Assembly (NCBI GenBank): GCA_963665975.1
Contig: OY762508.1
Coordinates: 2,781,456 to 2,845,455 of the forward strand
Direction: 5' to 3'
Source of the DNA: Rhodothermales bacterium
GTDB taxonomy: Bacteria > Bacteroidota > Rhodothermia > Rhodothermales > Bin80
Length of the DNA stretch: 64,000 bases
The translations under genes were made by a program, and so were the position numbers. Each line of letters opens with the position of its first letter. The first letter of the stretch is position 1. A model generated the notes under the pieces. That model saw nothing but the letters and a program-made list of their open reading frames with translations. It was not told the DNA's origin and made no database searches. Below, piece after piece: positions 1-64,000 of this stretch.

Positions 1-737
1 ACCCCCTGCTGTCCTCCCCACGAGCCGCCCACGGCAATATTCATAATCAGGTGAAATGGCCGGTCAAATGGCCATGTACTCCACCCCTGGTTGTCGTTGT
101 AAAACCGAAACAATACCACGCCATCTATCGAGAACTCAATTCTCGTCGGTGACCACTCGGCTACGTAGTCGTGGAAAGCCTGGGTGGCGTCCGGTACAAT
201 CGTCGAACCGCCACGCTGCGTACCTGACTGGTGATTGTAGCGGTCCGTGTGCACGGTGGCATGCACCACATTCGGATTGAATCCGACATGCTCCATAATG
301 TCAATTTCGCCTGTGTCTGGCCACCCACCGTTACCGTAATCACTCTTGGTGGGAAGCATCCAAATGGCTGGCCACGTTCCGCGTCCCCGGGGAAGTTGCG
401 CCCGAACCTCCAGGCGTCCGTACGTCCAGTCTCCCTTGTCTTTGGAAACCAGTCGGGCTGACGTATAATCTCTGGCAAACCCGGACTCTTTGTGCGCTTC
501 TATGATCAAGACATCACCGTCCACCCTGGCATTCTGCTCGCGCGCCTCTGTATAGAATTGAAGTTCCTGATTACCCCAGCCGTGTCCGCCCACATCATAC
601 GACCAGCGCGTCGAGTCGGGAAGGCCATCATAGTCGAATTCGTCGCTCCAAACCAGTTCCCAGGACTGCGCAGAGGATACTCCTGCTGTAAGCAACGCAA
701 ATAAAAACAGGCACAGATGTTGTCGGATCAGATGCAT
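1..737 (-). CDS. Glycoside hydrolase family 16 endo-beta-1,3-glucanase (laminarinase); 3' end cut by window edge
   Basis: Absent from the ORF track because it runs off the left edge. My translation of the minus strand from ATG at 737 gives MHLIRQHLCLFLFALLTAGVSSAQSWELVWSDEFDYDGLPDSTRWSYDVGGHGWGNQELQFYT...TGEIDIMEHVGFNPNVVHATVHT... It has a signal peptide and the GH16 catalytic E-x-D-x-x-E motif (EIDIME). It closely resembles the Rhodothermus marinus laminarinase as I remember it. Confidence 0.85.
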   Translation of the reverse strand, partial: MHLIRQHLCLFLFALLTAGVSSAQSWELVWSDEFDYDGLPDSTRWSYDVGGHGWGNQELQFYTEAREQNARVDGDVLIIEAHKESGFARDYTSARLVSKDKGDWTYGRLEVRAQLPRGRGTWPAIWMLPTKSDYGNGGWPDTGEIDIMEHVGFNPNVVHATVHTDRYNHQSGTQRGGSTIVPDATQAFHDYVAEWSPTRIEFSIDGVVLFRFYNDNQGWSTWPFDRPFHLIMNIAVGGSWGGQQG

Positions 738-835
738 GCAATACGTCTGTAATGATTGTACAAGTAGAGACTAACCTGAACACAGAGTCCATCTGATTGT
801 TCGACGTACTTGCCGCAGACTAACAGTCGGAAGCC

Positions 836-2503
836 GTGTCAGACCTGTTTGTCACAATGCCTCAAGTGCCTTCGCGACTGATCCCTGAGCGCACATGGGT
901 TGCACTCGGGTGTCTCGTGCTCGGTCTGTTTTCCGGGTGCACCTCTGGTGGCCTATATACCGATATTACCGATGGGGCGGATCTCGATTCATTCACGCAC
1001 GCAAATGGCGCACGCGGAGACTATTGGATGCCGGAAATACTCGGTTCCGGCGCAGCCTTTCTGGATTGGGATGGTGACGGCTGGCAGGACGTAATGCTGG
1101 TCAGTGGGGGCACGTGGGGTACCAACCAGCCTCCTGCATTGCGGCTCTTCAGGAATGATCAGGATGGCACGTTTACCGAAGCGACCCGAGAGGCAGGGAT
1201 TGAGAATATAACGGCTTATGGGTTTGGCATTGCCATAGCGGACTACGACAACGATATGGATCAAGACGTGTACATAACTGCCCTCGGATCCAATCTTCTG
1301 TTGCGCAATGACAGTGGGGTATTCACGGAGGTCGGCGTGGCGGCGGGCGTACAGGGCTTCCATCAGTGGAGCACGGCCGCAGTATTCTTTGATGCGGACC
1401 GCGACGGCTGGCTGGACTTGTACGTCGGCGGATACGTGCCCTGGGATTCTACGCGTGACGTTCATTGCCCGGGCCCGGACGGGCGAAAGATCTACTGTAC
1501 GCCGAAGGTATACACCGGGCTGCCGCACCAATTCTATCATAACAATGGAGACGGAACGTTTACCGATTGGACCGATGCCGTCGGTTTGCTACCATCACCG
1601 GGCAAGACCCTGGGGGCTGTCGCGCTGGACTATAACCGGGATTTGTGGCCGGACTTGGCCGTGGCCAACGATCTGGAGGCAGACCAGCTCTATGAGAATC
1701 AGGGCGATGGAACGTTTGTCGAACGTGGGCTGCTCAGCGGTATTGCGTACGACGCCCGTGGCATCGCCACGGCCGGCATGGGAATAGCTTCTGGAGATCT
1801 GAACGGGGAAGGAGAGGTCTCGCTGGTGATCGGCAACTTTTCCAATCAGATGATGGGCGTTTTCCACCATGTCGGCAGAGGGCACTTTATGGATCGCGCT
1901 GCATCCTCCCGTATCGGGGGATTGAGTCGACAGACTCTTACTTTCGGTCTGTTCCTGTTTGATGTGGACCTGGACGGCGACCTGGATGTATTCGCGGCCA
2001 ACGGGCACATCCACGCGCATGTGGACCAGAATGCGAGCGGCATCACCTACCAGCAGACACCACACTTGTTTGTAAATCGGGGTGACGGCGTATTCGAAGA
2101 TCACGGAGGCACGTTTCCGCCCCTTCTGGGCAGGGGAGCGGCCTATGGTGACATAGATCGCGATGGTGATCTTGACTTGCTGATGACACAAAACGGAGAT
2201 GCGGTCCGACTCTGGCGCAATGAGGCGGGCGGCCGATACCTGCGCGTCTTGCTTCAGGGAACAACAAGCAACCGGGATGGAGCGGGTGCCTGGCTTGCAT
2301 GTTATGCTGCTGAATCACGGCAGGTGCGCTACGTAACCACAGGCGGTAGCTACCTTTCGCAATCGGAGCGGACGATCACACTTGGTCTAGGTGCGCATGC
2401 GTTGGTTGATTCCGTGCATGTGACGTGGCCAAGCGGCCGATTCTCGCGTCTGTACGCGCTCCCGGCCGATACGCTTCTCGTTGTAACGGAACCGTCTCTG
2501 TAG
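836..2503 (+). CDS. CRTAC1-family protein (FG-GAP/VCBS repeats + ASPIC/UnbV C-terminal domain), probable lipoprotein
   Basis: 555-aa ORF with repeated Ca-binding DxDxDG-type motifs (DWDGDGWQD, DADRDGWLD, DVDLDGDLD, DIDRDGDLD). The C-terminus is UnbV/ASPIC-like (LRVLLQGTTSNRDGAGAWL...GGSYLSQSE). N-terminal signal with a Cys (LFSGCTS). Confidence 0.85.
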   Translation: MSDLFVTMPQVPSRLIPERTWVALGCLVLGLFSGCTSGGLYTDITDGADLDSFTHANGARGDYWMPEILGSGAAFLDWDGDGWQDVMLVSGGTWGTNQPPALRLFRNDQDGTFTEATREAGIENITAYGFGIAIADYDNDMDQDVYITALGSNLLLRNDSGVFTEVGVAAGVQGFHQWSTAAVFFDADRDGWLDLYVGGYVPWDSTRDVHCPGPDGRKIYCTPKVYTGLPHQFYHNNGDGTFTDWTDAVGLLPSPGKTLGAVALDYNRDLWPDLAVANDLEADQLYENQGDGTFVERGLLSGIAYDARGIATAGMGIASGDLNGEGEVSLVIGNFSNQMMGVFHHVGRGHFMDRAASSRIGGLSRQTLTFGLFLFDVDLDGDLDVFAANGHIHAHVDQNASGITYQQTPHLFVNRGDGVFEDHGGTFPPLLGRGAAYGDIDRDGDLDLLMTQNGDAVRLWRNEAGGRYLRVLLQGTTSNRDGAGAWLACYAAESRQVRYVTTGGSYLSQSERTITLGLGAHALVDSVHVTWPSGRFSRLYALPADTLLVVTEPSL

Positions 2504-2506
2504 CCC

Positions 2507-3286
2507 ATGCGCACTATCTTGCTGATAGCTCTATTTCTGGCCACGGCTGGCTGCGAGGAGGAAGCGCCGCAACTTCCAGTTGGAGCTGCTGAGCATTTGC
2601 AGGATGCGATTACGGCATTGCGTGCTAATGCAACACACGATGCTCTCGCACACGCGGACAGCGCCCTGCAGTTGGCGCCCGAGCACCCATACACGCACTT
2701 TGTGAAGGGGCAGGCGCATTATGTTTCGGCCGACTTCGTTGCCGCGCGCCGGGCGTGGGAGCGGGCCAGCGCACTGGAGCCGGACAACTTCGCCTGGTGG
2801 CAAAGCCTGGGTGACGCTGCGTTCCAGCAGGGAGATTATGCAGCTTCGCTCACGTTCTATGAGCGTGCGCTGCGCCTCAGTCCGGAGGCCGTTTCGTGGC
2901 ACGGAGCAGCCGGTGCCTATTGGGAAATGAGTCAGCCTCTGGCGGCGCGTCGGGCCTGCGAAAAGGCGCTGGCCTTGGATTCGACCTACGCCCCGGCCTA
3001 CCTGAGTCTGGCCATAATCACAGAGCACGACGGTGAGCTTCGCGAGGCCCTGTGGCACGCGCTGCAGGCAGCGCGCCTTGCGCCCGAGCATCTGCCGTCA
3101 CTACTCGCGGCGGGCCGCTTGCATCGCTTGCTGGAGGAGCCGCTTGAGGCGATCCCACTGCTTCGAAGGGCGCAGCAGGCGGCGCCCAATAGTTCGGCGG
3201 TGCGCTATAATCTCGCACTGGCATTGCAGCAGGCGGGTCTTGACGACGATGCGGCACAGGTCTGGCAAGGCGCTACAAGGCCATGA
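2507..3286 (+). CDS. Tetratricopeptide-repeat (TPR) lipoprotein
   Basis: 259 aa with a lipobox-like N-terminus (LFLATAGCEE) and several 34-aa A/L/Y/W-rich TPR-like repeats. It starts 3 nt after the CRTAC1 stop, so the two genes are probably co-translated. Confidence 0.8.
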   Translation: MRTILLIALFLATAGCEEEAPQLPVGAAEHLQDAITALRANATHDALAHADSALQLAPEHPYTHFVKGQAHYVSADFVAARRAWERASALEPDNFAWWQSLGDAAFQQGDYAASLTFYERALRLSPEAVSWHGAAGAYWEMSQPLAARRACEKALALDSTYAPAYLSLAIITEHDGELREALWHALQAARLAPEHLPSLLAAGRLHRLLEEPLEAIPLLRRAQQAAPNSSAVRYNLALALQQAGLDDDAAQVWQGATRP

Positions 3287-4598
3287 TCTGTTTGAATAGC
3301 ACAGTGTCCACTTGCACGATTGCGGTATGACGCAGTGTGGCGGTCAGTGCCGAATCCACCATCCCTTGCGCGCGCAAGCGGGCGGCCATAAATGCGTGGC
3401 GCTCATTCTCAACGTCGACCTGGAATTCGTCACTGCCAGCAAGGCTGGCGGCCTCTCCAGCGCGGGCAAAGGCTTCATTGCGAAGCGCACGCCCGACGGA
3501 GACCACCGTACGCTGTGAGACTTCTCCAGACGGCAATGCTGGCAGCCAGAAGATATAGTCGAAGGCGGTGAAAACGTGCTTGCGGCCATCCTGCGTGTAT
3601 GTGGCCAGTGGCGTTGACGGCGAAAAGGCATTTGGCGCTTCCTCCTGTTCGAGAGCGATATCGATTGCGCCGCGCCCGACTCGTTGCTCCAGGCGATTGA
3701 GCGTTGCACGCAACGCACGTATGCCGTCGGAGTATACCTCGACGCCAAGTCCTTCCATAAAACCCCTTACATAACGGTCGCCCTCGAGACGCCGGCGCCT
3801 TAAGCGCATCATACTTGCTATGCCGTTCTTGCGGGTCTGGAATTCCGATTCGGTAAGTACAGGCGCATGCTGGCGGTCTTCAACGTGTATGATGTGCCAG
3901 CCCTGCCGGCTGCGTACGGGTGCGGAATAGGCTCCCACATCAAGATCAAAGGCCGCTTCTGCAAAGGCGTCATCCACCTGAAAATACCCCATCTGCCCCA
4001 GGTAACCAGCCATTGAGTCAGAGGTCTGAAAGCAGTCCATGGCCTCATCCAAAAATGGCCGGCCAGCCTCCAGCCGTGCGTAGGCGGCCTGCGCATCCAA
4101 CTCATTTCTGTAGTACAAATGGCGCGCTATGACAGGCTGTTTGTATTTGACGTAGGCCAGGCGAATTTCCGCATCCGTGAGCGGAGGGAGCTTTTGAAGC
4201 AGCTCACGTTCGTAGTAGCGGGCCCCCAATGCTGTCTTCAAAGCCAGACTTTCGCGCGCCCGAGCTATACTGTCCGCTCCCAGGCCGCGCCGGATCGCTT
4301 CCTTTGCAAGCAGATGGTCATCAATAAGCCGATCCAGGTGCGCACGGCGGGCCTCTTCCGTGTCATTGGCCCCTGAACGCATGAGGTCATACACGTATGA
4401 CCTTTCGAAGTCATTAACGGTAATCACATGGCCGTTTACGCGTGCCAAAGGAAGTGTTTGCTCTTCCGGAAGGCTGCGGCCGCAGGCAGCCAGCCCTATT
4501 GCGAGGCAGGTCGCAACAATCGCAATTCGCCACTCAAAAGTAGATGCGAAAGTCCAGCATCTGCGTATTCCCAAGCAGTTCGAACGGCGTATACGCAT
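3273..4598 (-). CDS. PpiC/parvulin-type peptidyl-prolyl cis-trans isomerase (SurA-like N-terminal region)
   Basis: Parvulin domain (GYLGQMGYFQVDDAFAEAAFDLDVGAYSAPVRSRQGWHIIHVEDRQ) and lipoprotein signal (IAIVATCLAIGLAACG). I place the start at ATG 4598. The ORF-track start at 4757 lies deep inside the upstream porV-like gene. Confidence 0.8.
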   Translation of the reverse strand: MRIRRSNCLGIRRCWTFASTFEWRIAIVATCLAIGLAACGRSLPEEQTLPLARVNGHVITVNDFERSYVYDLMRSGANDTEEARRAHLDRLIDDHLLAKEAIRRGLGADSIARARESLALKTALGARYYERELLQKLPPLTDAEIRLAYVKYKQPVIARHLYYRNELDAQAAYARLEAGRPFLDEAMDCFQTSDSMAGYLGQMGYFQVDDAFAEAAFDLDVGAYSAPVRSRQGWHIIHVEDRQHAPVLTESEFQTRKNGIASMMRLRRRRLEGDRYVRGFMEGLGVEVYSDGIRALRATLNRLEQRVGRGAIDIALEQEEAPNAFSPSTPLATYTQDGRKHVFTAFDYIFWLPALPSGEVSQRTVVSVGRALRNEAFARAGEAASLAGSDEFQVDVENERHAFMAARLRAQGMVDSALTATLRHTAIVQVDTVLFKQIMAL

Positions 4599-5583
4599 AG
4601 TCAAATCCCGCGCGCATACCAAGAGCGCGTACATCCAGTCCGGCCCCGAGCGTGAGGTGACTGTCAACGTGATCGATGAAGAGATCTTTGTATCCGGCAC
4701 GCAGATCAAAGTTGAAGGTGCGGTTATACAGGCGAAGTTGTCCGCCAAAATCGCCATTCAGGCGGTTATCGATACTCTGATGGGCATCAGCCAGTACCAG
4801 AAGCTCTACGTGATTCAGTCGAAAAACTGGCAGCGCCATGCCGAACTTGAATGACAGGGGCAAATCCCACGTGTCCATTTCCAGGCGGGCTGGTACATCC
4901 GGATTGTTGCCACTGGTAGTTTCGTCAATATCCACAAACACGACACTGTTGATGCCGCCCATTTGCATCTTGCTGCCAAAGTTCAGGATAGACGCCGCCA
5001 GTGTCAGTCCCTGCAGATATTGCGTCTGGAGCACGAACCCGAAATCAAACGCGACGGCATCTGCGCTCATGTCGCGAATCTGTTGCCGCACGTACTTGAC
5101 GGTGCCCCCAAAGTAGAAGGTCGACGTGAGCGACTGCGCATAGGTCAGACCCAGACTAATGTCGCGCGCCCGGAAGGTCTGTCCTGTGCCTTCGGGGAAT
5201 GCCACGGTGCGCACCTGCATGGATCCGTAGTCCATTGATGCCACGCTCAAGCCAATAGCACGCGTGCCAAGCACGGGAATAACCACCGCTGCGGCGTTGT
5301 AATCGATGCCTGCCAACCACTGGGCATGCGAAAGCAGCAAGCTGCCGCTCTGCCTGTCACCGTACGATCGGGCGGCGCCTGCCGGATTCCAAAAGAGCGC
5401 ATCCGCTCCGGTGGCCAACGCGGTGTATGCATGGCCTACAGCCTGTCCACGCGCGCCCGTGCCCAGGGTCAGAAATGCTGCGGCCGTAGTGCCGGTGCGA
5501 TTCTGCGCCAGAGCACCAGCCGGAAGTGCGGCAAGCAGTAGCGCCAGAATAAACGCGCGTGGAATATGGATGCCCGGTCTCAT
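4534..5583 (-). CDS. porV: PorV/PorQ-family outer-membrane beta-barrel (T9SS shuttle/channel protein family)
   Basis: Signal peptide MRPGIHIPRAFILALLLAALPAGALAQ followed by the family motif AAAFLTLGTGARGQAVGHAYTALATGADALFWNPAGAA. The C-terminus is beta-barrel-like (MLDFRIYF). The start ATG at 5583 overlaps the upstream stop (ATGA). Confidence 0.75.
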   Translation of the reverse strand: MRPGIHIPRAFILALLLAALPAGALAQNRTGTTAAAFLTLGTGARGQAVGHAYTALATGADALFWNPAGAARSYGDRQSGSLLLSHAQWLAGIDYNAAAVVIPVLGTRAIGLSVASMDYGSMQVRTVAFPEGTGQTFRARDISLGLTYAQSLTSTFYFGGTVKYVRQQIRDMSADAVAFDFGFVLQTQYLQGLTLAASILNFGSKMQMGGINSVVFVDIDETTSGNNPDVPARLEMDTWDLPLSFKFGMALPVFRLNHVELLVLADAHQSIDNRLNGDFGGQLRLYNRTFNFDLRAGYKDLFIDHVDSHLTLGAGLDVRALGMRAGFDYAYTPFELLGNTQMLDFRIYF

Positions 5584-8500
5584 TTGATGAGTGCGAACTT
5601 GCCGACATGCTCCCCGATTCCCGGAGCTTTCACATGGAAGATGTACACGCCGAAAGCCACGTCCTGCTGCTCCTCGGTTCGCAAATCCCACCACTGGGCG
5701 CCGTCAGACGTGCCGCCGTCGTGGTGGAGTGTTTTGATCAGCTCTCCGCGGATATTGAATATTCGGATCGTGCACTGGGGTGGGAGGTGTATGAATTGCA
5801 CGCGGCGCTCGCCCCGACCCTCAATTTGCGAGCGTGGCTCAAAAGCTGAAGCTCCCACGTATGGATTAGGTACGACCGCAATTCTGTCCATTTCGTCCTT
5901 TGCCTGGTCAGCATCAATGACCGATGGACGCAGTGTAAACTGGAAGAAATCCCCCGTGGCAAAGGGGCGCAGAGCAGAAATGCGCAGGACATTACCTGCT
6001 GACGGTGGTATGGAATTGTTCGCGTCGGCAGCAGTAAATGTGATGCGGTAACGGAAGCGGCGCACGCCACGGCCGTCCAGCTGCTCATGAATGATCAGAT
6101 CATCCTCGTTGTCAAAATCACCGCTCTGGTTGGTATCCTGTATGAATAGATCCGCCAACGTGTTTTTGGTGACATTTCTGGCAAAGACCGGCACCGACAT
6201 ACGCAAAAACCCGAAAACGCGTGGCGGCCGGTAGAGCGAGTCGTCAGGCGATACCCATATCAGTTCATAGTCATCGGGGGAAGGCACGAAAGCGCTGGTT
6301 GTATCGGGGCGCACCCCAGCCACCCAGTTTGTCTGGTACCCGTCCAGCGTTCGCGGATCCACGTCGAACACCTCGTTTTGTGTGCCCTGGTTGGCTGCAT
6401 ACCCCGTGCGAACGAGATCCATTTCGCAGCCGAACGGCGGGGCGCACTCCACGTTAGTTATATCGATCGTAAAGCCCGCTGTCGGTGGCGTAGTTTCCAT
6501 GAGTGGCGAACGCGCGATGAGCGTTTCGCCGCTCGATATATTCAGGATTTCGTACGCCGTGGTTGCGTAAAGGTCCGAAGTCGGGGCAATCTGATCGCTA
6601 TAGAATCCAATCCGGTATATCGCGCCAAAATCAGCTGCGTCTTCCTGTACGACACGCACGGTTACTGATCCTGCGCCAATACCCTCCGTTACGCGGCTCA
6701 AATCCTCGTTTGTGCCCCCCTCCACGTATCCCACGGGAAGCGACCGTGGCATGACCACCGCCGCATTGCGCGAAAAGCCGGTAATGCGGCCTGCCTGGTT
6801 GACACTAATGTTGAACGGGGTTTCCTGCGGGTCTATCGGATCCTTGGAGAGATCGGTCGGATCACGGACACCGCGGTCATAGGCCGCCAGAACATAGAAG
6901 TACGTGATGCCATTGGTGACATCCTCGTCTATATAATGGAACTGCAATCCACTGTCACTGCCCAGATAGTACACGGCTTCGCCCTCCAGCACCGTTACCG
7001 GACCTTGAATGCCGTTGACGAGATCCCACTGCGCAATCGGCTTAAAGAAGGTGGCAGCACCGTCCAAATCGGTGATGGTTCGCGCGTCGAAGAGCAACGG
7101 ATCGGTGCCCTTGTACAGCCGGAACCCTTCGAAGTCGAACTCCTGAATGAAGCGGTCGAAGCTGCGGACAGCCAGTGTATCCCAACTCAATATGACACGT
7201 TCGTCGCCCGGCACAGCTGTGAGCTTGGGCAAGAACGGCGGTTGGGCGAAGTTATAGTCTGCATTGAAGATGCTCTGTGCCGTACGGCGGTTCTTGAAGA
7301 AGTCCCGCTCATCCTCGCCGAAAATCCACGCCGTCGAAAAGAAGTCAGTGCCACCTGGCTCAAGCCCCACGGGACCCGATGAGAACAGCAAGAACGGCTC
7401 CAGGTCCGCCTTGAATGCCTCCGGCTTTGTGCCGAGTGGGAACTGTGCATAGGAAATGATGCGGTCCCACATCCAGGAATCATCGCGCAGATTGTCTCCG
7501 CTCTCATAGAACGGACGCGTCTGGAGGTCGAATCCCGTCAATCCGACCTGGTCAGACTCATCAATGTCCAATTCGTCAAAATTCGGCTCACCGAGCGTAG
7601 GTATGCCGTCGGCCTCGCCATCGTCTGGGCCGCTGTAGCCCAGATCAAACGGTCCCTGCCCGTCACGCCCCACGTCGTTGTTGATAGACTCCCCTTGATC
7701 CCAGCTTCCGTTTTCGTTTTCGTCCTCGAACCCGACCCAATCGAGGTTTTCGTCTCCTGTCCACCAGCGGCCTGCGATGTAGGCCGGGCGATTCTCGATC
7801 GGACCATTGAAGGCCTCGAAGTTGGCTACATCATACATGCCCTCGACCATGGCACGGATGTTTTCCTGGCCCTCAACGAGTGTGCCGGGTCCATTGAATC
7901 GCGATTCGTCTGTAATGCCATCCTCGTCGTTGTCCAAATTGTCGAAGGCGCGCGCCGGGCTTTCCAGGAAGGCGAATCCGGTATAGCCCAGAGGATAGTT
8001 GCCCCCGGTGGGGCGAGAACCGAGTCCGTCCTGGTCCCAGCCATAGGCCACGTCCTGCTGTGGGTCAAAAGCCGCATTCTCATCGCCTTCTTCGTTACCA
8101 AGGCCGTAATCCATGATCTGGCCCAGATACAGGGCGTCATGGATCTTTTCGGTGGCGTTGGTGATGCGATAGAGAATGAACATCAGGTCCTCCGCCAGCA
8201 CGTTCGCCCATTGAAACAGGCGGACCTGAGTCTGCAGCCCCATGCCGCCAATAGTGGAGTCGCTGGCACTGGCGTAGTATACTCCGTACTCGCTGTTGGG
8301 ACGGCCGCTTTCCGTGTCAATTACGTACTCCCGGTCCGTGAAGTCGTCCATCACGTAATAGCTCTCCAAGTCCGCGTTAAATACACCGCGTCCAAAAAAG
8401 CCATTCCAACGTCCGGGCCAGCCTGGATCATCCCGGTTGTTCAGCCGATCCGGCCAAAAGTCAGGCCAGGAAGTCGGATCGTCACTGAGCGCCGGCGTGG

Positions 8501-8957
8501 GCGTACGCAATCCCGTAATGGGATCCAGCCGGTTCTCATTCATGAACCCGGGAAGGGGCGTCCAACCCCACAGTGAGCCGTCCGGGCTGAGCCTTTTCCC
8601 GAAATCCCGGTACGTCAGAATGACCGGGTTCAGCAAGGTGTCTCGTGTGGCGTTGGGAAAGAAGTCTTGCCACTTGGTGCGTTCGCCAGGCACCTGTCCG
8701 GCCACCATGATCCCGACCCCGTCAATATGCCGGCCACCAATACCGCGAGGCCATACGCCGAACGGCACATCATTCCAGCGCGCGAGCTCGCCGTGATTGC
8801 GGAAGTTGGTTTCGATAAGGTTGCCATCCAGCACGCCACGAGCAATCAGATCCTCATCGCCGCGCAAGTTAGGCGGAATATTCTGCGCCTGGACACCGGT
8901 GCCCGTCCAAGCGGTACCGATAAACAAGGCTACAGCGATATGACGCGCGATGCGCAT
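5580..8957 (-). CDS. Large secreted protein of unknown function (1125 aa) with C-terminal T9SS-type sorting / FlgD-Ig-like beta-sandwich
   Basis: Signal peptide (MRIARHIAVALFIGTAWTGTGVQAQ) and acidic DNDEDG/DENENG calcium-like loops. The C-terminus VVPNPYVGASAFEP...CTIRIFNIRGELIKTLHHD...FGVYIFHVKAPGIGEHVGKFALIK resembles T9SS CTDs. The start shares one base with the upstream stop (TGATG). Confidence 0.75.
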   Translation of the reverse strand: MRIARHIAVALFIGTAWTGTGVQAQNIPPNLRGDEDLIARGVLDGNLIETNFRNHGELARWNDVPFGVWPRGIGGRHIDGVGIMVAGQVPGERTKWQDFFPNATRDTLLNPVILTYRDFGKRLSPDGSLWGWTPLPGFMNENRLDPITGLRTPTPALSDDPTSWPDFWPDRLNNRDDPGWPGRWNGFFGRGVFNADLESYYVMDDFTDREYVIDTESGRPNSEYGVYYASASDSTIGGMGLQTQVRLFQWANVLAEDLMFILYRITNATEKIHDALYLGQIMDYGLGNEEGDENAAFDPQQDVAYGWDQDGLGSRPTGGNYPLGYTGFAFLESPARAFDNLDNDEDGITDESRFNGPGTLVEGQENIRAMVEGMYDVANFEAFNGPIENRPAYIAGRWWTGDENLDWVGFEDENENGSWDQGESINNDVGRDGQGPFDLGYSGPDDGEADGIPTLGEPNFDELDIDESDQVGLTGFDLQTRPFYESGDNLRDDSWMWDRIISYAQFPLGTKPEAFKADLEPFLLFSSGPVGLEPGGTDFFSTAWIFGEDERDFFKNRRTAQSIFNADYNFAQPPFLPKLTAVPGDERVILSWDTLAVRSFDRFIQEFDFEGFRLYKGTDPLLFDARTITDLDGAATFFKPIAQWDLVNGIQGPVTVLEGEAVYYLGSDSGLQFHYIDEDVTNGITYFYVLAAYDRGVRDPTDLSKDPIDPQETPFNISVNQAGRITGFSRNAAVVMPRSLPVGYVEGGTNEDLSRVTEGIGAGSVTVRVVQEDAADFGAIYRIGFYSDQIAPTSDLYATTAYEILNISSGETLIARSPLMETTPPTAGFTIDITNVECAPPFGCEMDLVRTGYAANQGTQNEVFDVDPRTLDGYQTNWVAGVRPDTTSAFVPSPDDYELIWVSPDDSLYRPPRVFGFLRMSVPVFARNVTKNTLADLFIQDTNQSGDFDNEDDLIIHEQLDGRGVRRFRYRITFTAADANNSIPPSAGNVLRISALRPFATGDFFQFTLRPSVIDADQAKDEMDRIAVVPNPYVGASAFEPRSQIEGRGERRVQFIHLPPQCTIRIFNIRGELIKTLHHDGGTSDGAQWWDLRTEEQQDVAFGVYIFHVKAPGIGEHVGKFALIK

Positions 8958-11698
8958 CAGAATCGGTAGTTGAGGCCGATACTCACCTTGCGCGGCGCGC
9001 CGAAGTTTTCCTGGCGATAAAAGAATTCATCCAGCGTGTTGAGTCCGCCAACCTGGGCACCCGTCCGCCGGAAGAGCTCCAGCGTAACGGATTCGTCCGC
9101 GCGACCGGTGTCTTCGTACACGCCTACTTCCTGCACGGTGTCGAAGAGGTTCTGGACTTGCAGGAACAGTTGCAAATTGAATTTGATGAAGGGCGGCCGG
9201 TAATACGCGCGTATGTCTGTGCCAAACAACGTCGGTTTGGTCGCGTTGTTTTTCTTGATTGAGCGGATGAATTCGCGCACAGTAGTATACGGAGTGCCGC
9301 TTCGGAGCCGGTTGATGACCGTGATGGAAAGTCCGTCTACAGGCGTAACCGTAATCGTGTTGTTGAGCACATGGCGCCGGTCCCAGTCGAGGCGCACCAG
9401 TGACAGAATCTCATCAAGCCCCGCCTGTTGGCGTCCGAATGCCTCGCCTGGACTGGACGAGGTGCCCTCGGCAAACTGCAGCGTGTAATCCATCGTCCAG
9501 CTCAAGCGCCCGCCGGGCCGCTGAAAGAGCGAAAACGTGAGCCCGCGGATTGTCCCGTAGTCCCGGTTGATCCAGCGAATCACAAAGTCGCCTTGCGGCG
9601 TGCGGGAAATCTCTTGTCCCGTCAAATTCCGCACATCCTTGGAGAAGATGGTAAGCTCCATGCCAATCCGCTGCGTAAGCCCCTGTTGCAAACCAACTTC
9701 GAAGGAGAGCGTGCGCTCGGGGTTGATGCCTGGATTGCCAAAGGAATTAGACAAGGAAGCCGGGTTGATCTCGTATTCCGGGTTGGTGTAGAGCAGGCCA
9801 AAGGAGGGGATTTGAAAAAAGAGGCCGGAGGAGAAGCGCATGACGCCCGTTTCGGAAATCGGGAACGCGATACCTACTCGCGGGCTCAGTTGCATATCCA
9901 CCTTGGCCTTCTCGCGGTTGGACAGCGTCGCACCCGGGTTATTCGGGTCCGGGATTTCTTCGAGTTCCCCCTGACCCCAGTCGACAGGAGTCAGGTAGTC
10001 TGGATCGAAATAGTCAAACCGCACCCCGGCATTTACGATGAGGCCCGTAAATTCCATCTTGTCCTGCACGTAGGCGGAGAGTTCGACCGGCTTGGCCTGC
10101 AGGGTGTTGTCGGCAAACTGGTCGGGTGAAGGTTGGGGTAGGTTGCCGGTTCTGAAGGAACGCTCGATACCGAAGTCCCGGTTGTCCAACCGGTGCAGCC
10201 TTGCCTGGACGCCTACCTTCATGAGGTGCACGCGCGTCATCTGCCTGGAGAAATCCGCGACGACGGTGTGCGTGGCCGTGAGCTGGCGGCTCGTGGACAG
10301 GTTGTTGCCTCCAACGGCGAAGGCATTCGCGCCCTGCAGATTGTTGTATTCGCTAGCCACATAGCGCTCATCGAACGGTGAATCAAACAGGCGCACGTCG
10401 GTTTGGTCGTGCAGGTAACTGTAAGAGATGTTTCCGAAGGCATTGGTGCCCAGCGTGTACCGCAGACCGAGAATGTGCGTCTGATTGAAAAAATGAACGG
10501 TGTTGATTCCCTGCGGCACGTACTTGAGCGTATGGCTGTAGGGCAGGAACTGCCCCGTCTGAAAAAAGACGTTATAATCAAGGTTCACGCGTGGGGTCAG
10601 CGTGTAGCTAACGGTCCCATTGACGGATACGCGCTCGGTCCGGTTGCGAGGCGCAAACTCTCCATCGCCTGACGACGAAATAATCCATGCTTCCGGCGGT
10701 AGTCCGGTATTGAGGTTTTGGGAGGAGTCGGACGGCAAAAAGAGGTTGCGCCCGAGGAAATGCGAATTGTCCTGCAGGTAGCGCACCGTAGCCTGAATGC
10801 CCAGTTTTTCCCGAATGAGCGGACCACCGAGCGAAGCTTGTACGTCTGCCAGGTTAGGCAACGCAGAAGCCTCTGCGAAGGACACTGTATCGGGCGCAAA
10901 GTCACCGGTAGACAGTGTGCGCCCAGGCTCGGTGGTGCGGCCAATGAACTGCATTTCGCGGGTGCTGGCGATGGCGCCGGCATAGGCCAATAGCGACCCG
11001 GTCCATTTGTCCGGAACGTCCTTGGTCACAATATTCACTACGCCGCTCGTGGCTTGGCCATACTCAGCATTGAAAACACCACTTATGACCTCCAGACTGG
11101 AAACCATATTCTGCTCAATATCAAAAGCGGCCTCCTTGCTGAAAGCGTTCGTGATAGGTACGCCATTAACCAGGTAGGTGACCTCACCGGTGCGACCGCC
11201 ACGAAAATGTCCGTCCACGACACCTGCCTGCAGGTTGATGGCATCATTTACATTAGTGACAGGGAGCACCGCAAGCTGCTCCGCATCTATGACCGCGGTG
11301 GTTGTGGTGCGTCCCATTTCGACGATGGGCCGCTCGGCTACTACGACCAGTTCTTCTCCAAGCAGCGTTTCTTCCTGCAGAGAGAAGTTCACGGTCGTGG
11401 TTTGGTCCTGCACCACACGTACATTTTCGGTGGTTACAGGAGCAAATCCGACGAAGGAAGCCCGCACGCTGTATGTGGCGGGCTTCACGTTCAGGATGTG
11501 ATAGTAGCCGTCCGCATCGGTCGTGCCGCCCTGCGTGGTGCCGGCAATGACTACATTAACTCCCGGCAATCCCAAACCTGTTGCGGCTTCTGCGACACGC
11601 CCTGCGACCTTACCGGTAGGCCCCGGGGGGCGGGCCTGCAGGTGGCCCGCCCCCACGAGGACAACTACGAATGCAATTACCAGCGATTTCAGCCTCAC
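8957..11698 (-). CDS. TonB-dependent-receptor-like outer-membrane barrel with N-terminal CarboxypepD_reg domain
   Basis: After the signal peptide comes GKVAGRVAEAATGLGLPGVNVVIAGTTQGGTTDADGYYHILNVKPATYSVRASFVGF (CarboxypepD_reg). A plug-like region follows (VIDAEQL..., VEVISGVFNAEYGQATSGVVNIVTK), then a barrel with a terminal aromatic (GLNYRF). I use the GTG start at 11698 (VRLKSLVIAFVVVL...), which avoids overlap with the upstream gene. Confidence 0.85.
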   Translation of the reverse strand: MRLKSLVIAFVVVLVGAGHLQARPPGPTGKVAGRVAEAATGLGLPGVNVVIAGTTQGGTTDADGYYHILNVKPATYSVRASFVGFAPVTTENVRVVQDQTTTVNFSLQEETLLGEELVVVAERPIVEMGRTTTTAVIDAEQLAVLPVTNVNDAINLQAGVVDGHFRGGRTGEVTYLVNGVPITNAFSKEAAFDIEQNMVSSLEVISGVFNAEYGQATSGVVNIVTKDVPDKWTGSLLAYAGAIASTREMQFIGRTTEPGRTLSTGDFAPDTVSFAEASALPNLADVQASLGGPLIREKLGIQATVRYLQDNSHFLGRNLFLPSDSSQNLNTGLPPEAWIISSSGDGEFAPRNRTERVSVNGTVSYTLTPRVNLDYNVFFQTGQFLPYSHTLKYVPQGINTVHFFNQTHILGLRYTLGTNAFGNISYSYLHDQTDVRLFDSPFDERYVASEYNNLQGANAFAVGGNNLSTSRQLTATHTVVADFSRQMTRVHLMKVGVQARLHRLDNRDFGIERSFRTGNLPQPSPDQFADNTLQAKPVELSAYVQDKMEFTGLIVNAGVRFDYFDPDYLTPVDWGQGELEEIPDPNNPGATLSNREKAKVDMQLSPRVGIAFPISETGVMRFSSGLFFQIPSFGLLYTNPEYEINPASLSNSFGNPGINPERTLSFEVGLQQGLTQRIGMELTIFSKDVRNLTGQEISRTPQGDFVIRWINRDYGTIRGLTFSLFQRPGGRLSWTMDYTLQFAEGTSSSPGEAFGRQQAGLDEILSLVRLDWDRRHVLNNTITVTPVDGLSITVINRLRSGTPYTTVREFIRSIKKNNATKPTLFGTDIRAYYRPPFIKFNLQLFLQVQNLFDTVQEVGVYEDTGRADESVTLELFRRTGAQVGGLNTLDEFFYRQENFGAPRKVSIGLNYRF

Positions 11699-11714
11699 GC
11701 CATAGCCCGGTATT

Positions 11715-13889
11715 CTACTTGACAAGAAGCATGCGACGCGACTGGACGAACGAATCGGCAGTTTCCAGGCGGTATAAATAGATGCCGGAGGCCAGTCTAC
11801 TCGCATCGAATCGAACCGTATATGTGCCCGTACTCATGGTTTTGTCGTCCAGCAGTGTAGCCACTGGCCGTCCGAGCACGTCAAAGATGCGGAGGGATAC
11901 GCGTTCCGTACCTGGAAGTGTAAACTCGATTGAGGTCACAGGATTGAACGGGTTGGGGTAATTCTGCTCCAGGACGATGTTTTCGGGCAGTTCCGCACTG
12001 GCTTCTGTAGAGATTGCAGTCCCGCGCCCAGCCATTGCCACGGTCATCCACTGGGCAGGTGTATTCCACCACTGACCGTCGGCGTTGCCTTTTATGGACC
12101 ACTGAATCTGCGTGTCGCGATTGGCTCCATCCCCGTCGTTAAGCGCGATGTTGAAAGGCATGTAGCGAATGTCTGTATCCGTGGGCGGATCCAGGACCGC
12201 ATCTTGCATGTCCGTATTTTGAATTGCATTGAGCGGAAACAGCGCCAGCACCTTCCAGCCGATGGCCGCGCCTCCTCCGTCGGTCAACACGTCATAGGCG
12301 GCGCCGCCACCCTGAGGCGCCCCATCTATGCTCCTGCCTACGTAGGCGTGGGCTGCGGTGCCAGCCTTCGTGCCATCTCCGTGTCCGGAAATCCGGAATT
12401 GGTAGTCGGCAAGCGCACCTCGCATCATATCCTGGTGCGAGCTGCCGCCGAATAGCGACCCGCCCTCTACGTCCTGCACGTCATAATTGCCCCAGCCGAA
12501 CTCAATACTGTCATGCTGCCAGGCGTCAGAAGGAGGCGTTGCGCTTGGCGCGAGCGTAACGACATCATCGGTCACTTCAGCGTAGATGAAAAGCTCATTG
12601 TCTGCTGTGTACCCGGCCCAAACTTTCGCCGAGAGATCGGTGTCGTTATCAGGCCCCGCAGCGGTATCGCCGAGTTTGGAATGGGTTGAGTCTACGGCGA
12701 AGGGCTGGAGCCAGTCAGGGAACCCTTCACCCGATACGGTACCGGCCGCCAGGTCATCAAATAGCTGGGTGCCTTCGGCATCAGTCAGCTCCGTGATAAA
12801 GGCCTGGTTGGGCAGGTCCGGATTGGCAACCGTTCCACTACTCATCGTTATGTCCGAGTTTTCCACGCCAAACTGACTGAGTGAAGTTACAGCATAGTGC
12901 AACGTAACCGGGGCCAGTGAAGGATGAATTACCTCGAACCTGTGTAGCACTTCAAACATGGCGGCGTCGGACGGCACGCTTGCCACCATTGACACGCCAG
13001 CATCGGAAACGTCGGTGAACGCATCCGGACTCATGTAGACGTTGTAGCCACCGAATTCCGGACTGTGAGTCCAGGAAATCCGGTTGCCCTCCATGGTACC
13101 CTCTAACGTTACCCCGCTCATCGCGCTGGCTGGATCATTGGCCACGGACAGGTCCAGACCCTCACCGCCAATGTAAACGTCGTCTACCCACACCGGGCCA
13201 CCCCCTGCGTTATTGTCCCAGAAGAAGCCGACATTCTGCACGTTTGTCCATTCGAATTCTTCCCAAAGGTTCGGATTATCCGCTGTATTCGGCCCCATTT
13301 CATCTGAGACTCCAACACCAAATCCTCCAGACGACCACGCGCCAGCGTAGACCCAATGCATAGCCAGGGAATCCAGAGTGCCTGCGGTTTTGCCATCTTC
13401 CAACTCCTGCCACGTGGCAGGAGGAAGCGGAATAGCAAGCGTGTGCCACTCGCCATTGCGCATTGCTTCCGGTACGCGCCATACCAATCGGAACGGCAGA
13501 TCCGCCGTACCGTCATTAGCGCCGCTATTATCCGTCTTATCCTCGAACATCAGTGCTACGTTCGGCTTGCCCTGATTTTCCGGATCGACAAGGAGCCGCA
13601 AGTGTAGCACATCGCCGTCCGTCCGGTTTTGGGTAAGATCGACGCCGACTGTGGCGTCAAAGCGAAATGCCTGAAATGACCAGTTTCCATAGTTGTATTG
13701 TACTACCTTATTCGTCGCATCCATTGGATCGTCAACCACGGTACCGTCGAAAGCAGGGACGAGCGTGTTGGTCCCGTTGACGAACAGGATGAAGTCATCG
13801 CCGATCGGCGGTCCTGCCTGGGCGCGAGCCTCAGAAGCCACCATCAGCAGCAAGGCGAGTGTAAGCAGACTGTAAGTGTTTCGCATCAT
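11715..13889 (-). CDS. Secreted T9SS cargo protein with CBM9/DOMON-like carbohydrate-binding region and Por C-terminal sorting domain
   Basis: Start at MMRNTYSLLTLALLLMVASEARAQ (signal peptide). The C-terminus is classic TIGR04183-like (LEQNYPNPFNPVTSIEFTLPGTERVSLRIFDVLGRPVATLL...SGIYLYRLETADSFVQSRRMLLVK). An internal WQHDSIEFGWGNYD segment is CBM9-like. Confidence 0.8.
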   Translation of the reverse strand: MMRNTYSLLTLALLLMVASEARAQAGPPIGDDFILFVNGTNTLVPAFDGTVVDDPMDATNKVVQYNYGNWSFQAFRFDATVGVDLTQNRTDGDVLHLRLLVDPENQGKPNVALMFEDKTDNSGANDGTADLPFRLVWRVPEAMRNGEWHTLAIPLPPATWQELEDGKTAGTLDSLAMHWVYAGAWSSGGFGVGVSDEMGPNTADNPNLWEEFEWTNVQNVGFFWDNNAGGGPVWVDDVYIGGEGLDLSVANDPASAMSGVTLEGTMEGNRISWTHSPEFGGYNVYMSPDAFTDVSDAGVSMVASVPSDAAMFEVLHRFEVIHPSLAPVTLHYAVTSLSQFGVENSDITMSSGTVANPDLPNQAFITELTDAEGTQLFDDLAAGTVSGEGFPDWLQPFAVDSTHSKLGDTAAGPDNDTDLSAKVWAGYTADNELFIYAEVTDDVVTLAPSATPPSDAWQHDSIEFGWGNYDVQDVEGGSLFGGSSHQDMMRGALADYQFRISGHGDGTKAGTAAHAYVGRSIDGAPQGGGAAYDVLTDGGGAAIGWKVLALFPLNAIQNTDMQDAVLDPPTDTDIRYMPFNIALNDGDGANRDTQIQWSIKGNADGQWWNTPAQWMTVAMAGRGTAISTEASAELPENIVLEQNYPNPFNPVTSIEFTLPGTERVSLRIFDVLGRPVATLLDDKTMSTGTYTVRFDASRLASGIYLYRLETADSFVQSRRMLLVK

Positions 13890-13929
13890 GGCGTTAGGTT
13901 TGTAAGGTTGTGTAATTGTGACCATGCCC

Positions 13930-13958
13930 ACGATAAGGAATTTTGAAAAGGTTTTCAA
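13930..13958 (-). promoter_or_regulatory. Candidate sigma70-type promoter of the T9SS-linked operon
   Basis: The minus strand reads TTGAAA-17 nt-TATCGT about 35 nt upstream of the ATG at 13889. This is motif inspection only. Confidence 0.25.
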
Positions 13959-14153
13959 CTCTATAATCACACTCAGTGTGGAGCGTTACGCAGATTTAGC
14001 GGTCGATTCGTGGATCTGAATCGAGAGTGGGCTCCCAATACACATAGGCATTGACTTTTGGCCAATATACTTGGTCGCAATTCTTCCTGACATTCCCGCT
14101 GACGCTACCGGGCATCGCACGCGCGTTCGAGACCTGTGATCACGGCGATGCGA

Positions 14154-14447
14154 TCATGTCCCGCTGCCTTCACGTGCTCCGTCAAGGCCTGCGTCACCGA
14201 GGTTATTAAGATTTATCGCGCTTGCACCCTCGGTGTTGACATGCGTATTGAGAATTACGACTGGCAGACGCTCATTGGTTATGGAGAACGTCTGCTTGGA
14301 CTCAAGTTCAGGCGCCATGATCTCCAGTCCGTCCACGCGAGGACCGATATTCTGCAAGGCCGTCCTAAATTCCAGTTCATGGTGGTGCGAAGCAAGCACC
14401 GTAAAAACTTGCTTGTGCACTTGAGCAGGTTCGTTTATGCCATTCAA
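14154..14447 (-). CDS. Hypothetical small protein (start uncertain)
   Basis: The frame is open from 14545 down to the stop at 14154 (…KALFEAVLPFITGEFFAELLNGINEPAQVHKQVFTVLASHHHELEFRTALQNIG…). The first canonical start is only the TTG at 14447. An AT-rich putative promoter region lies upstream. I recognise no family. Confidence 0.3.
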   Translation of the reverse strand: MNGINEPAQVHKQVFTVLASHHHELEFRTALQNIGPRVDGLEIMAPELESKQTFSITNERLPVVILNTHVNTEGASAINLNNLGDAGLDGAREGSGT

Positions 14448-15003
14448 GAGTTCTGCAAAGAACTCGCCTGTGATAAAGGGCAGAACGGCCTCAAATAGTG
14501 CTTTGTGTTTGAGCGGGCTGGGGGCGATGGGATTCAGCCTAATTTCAAGCTGTCTACGGCTACCATCACACGATCGCGCTTTTCTCCGCTAACCAGTGGG
14601 GGTATCACTAATAATAGGTAATATCTTGTAAATACATATATTATACTAGATCATCATGTCATGTGCGATACCACTCATCATAATCTACCGATAAGAGCGA
14701 TCGATAGCCTCTCGCAAGGTAGTCCACGAGTAATTGCCGGGTAAATTGCTCGTTATACTAGTCACGTTTCGGATGTCTCTGCTGGCGCTGCAGTGTTGCC
14801 AGTCCTTCAGTCGCTTATCCAGATCGCAGCAGTTGTGCTTGCCGCTCAATCAGAGCAGGAGCTGGCGTCTGCAGGCGATTTTGAGCCACTAGCCGTCGCC
14901 ATGCCTCTGGAGACAGTACACTTGACCAGGTGGAAGCGCGTGATGCTGGCTCTATTGTGATGCTGTCCAATGTGGTGAATGCTCGCTTTGATCAGCGACG
15001 CGT

Positions 15004-16212
15004 TCAAGGCTTGGGATTGTTGTCCGTGTTCTCAGCGTGCTGCAATGCCTCCTTGAGGGATATTATGGCCGGATGGTCGGGCCCATGCCGTGCGGCGTTT
15101 GCCCAGGCCTGAACGGCCTGCTGCATTCGATTGGTGTTCGCGTAGTGCCAGCCCAGGTTGACCCAAGTCACAACAAAGGATGAGTCTTGCGCCAACACGC
15201 GCCGGTATCGCGTCAAGGCTTCTGTTGTATCGCCTCGCTGCATGAACGCTGTTGCGATATTGTTCTGAAGTTCCAGATTGTGAGGTCGCAGGGCCAAGGC
15301 GACAAGGTACACGTTGAGTGCCTCGTCAAGTCGGCTGGCGCCGCGAAGCGCATTGGCGTAATTGAGTTGGTGTTGAAAATTGGTGGGTTGTTCGCGAGCG
15401 TTGACGCCGAGGCGCGCAATCTGCTGTTCTGCAGCCCGCACATCGTTGGCCCCGACAAGCACTTCTTGCGCGTCGCTCGCACGACCCATTCTCTGGAGCG
15501 CCTGCCCGAACGTGTAACGCGCGCTATAATCCCAGGGGCTAGACGCTGCGGCTTGATTCAGGTGAGGAACAGCCTCTTGAAAGCGTTGCAAGCGAAACAG
15601 CATCAGACCCACGAGATAGTGGTTGTGAGCACGGTCGGGTTGCAGGCCCACGGCGCGTTCGGCATGTTTCAGTGCATCCTCAAACCGACCCTCCTGTTCA
15701 TATAATTCTGCCAGGCTCGCATAGCCGGGTGCGTAGTTCTCATCCACAGCAACAGCTTGCAGATAGGCGGTGCGTGCACTGTCTGAGAGAGCCATTTGCT
15801 CAAAGGTGGCGCCCATAGCGTGCCAGGAATTCGGCCCGGGCCGAACTGCCGCTTCACGACGAAAATGCGCCAGGGCCGACAGGTATTGCTTCTGTGCAAA
15901 GAAGGCATTGCCCAGGTTATGATGTGCACCTGGATAGTTCGGTGTCCGTGCAAGGAGGATTTCGTAGGCATTTTGGGATTCGGCCATCTGCCCGAGTTCG
16001 AAGAACACGCGTCCTCGGATGAACTGGGCATCTGGCTGGTGCTTGTCCAGCGCGAGGGCGCTGTCAGCCAGCGATAGCGCCTCGTGATACGCACGCGCCT
16101 GCAGCGCTTTATTAGCCTGCATTGCAAAGTATTGTGCCTGCGGGTCCGGTGGCGGGGCACCGCAGGCAGCAATGAGCACGAGCAGGACGACAGCGATTCG
16201 AACAGACATCAT
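15004..16212 (-). CDS. Tetratricopeptide-repeat (TPR) lipoprotein
   Basis: Start at MMSVRIAVVLLVLIAACG (lipobox), followed by about 10 TPR-like repeats. The start overlaps the stop of the upstream CRTAC1 gene (ATGATG/TGA). Confidence 0.8.
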   Translation of the reverse strand: MMSVRIAVVLLVLIAACGAPPPDPQAQYFAMQANKALQARAYHEALSLADSALALDKHQPDAQFIRGRVFFELGQMAESQNAYEILLARTPNYPGAHHNLGNAFFAQKQYLSALAHFRREAAVRPGPNSWHAMGATFEQMALSDSARTAYLQAVAVDENYAPGYASLAELYEQEGRFEDALKHAERAVGLQPDRAHNHYLVGLMLFRLQRFQEAVPHLNQAAASSPWDYSARYTFGQALQRMGRASDAQEVLVGANDVRAAEQQIARLGVNAREQPTNFQHQLNYANALRGASRLDEALNVYLVALALRPHNLELQNNIATAFMQRGDTTEALTRYRRVLAQDSSFVVTWVNLGWHYANTNRMQQAVQAWANAARHGPDHPAIISLKEALQHAENTDNNPKP

Positions 16213-17870
16213 TCGGGTTCCACCAAATGCAACGTCTGGCCAGCCGCAATGCGCGCTCGCCGATCTGTATGCCCGCTGGGCCATACAACGATGACAGAAT
16301 CTGCGAATAGTGCGCCGCCCAAGCCAAATGTTAGCGTTCGCTCGGACTGTGATCCGTAACTCATGCCACTGCGAACGCGACGTTCCTGTTGCAGGGATCC
16401 TGTTTTGACAATTGCGCGTGCATCAACTGCGTTCCGGTTGCTGCGTGTGCCTGTGAGGTGCAGCCGGAGCCAAGAAGAGTTATGGGTCAGATCATTCCTG
16501 TAGAGGCGTGCCGGGCCGTTGTTTTCTGTGGCTAGCAGGTCCAAATCACCATCACCATCAACATCGGCTGACAACGCCCCACGGCCAACCAATGGTTTCG
16601 AGAACCCCAGAGTCGGGGATTGATCCTGGAAATTGCCGCTGCCGTCATTTATGAAAAGTTGCGGGTGCTGCCGGAAGGTGACCGCATCGCTGCGCTCACC
16701 GACAAACGGGTCTATATGCCCGTTGACAGCGAACAAGTCCAGGTCGCTGTCCAGATCTGCATCCAACAGCGTCACACCAAAGGTTAAGACCGGCAAACTG
16801 GCAGTGCCAATCCCGCTGGTCGCGGAGCGATCCTCGAACAATTCGGCAGACGTATAGCGGTAGAAAGCGATCATTTCGTTGGTGAAATTACCGACAAACA
16901 GGGATGTGTAGCCCGACGAATCTACGATGCCTGCTTCGATTCCCATACCGGCGCGGGCTCGACCGCGCTCATCCAACGCCATGCCGCTCACAAGTCCAGC
17001 TTCCTGAAAAGTCCCATCGCCCTGGTTCAAGTAGAGCTGGTCTGGATCGGTATCGTTTGCAAGTGCGAGATCCGGCCACCCGTCCTGGTTTACATCTAGT
17101 GCGATGGCGCCCAGCGTCTTGCCCGTACCATGGAGGCCCAATTCAACGGTGCGTTCGATGAATGTGCCGTCTCCTTCGTTATGATAAAAGCGGCCGGTTA
17201 CACCGGCGTATAACTGCGGTGTGCAGTAGCTCTTGGTGATTCCATCAGGTGAGCAGAACATATCTGTTTCGGGTGTCCACGTGACATATCCCCCCACATA
17301 CAAGTCCAACCAGCCATCCCGGTCTGCATCGAAAAACAGCGCTGCCACGTGCCACGCATCATGCTGCCCAAGACCCGCCGCGCGCGTTGCGTCACGAAAA
17401 ACACCTCCATCATTCACGAGTAGCACATCGTGACCGGTGGTGGTCAGGTAAAGATCGTCATCACCGTCATTGTCGACATCACCCGCAGTGATTCCCATGC
17501 CATAGCCCCTGATCTCGTTCAGACCACTTTCTCCAGTTACGTCGGTGAACTGCCCGGTGCCGTCATTTTGATAGAGCCACAGGGCGCGTACCGGATCGTC
17601 CGTCCACAAGCCGCCGCCCACAAGTACAATATCCGGAGCGCTGTCCTGGTTGTAGTCGATAAAAGCGGCGCCGCTTCCCATGATTTCGGGGAACCACCAG
17701 TCACCGCTCGCACCGTTTGTGTGTCGGAACGCTCCAAGGCCAGCTTCACGTGTGATCTCTTTGAATGTCCAGGAATGGTCCTCGGGCGTGCAGCCCGCTG
17801 TGACGGCGCAGAGCGTGCTCAACAGCAGGCAGCACCACGCATTCCTGTGTGTGTCCGGTGCTCGATTCAC
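16209..17870 (-). CDS. CRTAC1-family protein (FG-GAP/VCBS + ASPIC/UnbV), paralog of 836-2503
   Basis: 553 aa, collinear with 836-2503 and roughly half the residues identical by eye (FFDADRDGWLDLYVGGYV, SYCTPQLY, DQLYLNQGDGTF, GMSYGSQSE). Lipobox (VTAGCTP). Confidence 0.85.
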   Translation of the reverse strand: MNRAPDTHRNAWCCLLLSTLCAVTAGCTPEDHSWTFKEITREAGLGAFRHTNGASGDWWFPEIMGSGAAFIDYNQDSAPDIVLVGGGLWTDDPVRALWLYQNDGTGQFTDVTGESGLNEIRGYGMGITAGDVDNDGDDDLYLTTTGHDVLLVNDGGVFRDATRAAGLGQHDAWHVAALFFDADRDGWLDLYVGGYVTWTPETDMFCSPDGITKSYCTPQLYAGVTGRFYHNEGDGTFIERTVELGLHGTGKTLGAIALDVNQDGWPDLALANDTDPDQLYLNQGDGTFQEAGLVSGMALDERGRARAGMGIEAGIVDSSGYTSLFVGNFTNEMIAFYRYTSAELFEDRSATSGIGTASLPVLTFGVTLLDADLDSDLDLFAVNGHIDPFVGERSDAVTFRQHPQLFINDGSGNFQDQSPTLGFSKPLVGRGALSADVDGDGDLDLLATENNGPARLYRNDLTHNSSWLRLHLTGTRSNRNAVDARAIVKTGSLQQERRVRSGMSYGSQSERTLTFGLGGALFADSVIVVWPSGHTDRRARIAAGQTLHLVEPE

Positions 17871-18428
17871 GCTGGTCTACTTCGATTTCGGCATCTTGAA
17901 CAGGCAAATGCCAGTCCTCCGTCTACAGTCAAGGAGGTGAGCTGTGTGTTGCGCAACATGCATCGATGGCGTCTTGCGCTCCTGTAAATTAAGATCGGCA
18001 AAGGATGGCGACACAGATGATATCAGGCTGCATCCCGTATCCATATCTTCTTCTTCGGAACCGATTATTTTCTGTGAACCTGAGTGATGATGCCTGGTTC
18101 GGACGCTTCCGTAGGAGCGTCCAGGTTGTGCATGCACTGAGCCGACAATGTTGGCTACTTCTACCCCCTTGCTACTCCTGCAGGTCGCTTCGTGCGCAGC
18201 CCCGATTTTGAATTGATCGATACAGGGGGTCCAACCCTAACGGAAGGTGATGGTCTTTTCCTATAAGCGCGATTCTTTTCAGCTTATTTGGGGCACAATC
18301 ACACTAGTCTATATTCGTTCGATTTAGTGTATCTTGCCGGCAGTTGAGGCAGAATGGACCTACGCCGTATCCGACCCCATCGCCCCGAGCGCTACTTGAC
18401 ACTGTCCGGACATACAACACGTTCAGTT

Positions 18429-18818
18429 ATGCAATCACTCACGCCGACCATCATCGTCGAAGCCATCGAACCGGTACTGCCCTTCTGGGTAGACCGCCTC
18501 GGATTTGCCGTCACCGATAAAGTCAGCGAAGGGGATCGCCTCGGTTTCGTCATTTTGAAGAACGGTCGGGTCGAGGTCATGTATCAGACCCTGGAGAGCA
18601 TCCGGAACGATGTGCCGGAACTGGCCGATATGCCGTTGCAGGGAAGCGCGTTATTCGTGAAGGTGGGCACGCTCGAGAAACTCGACGCCGTAGACGAGGC
18701 GCTGTCCGGTGTGGATCGGGTCGTGCCCCGCAGAAGGACCTTCTATGGAGCCGATGAGATTATCGTTCGCGACCCGGCCGGGAACGTGGTGACGTTCGCC
18801 TACTTTGCCAAGTCGTAA
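18429..18818 (+). CDS. VOC-family (glyoxalase/bleomycin-resistance fold) protein
   Basis: MQSLTPTIIVEAIEPVLPFWVDRLGF...GADEIIVRDPAGNVVTFA is typical of small VOC proteins. I prefer the internal ATG at 18429 over the ORF-track start at 18354. Confidence 0.7.
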   Translation: MQSLTPTIIVEAIEPVLPFWVDRLGFAVTDKVSEGDRLGFVILKNGRVEVMYQTLESIRNDVPELADMPLQGSALFVKVGTLEKLDAVDEALSGVDRVVPRRRTFYGADEIIVRDPAGNVVTFAYFAKS

Positions 18819-18995
18819 AGCGCGCACTTCCTTTCACTCGACGCTCTGCCGGATCCTGCAAATGTAATCGGAGCGACCAGGTGAATCTTAGTCCACGTTC
18901 GCTCTCTGTTGGAATGTGACAAGCGGTCTTACATTCTTTGCTGTCACGATACATCGCAATAGCTGCCCTACCAATTTTCTTCACCTCGGTGAATG

Positions 18996-19068
<73 letters not shown>

Positions 19069-19285
19069 GATGTGCGCTCCCGTGAAACAACTAAGGCGCC
19101 TTCTGGATTGACGGGCGCGATATGTCAAACACAGTTCCACGAGCATTTCACGAGCAGGTTCCGAACGAAGAAGCCACAGAATGGTTACTATGCGCCCTGT
19201 GGCAGCAAGTGACGACTATTCGTTTGCACCAGGCGCGGGTCTAACGCGCCGTGTTCCAAACCATCGCTTACGTTCAATATTTGGG

Positions 19286-21763
19286 ATGAGCACCTCACGC
19301 GGGCAACGCTCCATACAAGTATTAAAGTTTGGCGGCACGTCTGTAGGGACGGTAGAGCGTATTCAGCGCGTTGTGGGACTTGTCCGCAGAGTGGATGGCG
19401 GCGTGCAACGCGTGGTAGTGGTTTCGGCCCTCGGAGGCGTGACCGATGAACTGCTCCGATCAATAGACGAGGCACTCGAACGGACCGGACACCATCGGCA
19501 AGTTCTGCAAGGGCTGCGTGACCGCCACCGCGAAGCTGCCGAACGCCTGGCAATTCCCAAAGAAAGACCGGTCCTGAATGGTGTGCTCGAAGCATGCTGG
19601 GAAGAGGTCGAAAACCTTCTGGAGGGCATCTACCTCCTGGGAGAATGTACGCCTCGCACGCGCGATGCCGTGCTTAGCATCGGCGAGCGGGCATCGGCAC
19701 CCCTGGTGGCGGCGGCATTCAACATGGCCGGCGAGGATGCTGTTGCACTAGATGCACGCACCCTGATCCGAACGGACAATACGTATGGCGAGGCCAGCGT
19801 CGAGTTCACCGAGTCCGGAAATCTGATCGCCAAGACGTTTGAGGATTTTTCACCAGATCAGATTGCCGTAGTCACGGGCTTTATCGCATCCACCGACAAT
19901 GGGGAAACGACGACGCTCGGCCGCTCGGGCAGCGATTATACCGCAACGATTCTGGGTCGTGCACTGTTGGCGGAACGGGTCGTCATATGGACGGATGTAG
20001 ACGGCGTACTGTCGGCGGACCCGAAGGACGTGCCAGAGGCTTTCCCGCTCTCGCGGCTTAGCTACTCTGAAGCCGCAGAAATGGCCTATTTCGGAGCCAG
20101 GGTGCTCCATCCGCGCACTATGCGTCCGGTGCGAGACCAGGGCATCCCCCTGCTCATCAAGAATTCGCTGAATCCCGAGGCCGCAGGAACGCTGATTTCC
20201 AGAGAGTCGCACGCAGTCGATCTGCGAGTCAAGGCGATATCCACTATTCGAGGAGTAGCCGTTGTGATGCTGGAAGGTGGCGGGATGCTCGGCGTGCCGG
20301 GCATCGCCGCACGTGTGTTTGGGTCCCTGGCAGACAAGCAGATCAACGTGCTGATGATCGCCCAGGCTTCCAGCGAGCACAGCATCTGCCTGGTCGTTCG
20401 TGAGCAAGACGCCGCCGCGGCCGTGGATGCACTCAAGGCTACGTTTGTCACAGAGCTGGGTCGAGGAGACGTAACCAGAATCTATGCGGTGTTCGCTTGT
20501 GCCGTTATTTCGGCCGTCGGCGATCAGATGCGCCACTCCCCGGGACTCGCAGGCCGCATGTTCGCTACGCTCGGACGCAGTCGAGTCAACGTATTGTCTA
20601 TCGCACAGGGTGCTGCCGAGACCAATATTTCGGCCGTCGTCCGTGACGACGAGGTGCGCCTCGCGGTTCGCGCCCTGCATGAAGCCTTCCCCCTGGCACG
20701 TCTCAGGGCGCATGTTTGCCTGCTGGGATCGGGGCGCGTGAGCCGGCAGCTACTCGGTATCATCGCCTCGCAGGCATCAGACTTGCTGGACCGGGTGAGC
20801 CTCAATTTGCGGATCATTGGACTAGCAAATTCCAGCAAGATGTGTTGGGACACGGATGGAATTGCGCCAGAGCGCGTCATGGAGGAATTGGAGGATGGGG
20901 TGTCAACAAATCTGGATTGGCTGATTGAGCAGCTTGGGGCAAGCAGACTGGAACGCGTGATACTTGTAGATGCTACGGCCTCAGAGCGTGTCGCTGGGCT
21001 GTATCCCAAATTCCTGGAACTTGGCATCGGTGTGGTAACTGCAAGCAAACTCGCCAACTCCGCCGACATGGGCTACTACCGGCGCCTTCAGAAAGCAGCG
21101 CGCCGGCGGGAAGTCGCTTACCGCTATGAAACGACCGTGGGCGCCGGACTACCCGTGTTGTCCACAATTCGAGACCTGGTGCGGTCTGGAGACCGCATTC
21201 GCAGTGTAGAGGGCGTATTGTCGGGTACGCTGGGCTATATTTTCAACGAGATCGAAACGGGACGACCATTTTCAGAAGTCATCATGGAGGCACATGCCCT
21301 CGGCTATACGGAGCCGGATCCATGGATCGACCTGGCGGGCGAAGATGTAGCACGCAAACTGTTGATCCTAGTGCGTGAAATGGGCGTCGAGGCAGAGCGG
21401 GAAGATGTAGACGTTGAGTCGCTTATTCCGGCGAACCTTCCTCACGGAACGATGGAAGAATTCCGCGCATCGCTGCCCAGCATGGACGCGTACTGGTCAA
21501 AGCGCGTCGAGGCTGCCATACGCGAAGGGAAAAGCCTTCGGTACGTTGCCACATTTGATGGCGAGCGGTTAAGTGTAAAGGTTCGAGCTTTGAATGCAGA
21601 TTCTCCGTTTTCCCGGCTTCACGGAACAGAAAACGCGGTCATCATTCGTACGGATCGCTATGACTCCATGCCCATGGTAGTCCGGGGACCGGGAGCTGGT
21701 CCCGATGTCACCGCAGCAGGACTTCTGGCGGATATCATTAAGGCGGCCGAATTGATGCCGTAA
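19286..21763 (+). CDS. thrA: Bifunctional aspartate kinase / homoserine dehydrogenase
   Basis: N-terminal aspartokinase (IQVLKFGGTSVGTVERIQRV...), ACT region, and C-terminal homoserine dehydrogenase (ETTVGAGLPVLSTIRDL...GPGAGPDVTAAGLLADI). The start is set at MSTSRGQRS, upstream of the KFGGTS motif. Confidence 0.9.
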   Translation: MSTSRGQRSIQVLKFGGTSVGTVERIQRVVGLVRRVDGGVQRVVVVSALGGVTDELLRSIDEALERTGHHRQVLQGLRDRHREAAERLAIPKERPVLNGVLEACWEEVENLLEGIYLLGECTPRTRDAVLSIGERASAPLVAAAFNMAGEDAVALDARTLIRTDNTYGEASVEFTESGNLIAKTFEDFSPDQIAVVTGFIASTDNGETTTLGRSGSDYTATILGRALLAERVVIWTDVDGVLSADPKDVPEAFPLSRLSYSEAAEMAYFGARVLHPRTMRPVRDQGIPLLIKNSLNPEAAGTLISRESHAVDLRVKAISTIRGVAVVMLEGGGMLGVPGIAARVFGSLADKQINVLMIAQASSEHSICLVVREQDAAAAVDALKATFVTELGRGDVTRIYAVFACAVISAVGDQMRHSPGLAGRMFATLGRSRVNVLSIAQGAAETNISAVVRDDEVRLAVRALHEAFPLARLRAHVCLLGSGRVSRQLLGIIASQASDLLDRVSLNLRIIGLANSSKMCWDTDGIAPERVMEELEDGVSTNLDWLIEQLGASRLERVILVDATASERVAGLYPKFLELGIGVVTASKLANSADMGYYRRLQKAARRREVAYRYETTVGAGLPVLSTIRDLVRSGDRIRSVEGVLSGTLGYIFNEIETGRPFSEVIMEAHALGYTEPDPWIDLAGEDVARKLLILVREMGVEAEREDVDVESLIPANLPHGTMEEFRASLPSMDAYWSKRVEAAIREGKSLRYVATFDGERLSVKVRALNADSPFSRLHGTENAVIIRTDRYDSMPMVVRGPGAGPDVTAAGLLADIIKAAELMP

Positions 21764-21817
21764 CGACCCGGCGCTAAGCGCGCTGATCACCAAGCTCAAC
21801 CGGGAGCAAGGGCCATC

Positions 21818-22555
21818 ATGAAGATCGCGCTCGTAGGTACTGGCCGTATGGGAAATGCGGTGGAAGCGGTGGCCGCTTCGCGAGGGCACGCCATTGTTGC
21901 GAGATTCAACAGCTTGCACCCGCTAGCGTCGGCCGGCAGCCCCGTGGCCATGGCTGGCGCCGAGGTGGCAATCGACTTTTCGTTGCCTTCCCTGGTTGTG
22001 GATCATGTGCGGCATTACTGCGCATGGCGCCTGCCAGCGGTGATCGGCACCACGGGCTGGTACCAGGCGCTATCTGACGTGGAAGCTCTGGTGGCATCCG
22101 GTGCCGCACCTATTTTGTATGCTCCGAACTTTTCTCTCGGCATTGCCGTGCTCGACCATGCGCTGCGTGCGGTGGGTCCAATCCTGGATCGGCTCCCCGA
22201 GTTTGATGTGGCACTACATGAAGTCCACCACACCAGCAAGGTTGACCGCCCAAGCGGGACGGCGCTCGCCCTCGCTGAGACGTTGGTAGACAGTCTGGAG
22301 CACAAGAAGCACCTCGAGACCACGCCGCCTGATGGAGCAGTGGACCCCGAAGCTCTCCTGGTCACCTCCAGCCGTATCGGCAGCGTTTTCGGCGAGCATA
22401 CGGTCACCATGGACAGTCCTTATGACCAGATCGTGCTATCACATGCGGCCAAGAATCGGCAGGGCTTTGCTCTGGGCGCTGTCAAGGCAGCAGAATGGCT
22501 GCCGGGCCATAAGGGGCTCCTGACGCTCGCCGATGTGCTCCAGGACTGGCTATAG
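21818..22555 (+). CDS. dapB: 4-hydroxy-tetrahydrodipicolinate reductase
   Basis: MKIALVGTGRMG Rossmann N-terminus and the DapB signature EVHHTSKVDRPSGTALALAE. Confidence 0.9.
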   Translation: MKIALVGTGRMGNAVEAVAASRGHAIVARFNSLHPLASAGSPVAMAGAEVAIDFSLPSLVVDHVRHYCAWRLPAVIGTTGWYQALSDVEALVASGAAPILYAPNFSLGIAVLDHALRAVGPILDRLPEFDVALHEVHHTSKVDRPSGTALALAETLVDSLEHKKHLETTPPDGAVDPEALLVTSSRIGSVFGEHTVTMDSPYDQIVLSHAAKNRQGFALGAVKAAEWLPGHKGLLTLADVLQDWL

Positions 22556-22585
22556 CATCCTGTAACCCTATCCCAATTCAATCAT

Positions 22586-23482
22586 ATGCTATTTAGAGGA
22601 ACAGCCCCGGCATTGGTGACTCCCTTTGCACAGGACGGCGCTATTGACAACACCGCCTTTTGCCGACTGATAGACCGGCAGATAAAAGGCGGCGCGGACG
22701 CGCTCGTCGTGCTGGGGACTACCGGAGAAAACGCCACGATCTGGCCAGACGAGCGCCGACGCCTGGTGGATCTCGCGCTTGAGCACACGGCTGGCCGACT
22801 TCCGGTTATCATTGGGACAGGCAATAATTCCACAAGCGAAAGTATTGTTTTTTCAAAGGAGGCGGCCGCCTCTGGCGCGGATGGCCTGTTGGTAGTGGGC
22901 CCGTACTATAACAAGCCCACGCAGCTAGGATTTGAAGCCCACGTGGCGGCTATCGCAGACGCCACGGATCGTCCGATCATTCTGTACAATGTGCCTGGTC
23001 GTACAAGCTTCAACGCTACAGCGGAAACCACGCTGCGAATTGCAGATGCCGTACCCAGTGTGGTTGGCGTCAAAGAGGCTTCCGGCGACCTGGCCCAGAT
23101 TTCAGACATTCTGGCACATCGCACCGACCGGCTTGCGGTCTATGCCGGGGATGACGAAATGGCGCTCCCGCTCCTGGCGCTGGGGGCCGATGGCGTCATC
23201 TCGGTGGTCAGCAACGTGTTGCCTCGGCAGTTTGGCGGTCTCGTGCGCGCGGGACTCGCAGGAGATTTCTCCGCGGCCAAAGCACTGCAGTTCGGTCAGT
23301 TGGAAGCCATGCGCGCCTGCTTTTACGAAACCAATCCTGTGCCGGTGAAGACGGTCCTGGCGGACATGGGCCTCATCCAACTCTATCTTCGGCTGCCGCT
23401 GGTTGCGATGACGCCAGACAACCGCGACCGCGTGATTGCGGCCTTCGAACCCCTTCTGGAAGGAGAAAACTCAGCACTGTAA
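22586..23482 (+). CDS. dapA: 4-hydroxy-tetrahydrodipicolinate synthase
   Basis: ALVTPFAQDGAIDNTAF...VVLGTTGENATI...ILYNVPGRTS...VGVKEASGD. This is the typical DapA length and motif set. Confidence 0.92.
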   Translation: MLFRGTAPALVTPFAQDGAIDNTAFCRLIDRQIKGGADALVVLGTTGENATIWPDERRRLVDLALEHTAGRLPVIIGTGNNSTSESIVFSKEAAASGADGLLVVGPYYNKPTQLGFEAHVAAIADATDRPIILYNVPGRTSFNATAETTLRIADAVPSVVGVKEASGDLAQISDILAHRTDRLAVYAGDDEMALPLLALGADGVISVVSNVLPRQFGGLVRAGLAGDFSAAKALQFGQLEAMRACFYETNPVPVKTVLADMGLIQLYLRLPLVAMTPDNRDRVIAAFEPLLEGENSAL

Positions 23483-23492
23483 TCGTCTCTGA

Positions 23493-23846
23493 ATGACAAG
23501 CGCAGTAAACCTTTCCGAGTCCCTCGCCCGCTTAGATGAATTCTGGAGCCCGCGGGTAGTCGGCGCCCTGAATGGGCAGCATGTCAAGCTGGCGAAGGTA
23601 TTCGGGGAATTTGTCTGGCACCGGCACGAGGAGGAAGACGAGCTCTTCCTGGTCGTAAAGGGACGCCTGCTGATCCGGCTTAAGGAAGGCGAGGTCACCG
23701 TAAAAGAGGGTGAATTCTTTATTGTCCCGCGTGGGACAGATCACCAACCTGTGGCAGAGGAGGAGGCACACATCCTGTTGTTCGAGCCGGAAACCACGCG
23801 CAGGTTGGGTGACAAGGAGGGCGTGGCGGATCCTGTGCGCGACTAG
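23493..23846 (+). CDS. Cupin-domain protein
   Basis: 117 aa with a single cupin barrel (WHRHEEEDELFLVVKGRLLIRL...EFFIVPRGTDHQPVAEEEAHILLFEP). Confidence 0.75.
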   Translation: MTSAVNLSESLARLDEFWSPRVVGALNGQHVKLAKVFGEFVWHRHEEEDELFLVVKGRLLIRLKEGEVTVKEGEFFIVPRGTDHQPVAEEEAHILLFEPETTRRLGDKEGVADPVRD

Positions 23847-23967
23847 AGACCGCCGGGTCTAAGAACTTCCAGTTCGACCGTCACGCGCGCGTAGCTGCCG
23901 AAGACGCCATGTGCGCCGCGCACGGGCTCCAGCGGATTGGGGATTTCGCCAGGCGCGAACGTAGAGC
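23843..23967 (-). pseudogene. Orphan 3'-end fragment of the DUF4249 gene (displaced copy)
   Basis: Encodes ...STFAPGEIPNPLEPVRGAHGVFGSYARVTVELEVLRPGGL*. This duplicates the last ~40 codons of the intact gene at 26830-27738, but nothing homologous lies upstream of it. Confidence 0.85.
23855..23967. repeat. 113-bp direct repeat, copy 1 (att-like boundary of island)
   Basis: gggtctaagaacttccagTtcgaccgtcacgcgcgcgtagc...gcgaacgtagagc is identical to 26842-26954 except for one t/c difference. Confidence 0.9.
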
Positions 23968-24125
23968 GTCCTGTGCATTGCTTGCAACGGTGCACGACTG
24001 GAGTGCGAAATAACGATCCCTCTGACCTGGAATCAACTCTTTTCACACGCTATCGATCTGGCGTGCTATCGTCTTTGTTCTTGCCAGCCACACCATCTCG
24101 GGCTTTTGCCCTCGACTTCCGCCAC

Positions 24126-24369
24126 TTATGGTGATTCCCAGGTTTTTCTCACGAAATCGCGCCCGTTCGGTGTTAGACGATAGAGCTGGTTCCTGCTGCG
24201 TGGTTTGTCCGGGATGGTCATTTCGATCAGCCTCGCTTCGAGGGCAGGTCGAAGGAAGATACGCGGTTGGAAAGTGGTACCGGTGAGCCCGTCCTAAAGC
24301 AGCTTGCAATTGGGTGCGGCCCATTTCGCCATTCAGGGCCACCACCAGTCGTTTGACTTGCTCGGTAGG
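24126..24369 (-). pseudogene. Decayed second C-terminal winged-helix module of the AlbA_2 protein
   Basis: In frame behind the TAA at 24370-24372: [38 protein letters not shown], then a frameshift. DNA at 24130-24360 is a close paralog of 24700-24915. A 4-bp tandem duplication (CTTC CTTC on the coding strand) breaks the frame. Repairing it restores ...[34 protein letters not shown]. Confidence 0.75.
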
Positions 24370-26112
24370 TTACTTGGCACCTTGCTTGGTGACTTGGTCG
24401 GTAGCTTGGTCGGTAGCTTGGTCGGTAGCTTGGTCGGTAGCTTGGTCGGTAGCTTGGTCGGTAGCTTGGTCGGTAGCTTGGTCGGTAGCTTGGTCGGTAG
24501 CTTGGTCGGTAACTTGGTCGGTAACTTGGTCGGTAGCTTGGTCGGTAGCTTGGTCGGTAGCTTGGTCGGTAGCTTGGTCGGTAGCTTGGTCGGTAACTTG
24601 GTCGGTAACTTGGTCGGTAACTTGTCTCGTGGCTTGCCCGGTTTCTTCCTCGGCAGAGTGATCGTTCCTTACCCGCGCCCCCATCTCGGGGTACGGTCGG
24701 AAGAGGACCGTCACGAATTCGTGTCCTTCCGGTGTCAGACGATAGCGCTGATTCTTGCTGCGTGGTTTGTCCGGGATGGTCATTTCGATCAGTCCGGCTT
24801 CGAGGGCAGGTCGAAGATACGCGGTAGTGAAGTGGTACCGGTGAGCCAGTCCTAAGGCAGATTGCAACTGGGCGCGGCCCATTTCGCCATTCAGGGCCAC
24901 CACCAGTCGTTCGACTTGCGCGGTAACTTGTTCGGTATCGTGCCCGGGTTCTTCCCTAGCAAATTGATCATGCCTTGCTTGGGTCCTCACCTCGGGATTC
25001 GGTCGGAAAATGACCGTCACAAATTCGTCGGTCACAAATTCTGGTTCCGGGCACCGCAACCCCCTGGACTCGTCGCGGATGCGCCGGATGCCGGTTCCCG
25101 CCTTCTCGATGAAGCCGATGCGGTGGAGCAGATCCGCAATCAGTGCGTTCCGTCGAACGCTGCGACGACCAAGATCGGCAAGCGACAAACCTCGGGGTAG
25201 GCCACCTGGGCTTACCACTTCGACCCGGTCGGCGTAGATCTCGACGAAGATGTTGGCACCGGCAAAGAACCAGTCCCGATGCATGACGGCGTTGGTGATC
25301 GCTTCGCGCAGTGCGTTGATTGGGTACTCGGGGATATCCTGCCGCTGGAGCCCCTCAATGCGGTAGGCCGTACGAGTATTGCGCTCGACGAATCTCAGCG
25401 CATCCTCGATGTCGGCCACGACGCCACCGTCGAAGTCCTTGCGGTCCAGGATGTGAACCTTGTCGGTACCCCTCGCCAGCAGGCAGGTGATGTAGGCCTC
25501 GGGAAAGAAATGGCGCACGTTCTTGGCGAAAAACAGCACGCCAGCGTTGCGGAAGAGCAGCGTTCTATTTACTCGCTCAGCAACCTCGATGTTGACGAGC
25601 ACGTCCTCGACCAGAGGCCAGCCGGAAATTCCAGAAAGACGAAGCCATGCATCGAACTTCTCGTGGTCAAAATCCTCCGGGTACTTGAACTCGACGCAGG
25701 GTGCCAGATCGAAGCGGACGGCGCCCTCCGCCCGAAAGAAATCGCGAATTTCCTCGCGGGTCAGCTTTTGCGTCACCGCGCCCTGCCGCCAAAAGAAGCC
25801 GTCGCTGCACTGCACGGGTTTGGAATTGCTCTCCCTGACGTGGACGGCAAACACTTGTCCGACCGGTTCCGTCCGCACCCGGACCGGTGGATCGCAGTTG
25901 CGTGCAATGTCCTGGATGCGGGCACGTAGAGTATTGGTATCCCGAACACCGGTCACGGCGCCATCGTCCCCCACACCTAGAAGAATCTTGCCGCCGATGG
26001 TGTTCGCTAGTGCCACAAGCTCTCGCGCGAACGACGACGAGAGGCGTTCCTTGAATTCGAGGGTCGTCCCTTCCCCCTCCTGGATGAGAATGTCTAGATC
26101 ATCGGGTGTCAT
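24370..26112 (-). CDS. AlbA_2 (Schlafen-like divergent AAA) + HATPase_c_4 + winged-helix protein with a TDQ[A/V] repeat tail
   Basis: Start at [56 protein letters not shown] (AlbA_2). The middle region [17 protein letters not shown]...[14 protein letters not shown]...[14 protein letters not shown] is HATPase_c_4-like. Next comes [61 protein letters not shown] (wHTH), followed by about 20 tetrapeptide repeats. Confidence 0.8.
24388..24627. repeat. 12-bp tandem repeat array, about 20 units (GGTAGCTTGGTC / GGTAACTTGGTC), in-frame coding
   Basis: Read directly: one GGTGAC unit, 9 GGTAGC, 2 GGTAAC, 5 GGTAGC, 2 GGTAAC, and one degenerate unit. On the coding (minus) strand this translates to (TDQA/TDQV)n. 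Confidence 0.95.
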
Positions 26113-26213
26113 GCGGATTCCTCGGATCGCCGGGTGATGCGAGAAGGATGGCGTGTCTTCTGAATGTAGCGCTTGATGAGGAATTCGCGTACCCAATCAT
26201 TTTCGTAACCGTC

Positions 26214-26445
26214 TCACTCGTTGAGAGTCGTAGATTCCAATGGTCTGCTCTCCGTCTGATCATCGGCGCTGTTCTGCACCCACGCGTCTACTTGCGAGGA
26301 TCAGAGCCGAAACATCTGTCCTACGCGATGTGCCGACAGGCCCTTCGTGTCGACCCATCGATTGATCGTGTCTTTGATACCTGCAGGTGGTCAGTTCCGT
26401 CCGCGATGTCAACCCAAGGTTCTTCAGATGCCAGATTCTACTGCC
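26214..26445 (-). pseudogene. Decayed excisionase-type HTH (HTH_17-like) gene upstream of the AlbA_2 gene
   Basis: My translation gives ...EEPWVDIADGTDHLQVSK | (frameshift) | DTINRWVDTKGLSAHRVGQMFRL*SSQVDAWVQNSADD. The pattern matches xLTvxEaAxyLgVSkxTiyRWvxxGxlpaxrvGxxwRFxxxevDaWl. There is no start codon, and there is one frameshift and one in-frame TGA. Confidence 0.5.
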
Positions 26446-26829
26446 TCCGTCTTCGGGTAGGCACGCCTACCGTAGATTGTACAACATCATCACCGGATCA
26501 TAAGCATCATTCAAAGTAAGGAGCACAAAAAGCACACAAATCCATCGTGTCCACCAAATCGCGCACGAAATGGGGGATATGCTGTTTCGGCATTTACTCC
26601 CGAAGCGACGAGGGCAACTATGAATCCGGAATACAAGTGTGGCCCGTGGTGTGCATAACAGCTGTACACGGTTCTAAGGATGCAGACGAGAGGACAAGAA
26701 CATCATGTGGACACCACTAATATCCGACATATAGACACTAACGGCACCCGTAGAACCCGGCCAACTGTACTTCGCACCCAAACGCACCACGATATAGTCA
26801 GCAAGGGCCGCTTCTACGGCGCAGGCCCC

Positions 26830-27738
26830 TTAGGAGCCGCTGGGTCTAAGAACTTCCAGCTCGACCGTCACGCGCGCGTAGCTGCCGAAGACGCCATGTG
26901 CGCCGCGCACGGGCTCCAGCGGATTGGGGATTTCGCCAGGCGCGAACGTAGAGCCACCCTGTTGTACGCTCTGCGACCGGAAGAAGTCGTATAGGTTGTC
27001 GTCCAGAGCGTTGATGCTAATCCGGTTGGGACCAAAGAAAACGGTTCCAATCCACGGGTAGCGTATGGTCAGCGTACCATCTGAATTGACGGCATAGTTA
27101 TTCTCATTAAGAAGGGGGGAGCCGCGCACACGCAGGTCTTCGATGGTGTCCACGCCTGCCGGCATCGCATCAAGGATAGAGGCGCCAATCGGTGTCAACT
27201 GATCTTCTCGCGGATCCAGGGATTCCGTGACAAAGATGTAGTAGTTCTGGCTGCGCCCAGGCACGCTGCTGCGCGTAACCGTGATTTCGAGTTGTTCGTT
27301 GGTTTGGTACACCGCGCGTTGCAGTGTAGCGTTGACCACGCCGAAGGTGTCAGGCACAACGGTAGTACCGGTAATGGAGGCGCCCGTCTCGGGAATAAGC
27401 ACTTCGAGTCTGTAGGTCTCCAGGGGCTGTGCCCGAGCCGCTGGACTGGCAGGCAGGTAGATGCCTGGCTGCTCCGGGTCTTCACGATACTCCTCCATGG
27501 ATCCATCGGCTTTCGTAGGATGCAGCGCTACGGTAGCGTCGCGGACGGCGAGCCTTGAAAAATCGTACGATTCGGTTACGCCGGTCGTTCGACTTAGCCG
27601 AATTGGAGGCAGTGGCTCATCGGAGACGAGAATGGCTTCAACGACGTACTCGGGTGGTAATCCACCAGGGTCTGTGCTGTCGCAGGCCGCAACGAGGCCT
27701 AACAATGTCAACACCAGGATATTCGATGGTCGTCTCAT
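26830..27738 (-). CDS. DUF4249-family lipoprotein (usual partner of CarboxypepD_reg TonB-dependent barrels)
   Basis: Lipobox (LLGLVAACDS). The C-terminal motif GEIPNPLEPVRGAHGVFGSYARVTVELEV is typical of DUF4249. It lies directly downstream of the barrel gene at 27751-30018. Confidence 0.7.
   Translation of the reverse strand: MRRPSNILVLTLLGLVAACDSTDPGGLPPEYVVEAILVSDEPLPPIRLSRTTGVTESYDFSRLAVRDATVALHPTKADGSMEEYREDPEQPGIYLPASPAARAQPLETYRLEVLIPETGASITGTTVVPDTFGVVNATLQRAVYQTNEQLEITVTRSSVPGRSQNYYIFVTESLDPREDQLTPIGASILDAMPAGVDTIEDLRVRGSPLLNENNYAVNSDGTLTIRYPWIGTVFFGPNRISINALDDNLYDFFRSQSVQQGGSTFAPGEIPNPLEPVRGAHGVFGSYARVTVELEVLRPSGS
26842..26954. repeat. 113-bp direct repeat, copy 2 (inside the intact DUF4249 gene 3' end)
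   Basis: See 23855-23967. Confidence 0.9.
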
Positions 27739-27750
27739 GTGGCAATGACC

Positions 27751-30018
27751 TTAGAATTCCAGCGTAAGCGACAGATTCGGCAACGGGATTGGAATCTGCG
27801 GAATGCTGGTTTTTTTGATCGTCTGGTCCGCTTCAAACCGGTGTAGTATGAACCACGTGTTGGTCCGCGCATAGGCGTTAATCACCTGGATCTGCAATTC
27901 GTAATCGGCGAAGCCGAAGAATCGCCCGCGCTTGGCGGCGCCGACATCCAACCGATGATAGGCGGGCAGCCGCGCCTGATTCAGACCGGGAGACAACAGG
28001 ACATTGGTCGAGCGTTCACCGGTAAGCGGTTCCGTTCCAAGTAGCTTGTACTGGGACTGGGGATCCGTGAACGCCTGCCCCGACGCATAGGAGAATACTC
28101 CCGTAAGCCGCCAGGATTTGCCGAGATTGAAATTGACGACAGCGCTGATATCGTGCAGGCGATCATGTTTGGGCGGATAATTACGCGGCTCGCCGTCGAT
28201 ACCAAGGTTTAGATTTGGGAATTGGCGTTGCGTCCTGCCATACGTATAGGCCAAGAAGCCGGTCGTGCGGCCATGATCTTTTTCCACCTGGATTTCAATT
28301 CCCTTTGCGGAGCCGCGACCGATATGGAAATACTGGAAATACTGGAGCCCGGCAGGATCGGGGAGAAACGGATCGAGCACGAAAAGGTCGCGCATGGTGC
28401 GAAAGTAGAACTCCGTATCCAGATGCAAGCCACTGAATAAGATGGTCTTTACGCCGAGGATGAATTGGTCGCCATAGGCGGGATTGACACGGTCAGCGCT
28501 CGTAAGCCAGAAATCGAAGCCGGAAAAGGCTTCATTGGTTATCAAGGTCTGGAACTGATAGTAGCGGCCATAGCTGCCCTGCAGTCGGACACTTTCCGAC
28601 AGGCGGCGTTCGACAGACAGGCGTGGCGCCACACGGAGATGACGGCCATTGGCGAAGTAAGTCGCCCGAAGACCGCCCTGAAGCATCCAGAGGGGCGATG
28701 GGCGGTACGTTTCTTGAGCATAGAGGGAGGCGTATGCCGATCGGATGCGCGGACTGAACGTGTCTATGCCATCGAAAGAGGACTTGAAGGGGAAGTCGAA
28801 GAATCCCGCCCAAAAGCCTCCCTCCAACTGGTGGCGTTCGCTGACGTAAAACTCCAGGTCACCCTTAACGGAGGTGTCGTAAATCCGGCTGTCCTGCCTG
28901 ATTTCCGTGCCGCCGAGCAGGATGCGTGGGGTGCTGAAGTAACGGCTTGTAGTGAGCGTGAAGTTCGAGAAAAGCCGGTCGGAAAACAGGTGCGTCCAAT
29001 TCGCGCTTAGCGTGCGATTACCATACCGCAGGTCCAGGCGTGCGTCTTCCAGGAAAGAAATATCCAGGGCGTCGGTGCCCGTGTACACCGACAATGAGAT
29101 CCTGTCATCCGGGGTCGCATCGAAGTTGACCTTGCCATTGATGTCCAAAAAATGAAAGGCATCCGGAATGCCATCTATATCCTTGAGAATGGCCAGCAAA
29201 GGCTCCAGCGTAGAGCGCCGCACGGCGAGCATCCACGACCCACGCGCATAGGGGCCTTCGATGATCGCCCTGGAGGCCAACAGACCCAGCGTTCCCGCTG
29301 CCTTGAACTCACGGCGATTACCGTCCTTGTTATACACGTCAAGCACGGCTCCTATACGCCCTCCATAGGAAGCGGGGAAGCCTCCCTTGTAGAGCCGCAC
29401 ATCCTTTATGGCATCCGGGTTGAATGTGGAGAAGAATCCGAAGACGTGAGTCGGATTGTAAACCGTTGTCCGATCAAGCAGAATCAGCGTCTGGCCCGGA
29501 TCGCCGCCTCGTATGTAGAGCCCACTGGAATAATCGGAAGCAGCCTTGACACCCGGCAAGAGTTGCAAACTTCGGAATACATCCGCCTCGAGAATCGACG
29601 GCAACTGCTTGATGGTGGCGACCTTCATCTGGCCAACACCAATGTTGCGCGCCTCCTCTTCGGCGGCGCGATTGGCAGACACCACGACTTCGCCTGCCAG
29701 CAAATCTTGCGGGACAAGCTCAATATCGAGTCGCCGGCTTTCGCCATCGGCAAGGGTTACCTCCAACTCCTGGGTCTGGAAGCCGATATAGGAGCCCACG
29801 ATCGTGTACATACCCGGCGCAAGTCCGGTCAGTGTATAGTATCCGGCCGTGTTGGTGGCTGCACCGATTGTGGTGCCCGCAACCGTGACATTCGCCAACA
29901 GCAATGTTTCCCCCGAGGAAGCATCGGTTACGAAGCCACTAATGGATGTTGTCTGTTGCGCGACAGCGGCCGAGACTCCACAGAACATCAACACCAATGC
30001 CGCAATGGAGCGTCGCAT
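27751..30018 (-). CDS. TonB-dependent-receptor-like barrel with CarboxypepD_reg domain
   Basis: QQTTSISGFVTDASSGETLLLANVTVAGTTIGAATNTAGYYTLTGLAPGMYTIVGSYIGF (CarboxypepD_reg), then a plug region (LPGVKAASDYSSGLYIRGGDPGQTLILLD) and a terminal LSLTLEF. Confidence 0.85.
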   Translation of the reverse strand: MRRSIAALVLMFCGVSAAVAQQTTSISGFVTDASSGETLLLANVTVAGTTIGAATNTAGYYTLTGLAPGMYTIVGSYIGFQTQELEVTLADGESRRLDIELVPQDLLAGEVVVSANRAAEEEARNIGVGQMKVATIKQLPSILEADVFRSLQLLPGVKAASDYSSGLYIRGGDPGQTLILLDRTTVYNPTHVFGFFSTFNPDAIKDVRLYKGGFPASYGGRIGAVLDVYNKDGNRREFKAAGTLGLLASRAIIEGPYARGSWMLAVRRSTLEPLLAILKDIDGIPDAFHFLDINGKVNFDATPDDRISLSVYTGTDALDISFLEDARLDLRYGNRTLSANWTHLFSDRLFSNFTLTTSRYFSTPRILLGGTEIRQDSRIYDTSVKGDLEFYVSERHQLEGGFWAGFFDFPFKSSFDGIDTFSPRIRSAYASLYAQETYRPSPLWMLQGGLRATYFANGRHLRVAPRLSVERRLSESVRLQGSYGRYYQFQTLITNEAFSGFDFWLTSADRVNPAYGDQFILGVKTILFSGLHLDTEFYFRTMRDLFVLDPFLPDPAGLQYFQYFHIGRGSAKGIEIQVEKDHGRTTGFLAYTYGRTQRQFPNLNLGIDGEPRNYPPKHDRLHDISAVVNFNLGKSWRLTGVFSYASGQAFTDPQSQYKLLGTEPLTGERSTNVLLSPGLNQARLPAYHRLDVGAAKRGRFFGFADYELQIQVINAYARTNTWFILHRFEADQTIKKTSIPQIPIPLPNLSLTLEF

Positions 30019-30054
30019 TCTGCACAGAAAAGAGTGGAGAGAATTTCTGCCCGC

Positions 30055-30927
30055 TCACTTGAGCAGCAGCACGCCGAGATCTGGGTAATCTGTGATAATG
30101 CCGTCTACGCCAAGTGATTTCAGGCGTTGCATGTCTTCGAAAATATTTACGGTCCACGGAATGACGCGCATGTCACGTGCATGCGCATCCCGGAGGAGCG
30201 TGTCGGTTACGAGCTCATAATGGGGGCTATAAATGGTGGGGGCAAAACCCAGGCTATCTATAATGGCGGGCAGGGTGGCGGCACGTGCCATAAGCATTGC
30301 CGTACGCCATGAGGGGTCTATCCTGTGCCCGGCTTGCAATGTCCGCACGTCGAAACTCTGATGGATGCTGCGATCCTTGATCCCAGTCTGGACAAGCACT
30401 TCGTATAGCAGGCGCGTGAACGTTTCCGGATCGGGTGTAAAAACGCCATCCCAGGACGGCCGGGACTTGGTTTCGATATTATACCACAAGGGAGATGCGC
30501 CGCGTGCACTGGCATGCTGTTCGGCAGAGGCGATGACATCTGCCAGGCGCGGCTTCGAAGCTGCCATTGGTGCTTGACGCGGAAAGCGCGGGTTGCCCCG
30601 GCTTCCGCAATCATAGCGCGCAATTTCCTCGTAGGATAGTTGGAACAGATTATGATTCGTGTGATCGTCGACGGGAGATCCATCTTCCAGGCTGCAAATC
30701 TCCTCGGACATCCAGGGCTCATGAGAGACCACGACCGAAGAGTCGGCTGCGACCACGACATCAAGTTCAAGCGTGGTGACACCGAGGTCTATCGCTCGAA
30801 GGAATGCCGGGATGGTATTTTCCGGCAACAGGCCGCGAGCTCCGCGATGGCCCTGCACATCGAATTGCGGCTGCGCATGCGCCATTATAGGTAGCGAACA
30901 GATCAGAACGGCGCAGAAAAGCCGCAT
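30055..30927 (-). CDS. Glycerophosphodiester phosphodiesterase (GDPD family)
   Basis: Start at MRLFCAVLICSLPIMAHAQ, then GHRGARGLLPENTIPAFLRAIDLGVTTLELDVVV...SHEPW. Confidence 0.85.
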   Translation of the reverse strand: MRLFCAVLICSLPIMAHAQPQFDVQGHRGARGLLPENTIPAFLRAIDLGVTTLELDVVVAADSSVVVSHEPWMSEEICSLEDGSPVDDHTNHNLFQLSYEEIARYDCGSRGNPRFPRQAPMAASKPRLADVIASAEQHASARGASPLWYNIETKSRPSWDGVFTPDPETFTRLLYEVLVQTGIKDRSIHQSFDVRTLQAGHRIDPSWRTAMLMARAATLPAIIDSLGFAPTIYSPHYELVTDTLLRDAHARDMRVIPWTVNIFEDMQRLKSLGVDGIITDYPDLGVLLLK

Positions 30928-31391
30928 GGCAAGTGTGAATGGTGCTCGGAGGTGTGGGAACGCATTGAGCGGCGCGTTAGGTTCGCAAATGATGCGAATT
31001 CTCCTCTCACCGTGGTATGAATTCCCTAAAAGCGGCATTTTTTCGCGTAATATCTTGGTTGCCTTCCAGCAGAGATATAATCTAATGTTGTGGTTGACGG
31101 ACTTTGAATCAATGCCGAGTCCATCACGAGATAGCGGATTGGCGCCGGCAACTTGTACTTGCCCGATAATTCATAAAAGGAATCATAGTTTAACTTAATT
31201 ATTTACAATAAAATACACAATGTAGATAAACACCATGTAAATAAACGGTAGAGAAACAGTTACACCCCACCAAGCATGGCTTTAAAGGTGCCAATTTTGT
31301 AAATTTGCTTGGTTTATCCGGCGTGCTGGGTCACGCATCGTATAAGCACATTTCAGCCTTCAATATCCCCACATTTTCCAGCTAGGAACTC

Positions 31392-33962
31392 TTGGACGAC
31401 CGCATAATTCCGATCAATATTGCGGAGGAAATGAAATCCTCCTACATCGACTATTCGATGTCTGTGATAGTGGGCCGGGCACTTCCGGATGTGCGTGACG
31501 GACTGAAGCCTGCCCACCGGCGCGTGCTGTACGGAATGAGTGAACTGGGCCTGGGTCCTGGCTCGACGTACAAGAAAAGCGCCAGGATTGTGGGCGAGGT
31601 GCTGGGCAAGTATCATCCGCACGGCGACGCTTCGGTGTATGACACGATGGTGCGCATGGCGCAGGAATTCTCTTTGCGCTATCCACTGGTCGACGGACAG
31701 GGAAACTTCGGCTCTGTTGATGGGGACTCTGCAGCGGCCATGCGGTACACGGAGGCGCGAATGACGCGTCTGGCCGACGAAATGCTGCGCGACCTTAATC
31801 AGGACACCGCAGACTTTCAAGAGAACTTCGATGGGTCTCTGGAAGAGCCCGCTGTGCTACCTGCCGCGGTCCCCAACCTGTTAGTCAATGGCGGAGACGG
31901 GATTGCGGTAGGGATGGCCACCAAGATTCCGCCGCACAACCTTGGCGAAATCGTGGATGCCGTGATCGCATACATCGACAATCCGGAGATCGACACGCTG
32001 GGCCTGATGGAATATGTTCCGGGACCAGATTTTCCGACAGGCGGCATCATATATGGACATACCGGGATTCAGGAGGCATACCATGCGGGTCGTGGACGCG
32101 TGGTTATCCGTGCCCGCATGCAGGAAGAGGAAATACGGCCGGGACGGCTGGCACTGATTATCACCGAGATCCCGTACCAGACCAATAAGAGCAGTCTGGT
32201 GGAAAAGATCGCAGGCCTCGTCCGGGACAAGCGGATCGAAGGAATCAGCGATTTGCGGGATGAGAGCGACCGCGATGGCATGCGTATTGTTATCGAGCTT
32301 CGCAAGGATGCGATGCCGCAGGTCGTGCAGAACAAGCTGTTCAAGTATTCCGATTGCCAGCGAACCTTTGGGGCGAACCTGGTTGCGCTCGTGGAAGGGC
32401 GCCCGCGCACGCTCACGCTCAAGGATGCCATCCGGCATTTTGTGAATCATCGCCACGAAGTGGTAACGAGGCGTACCCAATTCCAACTGCGCAAAGCGGA
32501 GGAGCGGGCGCATGTTCTGGAAGGTCTTACGATTGCTCTGGATTGGCTGGATGCAGTAATCACCATTATCCGCCATTCTGACGATACGGACGCAGCGCGC
32601 GTCAACCTTGTACATGGCTCTTACCCGGATCATCTGACGGCGGCCAATCTGGAGCGTCTCGGATTGGATCCCGGTGCGCCCGGTGAAACGGATCACGGTC
32701 GAGAGGTTTGGCTGACAGAAGTTCAAGCAAACGCCATTCTAGCCCTACGCCTGAGTCGGCTTACAGGGTTGGAGCGACAGAAGATTGAAACGGAATATGA
32801 AGAGGTGCGGGCAGAAATAGAGCGGTTGCGCGGCATTCTGGAAAGCGAGCCCCTTCGGATGCAGATCATTAAGGACGAACTTTCCGAGATCCGCAAGAAA
32901 TATGCGGATGAGCGCCGCAGCGAAATCGACTATTCGGGCAGCAAGGATTTTGTGGTGGAGGATCTGGTCGTGAACCGGCAAGAGGTCGTGACGATTTCAC
33001 ACCAGGGGCTCATCAAGCGCACGAGCACGAGCGAGTTCCACCAGCAGGGACGCGGCGGCGTCGGCAGACGCGGGGGTGGCCTTCGCGACGATGATTATCT
33101 GGAGCACCTTCTGGTGTCCCATACGCACGATTATCTGCTCTTTTTTACGGATCACGGGCGCTGCTACTGGTTACGCGTTTACCAGATTCCGGAAGGCAGC
33201 CGGGTGGCGAAAGGACGGTCAATCCGCAATCTGATCCAGATTGAGCGGGACGACCACGTACGCACGGTGCTGTCGGTGAGCAAGGAGGACTTTCGCGACC
33301 CGGAGTTCTTGGACAGCCGCTGGGTGCTCATGGCAACGCGCAACGGCTGGGTCAAGAAATCACCCTTGCGCGCATATAGCCGACCGAATAGAACAGGTAT
33401 CAGGGCCATCAGAATCAACGACGGAGACGAGGTAGTAGAGGCACAACTGACTGACGGAAAACAGGAAGTATTGCTGGCGTCGACCAATGGGTTTGCCACG
33501 AGATTCTCGGAGCACTTGGTGCGGTCCATGGGCCGCGTTTCCCAGGGTGTGCGCGGTATACGGCTGTCGGAGGGAGAGCATGTCGTGGGGATGGTCGTCA
33601 TTGCCGCCGAGGACGAGCGGGATTTGCTGACGCTGAGCGCCAACGGTTACGGCAAGCGGTCGCAGTTGGCAGACTATCCCACCAAGAAAACGCGCGGCAA
33701 CAGGGGCGTTTTTGCAATGAAGACAACGCCAAGAACGGGCCCACTCGTTGCAATCAAGGGTGTACTCGAAACCAGCGATCTTATGATCGTGACGGAAGGC
33801 GGCACGCTGATTCGCACACAGGTTGGGGCGATCAGCCTTCTTGGTCGCCGCACGCAGGGCGTACGCATCATCCGGCTGAAGGAGGGCGATGCCATTGCCG
33901 ACGTGACGCGCTTTATTCCCGAAGCGCCTAACGGTGTGCCGGGGGTATCCGAGGAAGAGTAG
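31392..33962 (+). CDS. gyrA: DNA gyrase subunit A
   Basis: [45 protein letters not shown]...[10 protein letters not shown], followed by C-terminal beta-pinwheel repeats. A TTG start is forced by an in-frame TAG 6 nt upstream. Confidence 0.95.
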
Positions 33963-33991
33963 GGCAAGCGTGCACGAGCGCTGGGACTTGG

Positions 33992-35335
33992 TCAGGATGC
34001 TGACAAGGTGCGGTCAAGAATGGCCAACCCCTCGTCGATCTCTGTCGTGGTGATCGTAAGGGGTGGACGGAAGCGCACCGTTCGGAGGCCGCAGCCCAGC
34101 ATAACGAGTCCTGCGTCGTAGCAGCGTTGAAGGATCCGGTCCCGTGCCTCCCGCGACGGAAGATCAAAGGCGCAGTGCAGCCCCTGACCCCGCACGTTTG
34201 CCATTGTTGCATGGTGTTGGGCCAGGGCGTGCAGCCGCTGCAGGAGGTGGCTCCCGGATTGCGCGGCATGTTCGACCAGGTGATCCTCCTCGATAATCTC
34301 CAGCGTTCGGTCAAAGCGCACCATGTCAACCAGGTTGCCACCCCATGTGGAATTGATACGGCTGGGACTTACAAAGACATGGTCGTCAACTTCGTCGAGC
34401 CTCCGACCCGCCAGAATGCCGCAGACCTGCGTCTTCTTGCCGAACACGATTATGTCCGGTTCTACGCCAGTTCTTTCAAAGGCCCAGAAGGATCCCGTAA
34501 TTCCTACGCCGCACTGTATTTCATCCAGGATGAGAAGTGCCTCATTTTCGAGGCATAGCTCTTTGAGAGCGTGCAGGAACTGCGGCCGAAAATGGTTATC
34601 GCCTCCCTCTCCCTGGATGGTTTCGAGAATAATGCATGCGATATCATCCATGCGCTCGTGGAAATGAGTCTTGGCCTGAGCGACTGCCTCGTTTTCACGC
34701 CGCTCAAGATCATTCAGATGTGCCTCCACAGGGAACCGAATCTTCGGGTTGGAAATCCGCGGCCAGTCGAACTTGGGATAGTACTTGGTCTTGCGCTTGT
34801 CAGCGGTGTTCGTAAGCGACATAGTGTAGCCGGTACGGCCGTGAAAAGCTTCTTCGAGATGTAACACCTGGTGGCCTACTTCCCGCGTATAACCCTTGCG
34901 AAGATTCTTGCGGACTTTCCAGTCAAACGCTGCCTTCAGCGCATTTTCGACGGCCAGGCCTCCTCCCGAAATGAAAAAGGCATACGGCAAATACGCTGGC
35001 ATAGCCACCCGTTCGAACGTGCGGATGAAACGCGCCATGTGCACTGTACGTATGTCGGAATTAGTGATTTTATTGAGGGCTGCCTCCATCAGGCGCTGGA
35101 GGAAATCTTCATCGCTCGTCAATTTTGGATGGTTCATCCCCAACGCACTGGATGCATAGAACCCAAAGAAGTCAATAAGCTGTCTGCCGGTGACCTGATC
35201 AAAAAGTGCTACGCCTTGGCTGCGCCGCATGTCGAGCACCATGGGCATCATGCCCTTCGCATTCAGGTGCGAAAAGAAGATGGATGCCACTTCCTCCGGG
35301 TGGATTGCAGGGGAGAGCGAGGCTGGCATAGGCAT
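33992..35335 (-). CDS. lat: Class-III aminotransferase, L-lysine 6-transaminase (LAT) family
   Basis: FGFYASSALGMNHPKL...ISGGGLAVENALKAAFDWK...ILDEIQCGVGITGSFWAFE resembles lysine epsilon-aminotransferases. The start is uncertain, either the ATG at 35335 or the TTG at 35410. Confidence 0.75.
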   Translation of the reverse strand: MPMPASLSPAIHPEEVASIFFSHLNAKGMMPMVLDMRRSQGVALFDQVTGRQLIDFFGFYASSALGMNHPKLTSDEDFLQRLMEAALNKITNSDIRTVHMARFIRTFERVAMPAYLPYAFFISGGGLAVENALKAAFDWKVRKNLRKGYTREVGHQVLHLEEAFHGRTGYTMSLTNTADKRKTKYYPKFDWPRISNPKIRFPVEAHLNDLERRENEAVAQAKTHFHERMDDIACIILETIQGEGGDNHFRPQFLHALKELCLENEALLILDEIQCGVGITGSFWAFERTGVEPDIIVFGKKTQVCGILAGRRLDEVDDHVFVSPSRINSTWGGNLVDMVRFDRTLEIIEEDHLVEHAAQSGSHLLQRLHALAQHHATMANVRGQGLHCAFDLPSREARDRILQRCYDAGLVMLGCGLRTVRFRPPLTITTTEIDEGLAILDRTLSAS

Positions 35336-35475
35336 GACTGGTTGCGGTGAATCGTGTGGCAAAGGGGATGCCTGAATAAACGTTCTCAGATGCTGCGCAT
35401 GAAGATACAAACGTAAGGTGTCAACACATGAGGATTCCCGTGTGATGGATCATCAAGCAGCGCAAGCGGTTCCTT

Positions 35476-35517
35476 CGACACGCTGATTCAAACGGACGAC
35501 ACGCTGATTCAAACGGA
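35476..35517. repeat. Perfect 21-bp tandem duplication (cgacacgctgattcaaacgga x2) in the lat/lipA divergent intergenic region
   Basis: Read directly; the second unit ends 8 nt before the lipA start. Confidence 0.9.
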
Positions 35518-35525
35518 CGCTGTAC

Positions 35526-36500
35526 GTGGTGCAAAACCCTGATAAACGTCCTTTCTACCCCGGTCAAATCAAGCTCAGCACGCAGGAAAGGGCCGGTGCA
35601 ACGGGCGATGGCGAATCCGGTTTCGTGGGACTGCCGGTCGTTGACCCCCCCCAATCCGGCTACCAGCGCCGGCCGGATTGGCTACGGGTGAAACTACCCT
35701 ACGGACCCGTCTACAAGCGCCTCGTCAATCTAATCGACGAGCACGATTTGCACACGGTGTGCCAAAGCGCACGCTGTCCGAACATGGGTGAGTGCTGGTC
35801 TGCGGGGACGGCGACATTCATGATCCTGGGCAATGTGTGCACGCGGTCGTGCGGATTTTGCGCTGTAAAGACTGGGCGTCCCGACCCCGGGTTAGACTAC
35901 GACGAGCCGCGGCGCGTCGCCGAAGCCTCACGTCTGATGGGACTGCGACACGCCGTAGTGACGTCCGTGAACAGGGACGAGCGCAAAGATGGAGGCGCCC
36001 CCATCTTTGCGGAAACCATCCGTCGTATCCGAAGCGAAATACCGGGATGCACCGTCGAGGTGCTGATTCCGGACTTCCGCGGGATTTGGGAAGCGCTCCA
36101 GGTTGTTCTGGACGAGCGCCCTGAAATTCTAAACCACAATGTCGAAACTGTCCCGCGGCTCTATCGGCGGGTGCGGCCCCAGGCGGTGTACGAACGCTCT
36201 CTTGACGTACTGGCGATTGCCAAAGATCAGGGGCTGCGCACCAAGAGCGGTATTATGGTTGGACTTGGCGAAACTGAAGAAGAAGTTCTGGCCCTTATGG
36301 ACGATTTCGTTCGCGTAGGCGTGAACGTGATGACAATCGGGCAGTACTTGCAGCCGACCAGGCTCCACCTGCCGGTCGAGGAGTATATCCATCCCGATCA
36401 GTTTCTTGCGTACAAGAAGATCGGTGAGGCCAGGGGGATTGAGCACGTGGAAAGCGGTCCGCTGGTGCGGAGCTCCTATCACGCCGAGCGTCACGTTTGA
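35526..36500 (+). CDS. lipA: Lipoyl synthase
   Basis: [13 protein letters not shown] and [10 protein letters not shown] Fe-S/radical-SAM cysteine motifs, with typical length. Confidence 0.92.
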
Positions 36501-36509
36501 GTCTGGTGG

Positions 36510-39134
36510 CTACCGGACAGCAGCCGCGTCAAGCAGCGCGTTGAAGAATAGCTTGTACGTGCCACGCGGCTGGCCGCGGAACTGTGGACGGAAACCGAAT
36601 AGCAAGATGGCTCCATCCCCCACGCGTACGCGCACGAGAGCCGCATGGCCGCCAATCGCGTCTTCCGCGCCAAGCGCCCACCCGCTCATCAGAACGTCGT
36701 CTTCGGCATAACGGGCAATGACTTCAACAGGAGGCTCGGATCCCTCGGCAATATCCGCCACGCCGCCTTCACCCTTGGGAGACCGCCTGACCGAGCGGAA
36801 GGCCCGGCTTCGCACGAAGTAGGCTGCGGTTTCTGCCTCCATGCCATAGCCGAGTGGATGCGTGGTTTCGGTGTGCAGGCGTACGAGTGATCCCGGGATG
36901 AAGAACTTGTCGGATGCGGTGGTTGTAACCACGTTTTCGACCGGCAGTCCGAACTGTTGAATCAGGAAATCGCTAGCCCCGTCCAGCGCTACCAGTGTGC
37001 CGCCCTGTTCGACGAATTCCTGTAACCGACGGGCTCCCTCAAGTCCCATGCCTCCCGTGTAGGCGTCCGGCATCATTCCAGGCTGGTGTCCTGTCAGCAA
37101 GTCCGATGCGCTCTGGTGCGGCAAGATAATGGCGTGGTACTGCGACAGCTTACTGGCGCGCAAGTCCGCATCGTGCAGCGTGTCGATTTCGAACCCATAT
37201 GACTCCAGCAGCCAGCGCGTCCATCCCTCGTCCATGCTGGGGACCCACGACTTGTATAGTCCAATCCGAGGAGACTCCAGACGGACTAGTGCTTTCGGCG
37301 GTGCCTCGTCCAAGGCATGGAACGCTACGCCCAACTCTGCGGCAAGTGCGTGCACGCGTTCGCGCGTTCTACGCGTGCGGACGCGGACGACAAAGCTGCC
37401 CGCGCCTTCTCCCCACAGCGAATCGCTGGCCAGAAATACCCGTTCGCCGCTTCCCAGTAGACGGCTTGCCGCCTGCACGCTCGCGTTTGGGCGGTGCGAA
37501 AAACCGTAACCGAAGCCCCCTTCGCCCTTCACGACTTCCGGCGTGGGTTCAATGCGTTCTGTAACTCGCTCTGTTTGAACCTCGATGGCCTCGCCAATGC
37601 GGTCTATGCGCACACCCATCTGCATGGGCAACGTCCAGCCGGCGAGGTCATAGGGGATCTCCGGCGGTCCGCCGGGTGAACGCCGACGGTCCGGATACGT
37701 CTGTCTTTCCAATAAATCCAGGATGTATGGGCGGAATGCCTGCGCGGTGCGGATGATAAAGCTTCCCGCTTTATAGTCCTGGTCGCCAGCCTGGAATGTC
37801 TCTGTTGCGCGATCTATTTCCACACCACCCAGGCGCAGCACATTGATGAGCGCGAGATCTTCCCCGCGATTCCATTGCTTGGCAGGAACGACGTACGCCC
37901 ATGGAGTGTCATCATTTTCCGCTTCTATCGCATCTCGTCCCATGCGGTAGATATTGTGCAGAAATGTGGCCCGGCGGTCAGCCGCTAGGCGGAGCACCGC
38001 CATGGAACCGGTAATCATGTAGCGTACGGGATCCCTGAAATGAGACGGACCTCCCTCCCAGGGATGGGAATAGAAAATGTTAGTGCCATTGGTCGGATGC
38101 CCGCCGCCACGCCGTCCTGCCACAAAGGCGGGAATAGAGTCTGGATCGAAGAAACGTGGCGATGGCGTGGCATGCCCGGTTTCGGTAAGAATGCCGATCA
38201 TGTTGTGGAAATACGGAACCGTGCGCATGCCGCCGTTCCACCACATACTATAGATCACGCCAGACACCACGCCAGGCATATCCTGCATGGCGAATCGGTT
38301 GGCCATCGCCGTGCCCACCAGATTCACTCCGGTGGTCACGCCGGGATGGATGCGCGGATTCACGGGATCGGCAAACGGCGGTAGGAAAATGCGTGTCCAG
38401 CTCGGACTGGTCTGGTGATGATTGTACACGATCTGCGGATACCACGCATTGTAGAGCACATCACTTACGGCCCGTGACTCGGGCATGTTATTCATGAACC
38501 AGTCGCGGTTGTTGTCGTGGCCGACATAGTGGTGGTAGAGCCACGGGGGTCGCGTGGTTTCGTAGGGTCCACCGAGCGTCTGTTCGTACCAGGAGGCGAC
38601 GATGTCGAGCCCGTCCGGGTTCATGACGGGCATAAGGAGCAGGATGGTGTTCTCGCGGATGTGGCGCATTTCGGCCGATTCCTCGGACGCCACTCTATGG
38701 GCCAAAAGCGGTGTCATCTGAGCACCAGCCACTTCGGTGGCGTGCAGCCCGCCGTCGATCCAGACAACGGCCTTCCCGTTGTCCGCGAGCGCCTGCGCAG
38801 TAGCCTCGTCAACACGTGCGCGGGCAAGACGCTCGCTCGTCAAACGCCAGAGCTCCAATTCTCGCAAGTTCTCGGCGCTCGAGATAATCACCAGCAGGAG
38901 CGGCCGTCCCAGGACGGAGGTGCCAATTTCGCGTACCTCCACGCGGTCGCTCGCCGTATCCAACGCCTCAAAGTAGGTCAGTATCTGGCTGTAGGTCGCC
39001 AGCTTATAATCGTCGCCTGGCGTGAAGCCAAAGATGTCTTTTGGGTGGGGTAGCTCGCTTTGCGCCGACGCATTGCCGGCAGCCAGGATGCAAAGGAGCA
39101 GGATTCGCCAGGCGACACGCATAGGTGACAGCAT
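36510..39134 (-). CDS. M14-family zinc carboxypeptidase-like protein with a large C-terminal extension
   Basis: Start at MLSPMRVAWRILLLCILAAGNASAQ. H-x-x-E zinc motif (GGLHATEVAG) and NPDG in an M14-like context. The start is chosen to avoid overlap with the upstream sulfatase stop. Confidence 0.75.
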   Translation of the reverse strand: MLSPMRVAWRILLLCILAAGNASAQSELPHPKDIFGFTPGDDYKLATYSQILTYFEALDTASDRVEVREIGTSVLGRPLLLVIISSAENLRELELWRLTSERLARARVDEATAQALADNGKAVVWIDGGLHATEVAGAQMTPLLAHRVASEESAEMRHIRENTILLLMPVMNPDGLDIVASWYEQTLGGPYETTRPPWLYHHYVGHDNNRDWFMNNMPESRAVSDVLYNAWYPQIVYNHHQTSPSWTRIFLPPFADPVNPRIHPGVTTGVNLVGTAMANRFAMQDMPGVVSGVIYSMWWNGGMRTVPYFHNMIGILTETGHATPSPRFFDPDSIPAFVAGRRGGGHPTNGTNIFYSHPWEGGPSHFRDPVRYMITGSMAVLRLAADRRATFLHNIYRMGRDAIEAENDDTPWAYVVPAKQWNRGEDLALINVLRLGGVEIDRATETFQAGDQDYKAGSFIIRTAQAFRPYILDLLERQTYPDRRRSPGGPPEIPYDLAGWTLPMQMGVRIDRIGEAIEVQTERVTERIEPTPEVVKGEGGFGYGFSHRPNASVQAASRLLGSGERVFLASDSLWGEGAGSFVVRVRTRRTRERVHALAAELGVAFHALDEAPPKALVRLESPRIGLYKSWVPSMDEGWTRWLLESYGFEIDTLHDADLRASKLSQYHAIILPHQSASDLLTGHQPGMMPDAYTGGMGLEGARRLQEFVEQGGTLVALDGASDFLIQQFGLPVENVVTTTASDKFFIPGSLVRLHTETTHPLGYGMEAETAAYFVRSRAFRSVRRSPKGEGGVADIAEGSEPPVEVIARYAEDDVLMSGWALGAEDAIGGHAALVRVRVGDGAILLFGFRPQFRGQPRGTYKLFFNALLDAAAVR

Positions 39135-39165
39135 TGCAGTGAAGAGAAACGGCCGAAATGCGTGT

Positions 39166-40716
39166 TCAGTCGCCCCGCGTCGGGGCACCTCGCTCATCCG
39201 GTATGCACGGCCCCGTTGGCCGGTCGTCTTCGGGGACCTCGTAATGAGTTCGCAGGGATGCTAACTCTGCCTTGAGCTCTGCAACGACATCGGCATACGC
39301 TTCATCCGCGTAGACGCTATTGAGTTCACGGGGGTCACGATCAAGATCAAAGAGCTCCCACTCGTCCCGATCATAGTAGTAGATGAGCTTGTACTGTTCC
39401 GTGCGCACACCGTAATGGCGCTCAACGCAGTGGTAGCCGGGATATTCGTAATAGTGGTAGTAGTGACTGGTGCGCCAGTCTTGGGGTGTCTCTCCCATCA
39501 GGACGGGCTTCAGGCTGTTACCCTGCATGTCGGCTGGCACCGAGATGCCGGCAAGGTCCAGGAATGTTGCCGCAAAGTCCAAGTTCGACACCATGGCATT
39601 GCTGACACTACCGGGTTCTACATGTCCCGGCCATCGGACTAACAGCGGTGCGATCAGTGACTCTTCATACATCCATCGCTTGTCATACCAGCCATGCTCA
39701 CCCAGGTACCATCCTTGATCGGAGGAATAAATGACGACCGTGTTGTCGGCGAGTCCAGAGGAATCCAGGTAGTCCAATAGTCGCCCGACGTTGTCATCTA
39801 CACCGGCAACCGTACGCAGGTACTCTTTTACGTAACGCTGATACTTCCACCGCGTCAGGTCGTCACCCTCCAGATTGGTTGCGTGGAAAGCCTCGTTTCT
39901 GGGACCGTAGACCGCCTCCCAGGCTTCCACTTGCTCGGCATTCATGCTGGATGGTGCCTTCAGCTTGAGATCTCCGACATCCAGATGGTTCGCGATGGTC
40001 ATGCCCTGCTCGGCGGCCGGCGAGGCTCGATTGGCGTAGTCATCAAACAGCGTGGGCGGTTCGGGAATGTCTTCGTCAGCATACATTTCGTAGTGATCCG
40101 GACCCGGATGCCATCCGCGGTGCGGAGCCTTGTGCTGATACATCAGCATGAATGGTTTGGCGGGGTCCCGAACGTTTTCGAGATATTCAAGCGCAAGATC
40201 GGTAATGATGTTTGTCGTGTAGCCGGTGATTTGAACGGTGTCTCCCGGCACCAAGAATCGTGGATTGTAGTACGGTCCCTGACCGATGAGCACCTGCCAA
40301 TGGTCGAATCCGGTAGGCTGGCTCTTCAGATGCCATTTCCCGATTATGCCTGTCTCGTAGCCAGCCTCCTGCAGGAGTTTGGGGAACGTCTGCTGGGATC
40401 CGTCGAACGTGTTACCGTTCGTTAGCTGTCCGTTGATGTGGCTGTGCTTGCCGGTGAGGATCACCGCACGACTGGGCGCGCAAATTGAATTTGTTACGAG
40501 ACACCGGTCAAAGCGCATGCCTTCTCCGGCGATGCGGTCAAGATTCGGCGTTTCGTTTACGGTGGAGCCGTAGGCACTGAGGGCACGTGCGGTATGGTCG
40601 TCCGTAAAAATGAATATGATATTGGGTGTCTCCGGCGGACTGGTTTCTCCTGAATTCTGGCAGCCGCCAACGATGAGGCAAAACAGGACGAATTGGTAAG
40701 AGGATTTGGTTACCAT
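39166..40716 (-). CDS. Sulfatase (formylglycine-dependent)
   Basis: [11 protein letters not shown]...[15 protein letters not shown] (C-x-P-S-R signature). Lipoprotein-like start [20 protein letters not shown]. Confidence 0.85.
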
Positions 40717-40873
40717 GGGACTCTGCGGGTGTAAAATGGAAATGTGCTGGCGCAAATTACGGATTCAATTGGTTGTTATTTCACCAAGCTTCAATCTGGC
40801 CGCAGGCATGTTATAGCACAAGAGCCCGTATTTTTCGCCGTCATGTCCTTTCAGTCAATCTTTCGCATAGCCC

Positions 40874-41305
40874 ATGGCCGTTGAACTAACTCTTGCCATC
40901 CTGAAGCCGGACTGCGTACGCAAAAACCTTATCGGTGAAGTCATCAGCCGTATCCAAAAGGCGGGCTTCCGTGTATGCGCGTTGAAAATGGTACAGCTCA
41001 CGCGACGGGAGGCAGAGAATTTTTACGCTGTACATCGTGAACGCCCGTTTTTTGGTGAACTCGTGCAGTTTATGACCAGCGGGCCCTGCGTGCCTATCGC
41101 ACTGGAGAAGGACGACGGCGTGTCCGCGTTTCGGGCATTGATCGGTGCGACAGACCCCTCCGAGGCTGATGATGGCACCATTCGGGCGGAATTTGCCGAT
41201 TCGCGCGGAGAAAATATTGTGCATGGCTCGGATTCTGTCGAGAACGGGCGGGTGGAAGTGGCTTATTTTTTTCCGGAGCACGTCTTTGTTTCAAACACGG
41301 CGTAA
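40874..41305 (+). CDS. ndk: Nucleoside diphosphate kinase
   Basis: [10 protein letters not shown]...[13 protein letters not shown]...NIVHGSDS (active-site His). Confidence 0.93.
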
Positions 41306-41345
41306 GCGCGCACACCAGCGGCAATTTGCTTGCAGGAGTCTATCG

Positions 41346-42590
41346 ATGACAGCACTATTGGTGTGGTTTATGGCTGGCACAAGTCTCGTAGGTTGCAGTG
41401 TGCAATCTGGCCAAAACGCCGTCAAGACCGGTGCGCAGGTTCTTCACGAGACGGAGTACCGGGCGCTTGCGGGCAAGCGCGTGGGGCTTATTGTAAATCA
41501 CACGGCGAATGTCGGAGAGCAGCATCTCACAAACCTCATCAATCGGGAAGAGCATGTAGAGCTGGTCGCGATTTTCGGGCCTGAGCATGGCTTGCGCGGT
41601 ACAGAGGAAGATGGCGTTGGAATCGTCGATGGCAGCGACGACCAGACTGGGGTGCCCGTGTATAGTCTCTATGGCGATACGCGGAAGCCTACCGCGCGTA
41701 TGCTGCACGGCATTGACATTCTGGTATTTGACATCCAGGATGTCGGGGCGCGCTTCTACACGTTCATATCGACCATGGGTCTGGCGATGCAGGCCGCAGC
41801 GGAAAACGATATTCCATTTCTGGTCCTCGACCGCCCTAATCCAATCGGTGGGCAATACGTGTCCGGATATGTGCTGGAGCCTGAGCATGCCTCGTTCGTC
41901 GGGCAGTATCCGATTCCGATTGCCCATGGCATGACCACCGGAGAACTGGCACGCATGATCGTCGGCGAGGCCATGCTACCGGGCCTTGCCAGCCTTGAGC
42001 TCGACGTCATTGCGATGGAAGGCTGGGAACGTGGTATGCTCTGGCCCGACACGGGGTTACCGTGGGTGGACACGAGTCCCAATATTGTGGGATTTGAGAC
42101 GACCCTGGTATATCCCGGAGCATGCTTTTTTGAAGCAACTGCGGCCAGCGAGGGGCGCGGCACGGAGACGCCGTTCCTGCTCCTGGGCGCTCCGTGGGTG
42201 GACGACCAGGCGCTTGCGAGCACCCTGAACGGGCACGGGCTGCCGGGCGTGCGCTTTGAGCCGGAACCGTTCACGCCACGGCCGATCACGGGCAAGGATT
42301 CCCGGCCAAAGTTGCAAGGGCAGGTGTTGGGGGGAATCCGAATTGTAGTCACGGATCCCCGAAGTTTCGAGCCGGTCGAGACCGGCATTTATGTTCTGCA
42401 CGCATTCTACCACATGGCGCCACAGGCGAACGCATTTCTTGCGCGCCCGAAATGGCTGGCAAGACTGTCCGGCACAACCCGTCTGGCCGCGTTGCTTCGG
42501 GAGGGGGCGCCACCGTCGGAGATTACGCAGGGCTGGCAGACCGAGGTGGCCGCGTTTCGCGCCCGGAGAACTCCGTACCTGCTTTACTGA
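41346..42590 (+). CDS. namZ: DUF1343 protein (exo-beta-N-acetylmuramidase NamZ family)
   Basis: Start at MTALLVWFMAGTSLVGCS. RVGLIVNHTA...FGPEHGLRG...DILVFDIQDVGARFYTFISTM...LDRPNPIGG are DUF1343 hallmarks. The 5' part of the ORF-track ORF overlaps ndk and is discarded. Confidence 0.8.
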   Translation: MTALLVWFMAGTSLVGCSVQSGQNAVKTGAQVLHETEYRALAGKRVGLIVNHTANVGEQHLTNLINREEHVELVAIFGPEHGLRGTEEDGVGIVDGSDDQTGVPVYSLYGDTRKPTARMLHGIDILVFDIQDVGARFYTFISTMGLAMQAAAENDIPFLVLDRPNPIGGQYVSGYVLEPEHASFVGQYPIPIAHGMTTGELARMIVGEAMLPGLASLELDVIAMEGWERGMLWPDTGLPWVDTSPNIVGFETTLVYPGACFFEATAASEGRGTETPFLLLGAPWVDDQALASTLNGHGLPGVRFEPEPFTPRPITGKDSRPKLQGQVLGGIRIVVTDPRSFEPVETGIYVLHAFYHMAPQANAFLARPKWLARLSGTTRLAALLREGAPPSEITQGWQTEVAAFRARRTPYLLY

Positions 42591-42892
42591 GGCTCGCTTT
42601 CCGCTGCCTTCGCCCTGGCGGGTCGCCAGAGAATCGCGTAGATAATTTCCAGGTAGCCGCCTAGAATGAGCAGGGGTGCCACATACAAGGAAATTATTCC
42701 GTCGACCTCATTTTCAACGCGCATCGTCGTATACCCAAGGACGATGGCCAACACGCCCACGAGGAGTAGCATGTAGTTCTGCCTTGTGAACAGCATTTTG
42801 GGTGGGCCGCTTCCCCGGCGCGTACGACGCGATGCCGTCTTGGCGGCGTGGGAGCGTCGCCGGGAGGTATTAGACGCGCGGGATTTTGCCAT
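42584..42892 (-). CDS. Small membrane protein, DUF3098-like
   Basis: MAKSRASNTSRRR... basic N-terminus, then FTRQNYMLLLVGVLAIVLGYTTM and a second TM segment. Confidence 0.5.
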   Translation of the reverse strand: MAKSRASNTSRRRSHAAKTASRRTRRGSGPPKMLFTRQNYMLLLVGVLAIVLGYTTMRVENEVDGIISLYVAPLLILGGYLEIIYAILWRPARAKAAESEPQ

Positions 42893-42992
42893 CTGCAGAC
42901 AGGCTGGATCTTTGTACCTTTGTACGCGTGGCGAACCGCATATTGAATGACCGGTTCCTGACACACGGTTTTAATCAGGCGTAACAAAATCT

Positions 42993-43460
42993 ATGTCACT
43001 GATTATTCGTCACACGCTCGTGGGTGGTGGCATTGTGGTTTTGCAATGGCTGGTTCTGGGACGCCTGCAATTCTGGGGGGCGTTTCCGGATGTTGTCCTG
43101 CTCTACGTGGCGCTGATGGGTCTTCGATACGGGAGGCTGGCCGGGTCAGTGTCAGGCTTCGCATTGGGATTCCTAATGGACGCCATCTATGATACGTGGG
43201 GAATCCAGACGTTCGTTAAGACCCTGGTCGGTTTTCTAATCGGACTCTTCCCGGCCAAGGAACGTGAATCCCTGCTGATTCTGCCTCGCCAGGCATTTCT
43301 CGGCGTGTTGGTTATCGCTCTATTGCACAACGGGTTACTCGCAATCCTGTTTGCACTACAGGCGGAGACGCGCACCATGACTCTGATCACAGTGCTATGG
43401 CTAGGATCTGCGCTCTATACAGCAGCCGTAGGGACGCTCGTTTCCTCGTTCGCACGCTAG
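42993..43460 (+). CDS. mreD: Rod-shape-determining protein MreD-like membrane protein
   Basis: 155 aa with 4-5 TM segments. The PDVVLLYVALMGL...GFALGFLMD pattern is typical of MreD, but no mreBC is adjacent. Confidence 0.5.
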   Translation: MSLIIRHTLVGGGIVVLQWLVLGRLQFWGAFPDVVLLYVALMGLRYGRLAGSVSGFALGFLMDAIYDTWGIQTFVKTLVGFLIGLFPAKERESLLILPRQAFLGVLVIALLHNGLLAILFALQAETRTMTLITVLWLGSALYTAAVGTLVSSFAR

Positions 43461-44464
43461 TAGACGCCTCTATGGTATCCATGGTCACTCTAACGGCAAT
43501 ATCCTCTTTCTTGCAGGACTAGTGCCTGCACGTATTGCTGACCCAACCTCTCCCAAGCGAGGAAGAATACCCTGGGGGAACAGGAAAAGTTTGTTACAAC
43601 GCTTATTCTCAGACGAACCGTCTCCGTCTTGCGTGTGGGAACGTGGAGGATGTGCGGAAGTACGGTGTACGGGCCTGATGCCACCGAATCCCGTGCGTAG
43701 TTTGTTGCCCTGTAGATCTCGACACGATTACGAATCTGATAAGCAAAAACAATTTGTCATACCGAATGCATGACATTGACCACCTTGAAGTTAGCGATCG
43801 GCAGCGGTGACGAATGGGTGAGCCGGTGATCAACTTCGTAAGAATCGGCATTCCATACAGGAAAGGACACCTCCATCCCGCGGTGCATGGACTCACTTGG
43901 GAATCTCTACACCAAGTACTTGCCACTGGACTCAGTCCAATCCTGCACGAAGACGCCAGTGCCAAATGGCGAAGTCCGCATAGTGACTGGTGCACACTAG
44001 AGTCTTGTGTGCAAGGATTCCCCAAGGATGAGTTTCACACGACAGTTATGGGACCTCTGCCGTTCAATCACCAGCCCCTCGGCTATAGTGATTGTTAGCC
44101 TCAAGAATTCGAACCTCGACAGTCGCAGGGGAGATCATTCAAGTCATAGCTCCGCGACAGTGTTAAGTGGCTCCGTGACCAGGCTTCCGCAATGCGCTTG
44201 CATACTCTCTCAACTTTGCTGCCTTATTCCCTTTTGTTTGTTTCTTTAATGAGGCGTCGGGGGTTGGGCACGGAAAGGGTGCGACAGGCTAGGACACATC
44301 CCATCGTACCCAATATTCGCCATCTGAGAATACCGATGTACAAGATTCGGATTGCCCGGAATTTCGGGCGCAGGTTTGGCATGACAGGAAACGAAATACA
44401 CCATCTTTCGTCCAAAGCCAGCTATTCAAAGCCATCCTTCAATCAGACCACAAGACAGGTCACT

Positions 44465-45316
44465 ATGGACACTTCCCAGTATGTTCACGGAGACGTGCTC
44501 GTTTCAACACAATGGGTCGCGGATCATCTTGGCGATACCGACTCTATTCGCCTGGTCGAATCGAACGAAGACGTCCTGCTCTATCATACGGGGCACGTGC
44601 CGAATGCCGTCCGGATCGATTGGGTAAACGACCTGAATGATCAGGTAGTGCGTGACTACGTCGGGCACGAGCGGTTTGGAGCCCTGTGTGCCGAAAAGGG
44701 TATTTCCAACGATACGACAGTGGTGTTTTACGGCGACAAGAATAACTGGTGGGCCTGTTATGCATTCTGGGTTTTCAAGCTCTACGGACACGAGAAGTGT
44801 CTCATTATGAACGGCGGACGCTCCAAGTGGATAGCTGAAGAACGTCCGCTTAGCAAGGAGGTGCCGACTTTCGAGCAGACAACGTACACGGCACTGCCCC
44901 AGGACACATCGATTCGCGCATTTCGTGACGAGGTCCTGAAACATCAAGAGGCTGGCCTTCCGCTCGTTGACGTACGGTCACCGGCCGAATACAACGGCAC
45001 GTTGCTGCACATGCCGGCCTATCCCCAGGAAGGAGCGCTGCGCGGTGGGCACATCCCTGGCGCCAGCAATATTCCCTGGAGTCGTGCGGCCAATGATGAC
45101 GCCACCTTCAAGAGCCGTAAGGATCTGGAAGCCATCTATCTCGAAGAGAAGGGCCTACATCCCGATAACGACACCATAGCCTACTGCCGAATCGGAGAGC
45201 GAAGCAGCCATTCCTGGTTTGTCTTGACATATCTCCTCGGTTTTCAGAATGTACGCAACTACGACGGCTCCTGGACGGAATGGGGCAATCTCGTCGGGGT
45301 GCCGATTGAGAAGTAG
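44465..45316 (+). CDS. Thiosulfate/3-mercaptopyruvate sulfurtransferase (tandem rhodanese)
   Basis: Start at [24 protein letters not shown]. Active-site loop [11 protein letters not shown]. The long N-terminal extension in the ORF track is unlikely to be real. Confidence 0.85.
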
Positions 45317-45330
45317 CTTCGAGGTCCCCC

Positions 45331-45750
45331 ATGACGCCGTTTGAGGCAATTGCGGAGGACTTTGCGTCCGTTGATGACCAGACCCGTTTGGAGCTGCTCC
45401 TGGACTATGCGCAGCAGCTGCCGCCGCTGCCGGATGCTTACCATGCTCTGCGTGACGCTGGCCTTGCCATGGTCCACGAGTGCCAGTCTCCCGTCTTTCT
45501 GATGGTGGAGGTCAAGGGAGATGTCGTGCACATAAATGCGGATGTGCCCGAGGAGGCGCCGATGGCGCGCAGCTTCACAATGGTGCTGGTGGCGGCGTTT
45601 CACGGCGCCAGCCCTGAGGACGTGTTACAGGCTCCCGAGGACATTCTGCACCGCCTTCGTATCGTATCGCTGCTGGGTATGCAGCGCACCCGTGGGTTGA
45701 GTGCGATTTACCGGCGCCTGAAGCACGAAGTGGCGCGTCAGATTGCCTGA
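45331..45750 (+). CDS. sufE: SufE-like sulfur acceptor protein
   Basis: 139 aa with a conserved Cys context (VHECQSPVFLMVE) and ...GLSAIYRRLK. Confidence 0.75.
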   Translation: MTPFEAIAEDFASVDDQTRLELLLDYAQQLPPLPDAYHALRDAGLAMVHECQSPVFLMVEVKGDVVHINADVPEEAPMARSFTMVLVAAFHGASPEDVLQAPEDILHRLRIVSLLGMQRTRGLSAIYRRLKHEVARQIA

Positions 45751-46661
45751 AAGGCTCCCAGGAACAGCTCCTGGAACTGTGCAGCATCGGCTCCATAGGC
45801 TACGGATTTGAGGGGTCCTGTGTGTGATCTACGGGTTGTGCCCGCATGCGGCGCATGTTGCTCGATAGTAATGCCATGGTGCGTAGTATGAACGATGTGC
45901 GGGTGTAGCATGGCAACGGCTGCCAGAGGATCCCATGCGTAATAAGTGCCGATTTCAGCGTAGGGGCGGATGGTTTCGAGCAGCTGACCGGTAAGACGGG
46001 AGAGTGGAGAGGACGGTAGGTCGCGAAACCGGTCAATGAATGCGGGGGTGATGGGCACGGTGTTGGTAGCATCCAACGGGATGACGAGCGTAGGAATGTC
46101 GGTCCGTAGAACAACCTCCGCTGCGTGAGGATCGACGAATAGGTTCCATTCCGCCCGGTCTGTAGGGGTGCAAAAATTACCGGAGTCGATAACGTTACCC
46201 GGCACCTCAAAGGCACCTCCCATCATGACGAGATCCGTGAGTGCCGCAGGCGCTTCACCGGCGCTGCAGACGGCGGCCAGATTGTTTAGCGCGCCGAGCG
46301 CTAGCATGCGAACTGGGCGCCCGACGTCCGCTAGCCGCTGTGCCAGGAAGGCGGCGGCCGGTTTGCTCTCAGGCAGCCTATAGCGCTGCGGTAGGTCTAC
46401 ACCCGGCAATGTGTCGGACAGCACACGCCACCGGTCCGGGAAAGCGGGGCCACCACCTTCCTTCCCTATATAGACGGGAATGTCGCGTTCGCAGAGTGCG
46501 ACGACACGCGCCAGATTGGCTGCCCCGGCAGGGCCGTGCGCCAGGCCGTACGAAACCGTAATGGCTTCGATGTCTATGTCACCACGGGCGAGGAAGTAGG
46601 CCAGTGCCATGATATCGTCCGGCCCCGCGTCCGTGTCCACGATGTAGGAGGGACGGATCAT
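45738..46661 (-). CDS. Nucleoside hydrolase (IUNH family)
   Basis: N-terminal DTDAGPDDIMAL aspartate cluster, with typical length. Confidence 0.85.
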   Translation of the reverse strand: MIRPSYIVDTDAGPDDIMALAYFLARGDIDIEAITVSYGLAHGPAGAANLARVVALCERDIPVYIGKEGGGPAFPDRWRVLSDTLPGVDLPQRYRLPESKPAAAFLAQRLADVGRPVRMLALGALNNLAAVCSAGEAPAALTDLVMMGGAFEVPGNVIDSGNFCTPTDRAEWNLFVDPHAAEVVLRTDIPTLVIPLDATNTVPITPAFIDRFRDLPSSPLSRLTGQLLETIRPYAEIGTYYAWDPLAAVAMLHPHIVHTTHHGITIEQHAPHAGTTRRSHTGPLKSVAYGADAAQFQELFLGAFQAI

Positions 46662-46679
46662 CCTGGAACAGACGCGAAC

Positions 46680-48023
46680 TCATTGCCCGCGCACCCAAGC
46701 CTCGTTGAATTGTGCATGCTTTATGGTCTTGCGCGCAGACTGGTCTCCCTCATGATGGAAGCTGTATAACACGTGGATCATGCCGTCTGAATCCTGGATG
46801 ACGGCAGGGTAGTGGCTGCGCGTGGCCTCTCGACCCCGGCCATCATATTCCAGATCTCTGCGGACTGGCCACGAATGTCCTTCGTCATCGCTGAGCGCCG
46901 CCGTCAGGCGGTGTCGTCCCGCTTCCGTATCGTTCCAGACGAGCAGCCACGTGCCGCTATTGAGTACAACCAGATCTGCCGCCGAGCCGGGGTTGTTCAG
47001 GTCGGTATCATGCACATCGCTCCAGGTCAGGCCACCGTCAGAGGATGTGCTGATGTGCAGTCGCTTGGGTGCGGGGCCATTGTCACGCATGAGTGCGACG
47101 AGCGTGCCATCTCGCCGTTGGCCGAGCGTCGGCTGAATGTTGCCCGCACCGACGAGGGGCGCGCTAGACTCCCAGGTGCGACCACCGTCGTGCGTGATTG
47201 CCATGAGCGAGAAGCCGAATCCATCAGAATAGGTTGGCACTATTATGCTCCCGTCGGCCAACAGGAGGGGCTTGTTGCGCGTCTGCCAGCCAACCCTGCG
47301 AAAGTACGGATAGCCCATAGGCTGAGCGATATACGCGGTCGTGTCCGTATATCGCCGTCCGCGCCGCATCATGTCTTCCCCGGAGGCATTGGAGTGTGTG
47401 CGACGAACGAATGCATTCCAGGCCTCGCGGGCATTCTGCGCCTCGAAGAAGCCTCTGGCAGCAAGGCGTCTGGTATACCGCGCCAATTGGTCGGTTACTG
47501 AGACGACGAACGGATCATCGGGTTGAATGCCATGCTCGGTCTGGCCGCCCGGCTGGACATGGAGAACATCCTGCCATTGCCACTGTGGCGCTCCGTCTGC
47601 GTAATCCGTACTAATCCTGTACTTCGGGAGCGAGGTTTCCCACTGATTGGCGAGAACAGTATACCACAAGAGCCACAGCCGCTCGTCTCCGTCGACAAAG
47701 AGAACGGGATTGATATCCGGAAACGCTGGCACATCGGCGAGCACAAAAGGCGTCGACCACGCAGGATTCCCTTTCTCTTTGCGCGCGCCCATGATGGCTA
47801 CATCGTCGGCCTGTCGCTCTCCCGAGCCCTGGAACCAGCCAGCCAGCAAGTCGCCGCCGGGAAGTTCGACGAGCGTCGAGCCGTGGACATGGTCGGTGGT
47901 CAGCGGGAAGAGGAATTCAGTCGCGATGGCGTCGTCGCCGGATTGCGCCCGTGCTTCGGGTGCATGGTTCGTGCCCATGATCAGCACAAATGCAACGATA
48001 TACATCAGACGAAGAGGTGGCAT
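46680..48023 (-). CDS. BNR/Asp-box repeat exo-alpha-sialidase-like glycosidase
   Basis: Start at MPPLRLMYIVAFVLIMGTNHAPEARAQ. Asp-box motifs (THDGGRTWES, SSDGGLTWSD, SDDEGHSWP). Confidence 0.75.
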   Translation of the reverse strand: MPPLRLMYIVAFVLIMGTNHAPEARAQSGDDAIATEFLFPLTTDHVHGSTLVELPGGDLLAGWFQGSGERQADDVAIMGARKEKGNPAWSTPFVLADVPAFPDINPVLFVDGDERLWLLWYTVLANQWETSLPKYRISTDYADGAPQWQWQDVLHVQPGGQTEHGIQPDDPFVVSVTDQLARYTRRLAARGFFEAQNAREAWNAFVRRTHSNASGEDMMRRGRRYTDTTAYIAQPMGYPYFRRVGWQTRNKPLLLADGSIIVPTYSDGFGFSLMAITHDGGRTWESSAPLVGAGNIQPTLGQRRDGTLVALMRDNGPAPKRLHISTSSDGGLTWSDVHDTDLNNPGSAADLVVLNSGTWLLVWNDTEAGRHRLTAALSDDEGHSWPVRRDLEYDGRGREATRSHYPAVIQDSDGMIHVLYSFHHEGDQSARKTIKHAQFNEAWVRGQ

Positions 48024-48025
48024 GG

Positions 48026-49486
48026 CTATGCCTGGTACGTCCCTGCGGTCACGTCGCCTCCGCTGCCCGTCCAATTGGTATGGAAAGCTTCGTCTCGTGG
48101 ACGATCGGTACGCGCATACGTGTGCGCACCAAAATAGTCCCGCTGCGCCTGAATAAGGTTGGCAGAGCCACGTGCGTGACGCAGGCCGTCGTAAAAGGCC
48201 AATGCGCTGGAAATTGCCGGAACCGGGAGGCCACGCTTGGCGCACTGGGCCACAATACGTCGCCAGGCGGGTTGCGCATCCGCGACCTCGCGCTTGAAGT
48301 ACGGCGCCAACAACAGGTTTTCAAGGGAAGGGTCGTCGGTAAACGCCTCCTTGATTCTTGCCAGGAACGCAGACCTGATGATACATCCGCCGCGCCACAT
48401 CAGTGCAATGCCGCCGTAGTTGAGCTTCCACGCGTATGTTTCCGCCGCTGATTGCATTAGCATGTAGCCCTGTGCGTAAGACATGATCTTGGCGGCATAG
48501 ACGGCGTCGCGAAGGTCCCGGAGCACTTGGTCCTGACCAATGTCAATGGCCGACCGGGGACCGGTAAGTGTCTGCGAGGCGGCGATGCGCTCGTCTTTGA
48601 GCGCGGACAGGAATCGCGCAAAGACCGCCTCGCCTATCAGCGTGAGCGGAATCCCCATGTCAAGGGCGGCTGTGGCAGTCCACTTGCCCGTGCCCTTCTG
48701 TCCGGCGCTGTCCAGGATATAATCGACGACGGCGTGTCCGTCTGCGTCCTTGTAGGCAAGAATGTCTCGTGTAATTTCGATCAGGTAGGAGTCAAGTTTC
48801 CCGGTATTCCATTCACCGAAGACTCCGCTCATGGCTTCATTGGTGAGCCCGAGCAAGTGTTTCATTACGAAGTATGCCTCGGCGATGATTTGCATGTCCC
48901 CATATTCGATCCCATTGTGGACCATCTTGACAAAGTGCCCGGCGCCACCGTTGCCGACCCAGTCGCAGCAGGACGCCCCGCCTTCAACTTTTGCGGCTAT
49001 ATCCTGGAAGATGGGTCGGATATGGGGCCATGCCTGCGGGGATCCGCCGGGCATGATGGAAGGTCCGTAGCGGGCTCCTTCTTCGCCTCCAGAAACTCCC
49101 GTGCCGACAAACAGCAGGCCATTGGATTCTATGTATTGGGTGCGGCGGATGCTGTCGATAAAGTTCGAATTGCCTCCATCAATTATGATATCGCCGTCTT
49201 CCAGATGCGGGAGCAGTTGTTCGATAAAGGCATCTACAGCCGGTCCTGCCTTGACCATGAGCATAATGCGGCGCGGCCGCTTGAGCAGCCCGACGAGAGC
49301 GGCTACAGAATGTGCTCCAATGACATTTGTGCCTTTCGCGTTGTGTGCCAGAAAGTCGTCTACCTTGCTGGTAGTCCGATTGAAGACTGCGACCGTATAA
49401 CCATGGTCGTTCATGTTGAGCACCAGGTTCTGACCCATCACGGCGAGCCCTACAAGGCCGATGTCAGCGCGGGGTTGGGAGGTCAT
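48026..49486 (-). CDS. gnd: 6-phosphogluconate dehydrogenase (decarboxylating)
   Basis: ADIGLVGLAVMGQNLVLNM...GTGVSGGEEGARYGPSIMPGG...MVHNGIEYGDMQ. Confidence 0.93.
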   Translation of the reverse strand: MTSQPRADIGLVGLAVMGQNLVLNMNDHGYTVAVFNRTTSKVDDFLAHNAKGTNVIGAHSVAALVGLLKRPRRIMLMVKAGPAVDAFIEQLLPHLEDGDIIIDGGNSNFIDSIRRTQYIESNGLLFVGTGVSGGEEGARYGPSIMPGGSPQAWPHIRPIFQDIAAKVEGGASCCDWVGNGGAGHFVKMVHNGIEYGDMQIIAEAYFVMKHLLGLTNEAMSGVFGEWNTGKLDSYLIEITRDILAYKDADGHAVVDYILDSAGQKGTGKWTATAALDMGIPLTLIGEAVFARFLSALKDERIAASQTLTGPRSAIDIGQDQVLRDLRDAVYAAKIMSYAQGYMLMQSAAETYAWKLNYGGIALMWRGGCIIRSAFLARIKEAFTDDPSLENLLLAPYFKREVADAQPAWRRIVAQCAKRGLPVPAISSALAFYDGLRHARGSANLIQAQRDYFGAHTYARTDRPRDEAFHTNWTGSGGDVTAGTYQA

Positions 49487-49608
49487 GTGCGGTGGATGTG
49501 TAAGTGGTAAGGAATGCGTCAGATCTGGTGCCGTGAAGGCGACAAAATGCAACCCGTATGCAAGGCCAAGTGTTCAGTCTTCCAGGCTCAGCACGGCGCG
49601 CTGGCTTT

Positions 49609-51048
49609 CTATTGCGACGATGCCGGCGCATCGATGCGGCCAGGCTCCCGCGTTTGAGAGCCGGTTATGTTAGTCAGGTTGTCTCCCAATTCGGCGCGCT
49701 TGGCGTCTGCAAGGAGCACAAGGCGCTCGACCACTTCTGGATTATCGGCAGCGACGTCGGTGGTTTCTCCGATATCTCGTTCCAGATCATACAGGGTAAT
49801 CTCGGTGATGTCTATGTGCGTGTACTTGCCGGGGGTCCCGCCATTACCGAGTGCCTGACCCTGCATGGTTCGATACCGGTGCGGAAAGTGGAGCTTCCAT
49901 CTGCCGCTACGCATGGCTTCCAACTGATTATTATGGTACCAGAAGAAGTAGGCCTCGTGCGGTGAGGTGGTGCTTTCGCCCGTGAACAGCGGCCATATGT
50001 CCTTGCCGTCTATGGCATGAGTCGGCAGCTCTGCGTCGAGAAGCTCGGCGAGGGTGGGGAACAAGTCGATCGTCATCGCGGGTGTGGATACTTCCAGACC
50101 CTCTGGTATCATGCCGGGCCACGTTGCCAGAAACGGGACACGGATTCCTCCATCGAAGGTCGTGCCCTTGCCCTCCCTGAGCGGCAGCGCCGATCCGGCA
50201 TGATCCCCATAGCTCAGCCATGGACCGTTATCGGAAGCGAACAGGATCAGTGTGTTGTCCGCAACGCCGGTGGATTCGAGTGCAGCCATGATCCTTCCCA
50301 TAGACCAGTCGATTTCCTGTATGACGTCACCGAAGAGGCCGCTGCCGCTGTTGCCTGCCCGCTCATCGGAGACAAACAGTGGAACGTGCGGCATGGGATG
50401 CGCTACGTAAAGAAAGAATGGCGCGCCGGCAGCGACACTCTCTTCAATGAATGCAACGCCACGATTGGTAAAATCGGTAGTGAAACGCGTCTGGTCCGTG
50501 TTATACCCGACAATGTCTTCGCCCTCGAACGTAGGAAGATCGCCCCATGCATCGGGATTCTCAGGGTGGTAGGGCCACATATCATTGGAGTAGGGGATTC
50601 CGTAGTAGTCATCAAAGCCGTGGCGAGTCGGCAGGAACTGGGGATGATGCCCCAGATGCCATTTGCCGTACATCGCCGTGGCATACCCCTTGGACTGGAA
50701 GAGTTCGCCAAGCGTCACCTCATTGGCATGGATGCCGTGGGTGTGGGACGGCCCGAGAGCACCGTGGATGCCAATGCGGTTCGAATAATTGCCCGTAAGC
50801 AGCGAGGCCCGTGATGCGGAGCACACTGGCTGACTGACATAGAAGTCGGTAAAGCGCACGCCCTGGGCTGCCATCTGGTCCAGGTTTGGGGTCTCATAGC
50901 CTTGTGCGCCGTAGGAGCCCAGGTCAGCATAGGCAAGGTCATCGGCCAACATGATAACTACGTTTGGCGTGACGGGCTGCAGGGACTGATTCGCCGCCGT
51001 ACCGCAGGCACTGGCGAGTAGAAGAAATAGAATCCAGGAAAGGCGCAT
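49609..51048 (-). CDS. Sulfatase (arylsulfatase A-like)
   Basis: PNVVIMLADDLAYADLGSYG...CSASRASLLTG signature, with a signal peptide. Confidence 0.85.
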   Translation of the reverse strand: MRLSWILFLLLASACGTAANQSLQPVTPNVVIMLADDLAYADLGSYGAQGYETPNLDQMAAQGVRFTDFYVSQPVCSASRASLLTGNYSNRIGIHGALGPSHTHGIHANEVTLGELFQSKGYATAMYGKWHLGHHPQFLPTRHGFDDYYGIPYSNDMWPYHPENPDAWGDLPTFEGEDIVGYNTDQTRFTTDFTNRGVAFIEESVAAGAPFFLYVAHPMPHVPLFVSDERAGNSGSGLFGDVIQEIDWSMGRIMAALESTGVADNTLILFASDNGPWLSYGDHAGSALPLREGKGTTFDGGIRVPFLATWPGMIPEGLEVSTPAMTIDLFPTLAELLDAELPTHAIDGKDIWPLFTGESTTSPHEAYFFWYHNNQLEAMRSGRWKLHFPHRYRTMQGQALGNGGTPGKYTHIDITEITLYDLERDIGETTDVAADNPEVVERLVLLADAKRAELGDNLTNITGSQTREPGRIDAPASSQ

Positions 51049-51187
51049 GGGATGTCAGAGGCAAGTGGCGATTGAGGCAGGCAGAAGATACGATGCCAGA
51101 CATTGTCACAGTATGGCCGTGGCCATTGTGCCAACCCGCACGGCGCGACCGGCTTTCTCCTGGTGGTCTCCTCCCGGTGGGGAAATA

Positions 51188-52321
51188 TCAGGCGGTGGAC
51201 TGGTTCAGCAGGACAGGTCGCGCCTGTTCGACCGCGCTCTCGATTTCGGCGACAATTAATTCTTCGGCTCGTGCGATCCAGTCTCTGAGGGGTACAGGAT
51301 CGTATTGGTACGTTGGCAAAAAGCGTATGAGGCGGTCGAGATCAAAATTGTCAGACTGGATGGCGCCACCGGTATGCCGTCCGTCAACACCATTGCAGTG
51401 TTGTTCGAAGTGCTTGTTCAGGGGTATTAGCATGAGAGGCTTGCAGAGATACAGGGCCTCGGCCATGCTCTCGAATCCTGCGGTGGTGATCACGCCCCGA
51501 CTCTTGGCCATCATTTCCAGGAAACGCAGCCCGTGGAGCCGGTGAAAGGTCAGCGTATCGTCCATGACTTCAATCTCGCGAGCATCGGCATTATTCCAGA
51601 AACAGTGCAGGGCGATGCCCGGATTCTCGCGGTGCCAGCGCACCACGGAGTCTGACAGGCTGTGATGAAACAAATAGATCAGGAAATAGGGCTCTTGTTG
51701 TCCCAGCGGTTGGACGAACAGCTCGTCCCGCAAGAGCGGCGGCATAACCGTCAGTCGTTCGGATGCAATCTCCGGGGCGTCGTACAGAGAGAGAGCAAGT
51801 CGCCGTGTGGCCCTGGCCGCGGTCAGTCGCGTAAACAGCGTCGCGCCGTGGCGCTGCATCTGAAATCCGCGCGGGAACGCGTATCTCGGATGCAAGAACA
51901 TGTACTGATGTGCAATTGCCACCATGGGAATGTCCGCCTTGTACCGCATCATGTACAGACCGCCCAGTGGTTCATAGAAGTTGATGATGACATCCGGCTG
52001 GTGTCGCTCGATCTCCTCCTGAATCACGGCAAAACTGCTGCGAAATCTGCTCCAGCACCGGTTATTATATGCCAGTGTTTGCAACCATTGGATAGAGCGG
52101 GTGCTCCCATCGACCACCAGATGGGCACTCTCCACGAAACGAAGGGGGGCCTGGAAATGATCGGCAAAGTAGGTCGGGAATTCCGCATCCCCGCCGCGAC
52201 TTACGACAGCACTACATACGTAGTGACCTGCGCGTTGCAAAAAGCCGCGTAGGGCGAGCGCCTGCGTTAGGTGGCCGCGACCCTCCCCCTGGACGATGAA
52301 GAGACACGTTAAGGGAAGCAT
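51188..52321 (-). CDS. GT-B fold glycosyltransferase (MurG/MGDG-synthase-like)
   Basis: The N-terminus FIVQGEGRGHLTQALAL is typical of GT1/GT28-like enzymes. It is paired with an LpxH-like gene, as is common in Bacteroidota. Confidence 0.65.
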   Translation of the reverse strand: MLPLTCLFIVQGEGRGHLTQALALRGFLQRAGHYVCSAVVSRGGDAEFPTYFADHFQAPLRFVESAHLVVDGSTRSIQWLQTLAYNNRCWSRFRSSFAVIQEEIERHQPDVIINFYEPLGGLYMMRYKADIPMVAIAHQYMFLHPRYAFPRGFQMQRHGATLFTRLTAARATRRLALSLYDAPEIASERLTVMPPLLRDELFVQPLGQQEPYFLIYLFHHSLSDSVVRWHRENPGIALHCFWNNADAREIEVMDDTLTFHRLHGLRFLEMMAKSRGVITTAGFESMAEALYLCKPLMLIPLNKHFEQHCNGVDGRHTGGAIQSDNFDLDRLIRFLPTYQYDPVPLRDWIARAEELIVAEIESAVEQARPVLLNQSTA

Positions 52322-53119
52322 TTACTGCACCTGTTCGGGATGAAGCGCGGGACGCATGATGGCAGGGATCTGCCCTGCACACCTGTCGCCGCCATGGCGA
52401 ATAGAAATGGCATGGTCTTCCGACGCCACCCATTGGACAAGGTCGAGCGAACTGTCGAAGTGCTCGACTACGGCCGTGTAGTCTTCTACCCAGTCACCAC
52501 AGTTGGCATATGCGTGCCCATCCATCATTCGAATTTCTGCATGATGGACATGTCCGCACCCGATACTGTCTGCCCGGTGTGAGACGGCTGCCTGCACCAT
52601 GGTTGACTGGACGTCAGCGGTAAACTGTACCGCGCGCTTCGTGTTGTGCTTGAGACAAGCCGACAGTGACCAGTATGGGAGTCCCGGTCTGCATCGGGCG
52701 TTGTTGACCCATCGATTCAGGATGAGCGTTGCCTGATACACGCGGGCGCCCAGTCTTGAAAGCCACCGTGCATGTCGGATCATGCCGTCTGCGGTGGTAT
52801 GGACATGATCCGATGCCTCCTCGACATAACCGAAATGCAATCCGATATAGTCGCGTGCAACTTCGTCCTGGTTGCCCGGCAAAAGGATGATGCGCGTCCC
52901 TTTAAGCGCCTTTCGAAGCAGCTTTTGGATTACATCGTTGCGCTGTTGCCGATACCTGTAGCGGGCAAGCGCCCATCCGTCGAAGATATCGCCGACCAAA
53001 TTGAGTGTTTCAGAATCGTTGCATCGGAGAAAATCGAGGAGATAATGAGCCGTGCACTCACGTGTTCCGAGGTGAAAATCTGATACCCATATAGTGCGGT
53101 ACCGCTGCCCGGTCTTCAT
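52322..53119 (-). CDS. LpxH-like metallophosphoesterase (UDP-2,3-diacylglucosamine diphosphatase family), atypical motif set
   Basis: Motifs present: DFHLG, GDIFDGW, PYWSLSACLKH, CGHVHHAE, CGDWVE. GNQDE stands in place of GNHDE, and the HGD motif appears to be missing (see findings). Confidence 0.7.
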   Translation of the reverse strand: MKTGQRYRTIWVSDFHLGTRECTAHYLLDFLRCNDSETLNLVGDIFDGWALARYRYRQQRNDVIQKLLRKALKGTRIILLPGNQDEVARDYIGLHFGYVEEASDHVHTTADGMIRHARWLSRLGARVYQATLILNRWVNNARCRPGLPYWSLSACLKHNTKRAVQFTADVQSTMVQAAVSHRADSIGCGHVHHAEIRMMDGHAYANCGDWVEDYTAVVEHFDSSLDLVQWVASEDHAISIRHGGDRCAGQIPAIMRPALHPEQVQ

Positions 53120-53325
53120 AGGCAGGACAAAAGAATGACTAGGTAGTGGTTGCCAGAAAATACTGAGTTGTCCGATGGGATGTTCACTGTGCGAGGGCTG
53201 ACAAGGCCTGCATGGTCGTCAGAATGGTCGTGGAGAGGGAGACAGGCCAATTGTGAGACTTACCAGGCGATGATCTGATCCACTACGCCCAACAACGGTG
53301 TGGCCACGACACAGGTAGCTGATCT

Positions 53326-54919
53326 CCTCTGTTGAACAAGGAGTCGAAACCTGTTCCCATGCTCGAATCAGAGGGCGACTTACGCCGCTCGGTCACGAGC
53401 CTTATGCCAGCGCCGGCGTCGTTCGTCCTGCTTCTTCAAGATCAGACCCAGCCGGTGCACGTTGGTCGCCACAACCACTAGAGCCACTGTTCGGGCAAAT
53501 CCGTCGGGTCCGTGCGTACGCACCAGATCCAGCCCCCGGTGCTGCAAGTTGTTGATCCCAGATTCAATCGCCGCATGCTGACGCCGCCCTTCCACAAAGG
53601 CCTCCGCAGTCTCTCGCTCCAGATCCTCCTTGTTACGACGCCCTTTCTTCGGCATAAGGTTTAGATCCAACAGCCAGTCCAGTTTATTCCGGTTCTCCGG
53701 TGTGTAGAACCCCTTATCCGTGCTACAGGAATTCAGCAACGGGTAGCGCTCTTTTGCCTCCGTAAGAAATTGCACAATCATGTCCTGGTCTCCTCCTTCC
53801 CACTGTATGTGGTGATGCAGCACAAATCCGTACTGATCCTCCAACACACACACCGGCACTCTCAATTCCGCGATCACCCCCGCCTTTCCCTTGGTGATCC
53901 AACGGGTATGCTCCTCATGGATCGAGAAGATCTTCTCGTCGTGCGGAATCACTACCCCCTTGATCAGACGCCGATCCACCTGGTCTATCTGGCGCCGCGC
54001 ATGCCGCAGATAGTAGGGGATCTGCTCATTCTCAATGCCACAAGCCTTCAGAACCTGTTGTGTACACGCTACCTTCTCCACCAAGAATCGGCACAGCGAA
54101 AGATACTCCTGCACCCTGGTCCGCTTGCGCCGCTGACGACTTGTGCGTACCCGATTGAAGAAACGACGCACCCTCCTATTCCAGTCCCGACTCTTGCGCC
54201 AACCCTTGATGGCATGCTTGTGACAGGTAGTGTGTACGGTTCGCAATAGACAACGCATCGCATCATACAGAAGCCCCACGTCCGTAGGCCATTCCACATG
54301 CGTCTTTGCTACCGCCGAGTCTGCCCGGCAACGAAGCTCCGCTTCCGTTTCTTACCGTCCGGTGACCGCATGCAACCACTACCACATTGATCTCTTCGAG
54401 CATCTCCGGCGTCAACAGACATACGTTGTCTATGATCGTCTGCAGGTGATATGTCGTTCTATCGCCAAAATCATTAGCGTGTCCCAACATCTGGCGCAGT
54501 TGCCTGTGGTTGTTTACCAAGTTCCGAAGCCGATCGAAGTCGCAGTTCAGGGCTTTTTGCACCATGCCGAGGACAAAGATGCGCCAAAAGGACATGCCGG
54601 GACGTCTAAGGTGGCGCTTAATCTTCGGACGTATCTGTTTCTCCAGGATATCGAAGACTTTTTCCCGGGTATCGGGATCACAGTAGATGTGCTGAAGACC
54701 GCGCAGCAAGGCAGGTATATCGTCTCTGTCTTTGGGATCAAAGACGATGTCTTCGATGCGGGTTTCACCGAACTGTCGCAGCGAATCCTTGACGACACGC
54801 ATGGGATGAATGGTCGAATGTGGGAGGTAGAGAGTGTCTCAGAGCGTTTCAGGGGCTTTAGTGATCAACGTCAATTATTTTCTTGGTCGACGACAATTAA
54901 GATTTTGTAAAGACAGAGG
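53326..54919 (-). mobile_element. ISNCY-like insertion sequence (boundaries tentative)
   Basis: It contains the split transposase. Imperfect terminal inverted repeats begin CCTCTGT at 53326-53332 and at 54919-54913 (reverse complement). Confidence 0.5.
53380..54802 (-). pseudogene. ISNCY/IS5-like DDE transposase, split by a frameshift (ORFs 54263-54802 and 53380-54297)
   Basis: The N-terminal part (DIPALLRGLQHIY...GMSFWRIFVLGMVQKALNCDFDRLRNLVNNHRQLRQMLGH) resembles ISNCY transposases. The first catalytic Asp motif ADSAVAKTHVEWPTD sits in the frame of the downstream ORF, upstream of its first Met. That frame is closed by TAA at 54353-54355. Confidence 0.7.
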
Positions 54920-54920
54920 C

Positions 54921-54949
54921 CGAGCTTCGAGGCGGAGCCTCGAAGCTCG
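54921..54949. other. Perfect 13-bp-stem / 3-nt-loop palindrome (cgagcttcgaggc-gga-gcctcgaagctcg)
   Basis: Read directly. It abuts the putative ISNCY end. A T-run (tgcttttt) follows 9 nt downstream on the plus strand, so it is only weakly terminator-like. Confidence 0.3.
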
Positions 54950-55130
54950 AAGCCGAGTGCTTTTTCGCCCCTGGCCGGTACGCGTGATTCCAATTGTAGA
55001 CAGACGCTATAAATTATCTTCTACGGAGACCTTGTCAGCGTGGCATTCCGCGCACCAGTACTCCTGGAAACACCACGTATTACCAGGCATCCTATAGCGT
55101 CCAACGCGCCGCACGGCTGTCTATGCGACG

Positions 55131-55925
55131 TCAGGACCCAGCGCTCTGGGCGTCATCCTGGACCTGTTGGCGCCGCTTGGAAGCCTCCAGCCGATAGCTC
55201 GGCACATTCAGCTCCAGTATCACGCTGTGATGCACGAGCCGGTCTATGGCCGCAGCCGTGGTCATCGGATCCTTGAAGATGCGCTCCCACTGACTGAAGG
55301 CCAAATTGCTCGTAAGAAGCACGCTGCCACGCTCGTAGCGCTGCGACAAGAGCAGAAACAGCACCTCCATCTCCTCCCGAGTGTGCTGCACGTAGCCGAT
55401 GTCGTCGATAATGAGCGCCTCAAAGCGAGGTAATCGCTTGAGGAGCGTGGGCAGACGCAGCTGTTGTTTGGCCCATAGCAGATCCTGTACCAGGGTGCTG
55501 CAATTGTAGAAGAGCACGCGCCGCCGCTGAAAGATCAACTCCCGACCCAGTGCACACACCAGGTGCGTCTTGCCGCTGCCGGGAGGACCGAAGACCAGGA
55601 CATTCTCCTTGCGGTCCAGAAAGCCTCCCTCCAATAGCACACGCAGATGGTGGTCTAACCGCAAGGGCAACCGGCCCCGATCGAATGTGTCCAACGTCTT
55701 CTCCAGCGGCAGCCGCGACTCGCGCAGCCAACGCTGAATGCGATTGCTGTGACGCTCCTGTTGCTCCTCTTCTATGAGCTCCAACAGGAAACGCTCGAAG
55801 CTCAAGGCCTCCCTGCGGGCCATATCGGCCTTCTCCCGCCAGCACGCCCGGATCGCCGGCATACGGAGCTCCTTGAGCCCTGCCTGCAGCGCCCGCTCCA
55901 GTTCTGTTGACGTCAGCGTCTTCAT
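55131..55925 (-). CDS. istB: IS21 helper ATPase IstB
   Basis: Walker A GPPGSGKTHL and Walker B ALIIDDIGY, with typical length. Confidence 0.92.
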   Translation of the reverse strand: MKTLTSTELERALQAGLKELRMPAIRACWREKADMARREALSFERFLLELIEEEQQERHSNRIQRWLRESRLPLEKTLDTFDRGRLPLRLDHHLRVLLEGGFLDRKENVLVFGPPGSGKTHLVCALGRELIFQRRRVLFYNCSTLVQDLLWAKQQLRLPTLLKRLPRFEALIIDDIGYVQHTREEMEVLFLLLSQRYERGSVLLTSNLAFSQWERIFKDPMTTAAAIDRLVHHSVILELNVPSYRLEASKRRQQVQDDAQSAGS

Positions 55926-57430
55926 GGTGCTACGGTAAGAGAAGTCCGCGTCGATGGCTCCAACAGGCCGTCATACGCACTCAGATCCACCACAGGAGGC
56001 GCTACCAGAAGAACAGGAGCCTTCTGCACCATGCGATCCAGCAGCGCTTCTACAGCCGCTACCGTAAGGGGCTCTTTGCCCTCCAGCAGCACACGCAGGG
56101 CAGCGTCTACGCCCGATTCGCTCTCTTTGGCTGCCAAATACAACACACGCAGATACGTCTTGTCGGCCTTCAGAGACGCTCTGTGCGCCCGATGCAGCGC
56201 GTCATAGGCCATCCGGAACCGGTGTGTGGGAAAAAGCTCCGCCCGGTATCGGTACTGGGCAAACGCCCCCGGTTTGCGCACCAGCGAGTCGATCACATCC
56301 CGATACTTGATACGGTGCTTGCCTTTTCCATACAGCCGCGGCATGCGCTCCATGAGATGCTGCCCGTACCACACCTCAACTACCTCGCTGAAAAGACGTA
56401 CGGCAACCAATTCGCCAACCAGCCGGCTCGACACCGAGTAGATGTTGCTCTGAACCCGTATCTGACTGCCCTTCGATACCCGCACGCGTAATGCCTTGTA
56501 GCTCTCCAGTCGCCGCTTCGCAAGAGGCCGCAGCAAGGCCCGCTCCTGCTCGAAACGCTCCTTGCGCTGCGCATTCAACTGCGCAAACAGCTTCTCAAGA
56601 AAAGCTGTATAGGCCTGCCGGCTCTCAAAATCGCTTCCACCACGCAACATGAGCTGGTTCCTTATTGCCAGCTTCAGCCGGTAGTGCCGCTGCTCTACCT
56701 TTCCGTTCTCGTGCGGACTCCGCACCTGCGTATGCCGCGCTTCCATGCCACAGTAGCGCATCAACGCCTGGTAGCGCTCGGTAAAAGCCTCTTTGCCGCC
56801 ACGCAGCTTGCGTACCGCACAACTCATAGAGTCCGTCTGGTGCATCCTGGGCGCGCCTCCACACGCGTGCAGAGCATTCTGCACACCCTCCGAGAGCGCC
56901 TCGAAGCTCTCTGAACGGCAAATCGTACCCGTCTCCCAGTTCGAATACGCCAGCACAAAGTGGTACAACAGATGGGGAAACGGCTCTCCCTGGATCGTCA
57001 CACCCAACTCGTTCATGCACGTAAAGTCCGATTGGGCGCGATCTCCCGGCTCGTACTCCTGGGCAAAGAACACTTCCTTTGGCGGACCCTCGGTCGCCTT
57101 CCAATGCTTCACGCGCCGCTGTAATGTGCGCAGCTGGCCCGGCTGGAACTTGTCCGGATACCGACGCTGCAACTCGCCAAAGAGCGCCTTCACCTCAATA
57201 TTGGGATTGACCTCCAGAAAGGCCTTGACCTCCTCCCACACGTCCGCGAACGGATCCTTGCGCGTACGCCACGTGTGCGGCTGCTTCGTCTCGCTTGGCA
57301 GCTTGCCCAACCGCACGTACTTCCGCGCGGTAGGCTCACTCATGCCAGCCTTGGCCGCTGCCGTCATTATGGACTCTCCCTTCTTCAATACCAACCTGCG
57401 TAGAAGCAGAACCTGCGAGTCTCGTACCAT
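55922..57430 (-). CDS. istA: IS21 transposase IstA
   Basis: N-terminal HTH (GESIMTAAAKAGMSEPTARKYV) and a DDE/rve core. I prefer the start at MVRDSQ (57430), because the ORF-track start at 57472 falls in the terminal repeat. Confidence 0.88.
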   Translation of the reverse strand: MVRDSQVLLLRRLVLKKGESIMTAAAKAGMSEPTARKYVRLGKLPSETKQPHTWRTRKDPFADVWEEVKAFLEVNPNIEVKALFGELQRRYPDKFQPGQLRTLQRRVKHWKATEGPPKEVFFAQEYEPGDRAQSDFTCMNELGVTIQGEPFPHLLYHFVLAYSNWETGTICRSESFEALSEGVQNALHACGGAPRMHQTDSMSCAVRKLRGGKEAFTERYQALMRYCGMEARHTQVRSPHENGKVEQRHYRLKLAIRNQLMLRGGSDFESRQAYTAFLEKLFAQLNAQRKERFEQERALLRPLAKRRLESYKALRVRVSKGSQIRVQSNIYSVSSRLVGELVAVRLFSEVVEVWYGQHLMERMPRLYGKGKHRIKYRDVIDSLVRKPGAFAQYRYRAELFPTHRFRMAYDALHRAHRASLKADKTYLRVLYLAAKESESGVDAALRVLLEGKEPLTVAAVEALLDRMVQKAPVLLVAPPVVDLSAYDGLLEPSTRTSLTVAP

Positions 57431-57563
57431 CTCGAATGTGGATCGACTGGAAAAATCCGGTCGTCCACGCACAAGACTGACTCAGGTCCCGAAAACTTTA
57501 GGTCAAATGAAAAGCGGGTACGAACTTTGTACTGTTCGCTTCGCTCACTTGACCTACACGCTC

Positions 57564-58077
57564 ATGCAGAGGCTCCTCTATCTCGGGCTGGACGCCCATG
57601 CACGCTCCTGCGTCTTGGCCGCTATGAATGCTACCGGTCGATTGCTGTACACCAAAGCGTTCACCACATCTCAAGCAGCCCTGATCAGCCATGTGGTGGC
57701 GGCGCCAGCTCACGAGAAACGGCTGGTGTTGGAAGAGTCCGCGCTTGCTGGCTGGATCGCGGATGCCCTTCGCCCCTACGTGGACAAGCTCATCGTATGT
57801 GACCCACGACAGAACGCGCTGATCAGTCGTGGCGGCAACAAGGACGATTACGCAGATGCCCATAAACTCTGTCGGCTACTGCGACTGGGCGAATTGACCC
57901 CGGTGTACCATTCCGATCAGGGGCACCGCGTCGACTTCAAGATTGCGGTGCAGCAGTACCTGGCCTTCCGACGCAACCAAGCCAGCCTGAAGGCGCAAAT
58001 CAAGGCCAAGTACCACCAGGCGGGGGTCGTGCACGTGGCGGGTACGCGTGTGTTCAGTAAGACAGACCGCACTTATT
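57564..58077 (+). CDS. IS110-family DEDD recombinase, exon 1 (interrupted by a group II intron)
   Basis: MQRLLYLGLDAHARSCVLAAMNATGRLLY...FSKTDRTY is collinear with the intact paralog at 61648-62718. Confidence 0.85.

Positions 58078-64000: not shown

Follow-up and report, generated by a model that had tools for sequence, protein, structure and literature searches.

A strain-specific 2,987-bp insertion with a putative defence gene replaces the 3' end of a DUF4249 gene in an uncultured Rhodothermales bacterium

Introduction

Integrative elements are known to target the 3' ends of protein-coding genes, where the direct repeat that bounds them takes in the end of the gene, and to give rise by decay to CIMEs, i.e., former ICEs or IMEs that keep attL and attR and have lost the genes for integration and transfer (PMC5704250). 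Tyrosine-integrase IMEs, ICEs and prophages that insert into housekeeping protein genes (PMC5704250) replace the 3' end of their target, are flanked by direct repeats and have an empty site in relatives, and all these features were found in a ∼3-kb island within a 64-kb window (the whole stretch of DNA that was analysed) from an uncultured marine bacterium of the Rhodothermales that is probably associated with a host; the island, however, is without the defining integrase gene or an assignable excisionase. It resembles a CIME in that two intact direct repeats bound it, in that one of these supplies the 3' end of a protein gene and so leaves the gene undisrupted, and in being small, strain-polymorphic and composed of cargo only, with no recombinase, relaxase or transfer genes. 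It differs from a CIME in that its descent from an ICE or IME is assumed, no integrase-bearing relative being known for the site or the species, in that its 113-nt repeats are much longer than usual, and in its host, which is not a Firmicute. The classic CIMEs lie at the 3' end of fda in Streptococcus thermophilus, beside ICESt1 and ICESt3. Long identity between attP and attB has reportedly been seen in Streptomyces SLP1 (∼112 bp) and in the Haemophilus phage HP1 (∼182 bp). Unlike the island, SLP1 and HP1 have an integrase gene of their own, and their targets are tRNA genes.

Results and Discussion

The chromosomal left flank of the island is formed by a Cupin_2 gene (23493..23846, plus strand; Pfam PF07883, E = 4e-13), the product of which is 100% identical in L001. 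On the right lies the target, a housekeeping-type DUF4249 gene (26830..27738, minus strand; Pfam PF14054, E = 1.9e-17) whose reading frame is restored by the insert. A Pfam-assigned TonB-dependent receptor gene (27751..30018, minus strand) forms an operon-like pair with DUF4249, upstream of which it is located, and the order of the two genes was constant across all related loci. Mobile elements elsewhere in the window comprise an IS21 element, two IS110 copies and a group II intron.

An earlier note on this DNA had described 113-nt direct repeats, identical apart from one base, around the island. The copies at 23855-23967 and 26842-26954, both read on the minus strand, indeed have a single mismatch, T at 23873 versus C at 26860 (112/113 identical), and a repeat search extended the pair to 23850-23967 and 26837-26954 (118 nt, 98% identity). 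The right, attR-like copy supplies 38 codons at the end of the live DUF4249 gene (about 40 by the earlier estimate), followed by four codons, PSGS*; the island-derived tail of the gene occupies 26830..26841 on the minus strand (AGC GGC TCC TAA, SGS*). The left, attL-like copy is an orphan corresponding to DUF4249 codons 264-301; it begins 8 nt past the cupin stop, as had been noted, and runs in frame to PGGL*, the original chromosomal tail (23843..23854, minus strand; GGC GGT CTC TAG, GGL*) being now orphaned. The claimed difference between the two C-termini, PSGS* in the live gene and PGGL* in the orphan, was confirmed by translation and by comparison with empty sites.

The 113-nt core occurs exactly twice in the window (0 copies expected in 100 shuffles) and once in each of the 89 related loci bearing DUF4249, and self-comparison of 107 sequences (1.69 Mb) revealed no further duplication of it. 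These counts, two copies in the window and one per related locus, rule out a dispersed repeat family, which the earlier note had named as an observation that would overturn its reading. An integron gene cassette was likewise rejected, as the predicted fold of the repeat is not superior to that of shuffled sequence (z = +1.1 and -0.1) and no intI was found in the window.

The search for strains with an empty site, proposed in the earlier note, located such a site in all other strains found. Seven conspecific contigs from different samples (L001, L002, L102-L106) and two contigs of sister lineages (L101, L003) had a single repeat copy and were without the insert. The conspecific contigs have flanks of 98.5-99.9% identity, and the flanks of the island strain aligned with L102, the closest empty-site strain, over 14.8 kb; this alignment contained substitutions but was free of gaps. 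In the empty-site strains DUF4249 ends in PGGL* and its stop overlaps the cupin stop by 4 nt, exactly as the orphan copy predicts; the protein P0245 is identical to the DUF4249 protein apart from the last residues (PGGL vs PSGS). As the empty site exists in relatives, the 3 kb is a strain-specific insertion of 2,987 bp of foreign DNA, absent from every other strain found. No other element was present at DUF4249 3' ends among 80 GTDB loci.

The live DUF4249 gene ends in insert-derived sequence, namely one SNP and the PSGS*/TAA tail, in agreement with what had been claimed from the island strain alone. The left repeat agrees at every position (100%) with the chromosomal allele of L102, and the orphaned tail (23843..23854) is identical to the DUF4249 gene end in all empty-site contigs. 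The right repeat, in contrast, has at 26860 the allele of the island, a SNP that is private and lies 19 nt from the repeat end, and runs on into a tail unlike every empty-site tail; hence, the insert brought its own gene end. Of its 12 positions, 7/12 agree with the host tail and 9/12 with that of sister lineage L101, and the stop falls at the same codon; on this comparison the tail is closer to a sister lineage's DUF4249 end than to that of the host.

The private SNP and the homologous, diverged tail of the right copy mean that the two copies are not both chromosomal, which argues against a long target-site duplication from a transposition-like event. Such an event, or an assembly chimera, might be suspected given the IS21, IS110 and group II intron copies in the window, but target duplications by these families span only a few bp, and neither terminal inverted repeats nor a transposase was found in the island. 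A transposon or insertion sequence was rejected on these grounds together with the non-chromosomal SNP and tail. With respect to a chimera, the gap-free flanks relative to L102 indicate a good assembly, and a repeat with an allele switch is not an expected product; both origins are thus extremely improbable.

The structure is the footprint of a single (Campbell-type) crossover by a circular element that carried a copy of the target 3' end, and the crossover lies within 26861-26954, 5' (in the sense of the gene) of the single mismatch. The element would have been a circle with a copy of ∼125 bp of the DUF4249 3' end (the 113 nt and a diverged tail of 12 nt that provides a separate stop), and one reciprocal crossover between this copy and the chromosomal DUF4249 3' end would have given the live gene the PSGS* end of the element and orphaned the original PGGL* beside the cupin gene. 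The crossover would most likely have been catalyzed by a tyrosine-type site-specific integrase, since deleted or supplied in trans. The homology of the repeat is one-sided, decaying gradually on the 3' side and ending abruptly on the 5' side, as expected of an attP that restores its target gene, and a precise attB is present in relatives. Campbell-type entry by a site-specific integrase, lost or acting in trans, is considered the probable origin; the island would then be what is left of, or a satellite to, an integrative element that targets and restores the 3' end of a protein-coding gene, comparable to a CIME. Among known kinds, integrase-less relics of the CIME type come closest, and the island is a fairly ordinary one.

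The abrupt 5' edge at which the repeat abuts unrelated DNA, together with the unique sequence of the left arm, could also be reconciled with linear DNA acquired by transformation, one end pairing with the homologous DUF4249 3' sequence and the other being attached by an illegitimate joint that may have involved a sister chromosome, with duplication of the 113 bp (homology-facilitated illegitimate recombination). However, a direct duplication instead of a deletion demands an unusual topology, the donor should have the cargo module natively downstream of DUF4249 while 9/9 related contigs are empty, and a second integrase-less island in the species, an McrBC island with perfect 213-bp repeats (see below), would require another such rare accident. 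This course of events is very unlikely.

The interior of the island contains one long gene, one decayed HTH_17 gene and ∼0.5 kb of non-coding DNA. The cargo is a conserved module of two genes, HTH_17 and, downstream of it, the gene for an AlbA_2/HATPase_c_4/wHTH ATPase, partly decayed here. The AlbA_2 (Schlafen-like)/HATPase_c_4/wHTH (Fic-like_C) gene (24370..26115, minus strand) is the only intact gene of the island and encodes 581 amino acids with the three Pfam domains of the family in order, PF04326 (3e-18), PF13749 (6e-22) and PF21247 (1e-26). A total of 1,663 homologues were found, the best with 78% identity, and homologues of 74-78% identity occur in many phyla; none of those examined was located at a DUF4249 gene. 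Homologues fix the start at the ATG at 26115, so that the upstream TTG at 26196, taken as the start in the earlier note, was rejected. The same note had counted one intact AlbA_2 ATPase gene; the long gene is present but not fully intact, since a stop at 24370-24372, together with a 4-nt indel near 24254, separates it from a second C-terminal linker and wHTH module. The pseudogenised module (24152..24369, minus strand) lies in frame behind this stop and was recognized from the internal duplications D2/D5 (spacing 558 vs 562) and from its translation; its Fic-like_C match is weak, and homologues with two modules exist. A 12-nt tandem repeat (24393..24624, minus strand; 19.3 copies, 98% identity) encodes an (A/V)TDQ linker, a motif present 21 times in the island protein versus ∼3-6 times in homologues. 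PADLOC gave only partial matches of the AlbA_2 protein, to pAgo-associated profiles, and an NCBIfam search of it returned no match. The single gene of the island is predicted to be of defence type.

A conserved 3' flank of the AlbA_2 module (24071..24150, minus strand) extends ∼65-80 nt past the ancestral stop TGA at 24149-24151. Its core, AAACC..GGAAT.GCAATAAGTGGCGAA, is common to loci from other phyla, and no conserved secondary structure was found in 24071..24150.

The conserved upstream partner of AlbA_2 is an HTH_17 pseudogene (26214..26446, minus strand) that lacks a start codon and is broken by a frameshift at ∼26372-26375 and, in frame, by a stop at 26301-26303; the reconstructed peptide matched PF12728 with E = 6e-8 and 33.3 bits (cut-off 27 bits). 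It is 54% identical to an HTH_17 ORF of L089 (71% nucleotide identity to L089:7661-7835), which sits at an unrelated locus directly upstream of the 78%-identical AlbA_2 gene, and the same pairing was observed in L007 and L008. The pair, its order and its spacing in these three loci, which belong to defence islands and prophages, are the same as in the island, with AlbA_2 identities of 76-78%, 54% identity for HTH_17 and the conserved 3' flank in common. There the pair adjoins large helicases, Eco57I/MmeI-type methyltransferases, GmrSD, TIR or CRISPR genes, whereas in the island the pair stands alone, HTH_17, intact elsewhere, is a pseudogene and the second wHTH has been lost. The intact HTH_17 of L089 matches TIGR01764 ("excise"), and the earlier note had seen a decayed excisionase-like HTH in the island. 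The decayed HTH is real. Its consistent pairing with AlbA_2 in other phyla and in non-integrative contexts, though, leaves a role in excision unsupported and suggests that HTH_17 is a member of the cargo module rather than evidence of a recombination/excision module. A "decayed excisionase" beside cargo can therefore mislead, HTH_17 being here part of a widely transferred HTH_17-AlbA_2 module.

The left arm (23968..24070, minus strand) is unique non-coding DNA with no homologue, and neither a terminal inverted repeat nor a remnant of the helicase that follows AlbA_2 in L089 and L007 was detected in it. The right arm (26447..26829), 383 nt of non-coding DNA with a GC content of ∼0.50, had no homologue, integrase remnant or Rfam match. 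Pfam scans of the AlbA_2 ORF, of every ORF piece within 26197-26841 and of the ORFs in the left arm revealed no integrase, and no tyrosine or serine recombinase was present among 50 scanned long ORFs of the window, so the earlier statement that no integrase remains holds for both. No recombinase remnant was found in the island or the window, and no transfer genes in the island. The earlier note had also called for a search for intact, integrase-carrying relatives of the island; the protein database, GTDB genomes, IMG/VR, JGI metagenomes, plasmids and phages yielded none. Exact-match scans of JGI metagenomes for the excision junction and for the core gave no match. Of the site-specific integrative element originally proposed, the insertion with gene-end replacement is thus established, and the integrase as its agent or former part is not. 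Since the cargo pseudogenes have at least five lesions while the repeats differ by 1 nt, the element appears to have been already degenerate, and possibly integrase-less, at integration.

Several results count against an integrase. There is no integrase gene or fragment in the island or the window, the searches gave no integrase-bearing relative and no second element at a DUF4249 end in the 80 GTDB loci, and the sole candidate for a recombination module, HTH_17, belongs to the cargo. A long near-perfect repeat is also expected from RecA, and the same Campbell-type insertion could have been made by host homologous recombination, with the crossover anywhere in the ∼113-125 bp of homology. The circle would then have been excised from or assembled in a related strain, and repeated cycles or gene conversion would have homogenised the core while the tail stayed diverged. 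This is consistent with the lack of a recombinase or remnant in cis, with the long, near-perfect identity block followed by a sharp drop to ∼60% in the tail, and with the core matching the allele of its own species (0-1 differences; 5-9 positions from sister lineages) when the tail resembles a sister lineage. The McrBC island is also integrase-less, and its perfect 213-bp repeats exceed what an integrase needs for tRNA restoration. Yet 113 bp is short for efficient crossover, the in-frame tail, which stops at the identical codon, gives the impression of selection for gene restoration of the kind seen in integrase elements, the one-sided homology with its abrupt 5' edge fits a fixed crossover site, and long identity blocks are reportedly known in integrase-encoding elements too (SLP1, HP1). 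Recombination by RecA is hence regarded as possible but doubtful, and integrase-mediated entry remains the preferred reading.

The locus illustrates cleanly, and with the empty site available for comparison, how one strain in nature gained an accessory, putatively defence-type gene. The 3' end of DUF4249 was replaced and the gene not inactivated, and DUF4249 joins the list of protein genes that serve as integration sites.

A parallel was observed in the conspecific strain L103, which has an McrBC mini-island at a tRNA-Ala gene, 4.8 kb from the DUF4249 site. Like the AlbA_2 island, it belongs to the same species, holds a single defence system between non-coding arms of a few hundred bp, has no integrase and is bounded by long, near-perfect direct repeats; the arms of the two islands share no sequence. 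The species might move single defence systems as integrase-less mini-islands bounded by near-perfect target copies of 113-213 bp, although this is rather unlikely; in that case, either the host would recombine circular cassettes homologously or the long target copies would guide an unlinked recombinase. If true, defence genes would have here a recurrent and self-standing route of mobility, and the islands would not be two independent relics of decayed elements; a common integrase-independent mechanism would bear on the assembly of defence islands at hotspots. The McrBC island differs from the AlbA_2 island in its repeats, which are 213 bp long, perfect to near-perfect, and comprise the complete tRNA-Ala gene plus 84 nt of the upstream region.

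Insertion at the 3′ end of the DUF4249 gene

A repeat search of the window revealed a 118-nt direct repeat with 98% identity (23850-23967 and 26837-26954), the 113-nt core of which (23855-23967 and 26842-26954) differs at a single base, T at 23873 and C at 26860. The core was found exactly twice in the window at ≤3 mismatches, as against no occurrence in 100 shuffles. The right copy constitutes the last 38 codons of the live DUF4249 gene (26830..27738, minus strand; 302 aa; PF14054, E=1.9e-17), and the left copy starts 8 nt past the stop codon of a convergent Cupin_2 gene (23493..23846). Beyond the repeat, the C-termini are PSGS* in the live DUF4249 gene and PGGL* in the orphan copy. An earlier note had described a 113-bp repeat with one mismatch that duplicates the DUF4249 3′ end, and this was confirmed by the repeat search and the base comparison.

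The DUF4249 homologues assign the window to an uncultured Rhodothermales lineage. Seven contigs (L001, L002, and L102-L106) were found to be conspecific with the window, and two more (L101 and L003) represent sister lineages with ∼88-89% nucleotide identity. The empty site, which the earlier note had suggested looking for, was present in all nine of them, with the cupin gene directly after DUF4249, nothing in between, and the stops overlapping by 4 nt (in L002, the contig ends inside an uncalled cupin gene). The closest contig, L102, aligns gap-free to both flanks, at 99.13% identity across 10,046 nt of the one and 99.89% across 4,732 nt of the other, and its sequence is rebuilt exactly from the right flank, the left repeat, and the left flank of the window. 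It follows that the assembly is good and that the 2,987 bp are an insertion specific to this strain. At uninterrupted loci, the 4-nt overlap is the palindrome CTAG, which provides a TAG stop on each strand (window 23843-23846; L001:10906-10909); in the window strain, the two stops have been pulled apart by the insertion.

The left copy is the chromosomal allele (100% identity to L102) and runs on into the tail of the chromosomal gene, GGCGGTCTCTAG. In the right copy, a private base (G in the gene sense) is located 19 nt before the end of the copy, which gives way to AGCGGCTCCTAA and then to unrelated DNA. This insert tail shows homology to the end of the gene, matching the host at 7/12 positions and sister lineage L101 at 9/12, with the stop at the same codon; the insert thus brought its own copy (∼125 nt) of the DUF4249 3′ end. 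The five other members of the 90% cluster of the window DUF4249 protein all end in PGGL, PGGS, or PPGL. At the opposite edge of the repeat, identity ends abruptly and is at chance level beyond; a tblastn extension to residue 237 showed chance-level identity, so an ancient homology reaching further upstream was rejected. The element therefore supplied both the new end of the gene and one copy of the repeat, and the reading frame of the target is restored. The earlier note had read the structure in this way, as an insertion that left the live gene with an island-derived end, and the empty sites and the allele pattern show this reading to be right.

Gene content of the island and the HTH_17-AlbA_2 module

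In the gene sense (minus strand), the island opens with a non-coding right arm of 383 nt (26829-26447; GC ∼0.50), followed by an HTH_17 pseudogene (26446-26214) that lacks a start codon and is broken by a frameshift near 26372-26375 and an in-frame stop at 26301-26303; its reconstructed peptide matches PF12728 (E=6.1e-8; 33.3 bits, cut-off 27). The AlbA_2/HATPase_c_4/Fic-like_C (wHTH) gene (26115-24370) encodes 581 aa, and a second linker+wHTH module behind it is cut off by the stop at 24370-24372 and a 4-nt indel. The remainder consists of a non-coding conserved AlbA_2 3′ flank (24071-24150) and ∼100 nt of unique DNA (left arm). No Rfam family matched and no notable promoter or terminator signal was observed in the island. 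The AlbA_2 linker, (A/V)TDQ, is encoded by a 12-nt tandem repeat (24393-24624; 19.3 copies, 98% matches). Homologues contain only ∼3-6 such units, often with a duplicated linker+wHTH module, an architecture common to many of them. The repeat looks like a recent expansion, possibly of a hypervariable linker.

Protein search identified 1,663 AlbA_2 homologues below E=1e-3 across phyla, the best with 74-78% identity; those named belong to Caldilineaceae and Pseudomonadota. The region 24711-26130 shows 73-78% nucleotide identity over 1.1-1.4 kb to unrelated contigs (L004-L008 and L089-L091), and DNA similarity is 76-78% over the whole gene, running ∼65-80 nt beyond the stop. Nucleotide identity kept across unrelated contigs indicates that the gene has spread horizontally, widely and fairly recently. 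AlbA_2 was found as a solo gene between housekeeping genes in L004-L006 and L091, and in defence islands or prophage regions in L007, L008, L089, and L090, near large helicases and Eco57I/MmeI-type methyltransferase, GmrSD, TIR, and CRISPR genes. In L089 and L007, AlbA_2 is followed by a helicase, of which no remnant is present in the left arm of the window island.

A 75-aa HTH_17 ORF is positioned 100-170 nt upstream of AlbA_2 in L007, L008, and L089, and the window pseudogene shares with the HTH_17 of L089 54% protein identity and 71% DNA identity over 175 nt. The upstream HTH_17 and the DNA similarity show that HTH_17 followed by AlbA_2 is a conserved, horizontally transferred two-gene module, and the decayed HTH is therefore not assignable as the excisionase of the island. 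The HTH_17 family includes excisionases, and the L089 protein matches TIGR01764 ("excise"). Of the "decayed excisionase-like HTH" of the earlier note, the HTH itself proved real (PF12728), but a role in excision was not supported and the gene is reassigned to the cargo, owing to the pairing with AlbA_2 in L007, L008, and L089. Assignment to the MADS defence system was rejected: the L089 HTH_17 scored 57.5 bits against MAD1 (cut-off 80), AlbA_2 had no NCBIfam match, and a literature search was uninformative.

The AlbA_2 3′ flank, extending ∼65-80 nt past the stop with the core AAACC..GGAAT.GCAATAAGTGGCGAA, is ∼74% conserved in different phyla and neighbourhoods (window 24071-24150; L089:9408-9487; L007:9411-9490; L005:9690-9760; L006:9714-9785; L091:9690-9760). 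It showed no conserved secondary structure and might serve as an operator, a recombination site, or an element of the 3′ UTR.

Mode of integration

The crossover falls within 26861-26954, and a single reciprocal crossover inside these 94 perfectly identical bases gave rise to the present arrangement. The geometry is that of Campbell-type integration, in which the attachment site of the element mimics and restores the target gene end. Elements that integrate at protein gene 3′ ends, with the end of the gene contained in a direct repeat, have been documented (PMC5704250). Target-site duplication was ruled out by the private base of the right copy and the homologous but diverged tail; terminal inverted repeats are absent from the island ends. 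The 113-nt repeat has no attC-like fold.

The best-supported enzyme would be a site-specific integrase whose gene has been lost from, or was never present in, the element itself; the island would then be a remnant or satellite resembling a CIME (cis-mobilizable element), as defined for ICE/IME decay products (PMC5704250). A single crossover mediated by RecA is a serious rival, given the length of the identity block and the fact that the repeat core is the allele of this very species, from which the sister lineages differ at 5-9 positions; the tail, by contrast, resembles a sister lineage. Also, at least five lesions are present in the cargo pseudogenes as compared with one base difference between the repeats, which suggests that degeneration of the element preceded its integration. 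The site-specific integrase, the agent implied by the earlier note, is unproven: the ORFs and ORF pieces of the non-coding arms gave no integrase match even at E≤1, and no tyrosine or serine recombinase was found among 50 long ORFs scanned across the window. The island is real, well delimited, and strain-specific, and can be described as an integrase-less (CIME-like) element in the 3′ end of a protein gene with a defence-island-associated module.

Related elements and a parallel McrBC island

The earlier note had proposed a search for integrase-bearing relatives of the island, and none were recovered. In the AlbA_2 protein search, the best hit reached 76-78% identity, and the seven distinct contexts inspected were all solo genes or defence islands, none of them at a DUF4249 gene. 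Neither the DUF4249 C-terminus nor AlbA_2 had a close relative in IMG/VR, the attR junction and the repeat core, each scanned as an exact pattern, had 0 hits in JGI metagenomes, and blastn with the whole island against plasmids and phages gave no match. Long flanking repeats were not found around the solo AlbA_2 genes of L004 and L005. Among 80 GTDB loci with DUF4249 homologues, the cupin gene adjoins DUF4249 only in the nearest relatives, and none has an orphan DUF4249 end within 10 kb. In two more distant Rhodothermales MAGs, DUF4249 and cupin are separated by ∼3 kb of ordinary genes (L012:1082-4234, pilin-like ORFs; L016:2924-6065, histidine kinase) without repeats, so over longer evolutionary distances the position between these genes is variable too.

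The conspecific contig L103 (ENA ERZ23492223 scaffold_10) harbors a 4,314-bp segment with McrB and McrC as its sole genes and perfect 213-bp direct repeats (L103:15600-15812 and 19914-20126), each comprising a complete tRNA-Ala(GGC) together with 84 nt of upstream and 55 nt of downstream sequence. This island, too, lacks an integrase. Its empty site lies in the window at 18940-19152, with a single tRNA-Ala (18995-19068), 4.8 kb from the DUF4249 site. The architecture of the McrBC island matches that of the AlbA_2 island; their arms have only two non-collinear 10-mers in common, which is not convincing as shared sequence. Kilobase-spaced long repeats were rare in the 1.69 Mb of retrieved loci. 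The two islands may reflect an integrase-independent or in-trans mode, although two cases establish no general mechanism.

Other features of the window

A 1,125-aa ORF (5580-8957) showed no Pfam match, and a 4.4-kb region (11806-16209) contains only short ORFs (96-172 aa), also with no Pfam match. A cluster of mobile elements is located at 55131-63070. It includes an IS21 pair (IstB, 55131-55925; IstA-like rve/Mu-transposase_C, 55922-57472), a group II intron reverse transcriptase/maturase (58721-60061), and two IS110-type copies (repeats 57499-57696/61029-61226 and 60226-61016/62280-63070) with an intact transposase at 61648-62718. The first IS110 copy is apparently interrupted by the group II intron.

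Follow-up and report, generated by a model that had tools for sequence, protein, structure and literature searches.

In the 64-kb stretch of DNA analysed here (64,000 nucleotides; hereafter the window), an intact Schlafen-type gene ends in a long run of 12-bp repeats, and a broken second copy of its winged-helix (wHTH) module lies beyond the stop codon. The locus is probably the 3' end, now in decay, of a Schlafen/HATPase_c_4/wHTH gene that was acquired horizontally and whose expanded run has been left as the tail of the protein. In this window, the array would mark what is left of a ruined second DNA-binding module, in an accessory gene that was inserted recently. The anatomy of the gene, its homologies, the variability within its family and the insertion that carries it are all directly observable, and the features concerned are collected in Table 1.

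Table 1. Positions of the features of the locus, in window coordinates
Feature	Position	Strand	Basis
Strain-specific insertion, 2,866 bp, carrying the cassette	23968..26833		megablast against empty-site contigs L085 and L086; gene maps
Left 122-bp direct repeat, native DUF4249 3' end, now orphaned	23846..23967		direct repeat D3; empty-site comparison
Right 122-bp direct repeat, current 3' end of the DUF4249 gene	26834..26955		empty-site comparison
HTH_17 (excisionase/AlpA-type) pseudogene, upstream of the Schlafen gene	26259..26413	-	frameshift near 26375, in-frame TGA 26301-26303
Intact ORF, prokaryotic Schlafen	24370..26112	-	580 aa + TAA; ORF list, Pfam, homologue alignments
Predicted Schlafen catalytic motif E14-x4-E19-x-K21 (EGTTLEFK)	26050..26073	-	alignment A2 and published motif definition
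Module 1: two TxQV units (TEQV, TAQV) and live Fic-like_C wHTH	24715..24936	-	Pfam; 4RGL C-terminus match; AF2 pLDDT 94-97
Linker 2 (29 residues), copy of linker 1 (~24914-25028)	24636..24722	-	direct repeat D4, 76% identical, spacing 306
12-bp array	24373..24635	-	19 exact units (24393-24620) and degenerate edge units
TAA stop within a degenerate unit (GCC AAG TAA CCT)	24370..24372	-	unit comparison direct from the sequence
Dead module 2: one TEQV unit, wHTH pseudo-copy, ancestral C-terminus (...LTPNGRDFVRKTWESP, TAA 24126-24128)	24126..24369	-	Pfam, direct repeats, codon comparison
CTTC-CTTC, 4-bp duplication frameshifting wHTH2	24251..24258	-	frame reading; repeat spacing 558 vs 562 bp

A Schlafen gene ending in a repeat run

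An upstream TTG at 26196 would extend the ORF to a 608-aa version (ORF 24370-26196, minus strand), and alignments with homologues begin at about M29 of this longer form. Pfam places SLFN_AlbA_2 first (PF04326; 3.1e-18, 66.9 bits against a cut-off of 25.3, residues 42-145 of the 608-aa ORF), followed by HATPase_c_4 (6e-22), a Fic-like_C wHTH (1.2e-26) and a low-complexity tail of 114 aa. The core of the ORF also matches PDB 3LMM. The catalytic motif of prokaryotic Schlafen proteins (pSlfn) given in passages of PMC13056530, Ex4(E/D)xK, is intact as E14-GTTL-E19-F-K21; in alignment A2, which contains 53 homologues, E19 and K21 are invariant and E14 is at least 90% conserved. Judged by its predicted domains, the gene is a pSlfn of the 'HisKinase-HTH' type, and its product may be expected to act in defence as a tRNase. 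The sequence-only reading had described an AlbA_2/Schlafen-like ATPase. Both the AlbA_2 and the HATPase_c_4 domains are indeed recognised by Pfam, but the term ATPase is sustained as a domain label and not as more than that. PADLOC sees partial domain matches to pAgo/Aga models at the locus and assigns no system, and an NCBIfam search returns nothing meaningful.

The array that ends this ORF consists of 19 back-to-back CTTGGTCGGTAR units, where 0.01 are expected from shuffled sequences. TRF reports it as a single array at 24393-24624 (period 12, 19.3 copies, 98% matches, score 429) and finds no other substantial tandem array in the window. On the minus strand the unit reads ACC GAC CAA GYT, encoding TDQA or TDQV in frame, as the sequence-only reading had proposed. 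In the direction of translation, three QVTD units are followed by five QATD, two QVTD and nine QATD units, then by QVTK, QGAK and the TAA stop. The order of the blocks on the plus strand is accordingly 9-2-5-3, and not 9-2-5-2 as first described, and the run comprises 20-22 units when its degenerate flanks are counted (QATR upstream; QVTK and QGAK downstream). The claim that the ORF stops immediately after the array is correct to within the two degenerate units, and comparison with the canonical unit suggests that the stop plausibly arose by a CAA to TAA change.

The 114-residue tail is rich in T, Q, D and A. The AF2 model of the whole protein is poor (mean pLDDT 59); wHTH1 is modelled with confidence (pLDDT 94-97), whereas the run has no confident structure (pLDDT <50).

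Past the TAA, the frame of the array runs on for 38 residues and then shifts at the duplicated CTTC. Two direct repeats flank this point: positions 24255-24385 are 86% identical to 24813-24943 at a spacing of 558 bp, and positions 24149-24254 are 89% identical to 24711-24816 at a spacing of 562 bp. The difference in spacing confirms the 4-bp insertion. Once repaired, wHTH2 is 83% identical (58/70) to wHTH1, which bears out the proposal that the array is followed by a second copy of the module broken by a CTTC duplication. Even the unrepaired remnant, whose reading frame covers just the first half of the domain, matches Fic-like_C in Pfam (1.4e-6, 28.5 bits). Two tandem modules, each a leader run with a Fic-like_C domain, thus exist in the DNA, but the TAA and the 4-bp duplication keep them out of a single frame. 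On its 5' side, the 306-bp duplication of the module is bounded by linker 2. An internal GTG could in principle open a separate ORF (24043-24345) for the wHTH2 remnant; this candidate was rejected, as after 30 residues its translation passes into the shifted frame.

Between the two wHTH copies there are 12 amino-acid changes, three of which fall at positions that are invariant or at least 90% conserved (L422R, G440R and R456L). At the codon level, 7 synonymous stand against 12 non-synonymous changes; the resulting pN/pS of roughly 0.5-0.6, a ratio of small counts, is no more than mildly suggestive of relaxed constraint. The copies have diverged by 10.5%, whereas a single site varies across the 19 array units. 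The array is therefore younger than the module duplication, in agreement with the recent slippage or expansion that had been suggested for it.

It could be argued that the copy number is wrong, or that the TAA and the 4-bp duplication are false and conceal an intact two-wHTH gene. The 240 bp of near-perfect 12-bp repeats exceed short-read k-mer sizes, and in some homologue clusters the gene is split at the array (P0166/P0167, P0169/P0170, P0159/P0160), which could likewise reflect sequencing errors. However, such an assembly or sequencing artefact would have to produce two independent lesions of different kinds together with the three substitutions at conserved positions of wHTH2, and the same insert carries a second pseudogene (HTH_17). 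The interspersed V-type units also provide internal landmarks within the array. Nor do homopolymer sequencing errors typically take the form of a 4-bp tandem duplication or a C-to-T change, and this too counts against an artefact, which we consider improbable.

Repeat and module number across the family

A 12-bp array occupies the equivalent position in 59 of 80 homologous loci, and the array-bearing loci span 31-78% protein identity. Seventeen of these 59 arrays are 100% perfect. Copy number has a median of 4.1 and a range of 2.2-15.4, and the 19 units of the present locus lie far beyond it. The length of the TxQV run varies by whole units even inside clusters of at least 90% identity, for instance among the proteins of 468-525 aa in the P0060 cluster and those of 477-528 aa in the P0041 cluster; in another cluster of this kind, a 7-aa unit is present in about 6 copies in P0049 and in 19 copies in P0168. 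The idea of a length-variable region thus holds at the level of the family, while at this locus itself the relatives are without the insert.

The number of wHTH modules varies in the same manner. Within clusters of at least 90% identity, proteins carry either one or two (586 vs 487, 562 vs 468 and 580 vs 487 aa), and proteins with up to 8 matched modules are found; cluster representatives that bear the module number roughly 5,000. The search for homologues that keep both wHTH modules yielded P0001-P0008, P0013, P0038 and P0099; each of their modules follows TxQV-type repeats, which lends weight to the ancestral wHTH-repeat-wHTH layout put forward in the sequence-only reading. The duplication units in two-module homologues differ in size (282, 306 and 330 bp), and the duplications are therefore possibly independent events. 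A TxQV leader run precedes the wHTH in single-module proteins too. As a leader typical of the family, the run stands before every Fic-like_C wHTH and is not special to this locus.

Inside the arrays, codon usage is strongly non-random across the family, with near-universal CAA/GAA/ACC/GTY, and this bias is unexplained by genome composition. It hints at a constraint beyond simple neutral slippage. Together with the retention of the run across such divergent proteins and with the intact core ORF and catalytic motif of the present gene, it would agree with an expanded run that is selected as a functional element, for example as a flexible acidic tail with an autoinhibitory or tuning effect on the Schlafen nuclease, or as a spacer of adaptive length, a 'ruler'. 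In this allele, however, the stop and the frameshift leave nothing functional downstream, and the run lacks a confident predicted structure. Its length, so far outside the family range, is what is expected after loss of a length constraint, and the partner HTH_17 gene has decayed too. We therefore regard a selected function of the expanded run as unlikely.

Still less credible, to the point of being very improbable, is the reading as a classical simple-sequence contingency locus that turns the gene, or its second wHTH, on or off through changes in repeat number. A tandem repeat that lies in the coding region of an accessory, defence-type gene and varies in number across the family is reminiscent of such loci, but slippage by a 12-bp unit never shifts the frame. 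To restore wHTH2, the TAA would have to revert and the CTTC duplication would also have to be lost, and no homologue set contains frame-switching alleles attributable to unit number. The contingency role suggested from the sequence fails in its on/off sense, since the unit preserves the frame.

Decay of an acquired gene, the reading that we prefer, would have proceeded as follows. The T-x-(Q/E)-V run of 12-bp repeats before each Fic-like_C wHTH acts as a hotspot of slippage or unequal recombination, and the whole linker-run-wHTH module is likewise gained and lost in the family. Duplication of a 306-bp module in the cassette lineage would have given a wHTH-run-wHTH protein. The run ahead of the second wHTH would then have grown by about 252 bp to 19 homogeneous units, an expansion that probably included one duplication of a 7-unit (84-bp) block. 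A degenerate unit at the run's 3' edge would have acquired a stop, and the CTTC duplication would have frameshifted wHTH2, leaving the present product, a single-wHTH Schlafen protein with a tail of 114 residues. In all likelihood the function of the tail itself is negligible, if it has one. Both the order of these events and a neutral tail are inferred; taken by itself, the locus is a case of ordinary decay. A point against decay is that the core ORF is intact, and the gene, possibly with its tail, may remain under selection.

Relation to known systems

The pSlfn HisKinase-HTH proteins treated in passages of PMC13056530 share with the present gene PF04326 with its Ex4(E/D)xK motif, the His-kinase-like ATPase domain (HATPase_c_4) and a C-terminal HTH. 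Those passages make no mention of a run of repeats or of wHTH modules in tandem. They place HisKinase-HTH fusions outside the four architectures tested, and the two constructs that gave protection were not HisKinase fusions. The gene described here differs from them as a lone insertion among housekeeping genes with a dead second wHTH.

Fic proteins with Fic-like_C (PF21247) share this C-terminal cassette. The sequence of PDB 4RGL (...TDHVGDQVTDQV-AALIRAI...IERTQPDSPRSPTQRYRLT) aligns to module 1 with E = 2.5e-13, and its TxQV units stand directly before the wHTH, as in Schlafen module 1. However, the N-terminal part of 4RGL has the Fic AMPylase fold, not Schlafen and HATPase_c_4, and the protein has only one module, with about 2 units.

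A parallel for the repeat is found in HsdS of the type IC restriction enzymes EcoR124I/II, where a 12-bp TAEL repeat (4 aa) lies between two DNA-recognition domains (PMC3874165). In both cases an in-frame 12-bp unit occurs in a defence-type protein, and in HsdS unequal crossing-over changes the number of copies while the frame is kept (PMC3874165). The TAEL repeat is present in 2-3 copies, forms a structured coiled-coil helix and has a demonstrated effect on DNA spacer length. In contrast, the run described here has 19 units, is modelled by AF2 with a pLDDT below 50 and precedes a dead domain, although its position between two wHTH modules holds ancestrally.

A literature search retrieved no paper containing the 16-residue repeat string or similar strings; in the searchable literature this repeat is undescribed, and COG2865 and the AlbA_2+HATPase_c_4 combination are barely mentioned. 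One of the two commonest architectures of a newly recognised bacterial Schlafen defence family, together with some Fic proteins, combines a hypervariable in-frame microsatellite with a C-terminal wHTH of variable copy number. If this variability alters target or trigger specificity, it would provide a simple mutational route to diversify a defence sensor. The T-x-(Q/E)-V run may be a conserved, deliberately unstable 'evolvability' element in Schlafen-HisKinase-HTH and Fic proteins. The number of units and of wHTH modules (1 to 8 or more) would then tune the reach or spacing of DNA-binding or sensor domains, in the manner of TAEL in EcoR124I/II, and the codon choice would result from selection at the level of DNA, mRNA or tRNA. 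We put this forward as a speculative proposal with a small chance of being right. A possible route is that a run of codons read by xm5s2U34-tRNA, placed in a predicted tRNase gene, couples translation of the C-terminal domain to tRNA integrity.

The insertion and its surroundings

The Schlafen gene is horizontally acquired and strain-specific. Two 98.5-99.6%-identical contigs (L085 and L086) carry the empty site, which is also found in L087, and 122-bp direct repeats border the insert on both sides. The view of an accessory gene on a mobile segment is therefore supported. The neighbours in the window are dapA, dapB, a cupin gene, the DUF4249 gene and a TonB-receptor gene. The right repeat has five differences in the stop-proximal ~35 nt, which change the C-terminus of the DUF4249 product from PGGL to PSGS.

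The cassette consists of the HTH_17 pseudogene and the Schlafen gene, and intact HTH_17 counterparts are found upstream of the Schlafen homologues in L002, L082 and L083. No integrase or recombinase is present between 23968 and 26833 as judged from the ORF listing, Pfam searches of selected products and six-frame tblastn of the non-coding flanks against homologous loci; these two genes are all that is recognised. Scans for promoters and terminators stay at background level, and Rfam reports just one tRNA.

Integrative genomic islets, which insert at a 3' end and supply a replacement for it, are likewise present in a strain-specific manner. The resemblance extends to the 122-bp duplicate of the target 3' end, to the slight divergence of the copy on the insert side and to the excisionase-type HTH_17 gene. 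However, the 2.87-kb insert is without a recombinase, and its 122-bp repeats are long for att cores. That a circle integrated by homologous recombination of the Campbell type is as possible as site-specific integration.

A wider distribution of the cassette was sought by protein look-ups and a metagenome scan, and no other strain carrying it was found. Exact-protein look-ups of the 580-aa, 608-aa and DUF4249 products found nothing on record, and in the metagenomes the lineage-specific linker-2 peptide matched as a pattern 521 times, with no relative among the hits. Proteins of AlbA_2-HATPase_c_4 architecture had been thought common on mobile elements. This does not hold for the records searched: homologues are infrequent on plasmids (165 of 72,556 records) and in phages (35 of 50,697), and all are distant. 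As for the genomic settings of homologues, P0010 lies in a defence island with GmrSD, ResIII/DEAD, TIR and Cas1/Cas3 genes, and P0002 and P0004 lie outside defence islands.

Flanking direct repeats are absent around the homologues in L001, L002, L033, L039, L081, L082 and L084; the 122-bp duplication is therefore specific to this insertion. The sole exception among the homologues checked is L012, with a 77-nt repeat pair of 79% identity.

The Schlafen gene and its degenerate second module

The Schlafen ORF matches the Pfam families SLFN_AlbA_2 (3.1e-18), HATPase_c_4 (6e-22) and Fic-like_C (PF21247, a winged helix, wHTH; 1.2e-26). Its likely product has 580 residues and starts with MTPDDLDI, since homologue alignments begin at M29 of the long ORF. 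The product contains E14-x4-E19-x-K21; according to PMC13056530, an Ex4(E/D)xK catalytic motif defines prokaryotic Schlafen (pSlfn) nucleases, and Slfn plus 'HisKinase-HTH' is their second commonest composition (19.2% of all pSlfns). By its domains the window gene fits this composition, and it is a further member of an already known class. That paper reports defence for a DUF262 fusion and an Ig-like fusion only; the four architectures that it put to the test did not include HisKinase-HTH fusions. For the window protein, family membership would thus suggest a role in defence or as a tRNase. PADLOC returns only partial matches, to pAgo/Aga models with the common Schlafen-plus-ATPase region. In a structure database search the protein core matches PDB 3LMM, and the C-terminal module matches the end of the Fic protein 4RGL together with its 'DQVTDQV' leader. 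AlphaFold pLDDT is 94-97 over wHTH1, the module ahead of the array, and below 50 for 104 residues from 477 on. As it stands today, the protein is an ordinary pSlfn with one wHTH and, behind it, a tail of 114 residues rich in T, Q, D and A.

The window-wide repeat scan finds a single substantial tandem array, where the sequence-only reading had placed it. Tandem Repeats Finder (TRF) locates it at 24393-24624 (period 12, 19.3 copies, 98% matches, score 429), and CTTGGTCGGTAR recurs head to tail 19 times in 24393-24620; dinucleotide-preserving shuffles would lead one to expect 0.01 occurrences. On the + strand the blocks of the two variants, which end in G or A, run 9-2-5-3 rather than 9-2-5-2 as first read. 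The minus-strand frame runs QATR, QVTD x3, QATD x5, QVTD x2, QATD x9, QVTK and QGAK to a TAA at 24372-24370. In gene orientation the units follow the order V V V A A A A A V V A A A A A A A A A, which would fit one duplication of a 7-unit (84-bp) block plus single-unit steps. The 19 core units vary at one site only. The stop-bearing edge unit is degenerate (GCC AAG TAA CCT versus the core ACC GAC CAA GCT); the simplest origin of the stop would be CAA to TAA. A perfect 21-bp repeat of 2.1 copies lies elsewhere in the window (35476-35519).

Past the TAA, 38 more residues follow in the same frame, which is then lost at a CTTC/CTTC duplication. The second wHTH and the CTTC duplication proposed earlier are borne out by the direct repeats, whose spacing changes from 558 to 562 bp. 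From the three repeat pairs and their spacings, the duplicated unit is a 306-bp module comprising an EFVTVxFRP linker, a run of T-x-(Q/E)-V units (TxQV run) and a wHTH. The array alone makes the second copy 252 bp (21 x 12) longer than the first. With 4 bp removed, its wHTH (wHTH2) is 83% identical (58/70) to wHTH1 and ends in ...LTPNGRDFVRKTWESP, followed by an ancestral TAA at 24126-24128, precisely the left limit chosen in the sequence-only reading. Even unrepaired, with only the first half-domain in frame, the remnant matches Fic-like_C at 1.4e-6 (Pfam). The two wHTH copies differ at 10.5% of nucleotides (22/210) and 12 amino acids; L422R, G440R and R456L in wHTH2 hit positions invariant or at least 90% conserved among 53 homologues. 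The 7 synonymous and 12 non-synonymous codon differences (~53 and ~157 sites) are small counts, suggestive of relaxed constraint on wHTH2.

Coordinates of features in the window and in homologous loci (L-numbers)
Feature	Coordinates	Strand	Remark
Host ORF of array	24370-26196	-	ORF listing
Array with edge units	24373-24635	-	repeat run; biased codons
Linker preceding the run, direct repeat	24608-24722 / 24914-25028		76% identical, spacing 306 bp
Module, direct repeat	24255-24385 / 24813-24943		86% identical, spacing 558 bp
Module, direct repeat	24149-24254 / 24711-24816		89% identical, spacing 562 bp (+4 bp)
CTTC/CTTC duplication	24251-24258		frame lost
HTH_17 (excisionase/AlpA-type) pseudogene	26259-26413	-	frameshift near 26375, in-frame TGA 26301-26303
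Left 122-bp direct repeat	23846-23967		native copy
Right 122-bp direct repeat	26834-26955		present 3' end of DUF4249 gene
DUF4249 gene	26830-27738		3' end is the 122-bp repeat
L019 array	7162-7280		biased codons
L004 array	7163-7226		biased codons
L015 array	7138-7322		biased codons

Repeat runs and modules among homologues

The closest relatives of the window protein are only 66-78% identical (loci L001-L039) and come from at least eight phyla, with taxa including Gammaproteobacteria, Latescibacterota, Caldilineae, Gemmatimonadota, Binatia and Spirochaetia. This scatter points to extensive horizontal transfer and would imply a wide, recent spread of the lineage. Judging from naming styles, many of these homologues presumably stem from marine or sponge-associated MAG projects.

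A 12-bp-period array precedes the wHTH at the equivalent position in 59 of 80 homologous loci (TRF), with 2.2-15.4 copies (median 4.1); 17 arrays are 100% perfect in DNA. Their units encode TPQV, TGEV, TDQV, TPEV, TMED and similar tetrapeptides. The repeat is therefore a hallmark of the family and no oddity of the window locus. The proposal of a length-variable region agrees with whole-unit differences inside clusters of at least 90% identity (468-525 aa around protein P0060, 477-528 aa around P0041). In another such cluster a 7-residue unit occurs in about 6 copies in P0049 versus 19 in P0168. Whole wHTH modules are also gained or lost at this identity (586 vs 487, 562 vs 468 and 580 vs 487 aa). 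Fixed repeat numbers and a uniformly absent second wHTH would have spoken against the earlier reading; these clusters show the opposite, and the search for homologues keeping both modules found P0001-P0008, P0013, P0038 and P0099 intact among the best matches. Two-module duplications have units of 282 and 330 bp, against 306 bp in the window, with copies 84-94% identical, and may be independent events. A complete HMMER search using module 1 gave 5,076 cluster representatives, some of which match it two, three and as many as eight times; P0331 (801 aa) has 8 matched Fic-like_C stretches and is almost wholly tandem modules. P0332 and P0358 likewise consist largely of such modules, and P0348 joins one, by eye, to an LRR-like N-terminus.

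Three pairs from clusters at 90% identity or more (P0166/P0167, P0169/P0170 and P0159/P0160) show a gene that appears to break at the run, leaving a shortened core and, apart from it, a wHTH ORF of 64-74 aa. Within two of these pairs the contig size in the cluster table is the same. Either the array suffers genuine lesions repeatedly, or its repeats were misread in sequencing. An 18-bp-period array of 72.7 copies (75% matches) begins some 1 kb past one Latescibacterota homologue on its downstream side (L007, 8374-9651).

In the 59 loci and the window, the arrays use codons very differently from the remainder of their genes.

Codon usage inside and outside the arrays
Codon	Arrays	First 350 codons	Downstream wHTH
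Gln as CAA	93% (137 CAA : 10 CAG)	30%	42%
Glu as GAA	88% (109 GAA : 15 GAG)	43%	64%
Thr as ACC	86%	51%	50%
Val as GTG	5% (GTC/GTT 93%)	46%	21%

A-ending Gln/Glu codons are preferred in 48 loci and G-ending ones in 3 (binomial p 2e-11, which is too strong because the loci are phylogenetically non-independent). The window array and tail have 22 CAA and no CAG, the upstream part 7 and 8. Possible sources are a founder effect combined with concerted evolution in a module that moves horizontally; slippage that depends on the sequence, so that slip-prone units are the survivors; or selection at the DNA, mRNA or tRNA level.

Origin of the long array and its nearest analogue

The window array, with 19 homogeneous units, exceeds all others seen; among the loci, 15.4 (86% matches) and 9.9 (perfect) come next, and under strict scoring the longest homogeneous run in 480 fetched proteins is 5.8 units. 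We infer that a 306-bp module duplication would have produced wHTH-run-wHTH, and that slippage or unequal recombination would have lengthened the run of the second copy. One variable site in 19 units, against 10.5% wHTH divergence, means either that the homogeneous core arose long after the module was duplicated, or that its units are being homogenised all the time. The probable explanation is slippage and unequal recombination, neutral or nearly so, in a microsatellite typical of the family, at about the time when the downstream module was lost or later. Extreme length is expected once nothing useful lies downstream and the length constraint is gone. That the array is instead a functional tail or ruler agrees with its retention across the family and its odd codon usage, but seems doubtful for a run far longer than any relative's with nothing functional behind it. 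An on/off contingency switch is ruled out by the 12-bp unit and deserves next to no credence.

The nearest functional analogue is the 12-bp TAEL repeat of EcoR124I/II HsdS, where the DNA spacer that is recognised depends on whether there are 2 or 3 copies (PMC3874165). TAEL is short and structured, with a demonstrated effect, whereas the window run is long, lacks a confident predicted structure and precedes nothing. The searchable literature yielded no paper on the TxQV run or on module copy-number variation. The family-wide variable run is a moderately interesting, undescribed form of a known feature type, the length-polymorphic interdomain linker. The window locus itself amounts to the ordinary decay of a recently inserted gene.

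The insertion that carries the gene

The gene lies within a 2,866-bp segment (23968-26833) between 122-bp direct repeats. Two Logan assemblies, L085 (ERR3887492) and L086 (ERR3887490), match the window at 98.5-99.6% on both flanks and encode a 99% identical DUF4249 protein. In L085 its gene is directly followed by cupin, dapA, dapB and aspartokinase genes; L086 stops inside the cupin gene. Each of the two has a single copy of the 122 bp (at 10785-10906 in both) and so an empty site; the site is also empty in the more distant L087 (88-90% identical). The insertion is strain-specific. The right repeat copy has 5 differences in the stop-proximal ~35 nt, changing the DUF4249 C-terminus from PGGL* to PSGS*. 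The incoming DNA therefore carried its own, diverged version of the target gene's end, as expected of attP-type or Campbell-type homologous integration of a circle. No recombinase was recognised in 23968-26833 by ORF listing and family scans of selected products.

The only feature recognised ahead of the Schlafen gene in the insert is the HTH_17 pseudogene. An assembly artefact, in the array or in the broken second module, is unlikely given this other pseudogene in the same insert, two lesions of different kinds, and the conserved-site substitutions in wHTH2. In L002 (5505-5741) and L082/L083 (7603-7830) an intact HTH_17 gene lies ahead of the homologue, suggesting a possible two-gene cassette. 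Since host divergence is at most 1.5%, the module divergence (10%) predates arrival in the window genome, and the cassette was probably already partly decayed on arrival.

In L082/L083 this pair of HTH_17 gene and homologue sits in a defence island with GmrSD, ResIII/DEAD, TIR and Cas1/Cas3 genes; other homologues are solitary amid housekeeping genes. The gene type, taken earlier to be common on mobile elements, is present on plasmids and phages but not common there: distant homologues (25-35% identical) occur in 165 of 72,556 plasmid and 35 of 50,697 phage records. In a Caldilineales contig (L012) the homologous gene lies between the two copies of a 77-nt direct repeat (293-369 and 2252-2328, 79% identical), which could be another insertion scar or a dispersed intergenic repeat. 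In the window, a tRNA-Ala(GGC) gene (18995-19068, minus strand) lies 5 kb from the insertion, off its boundary.
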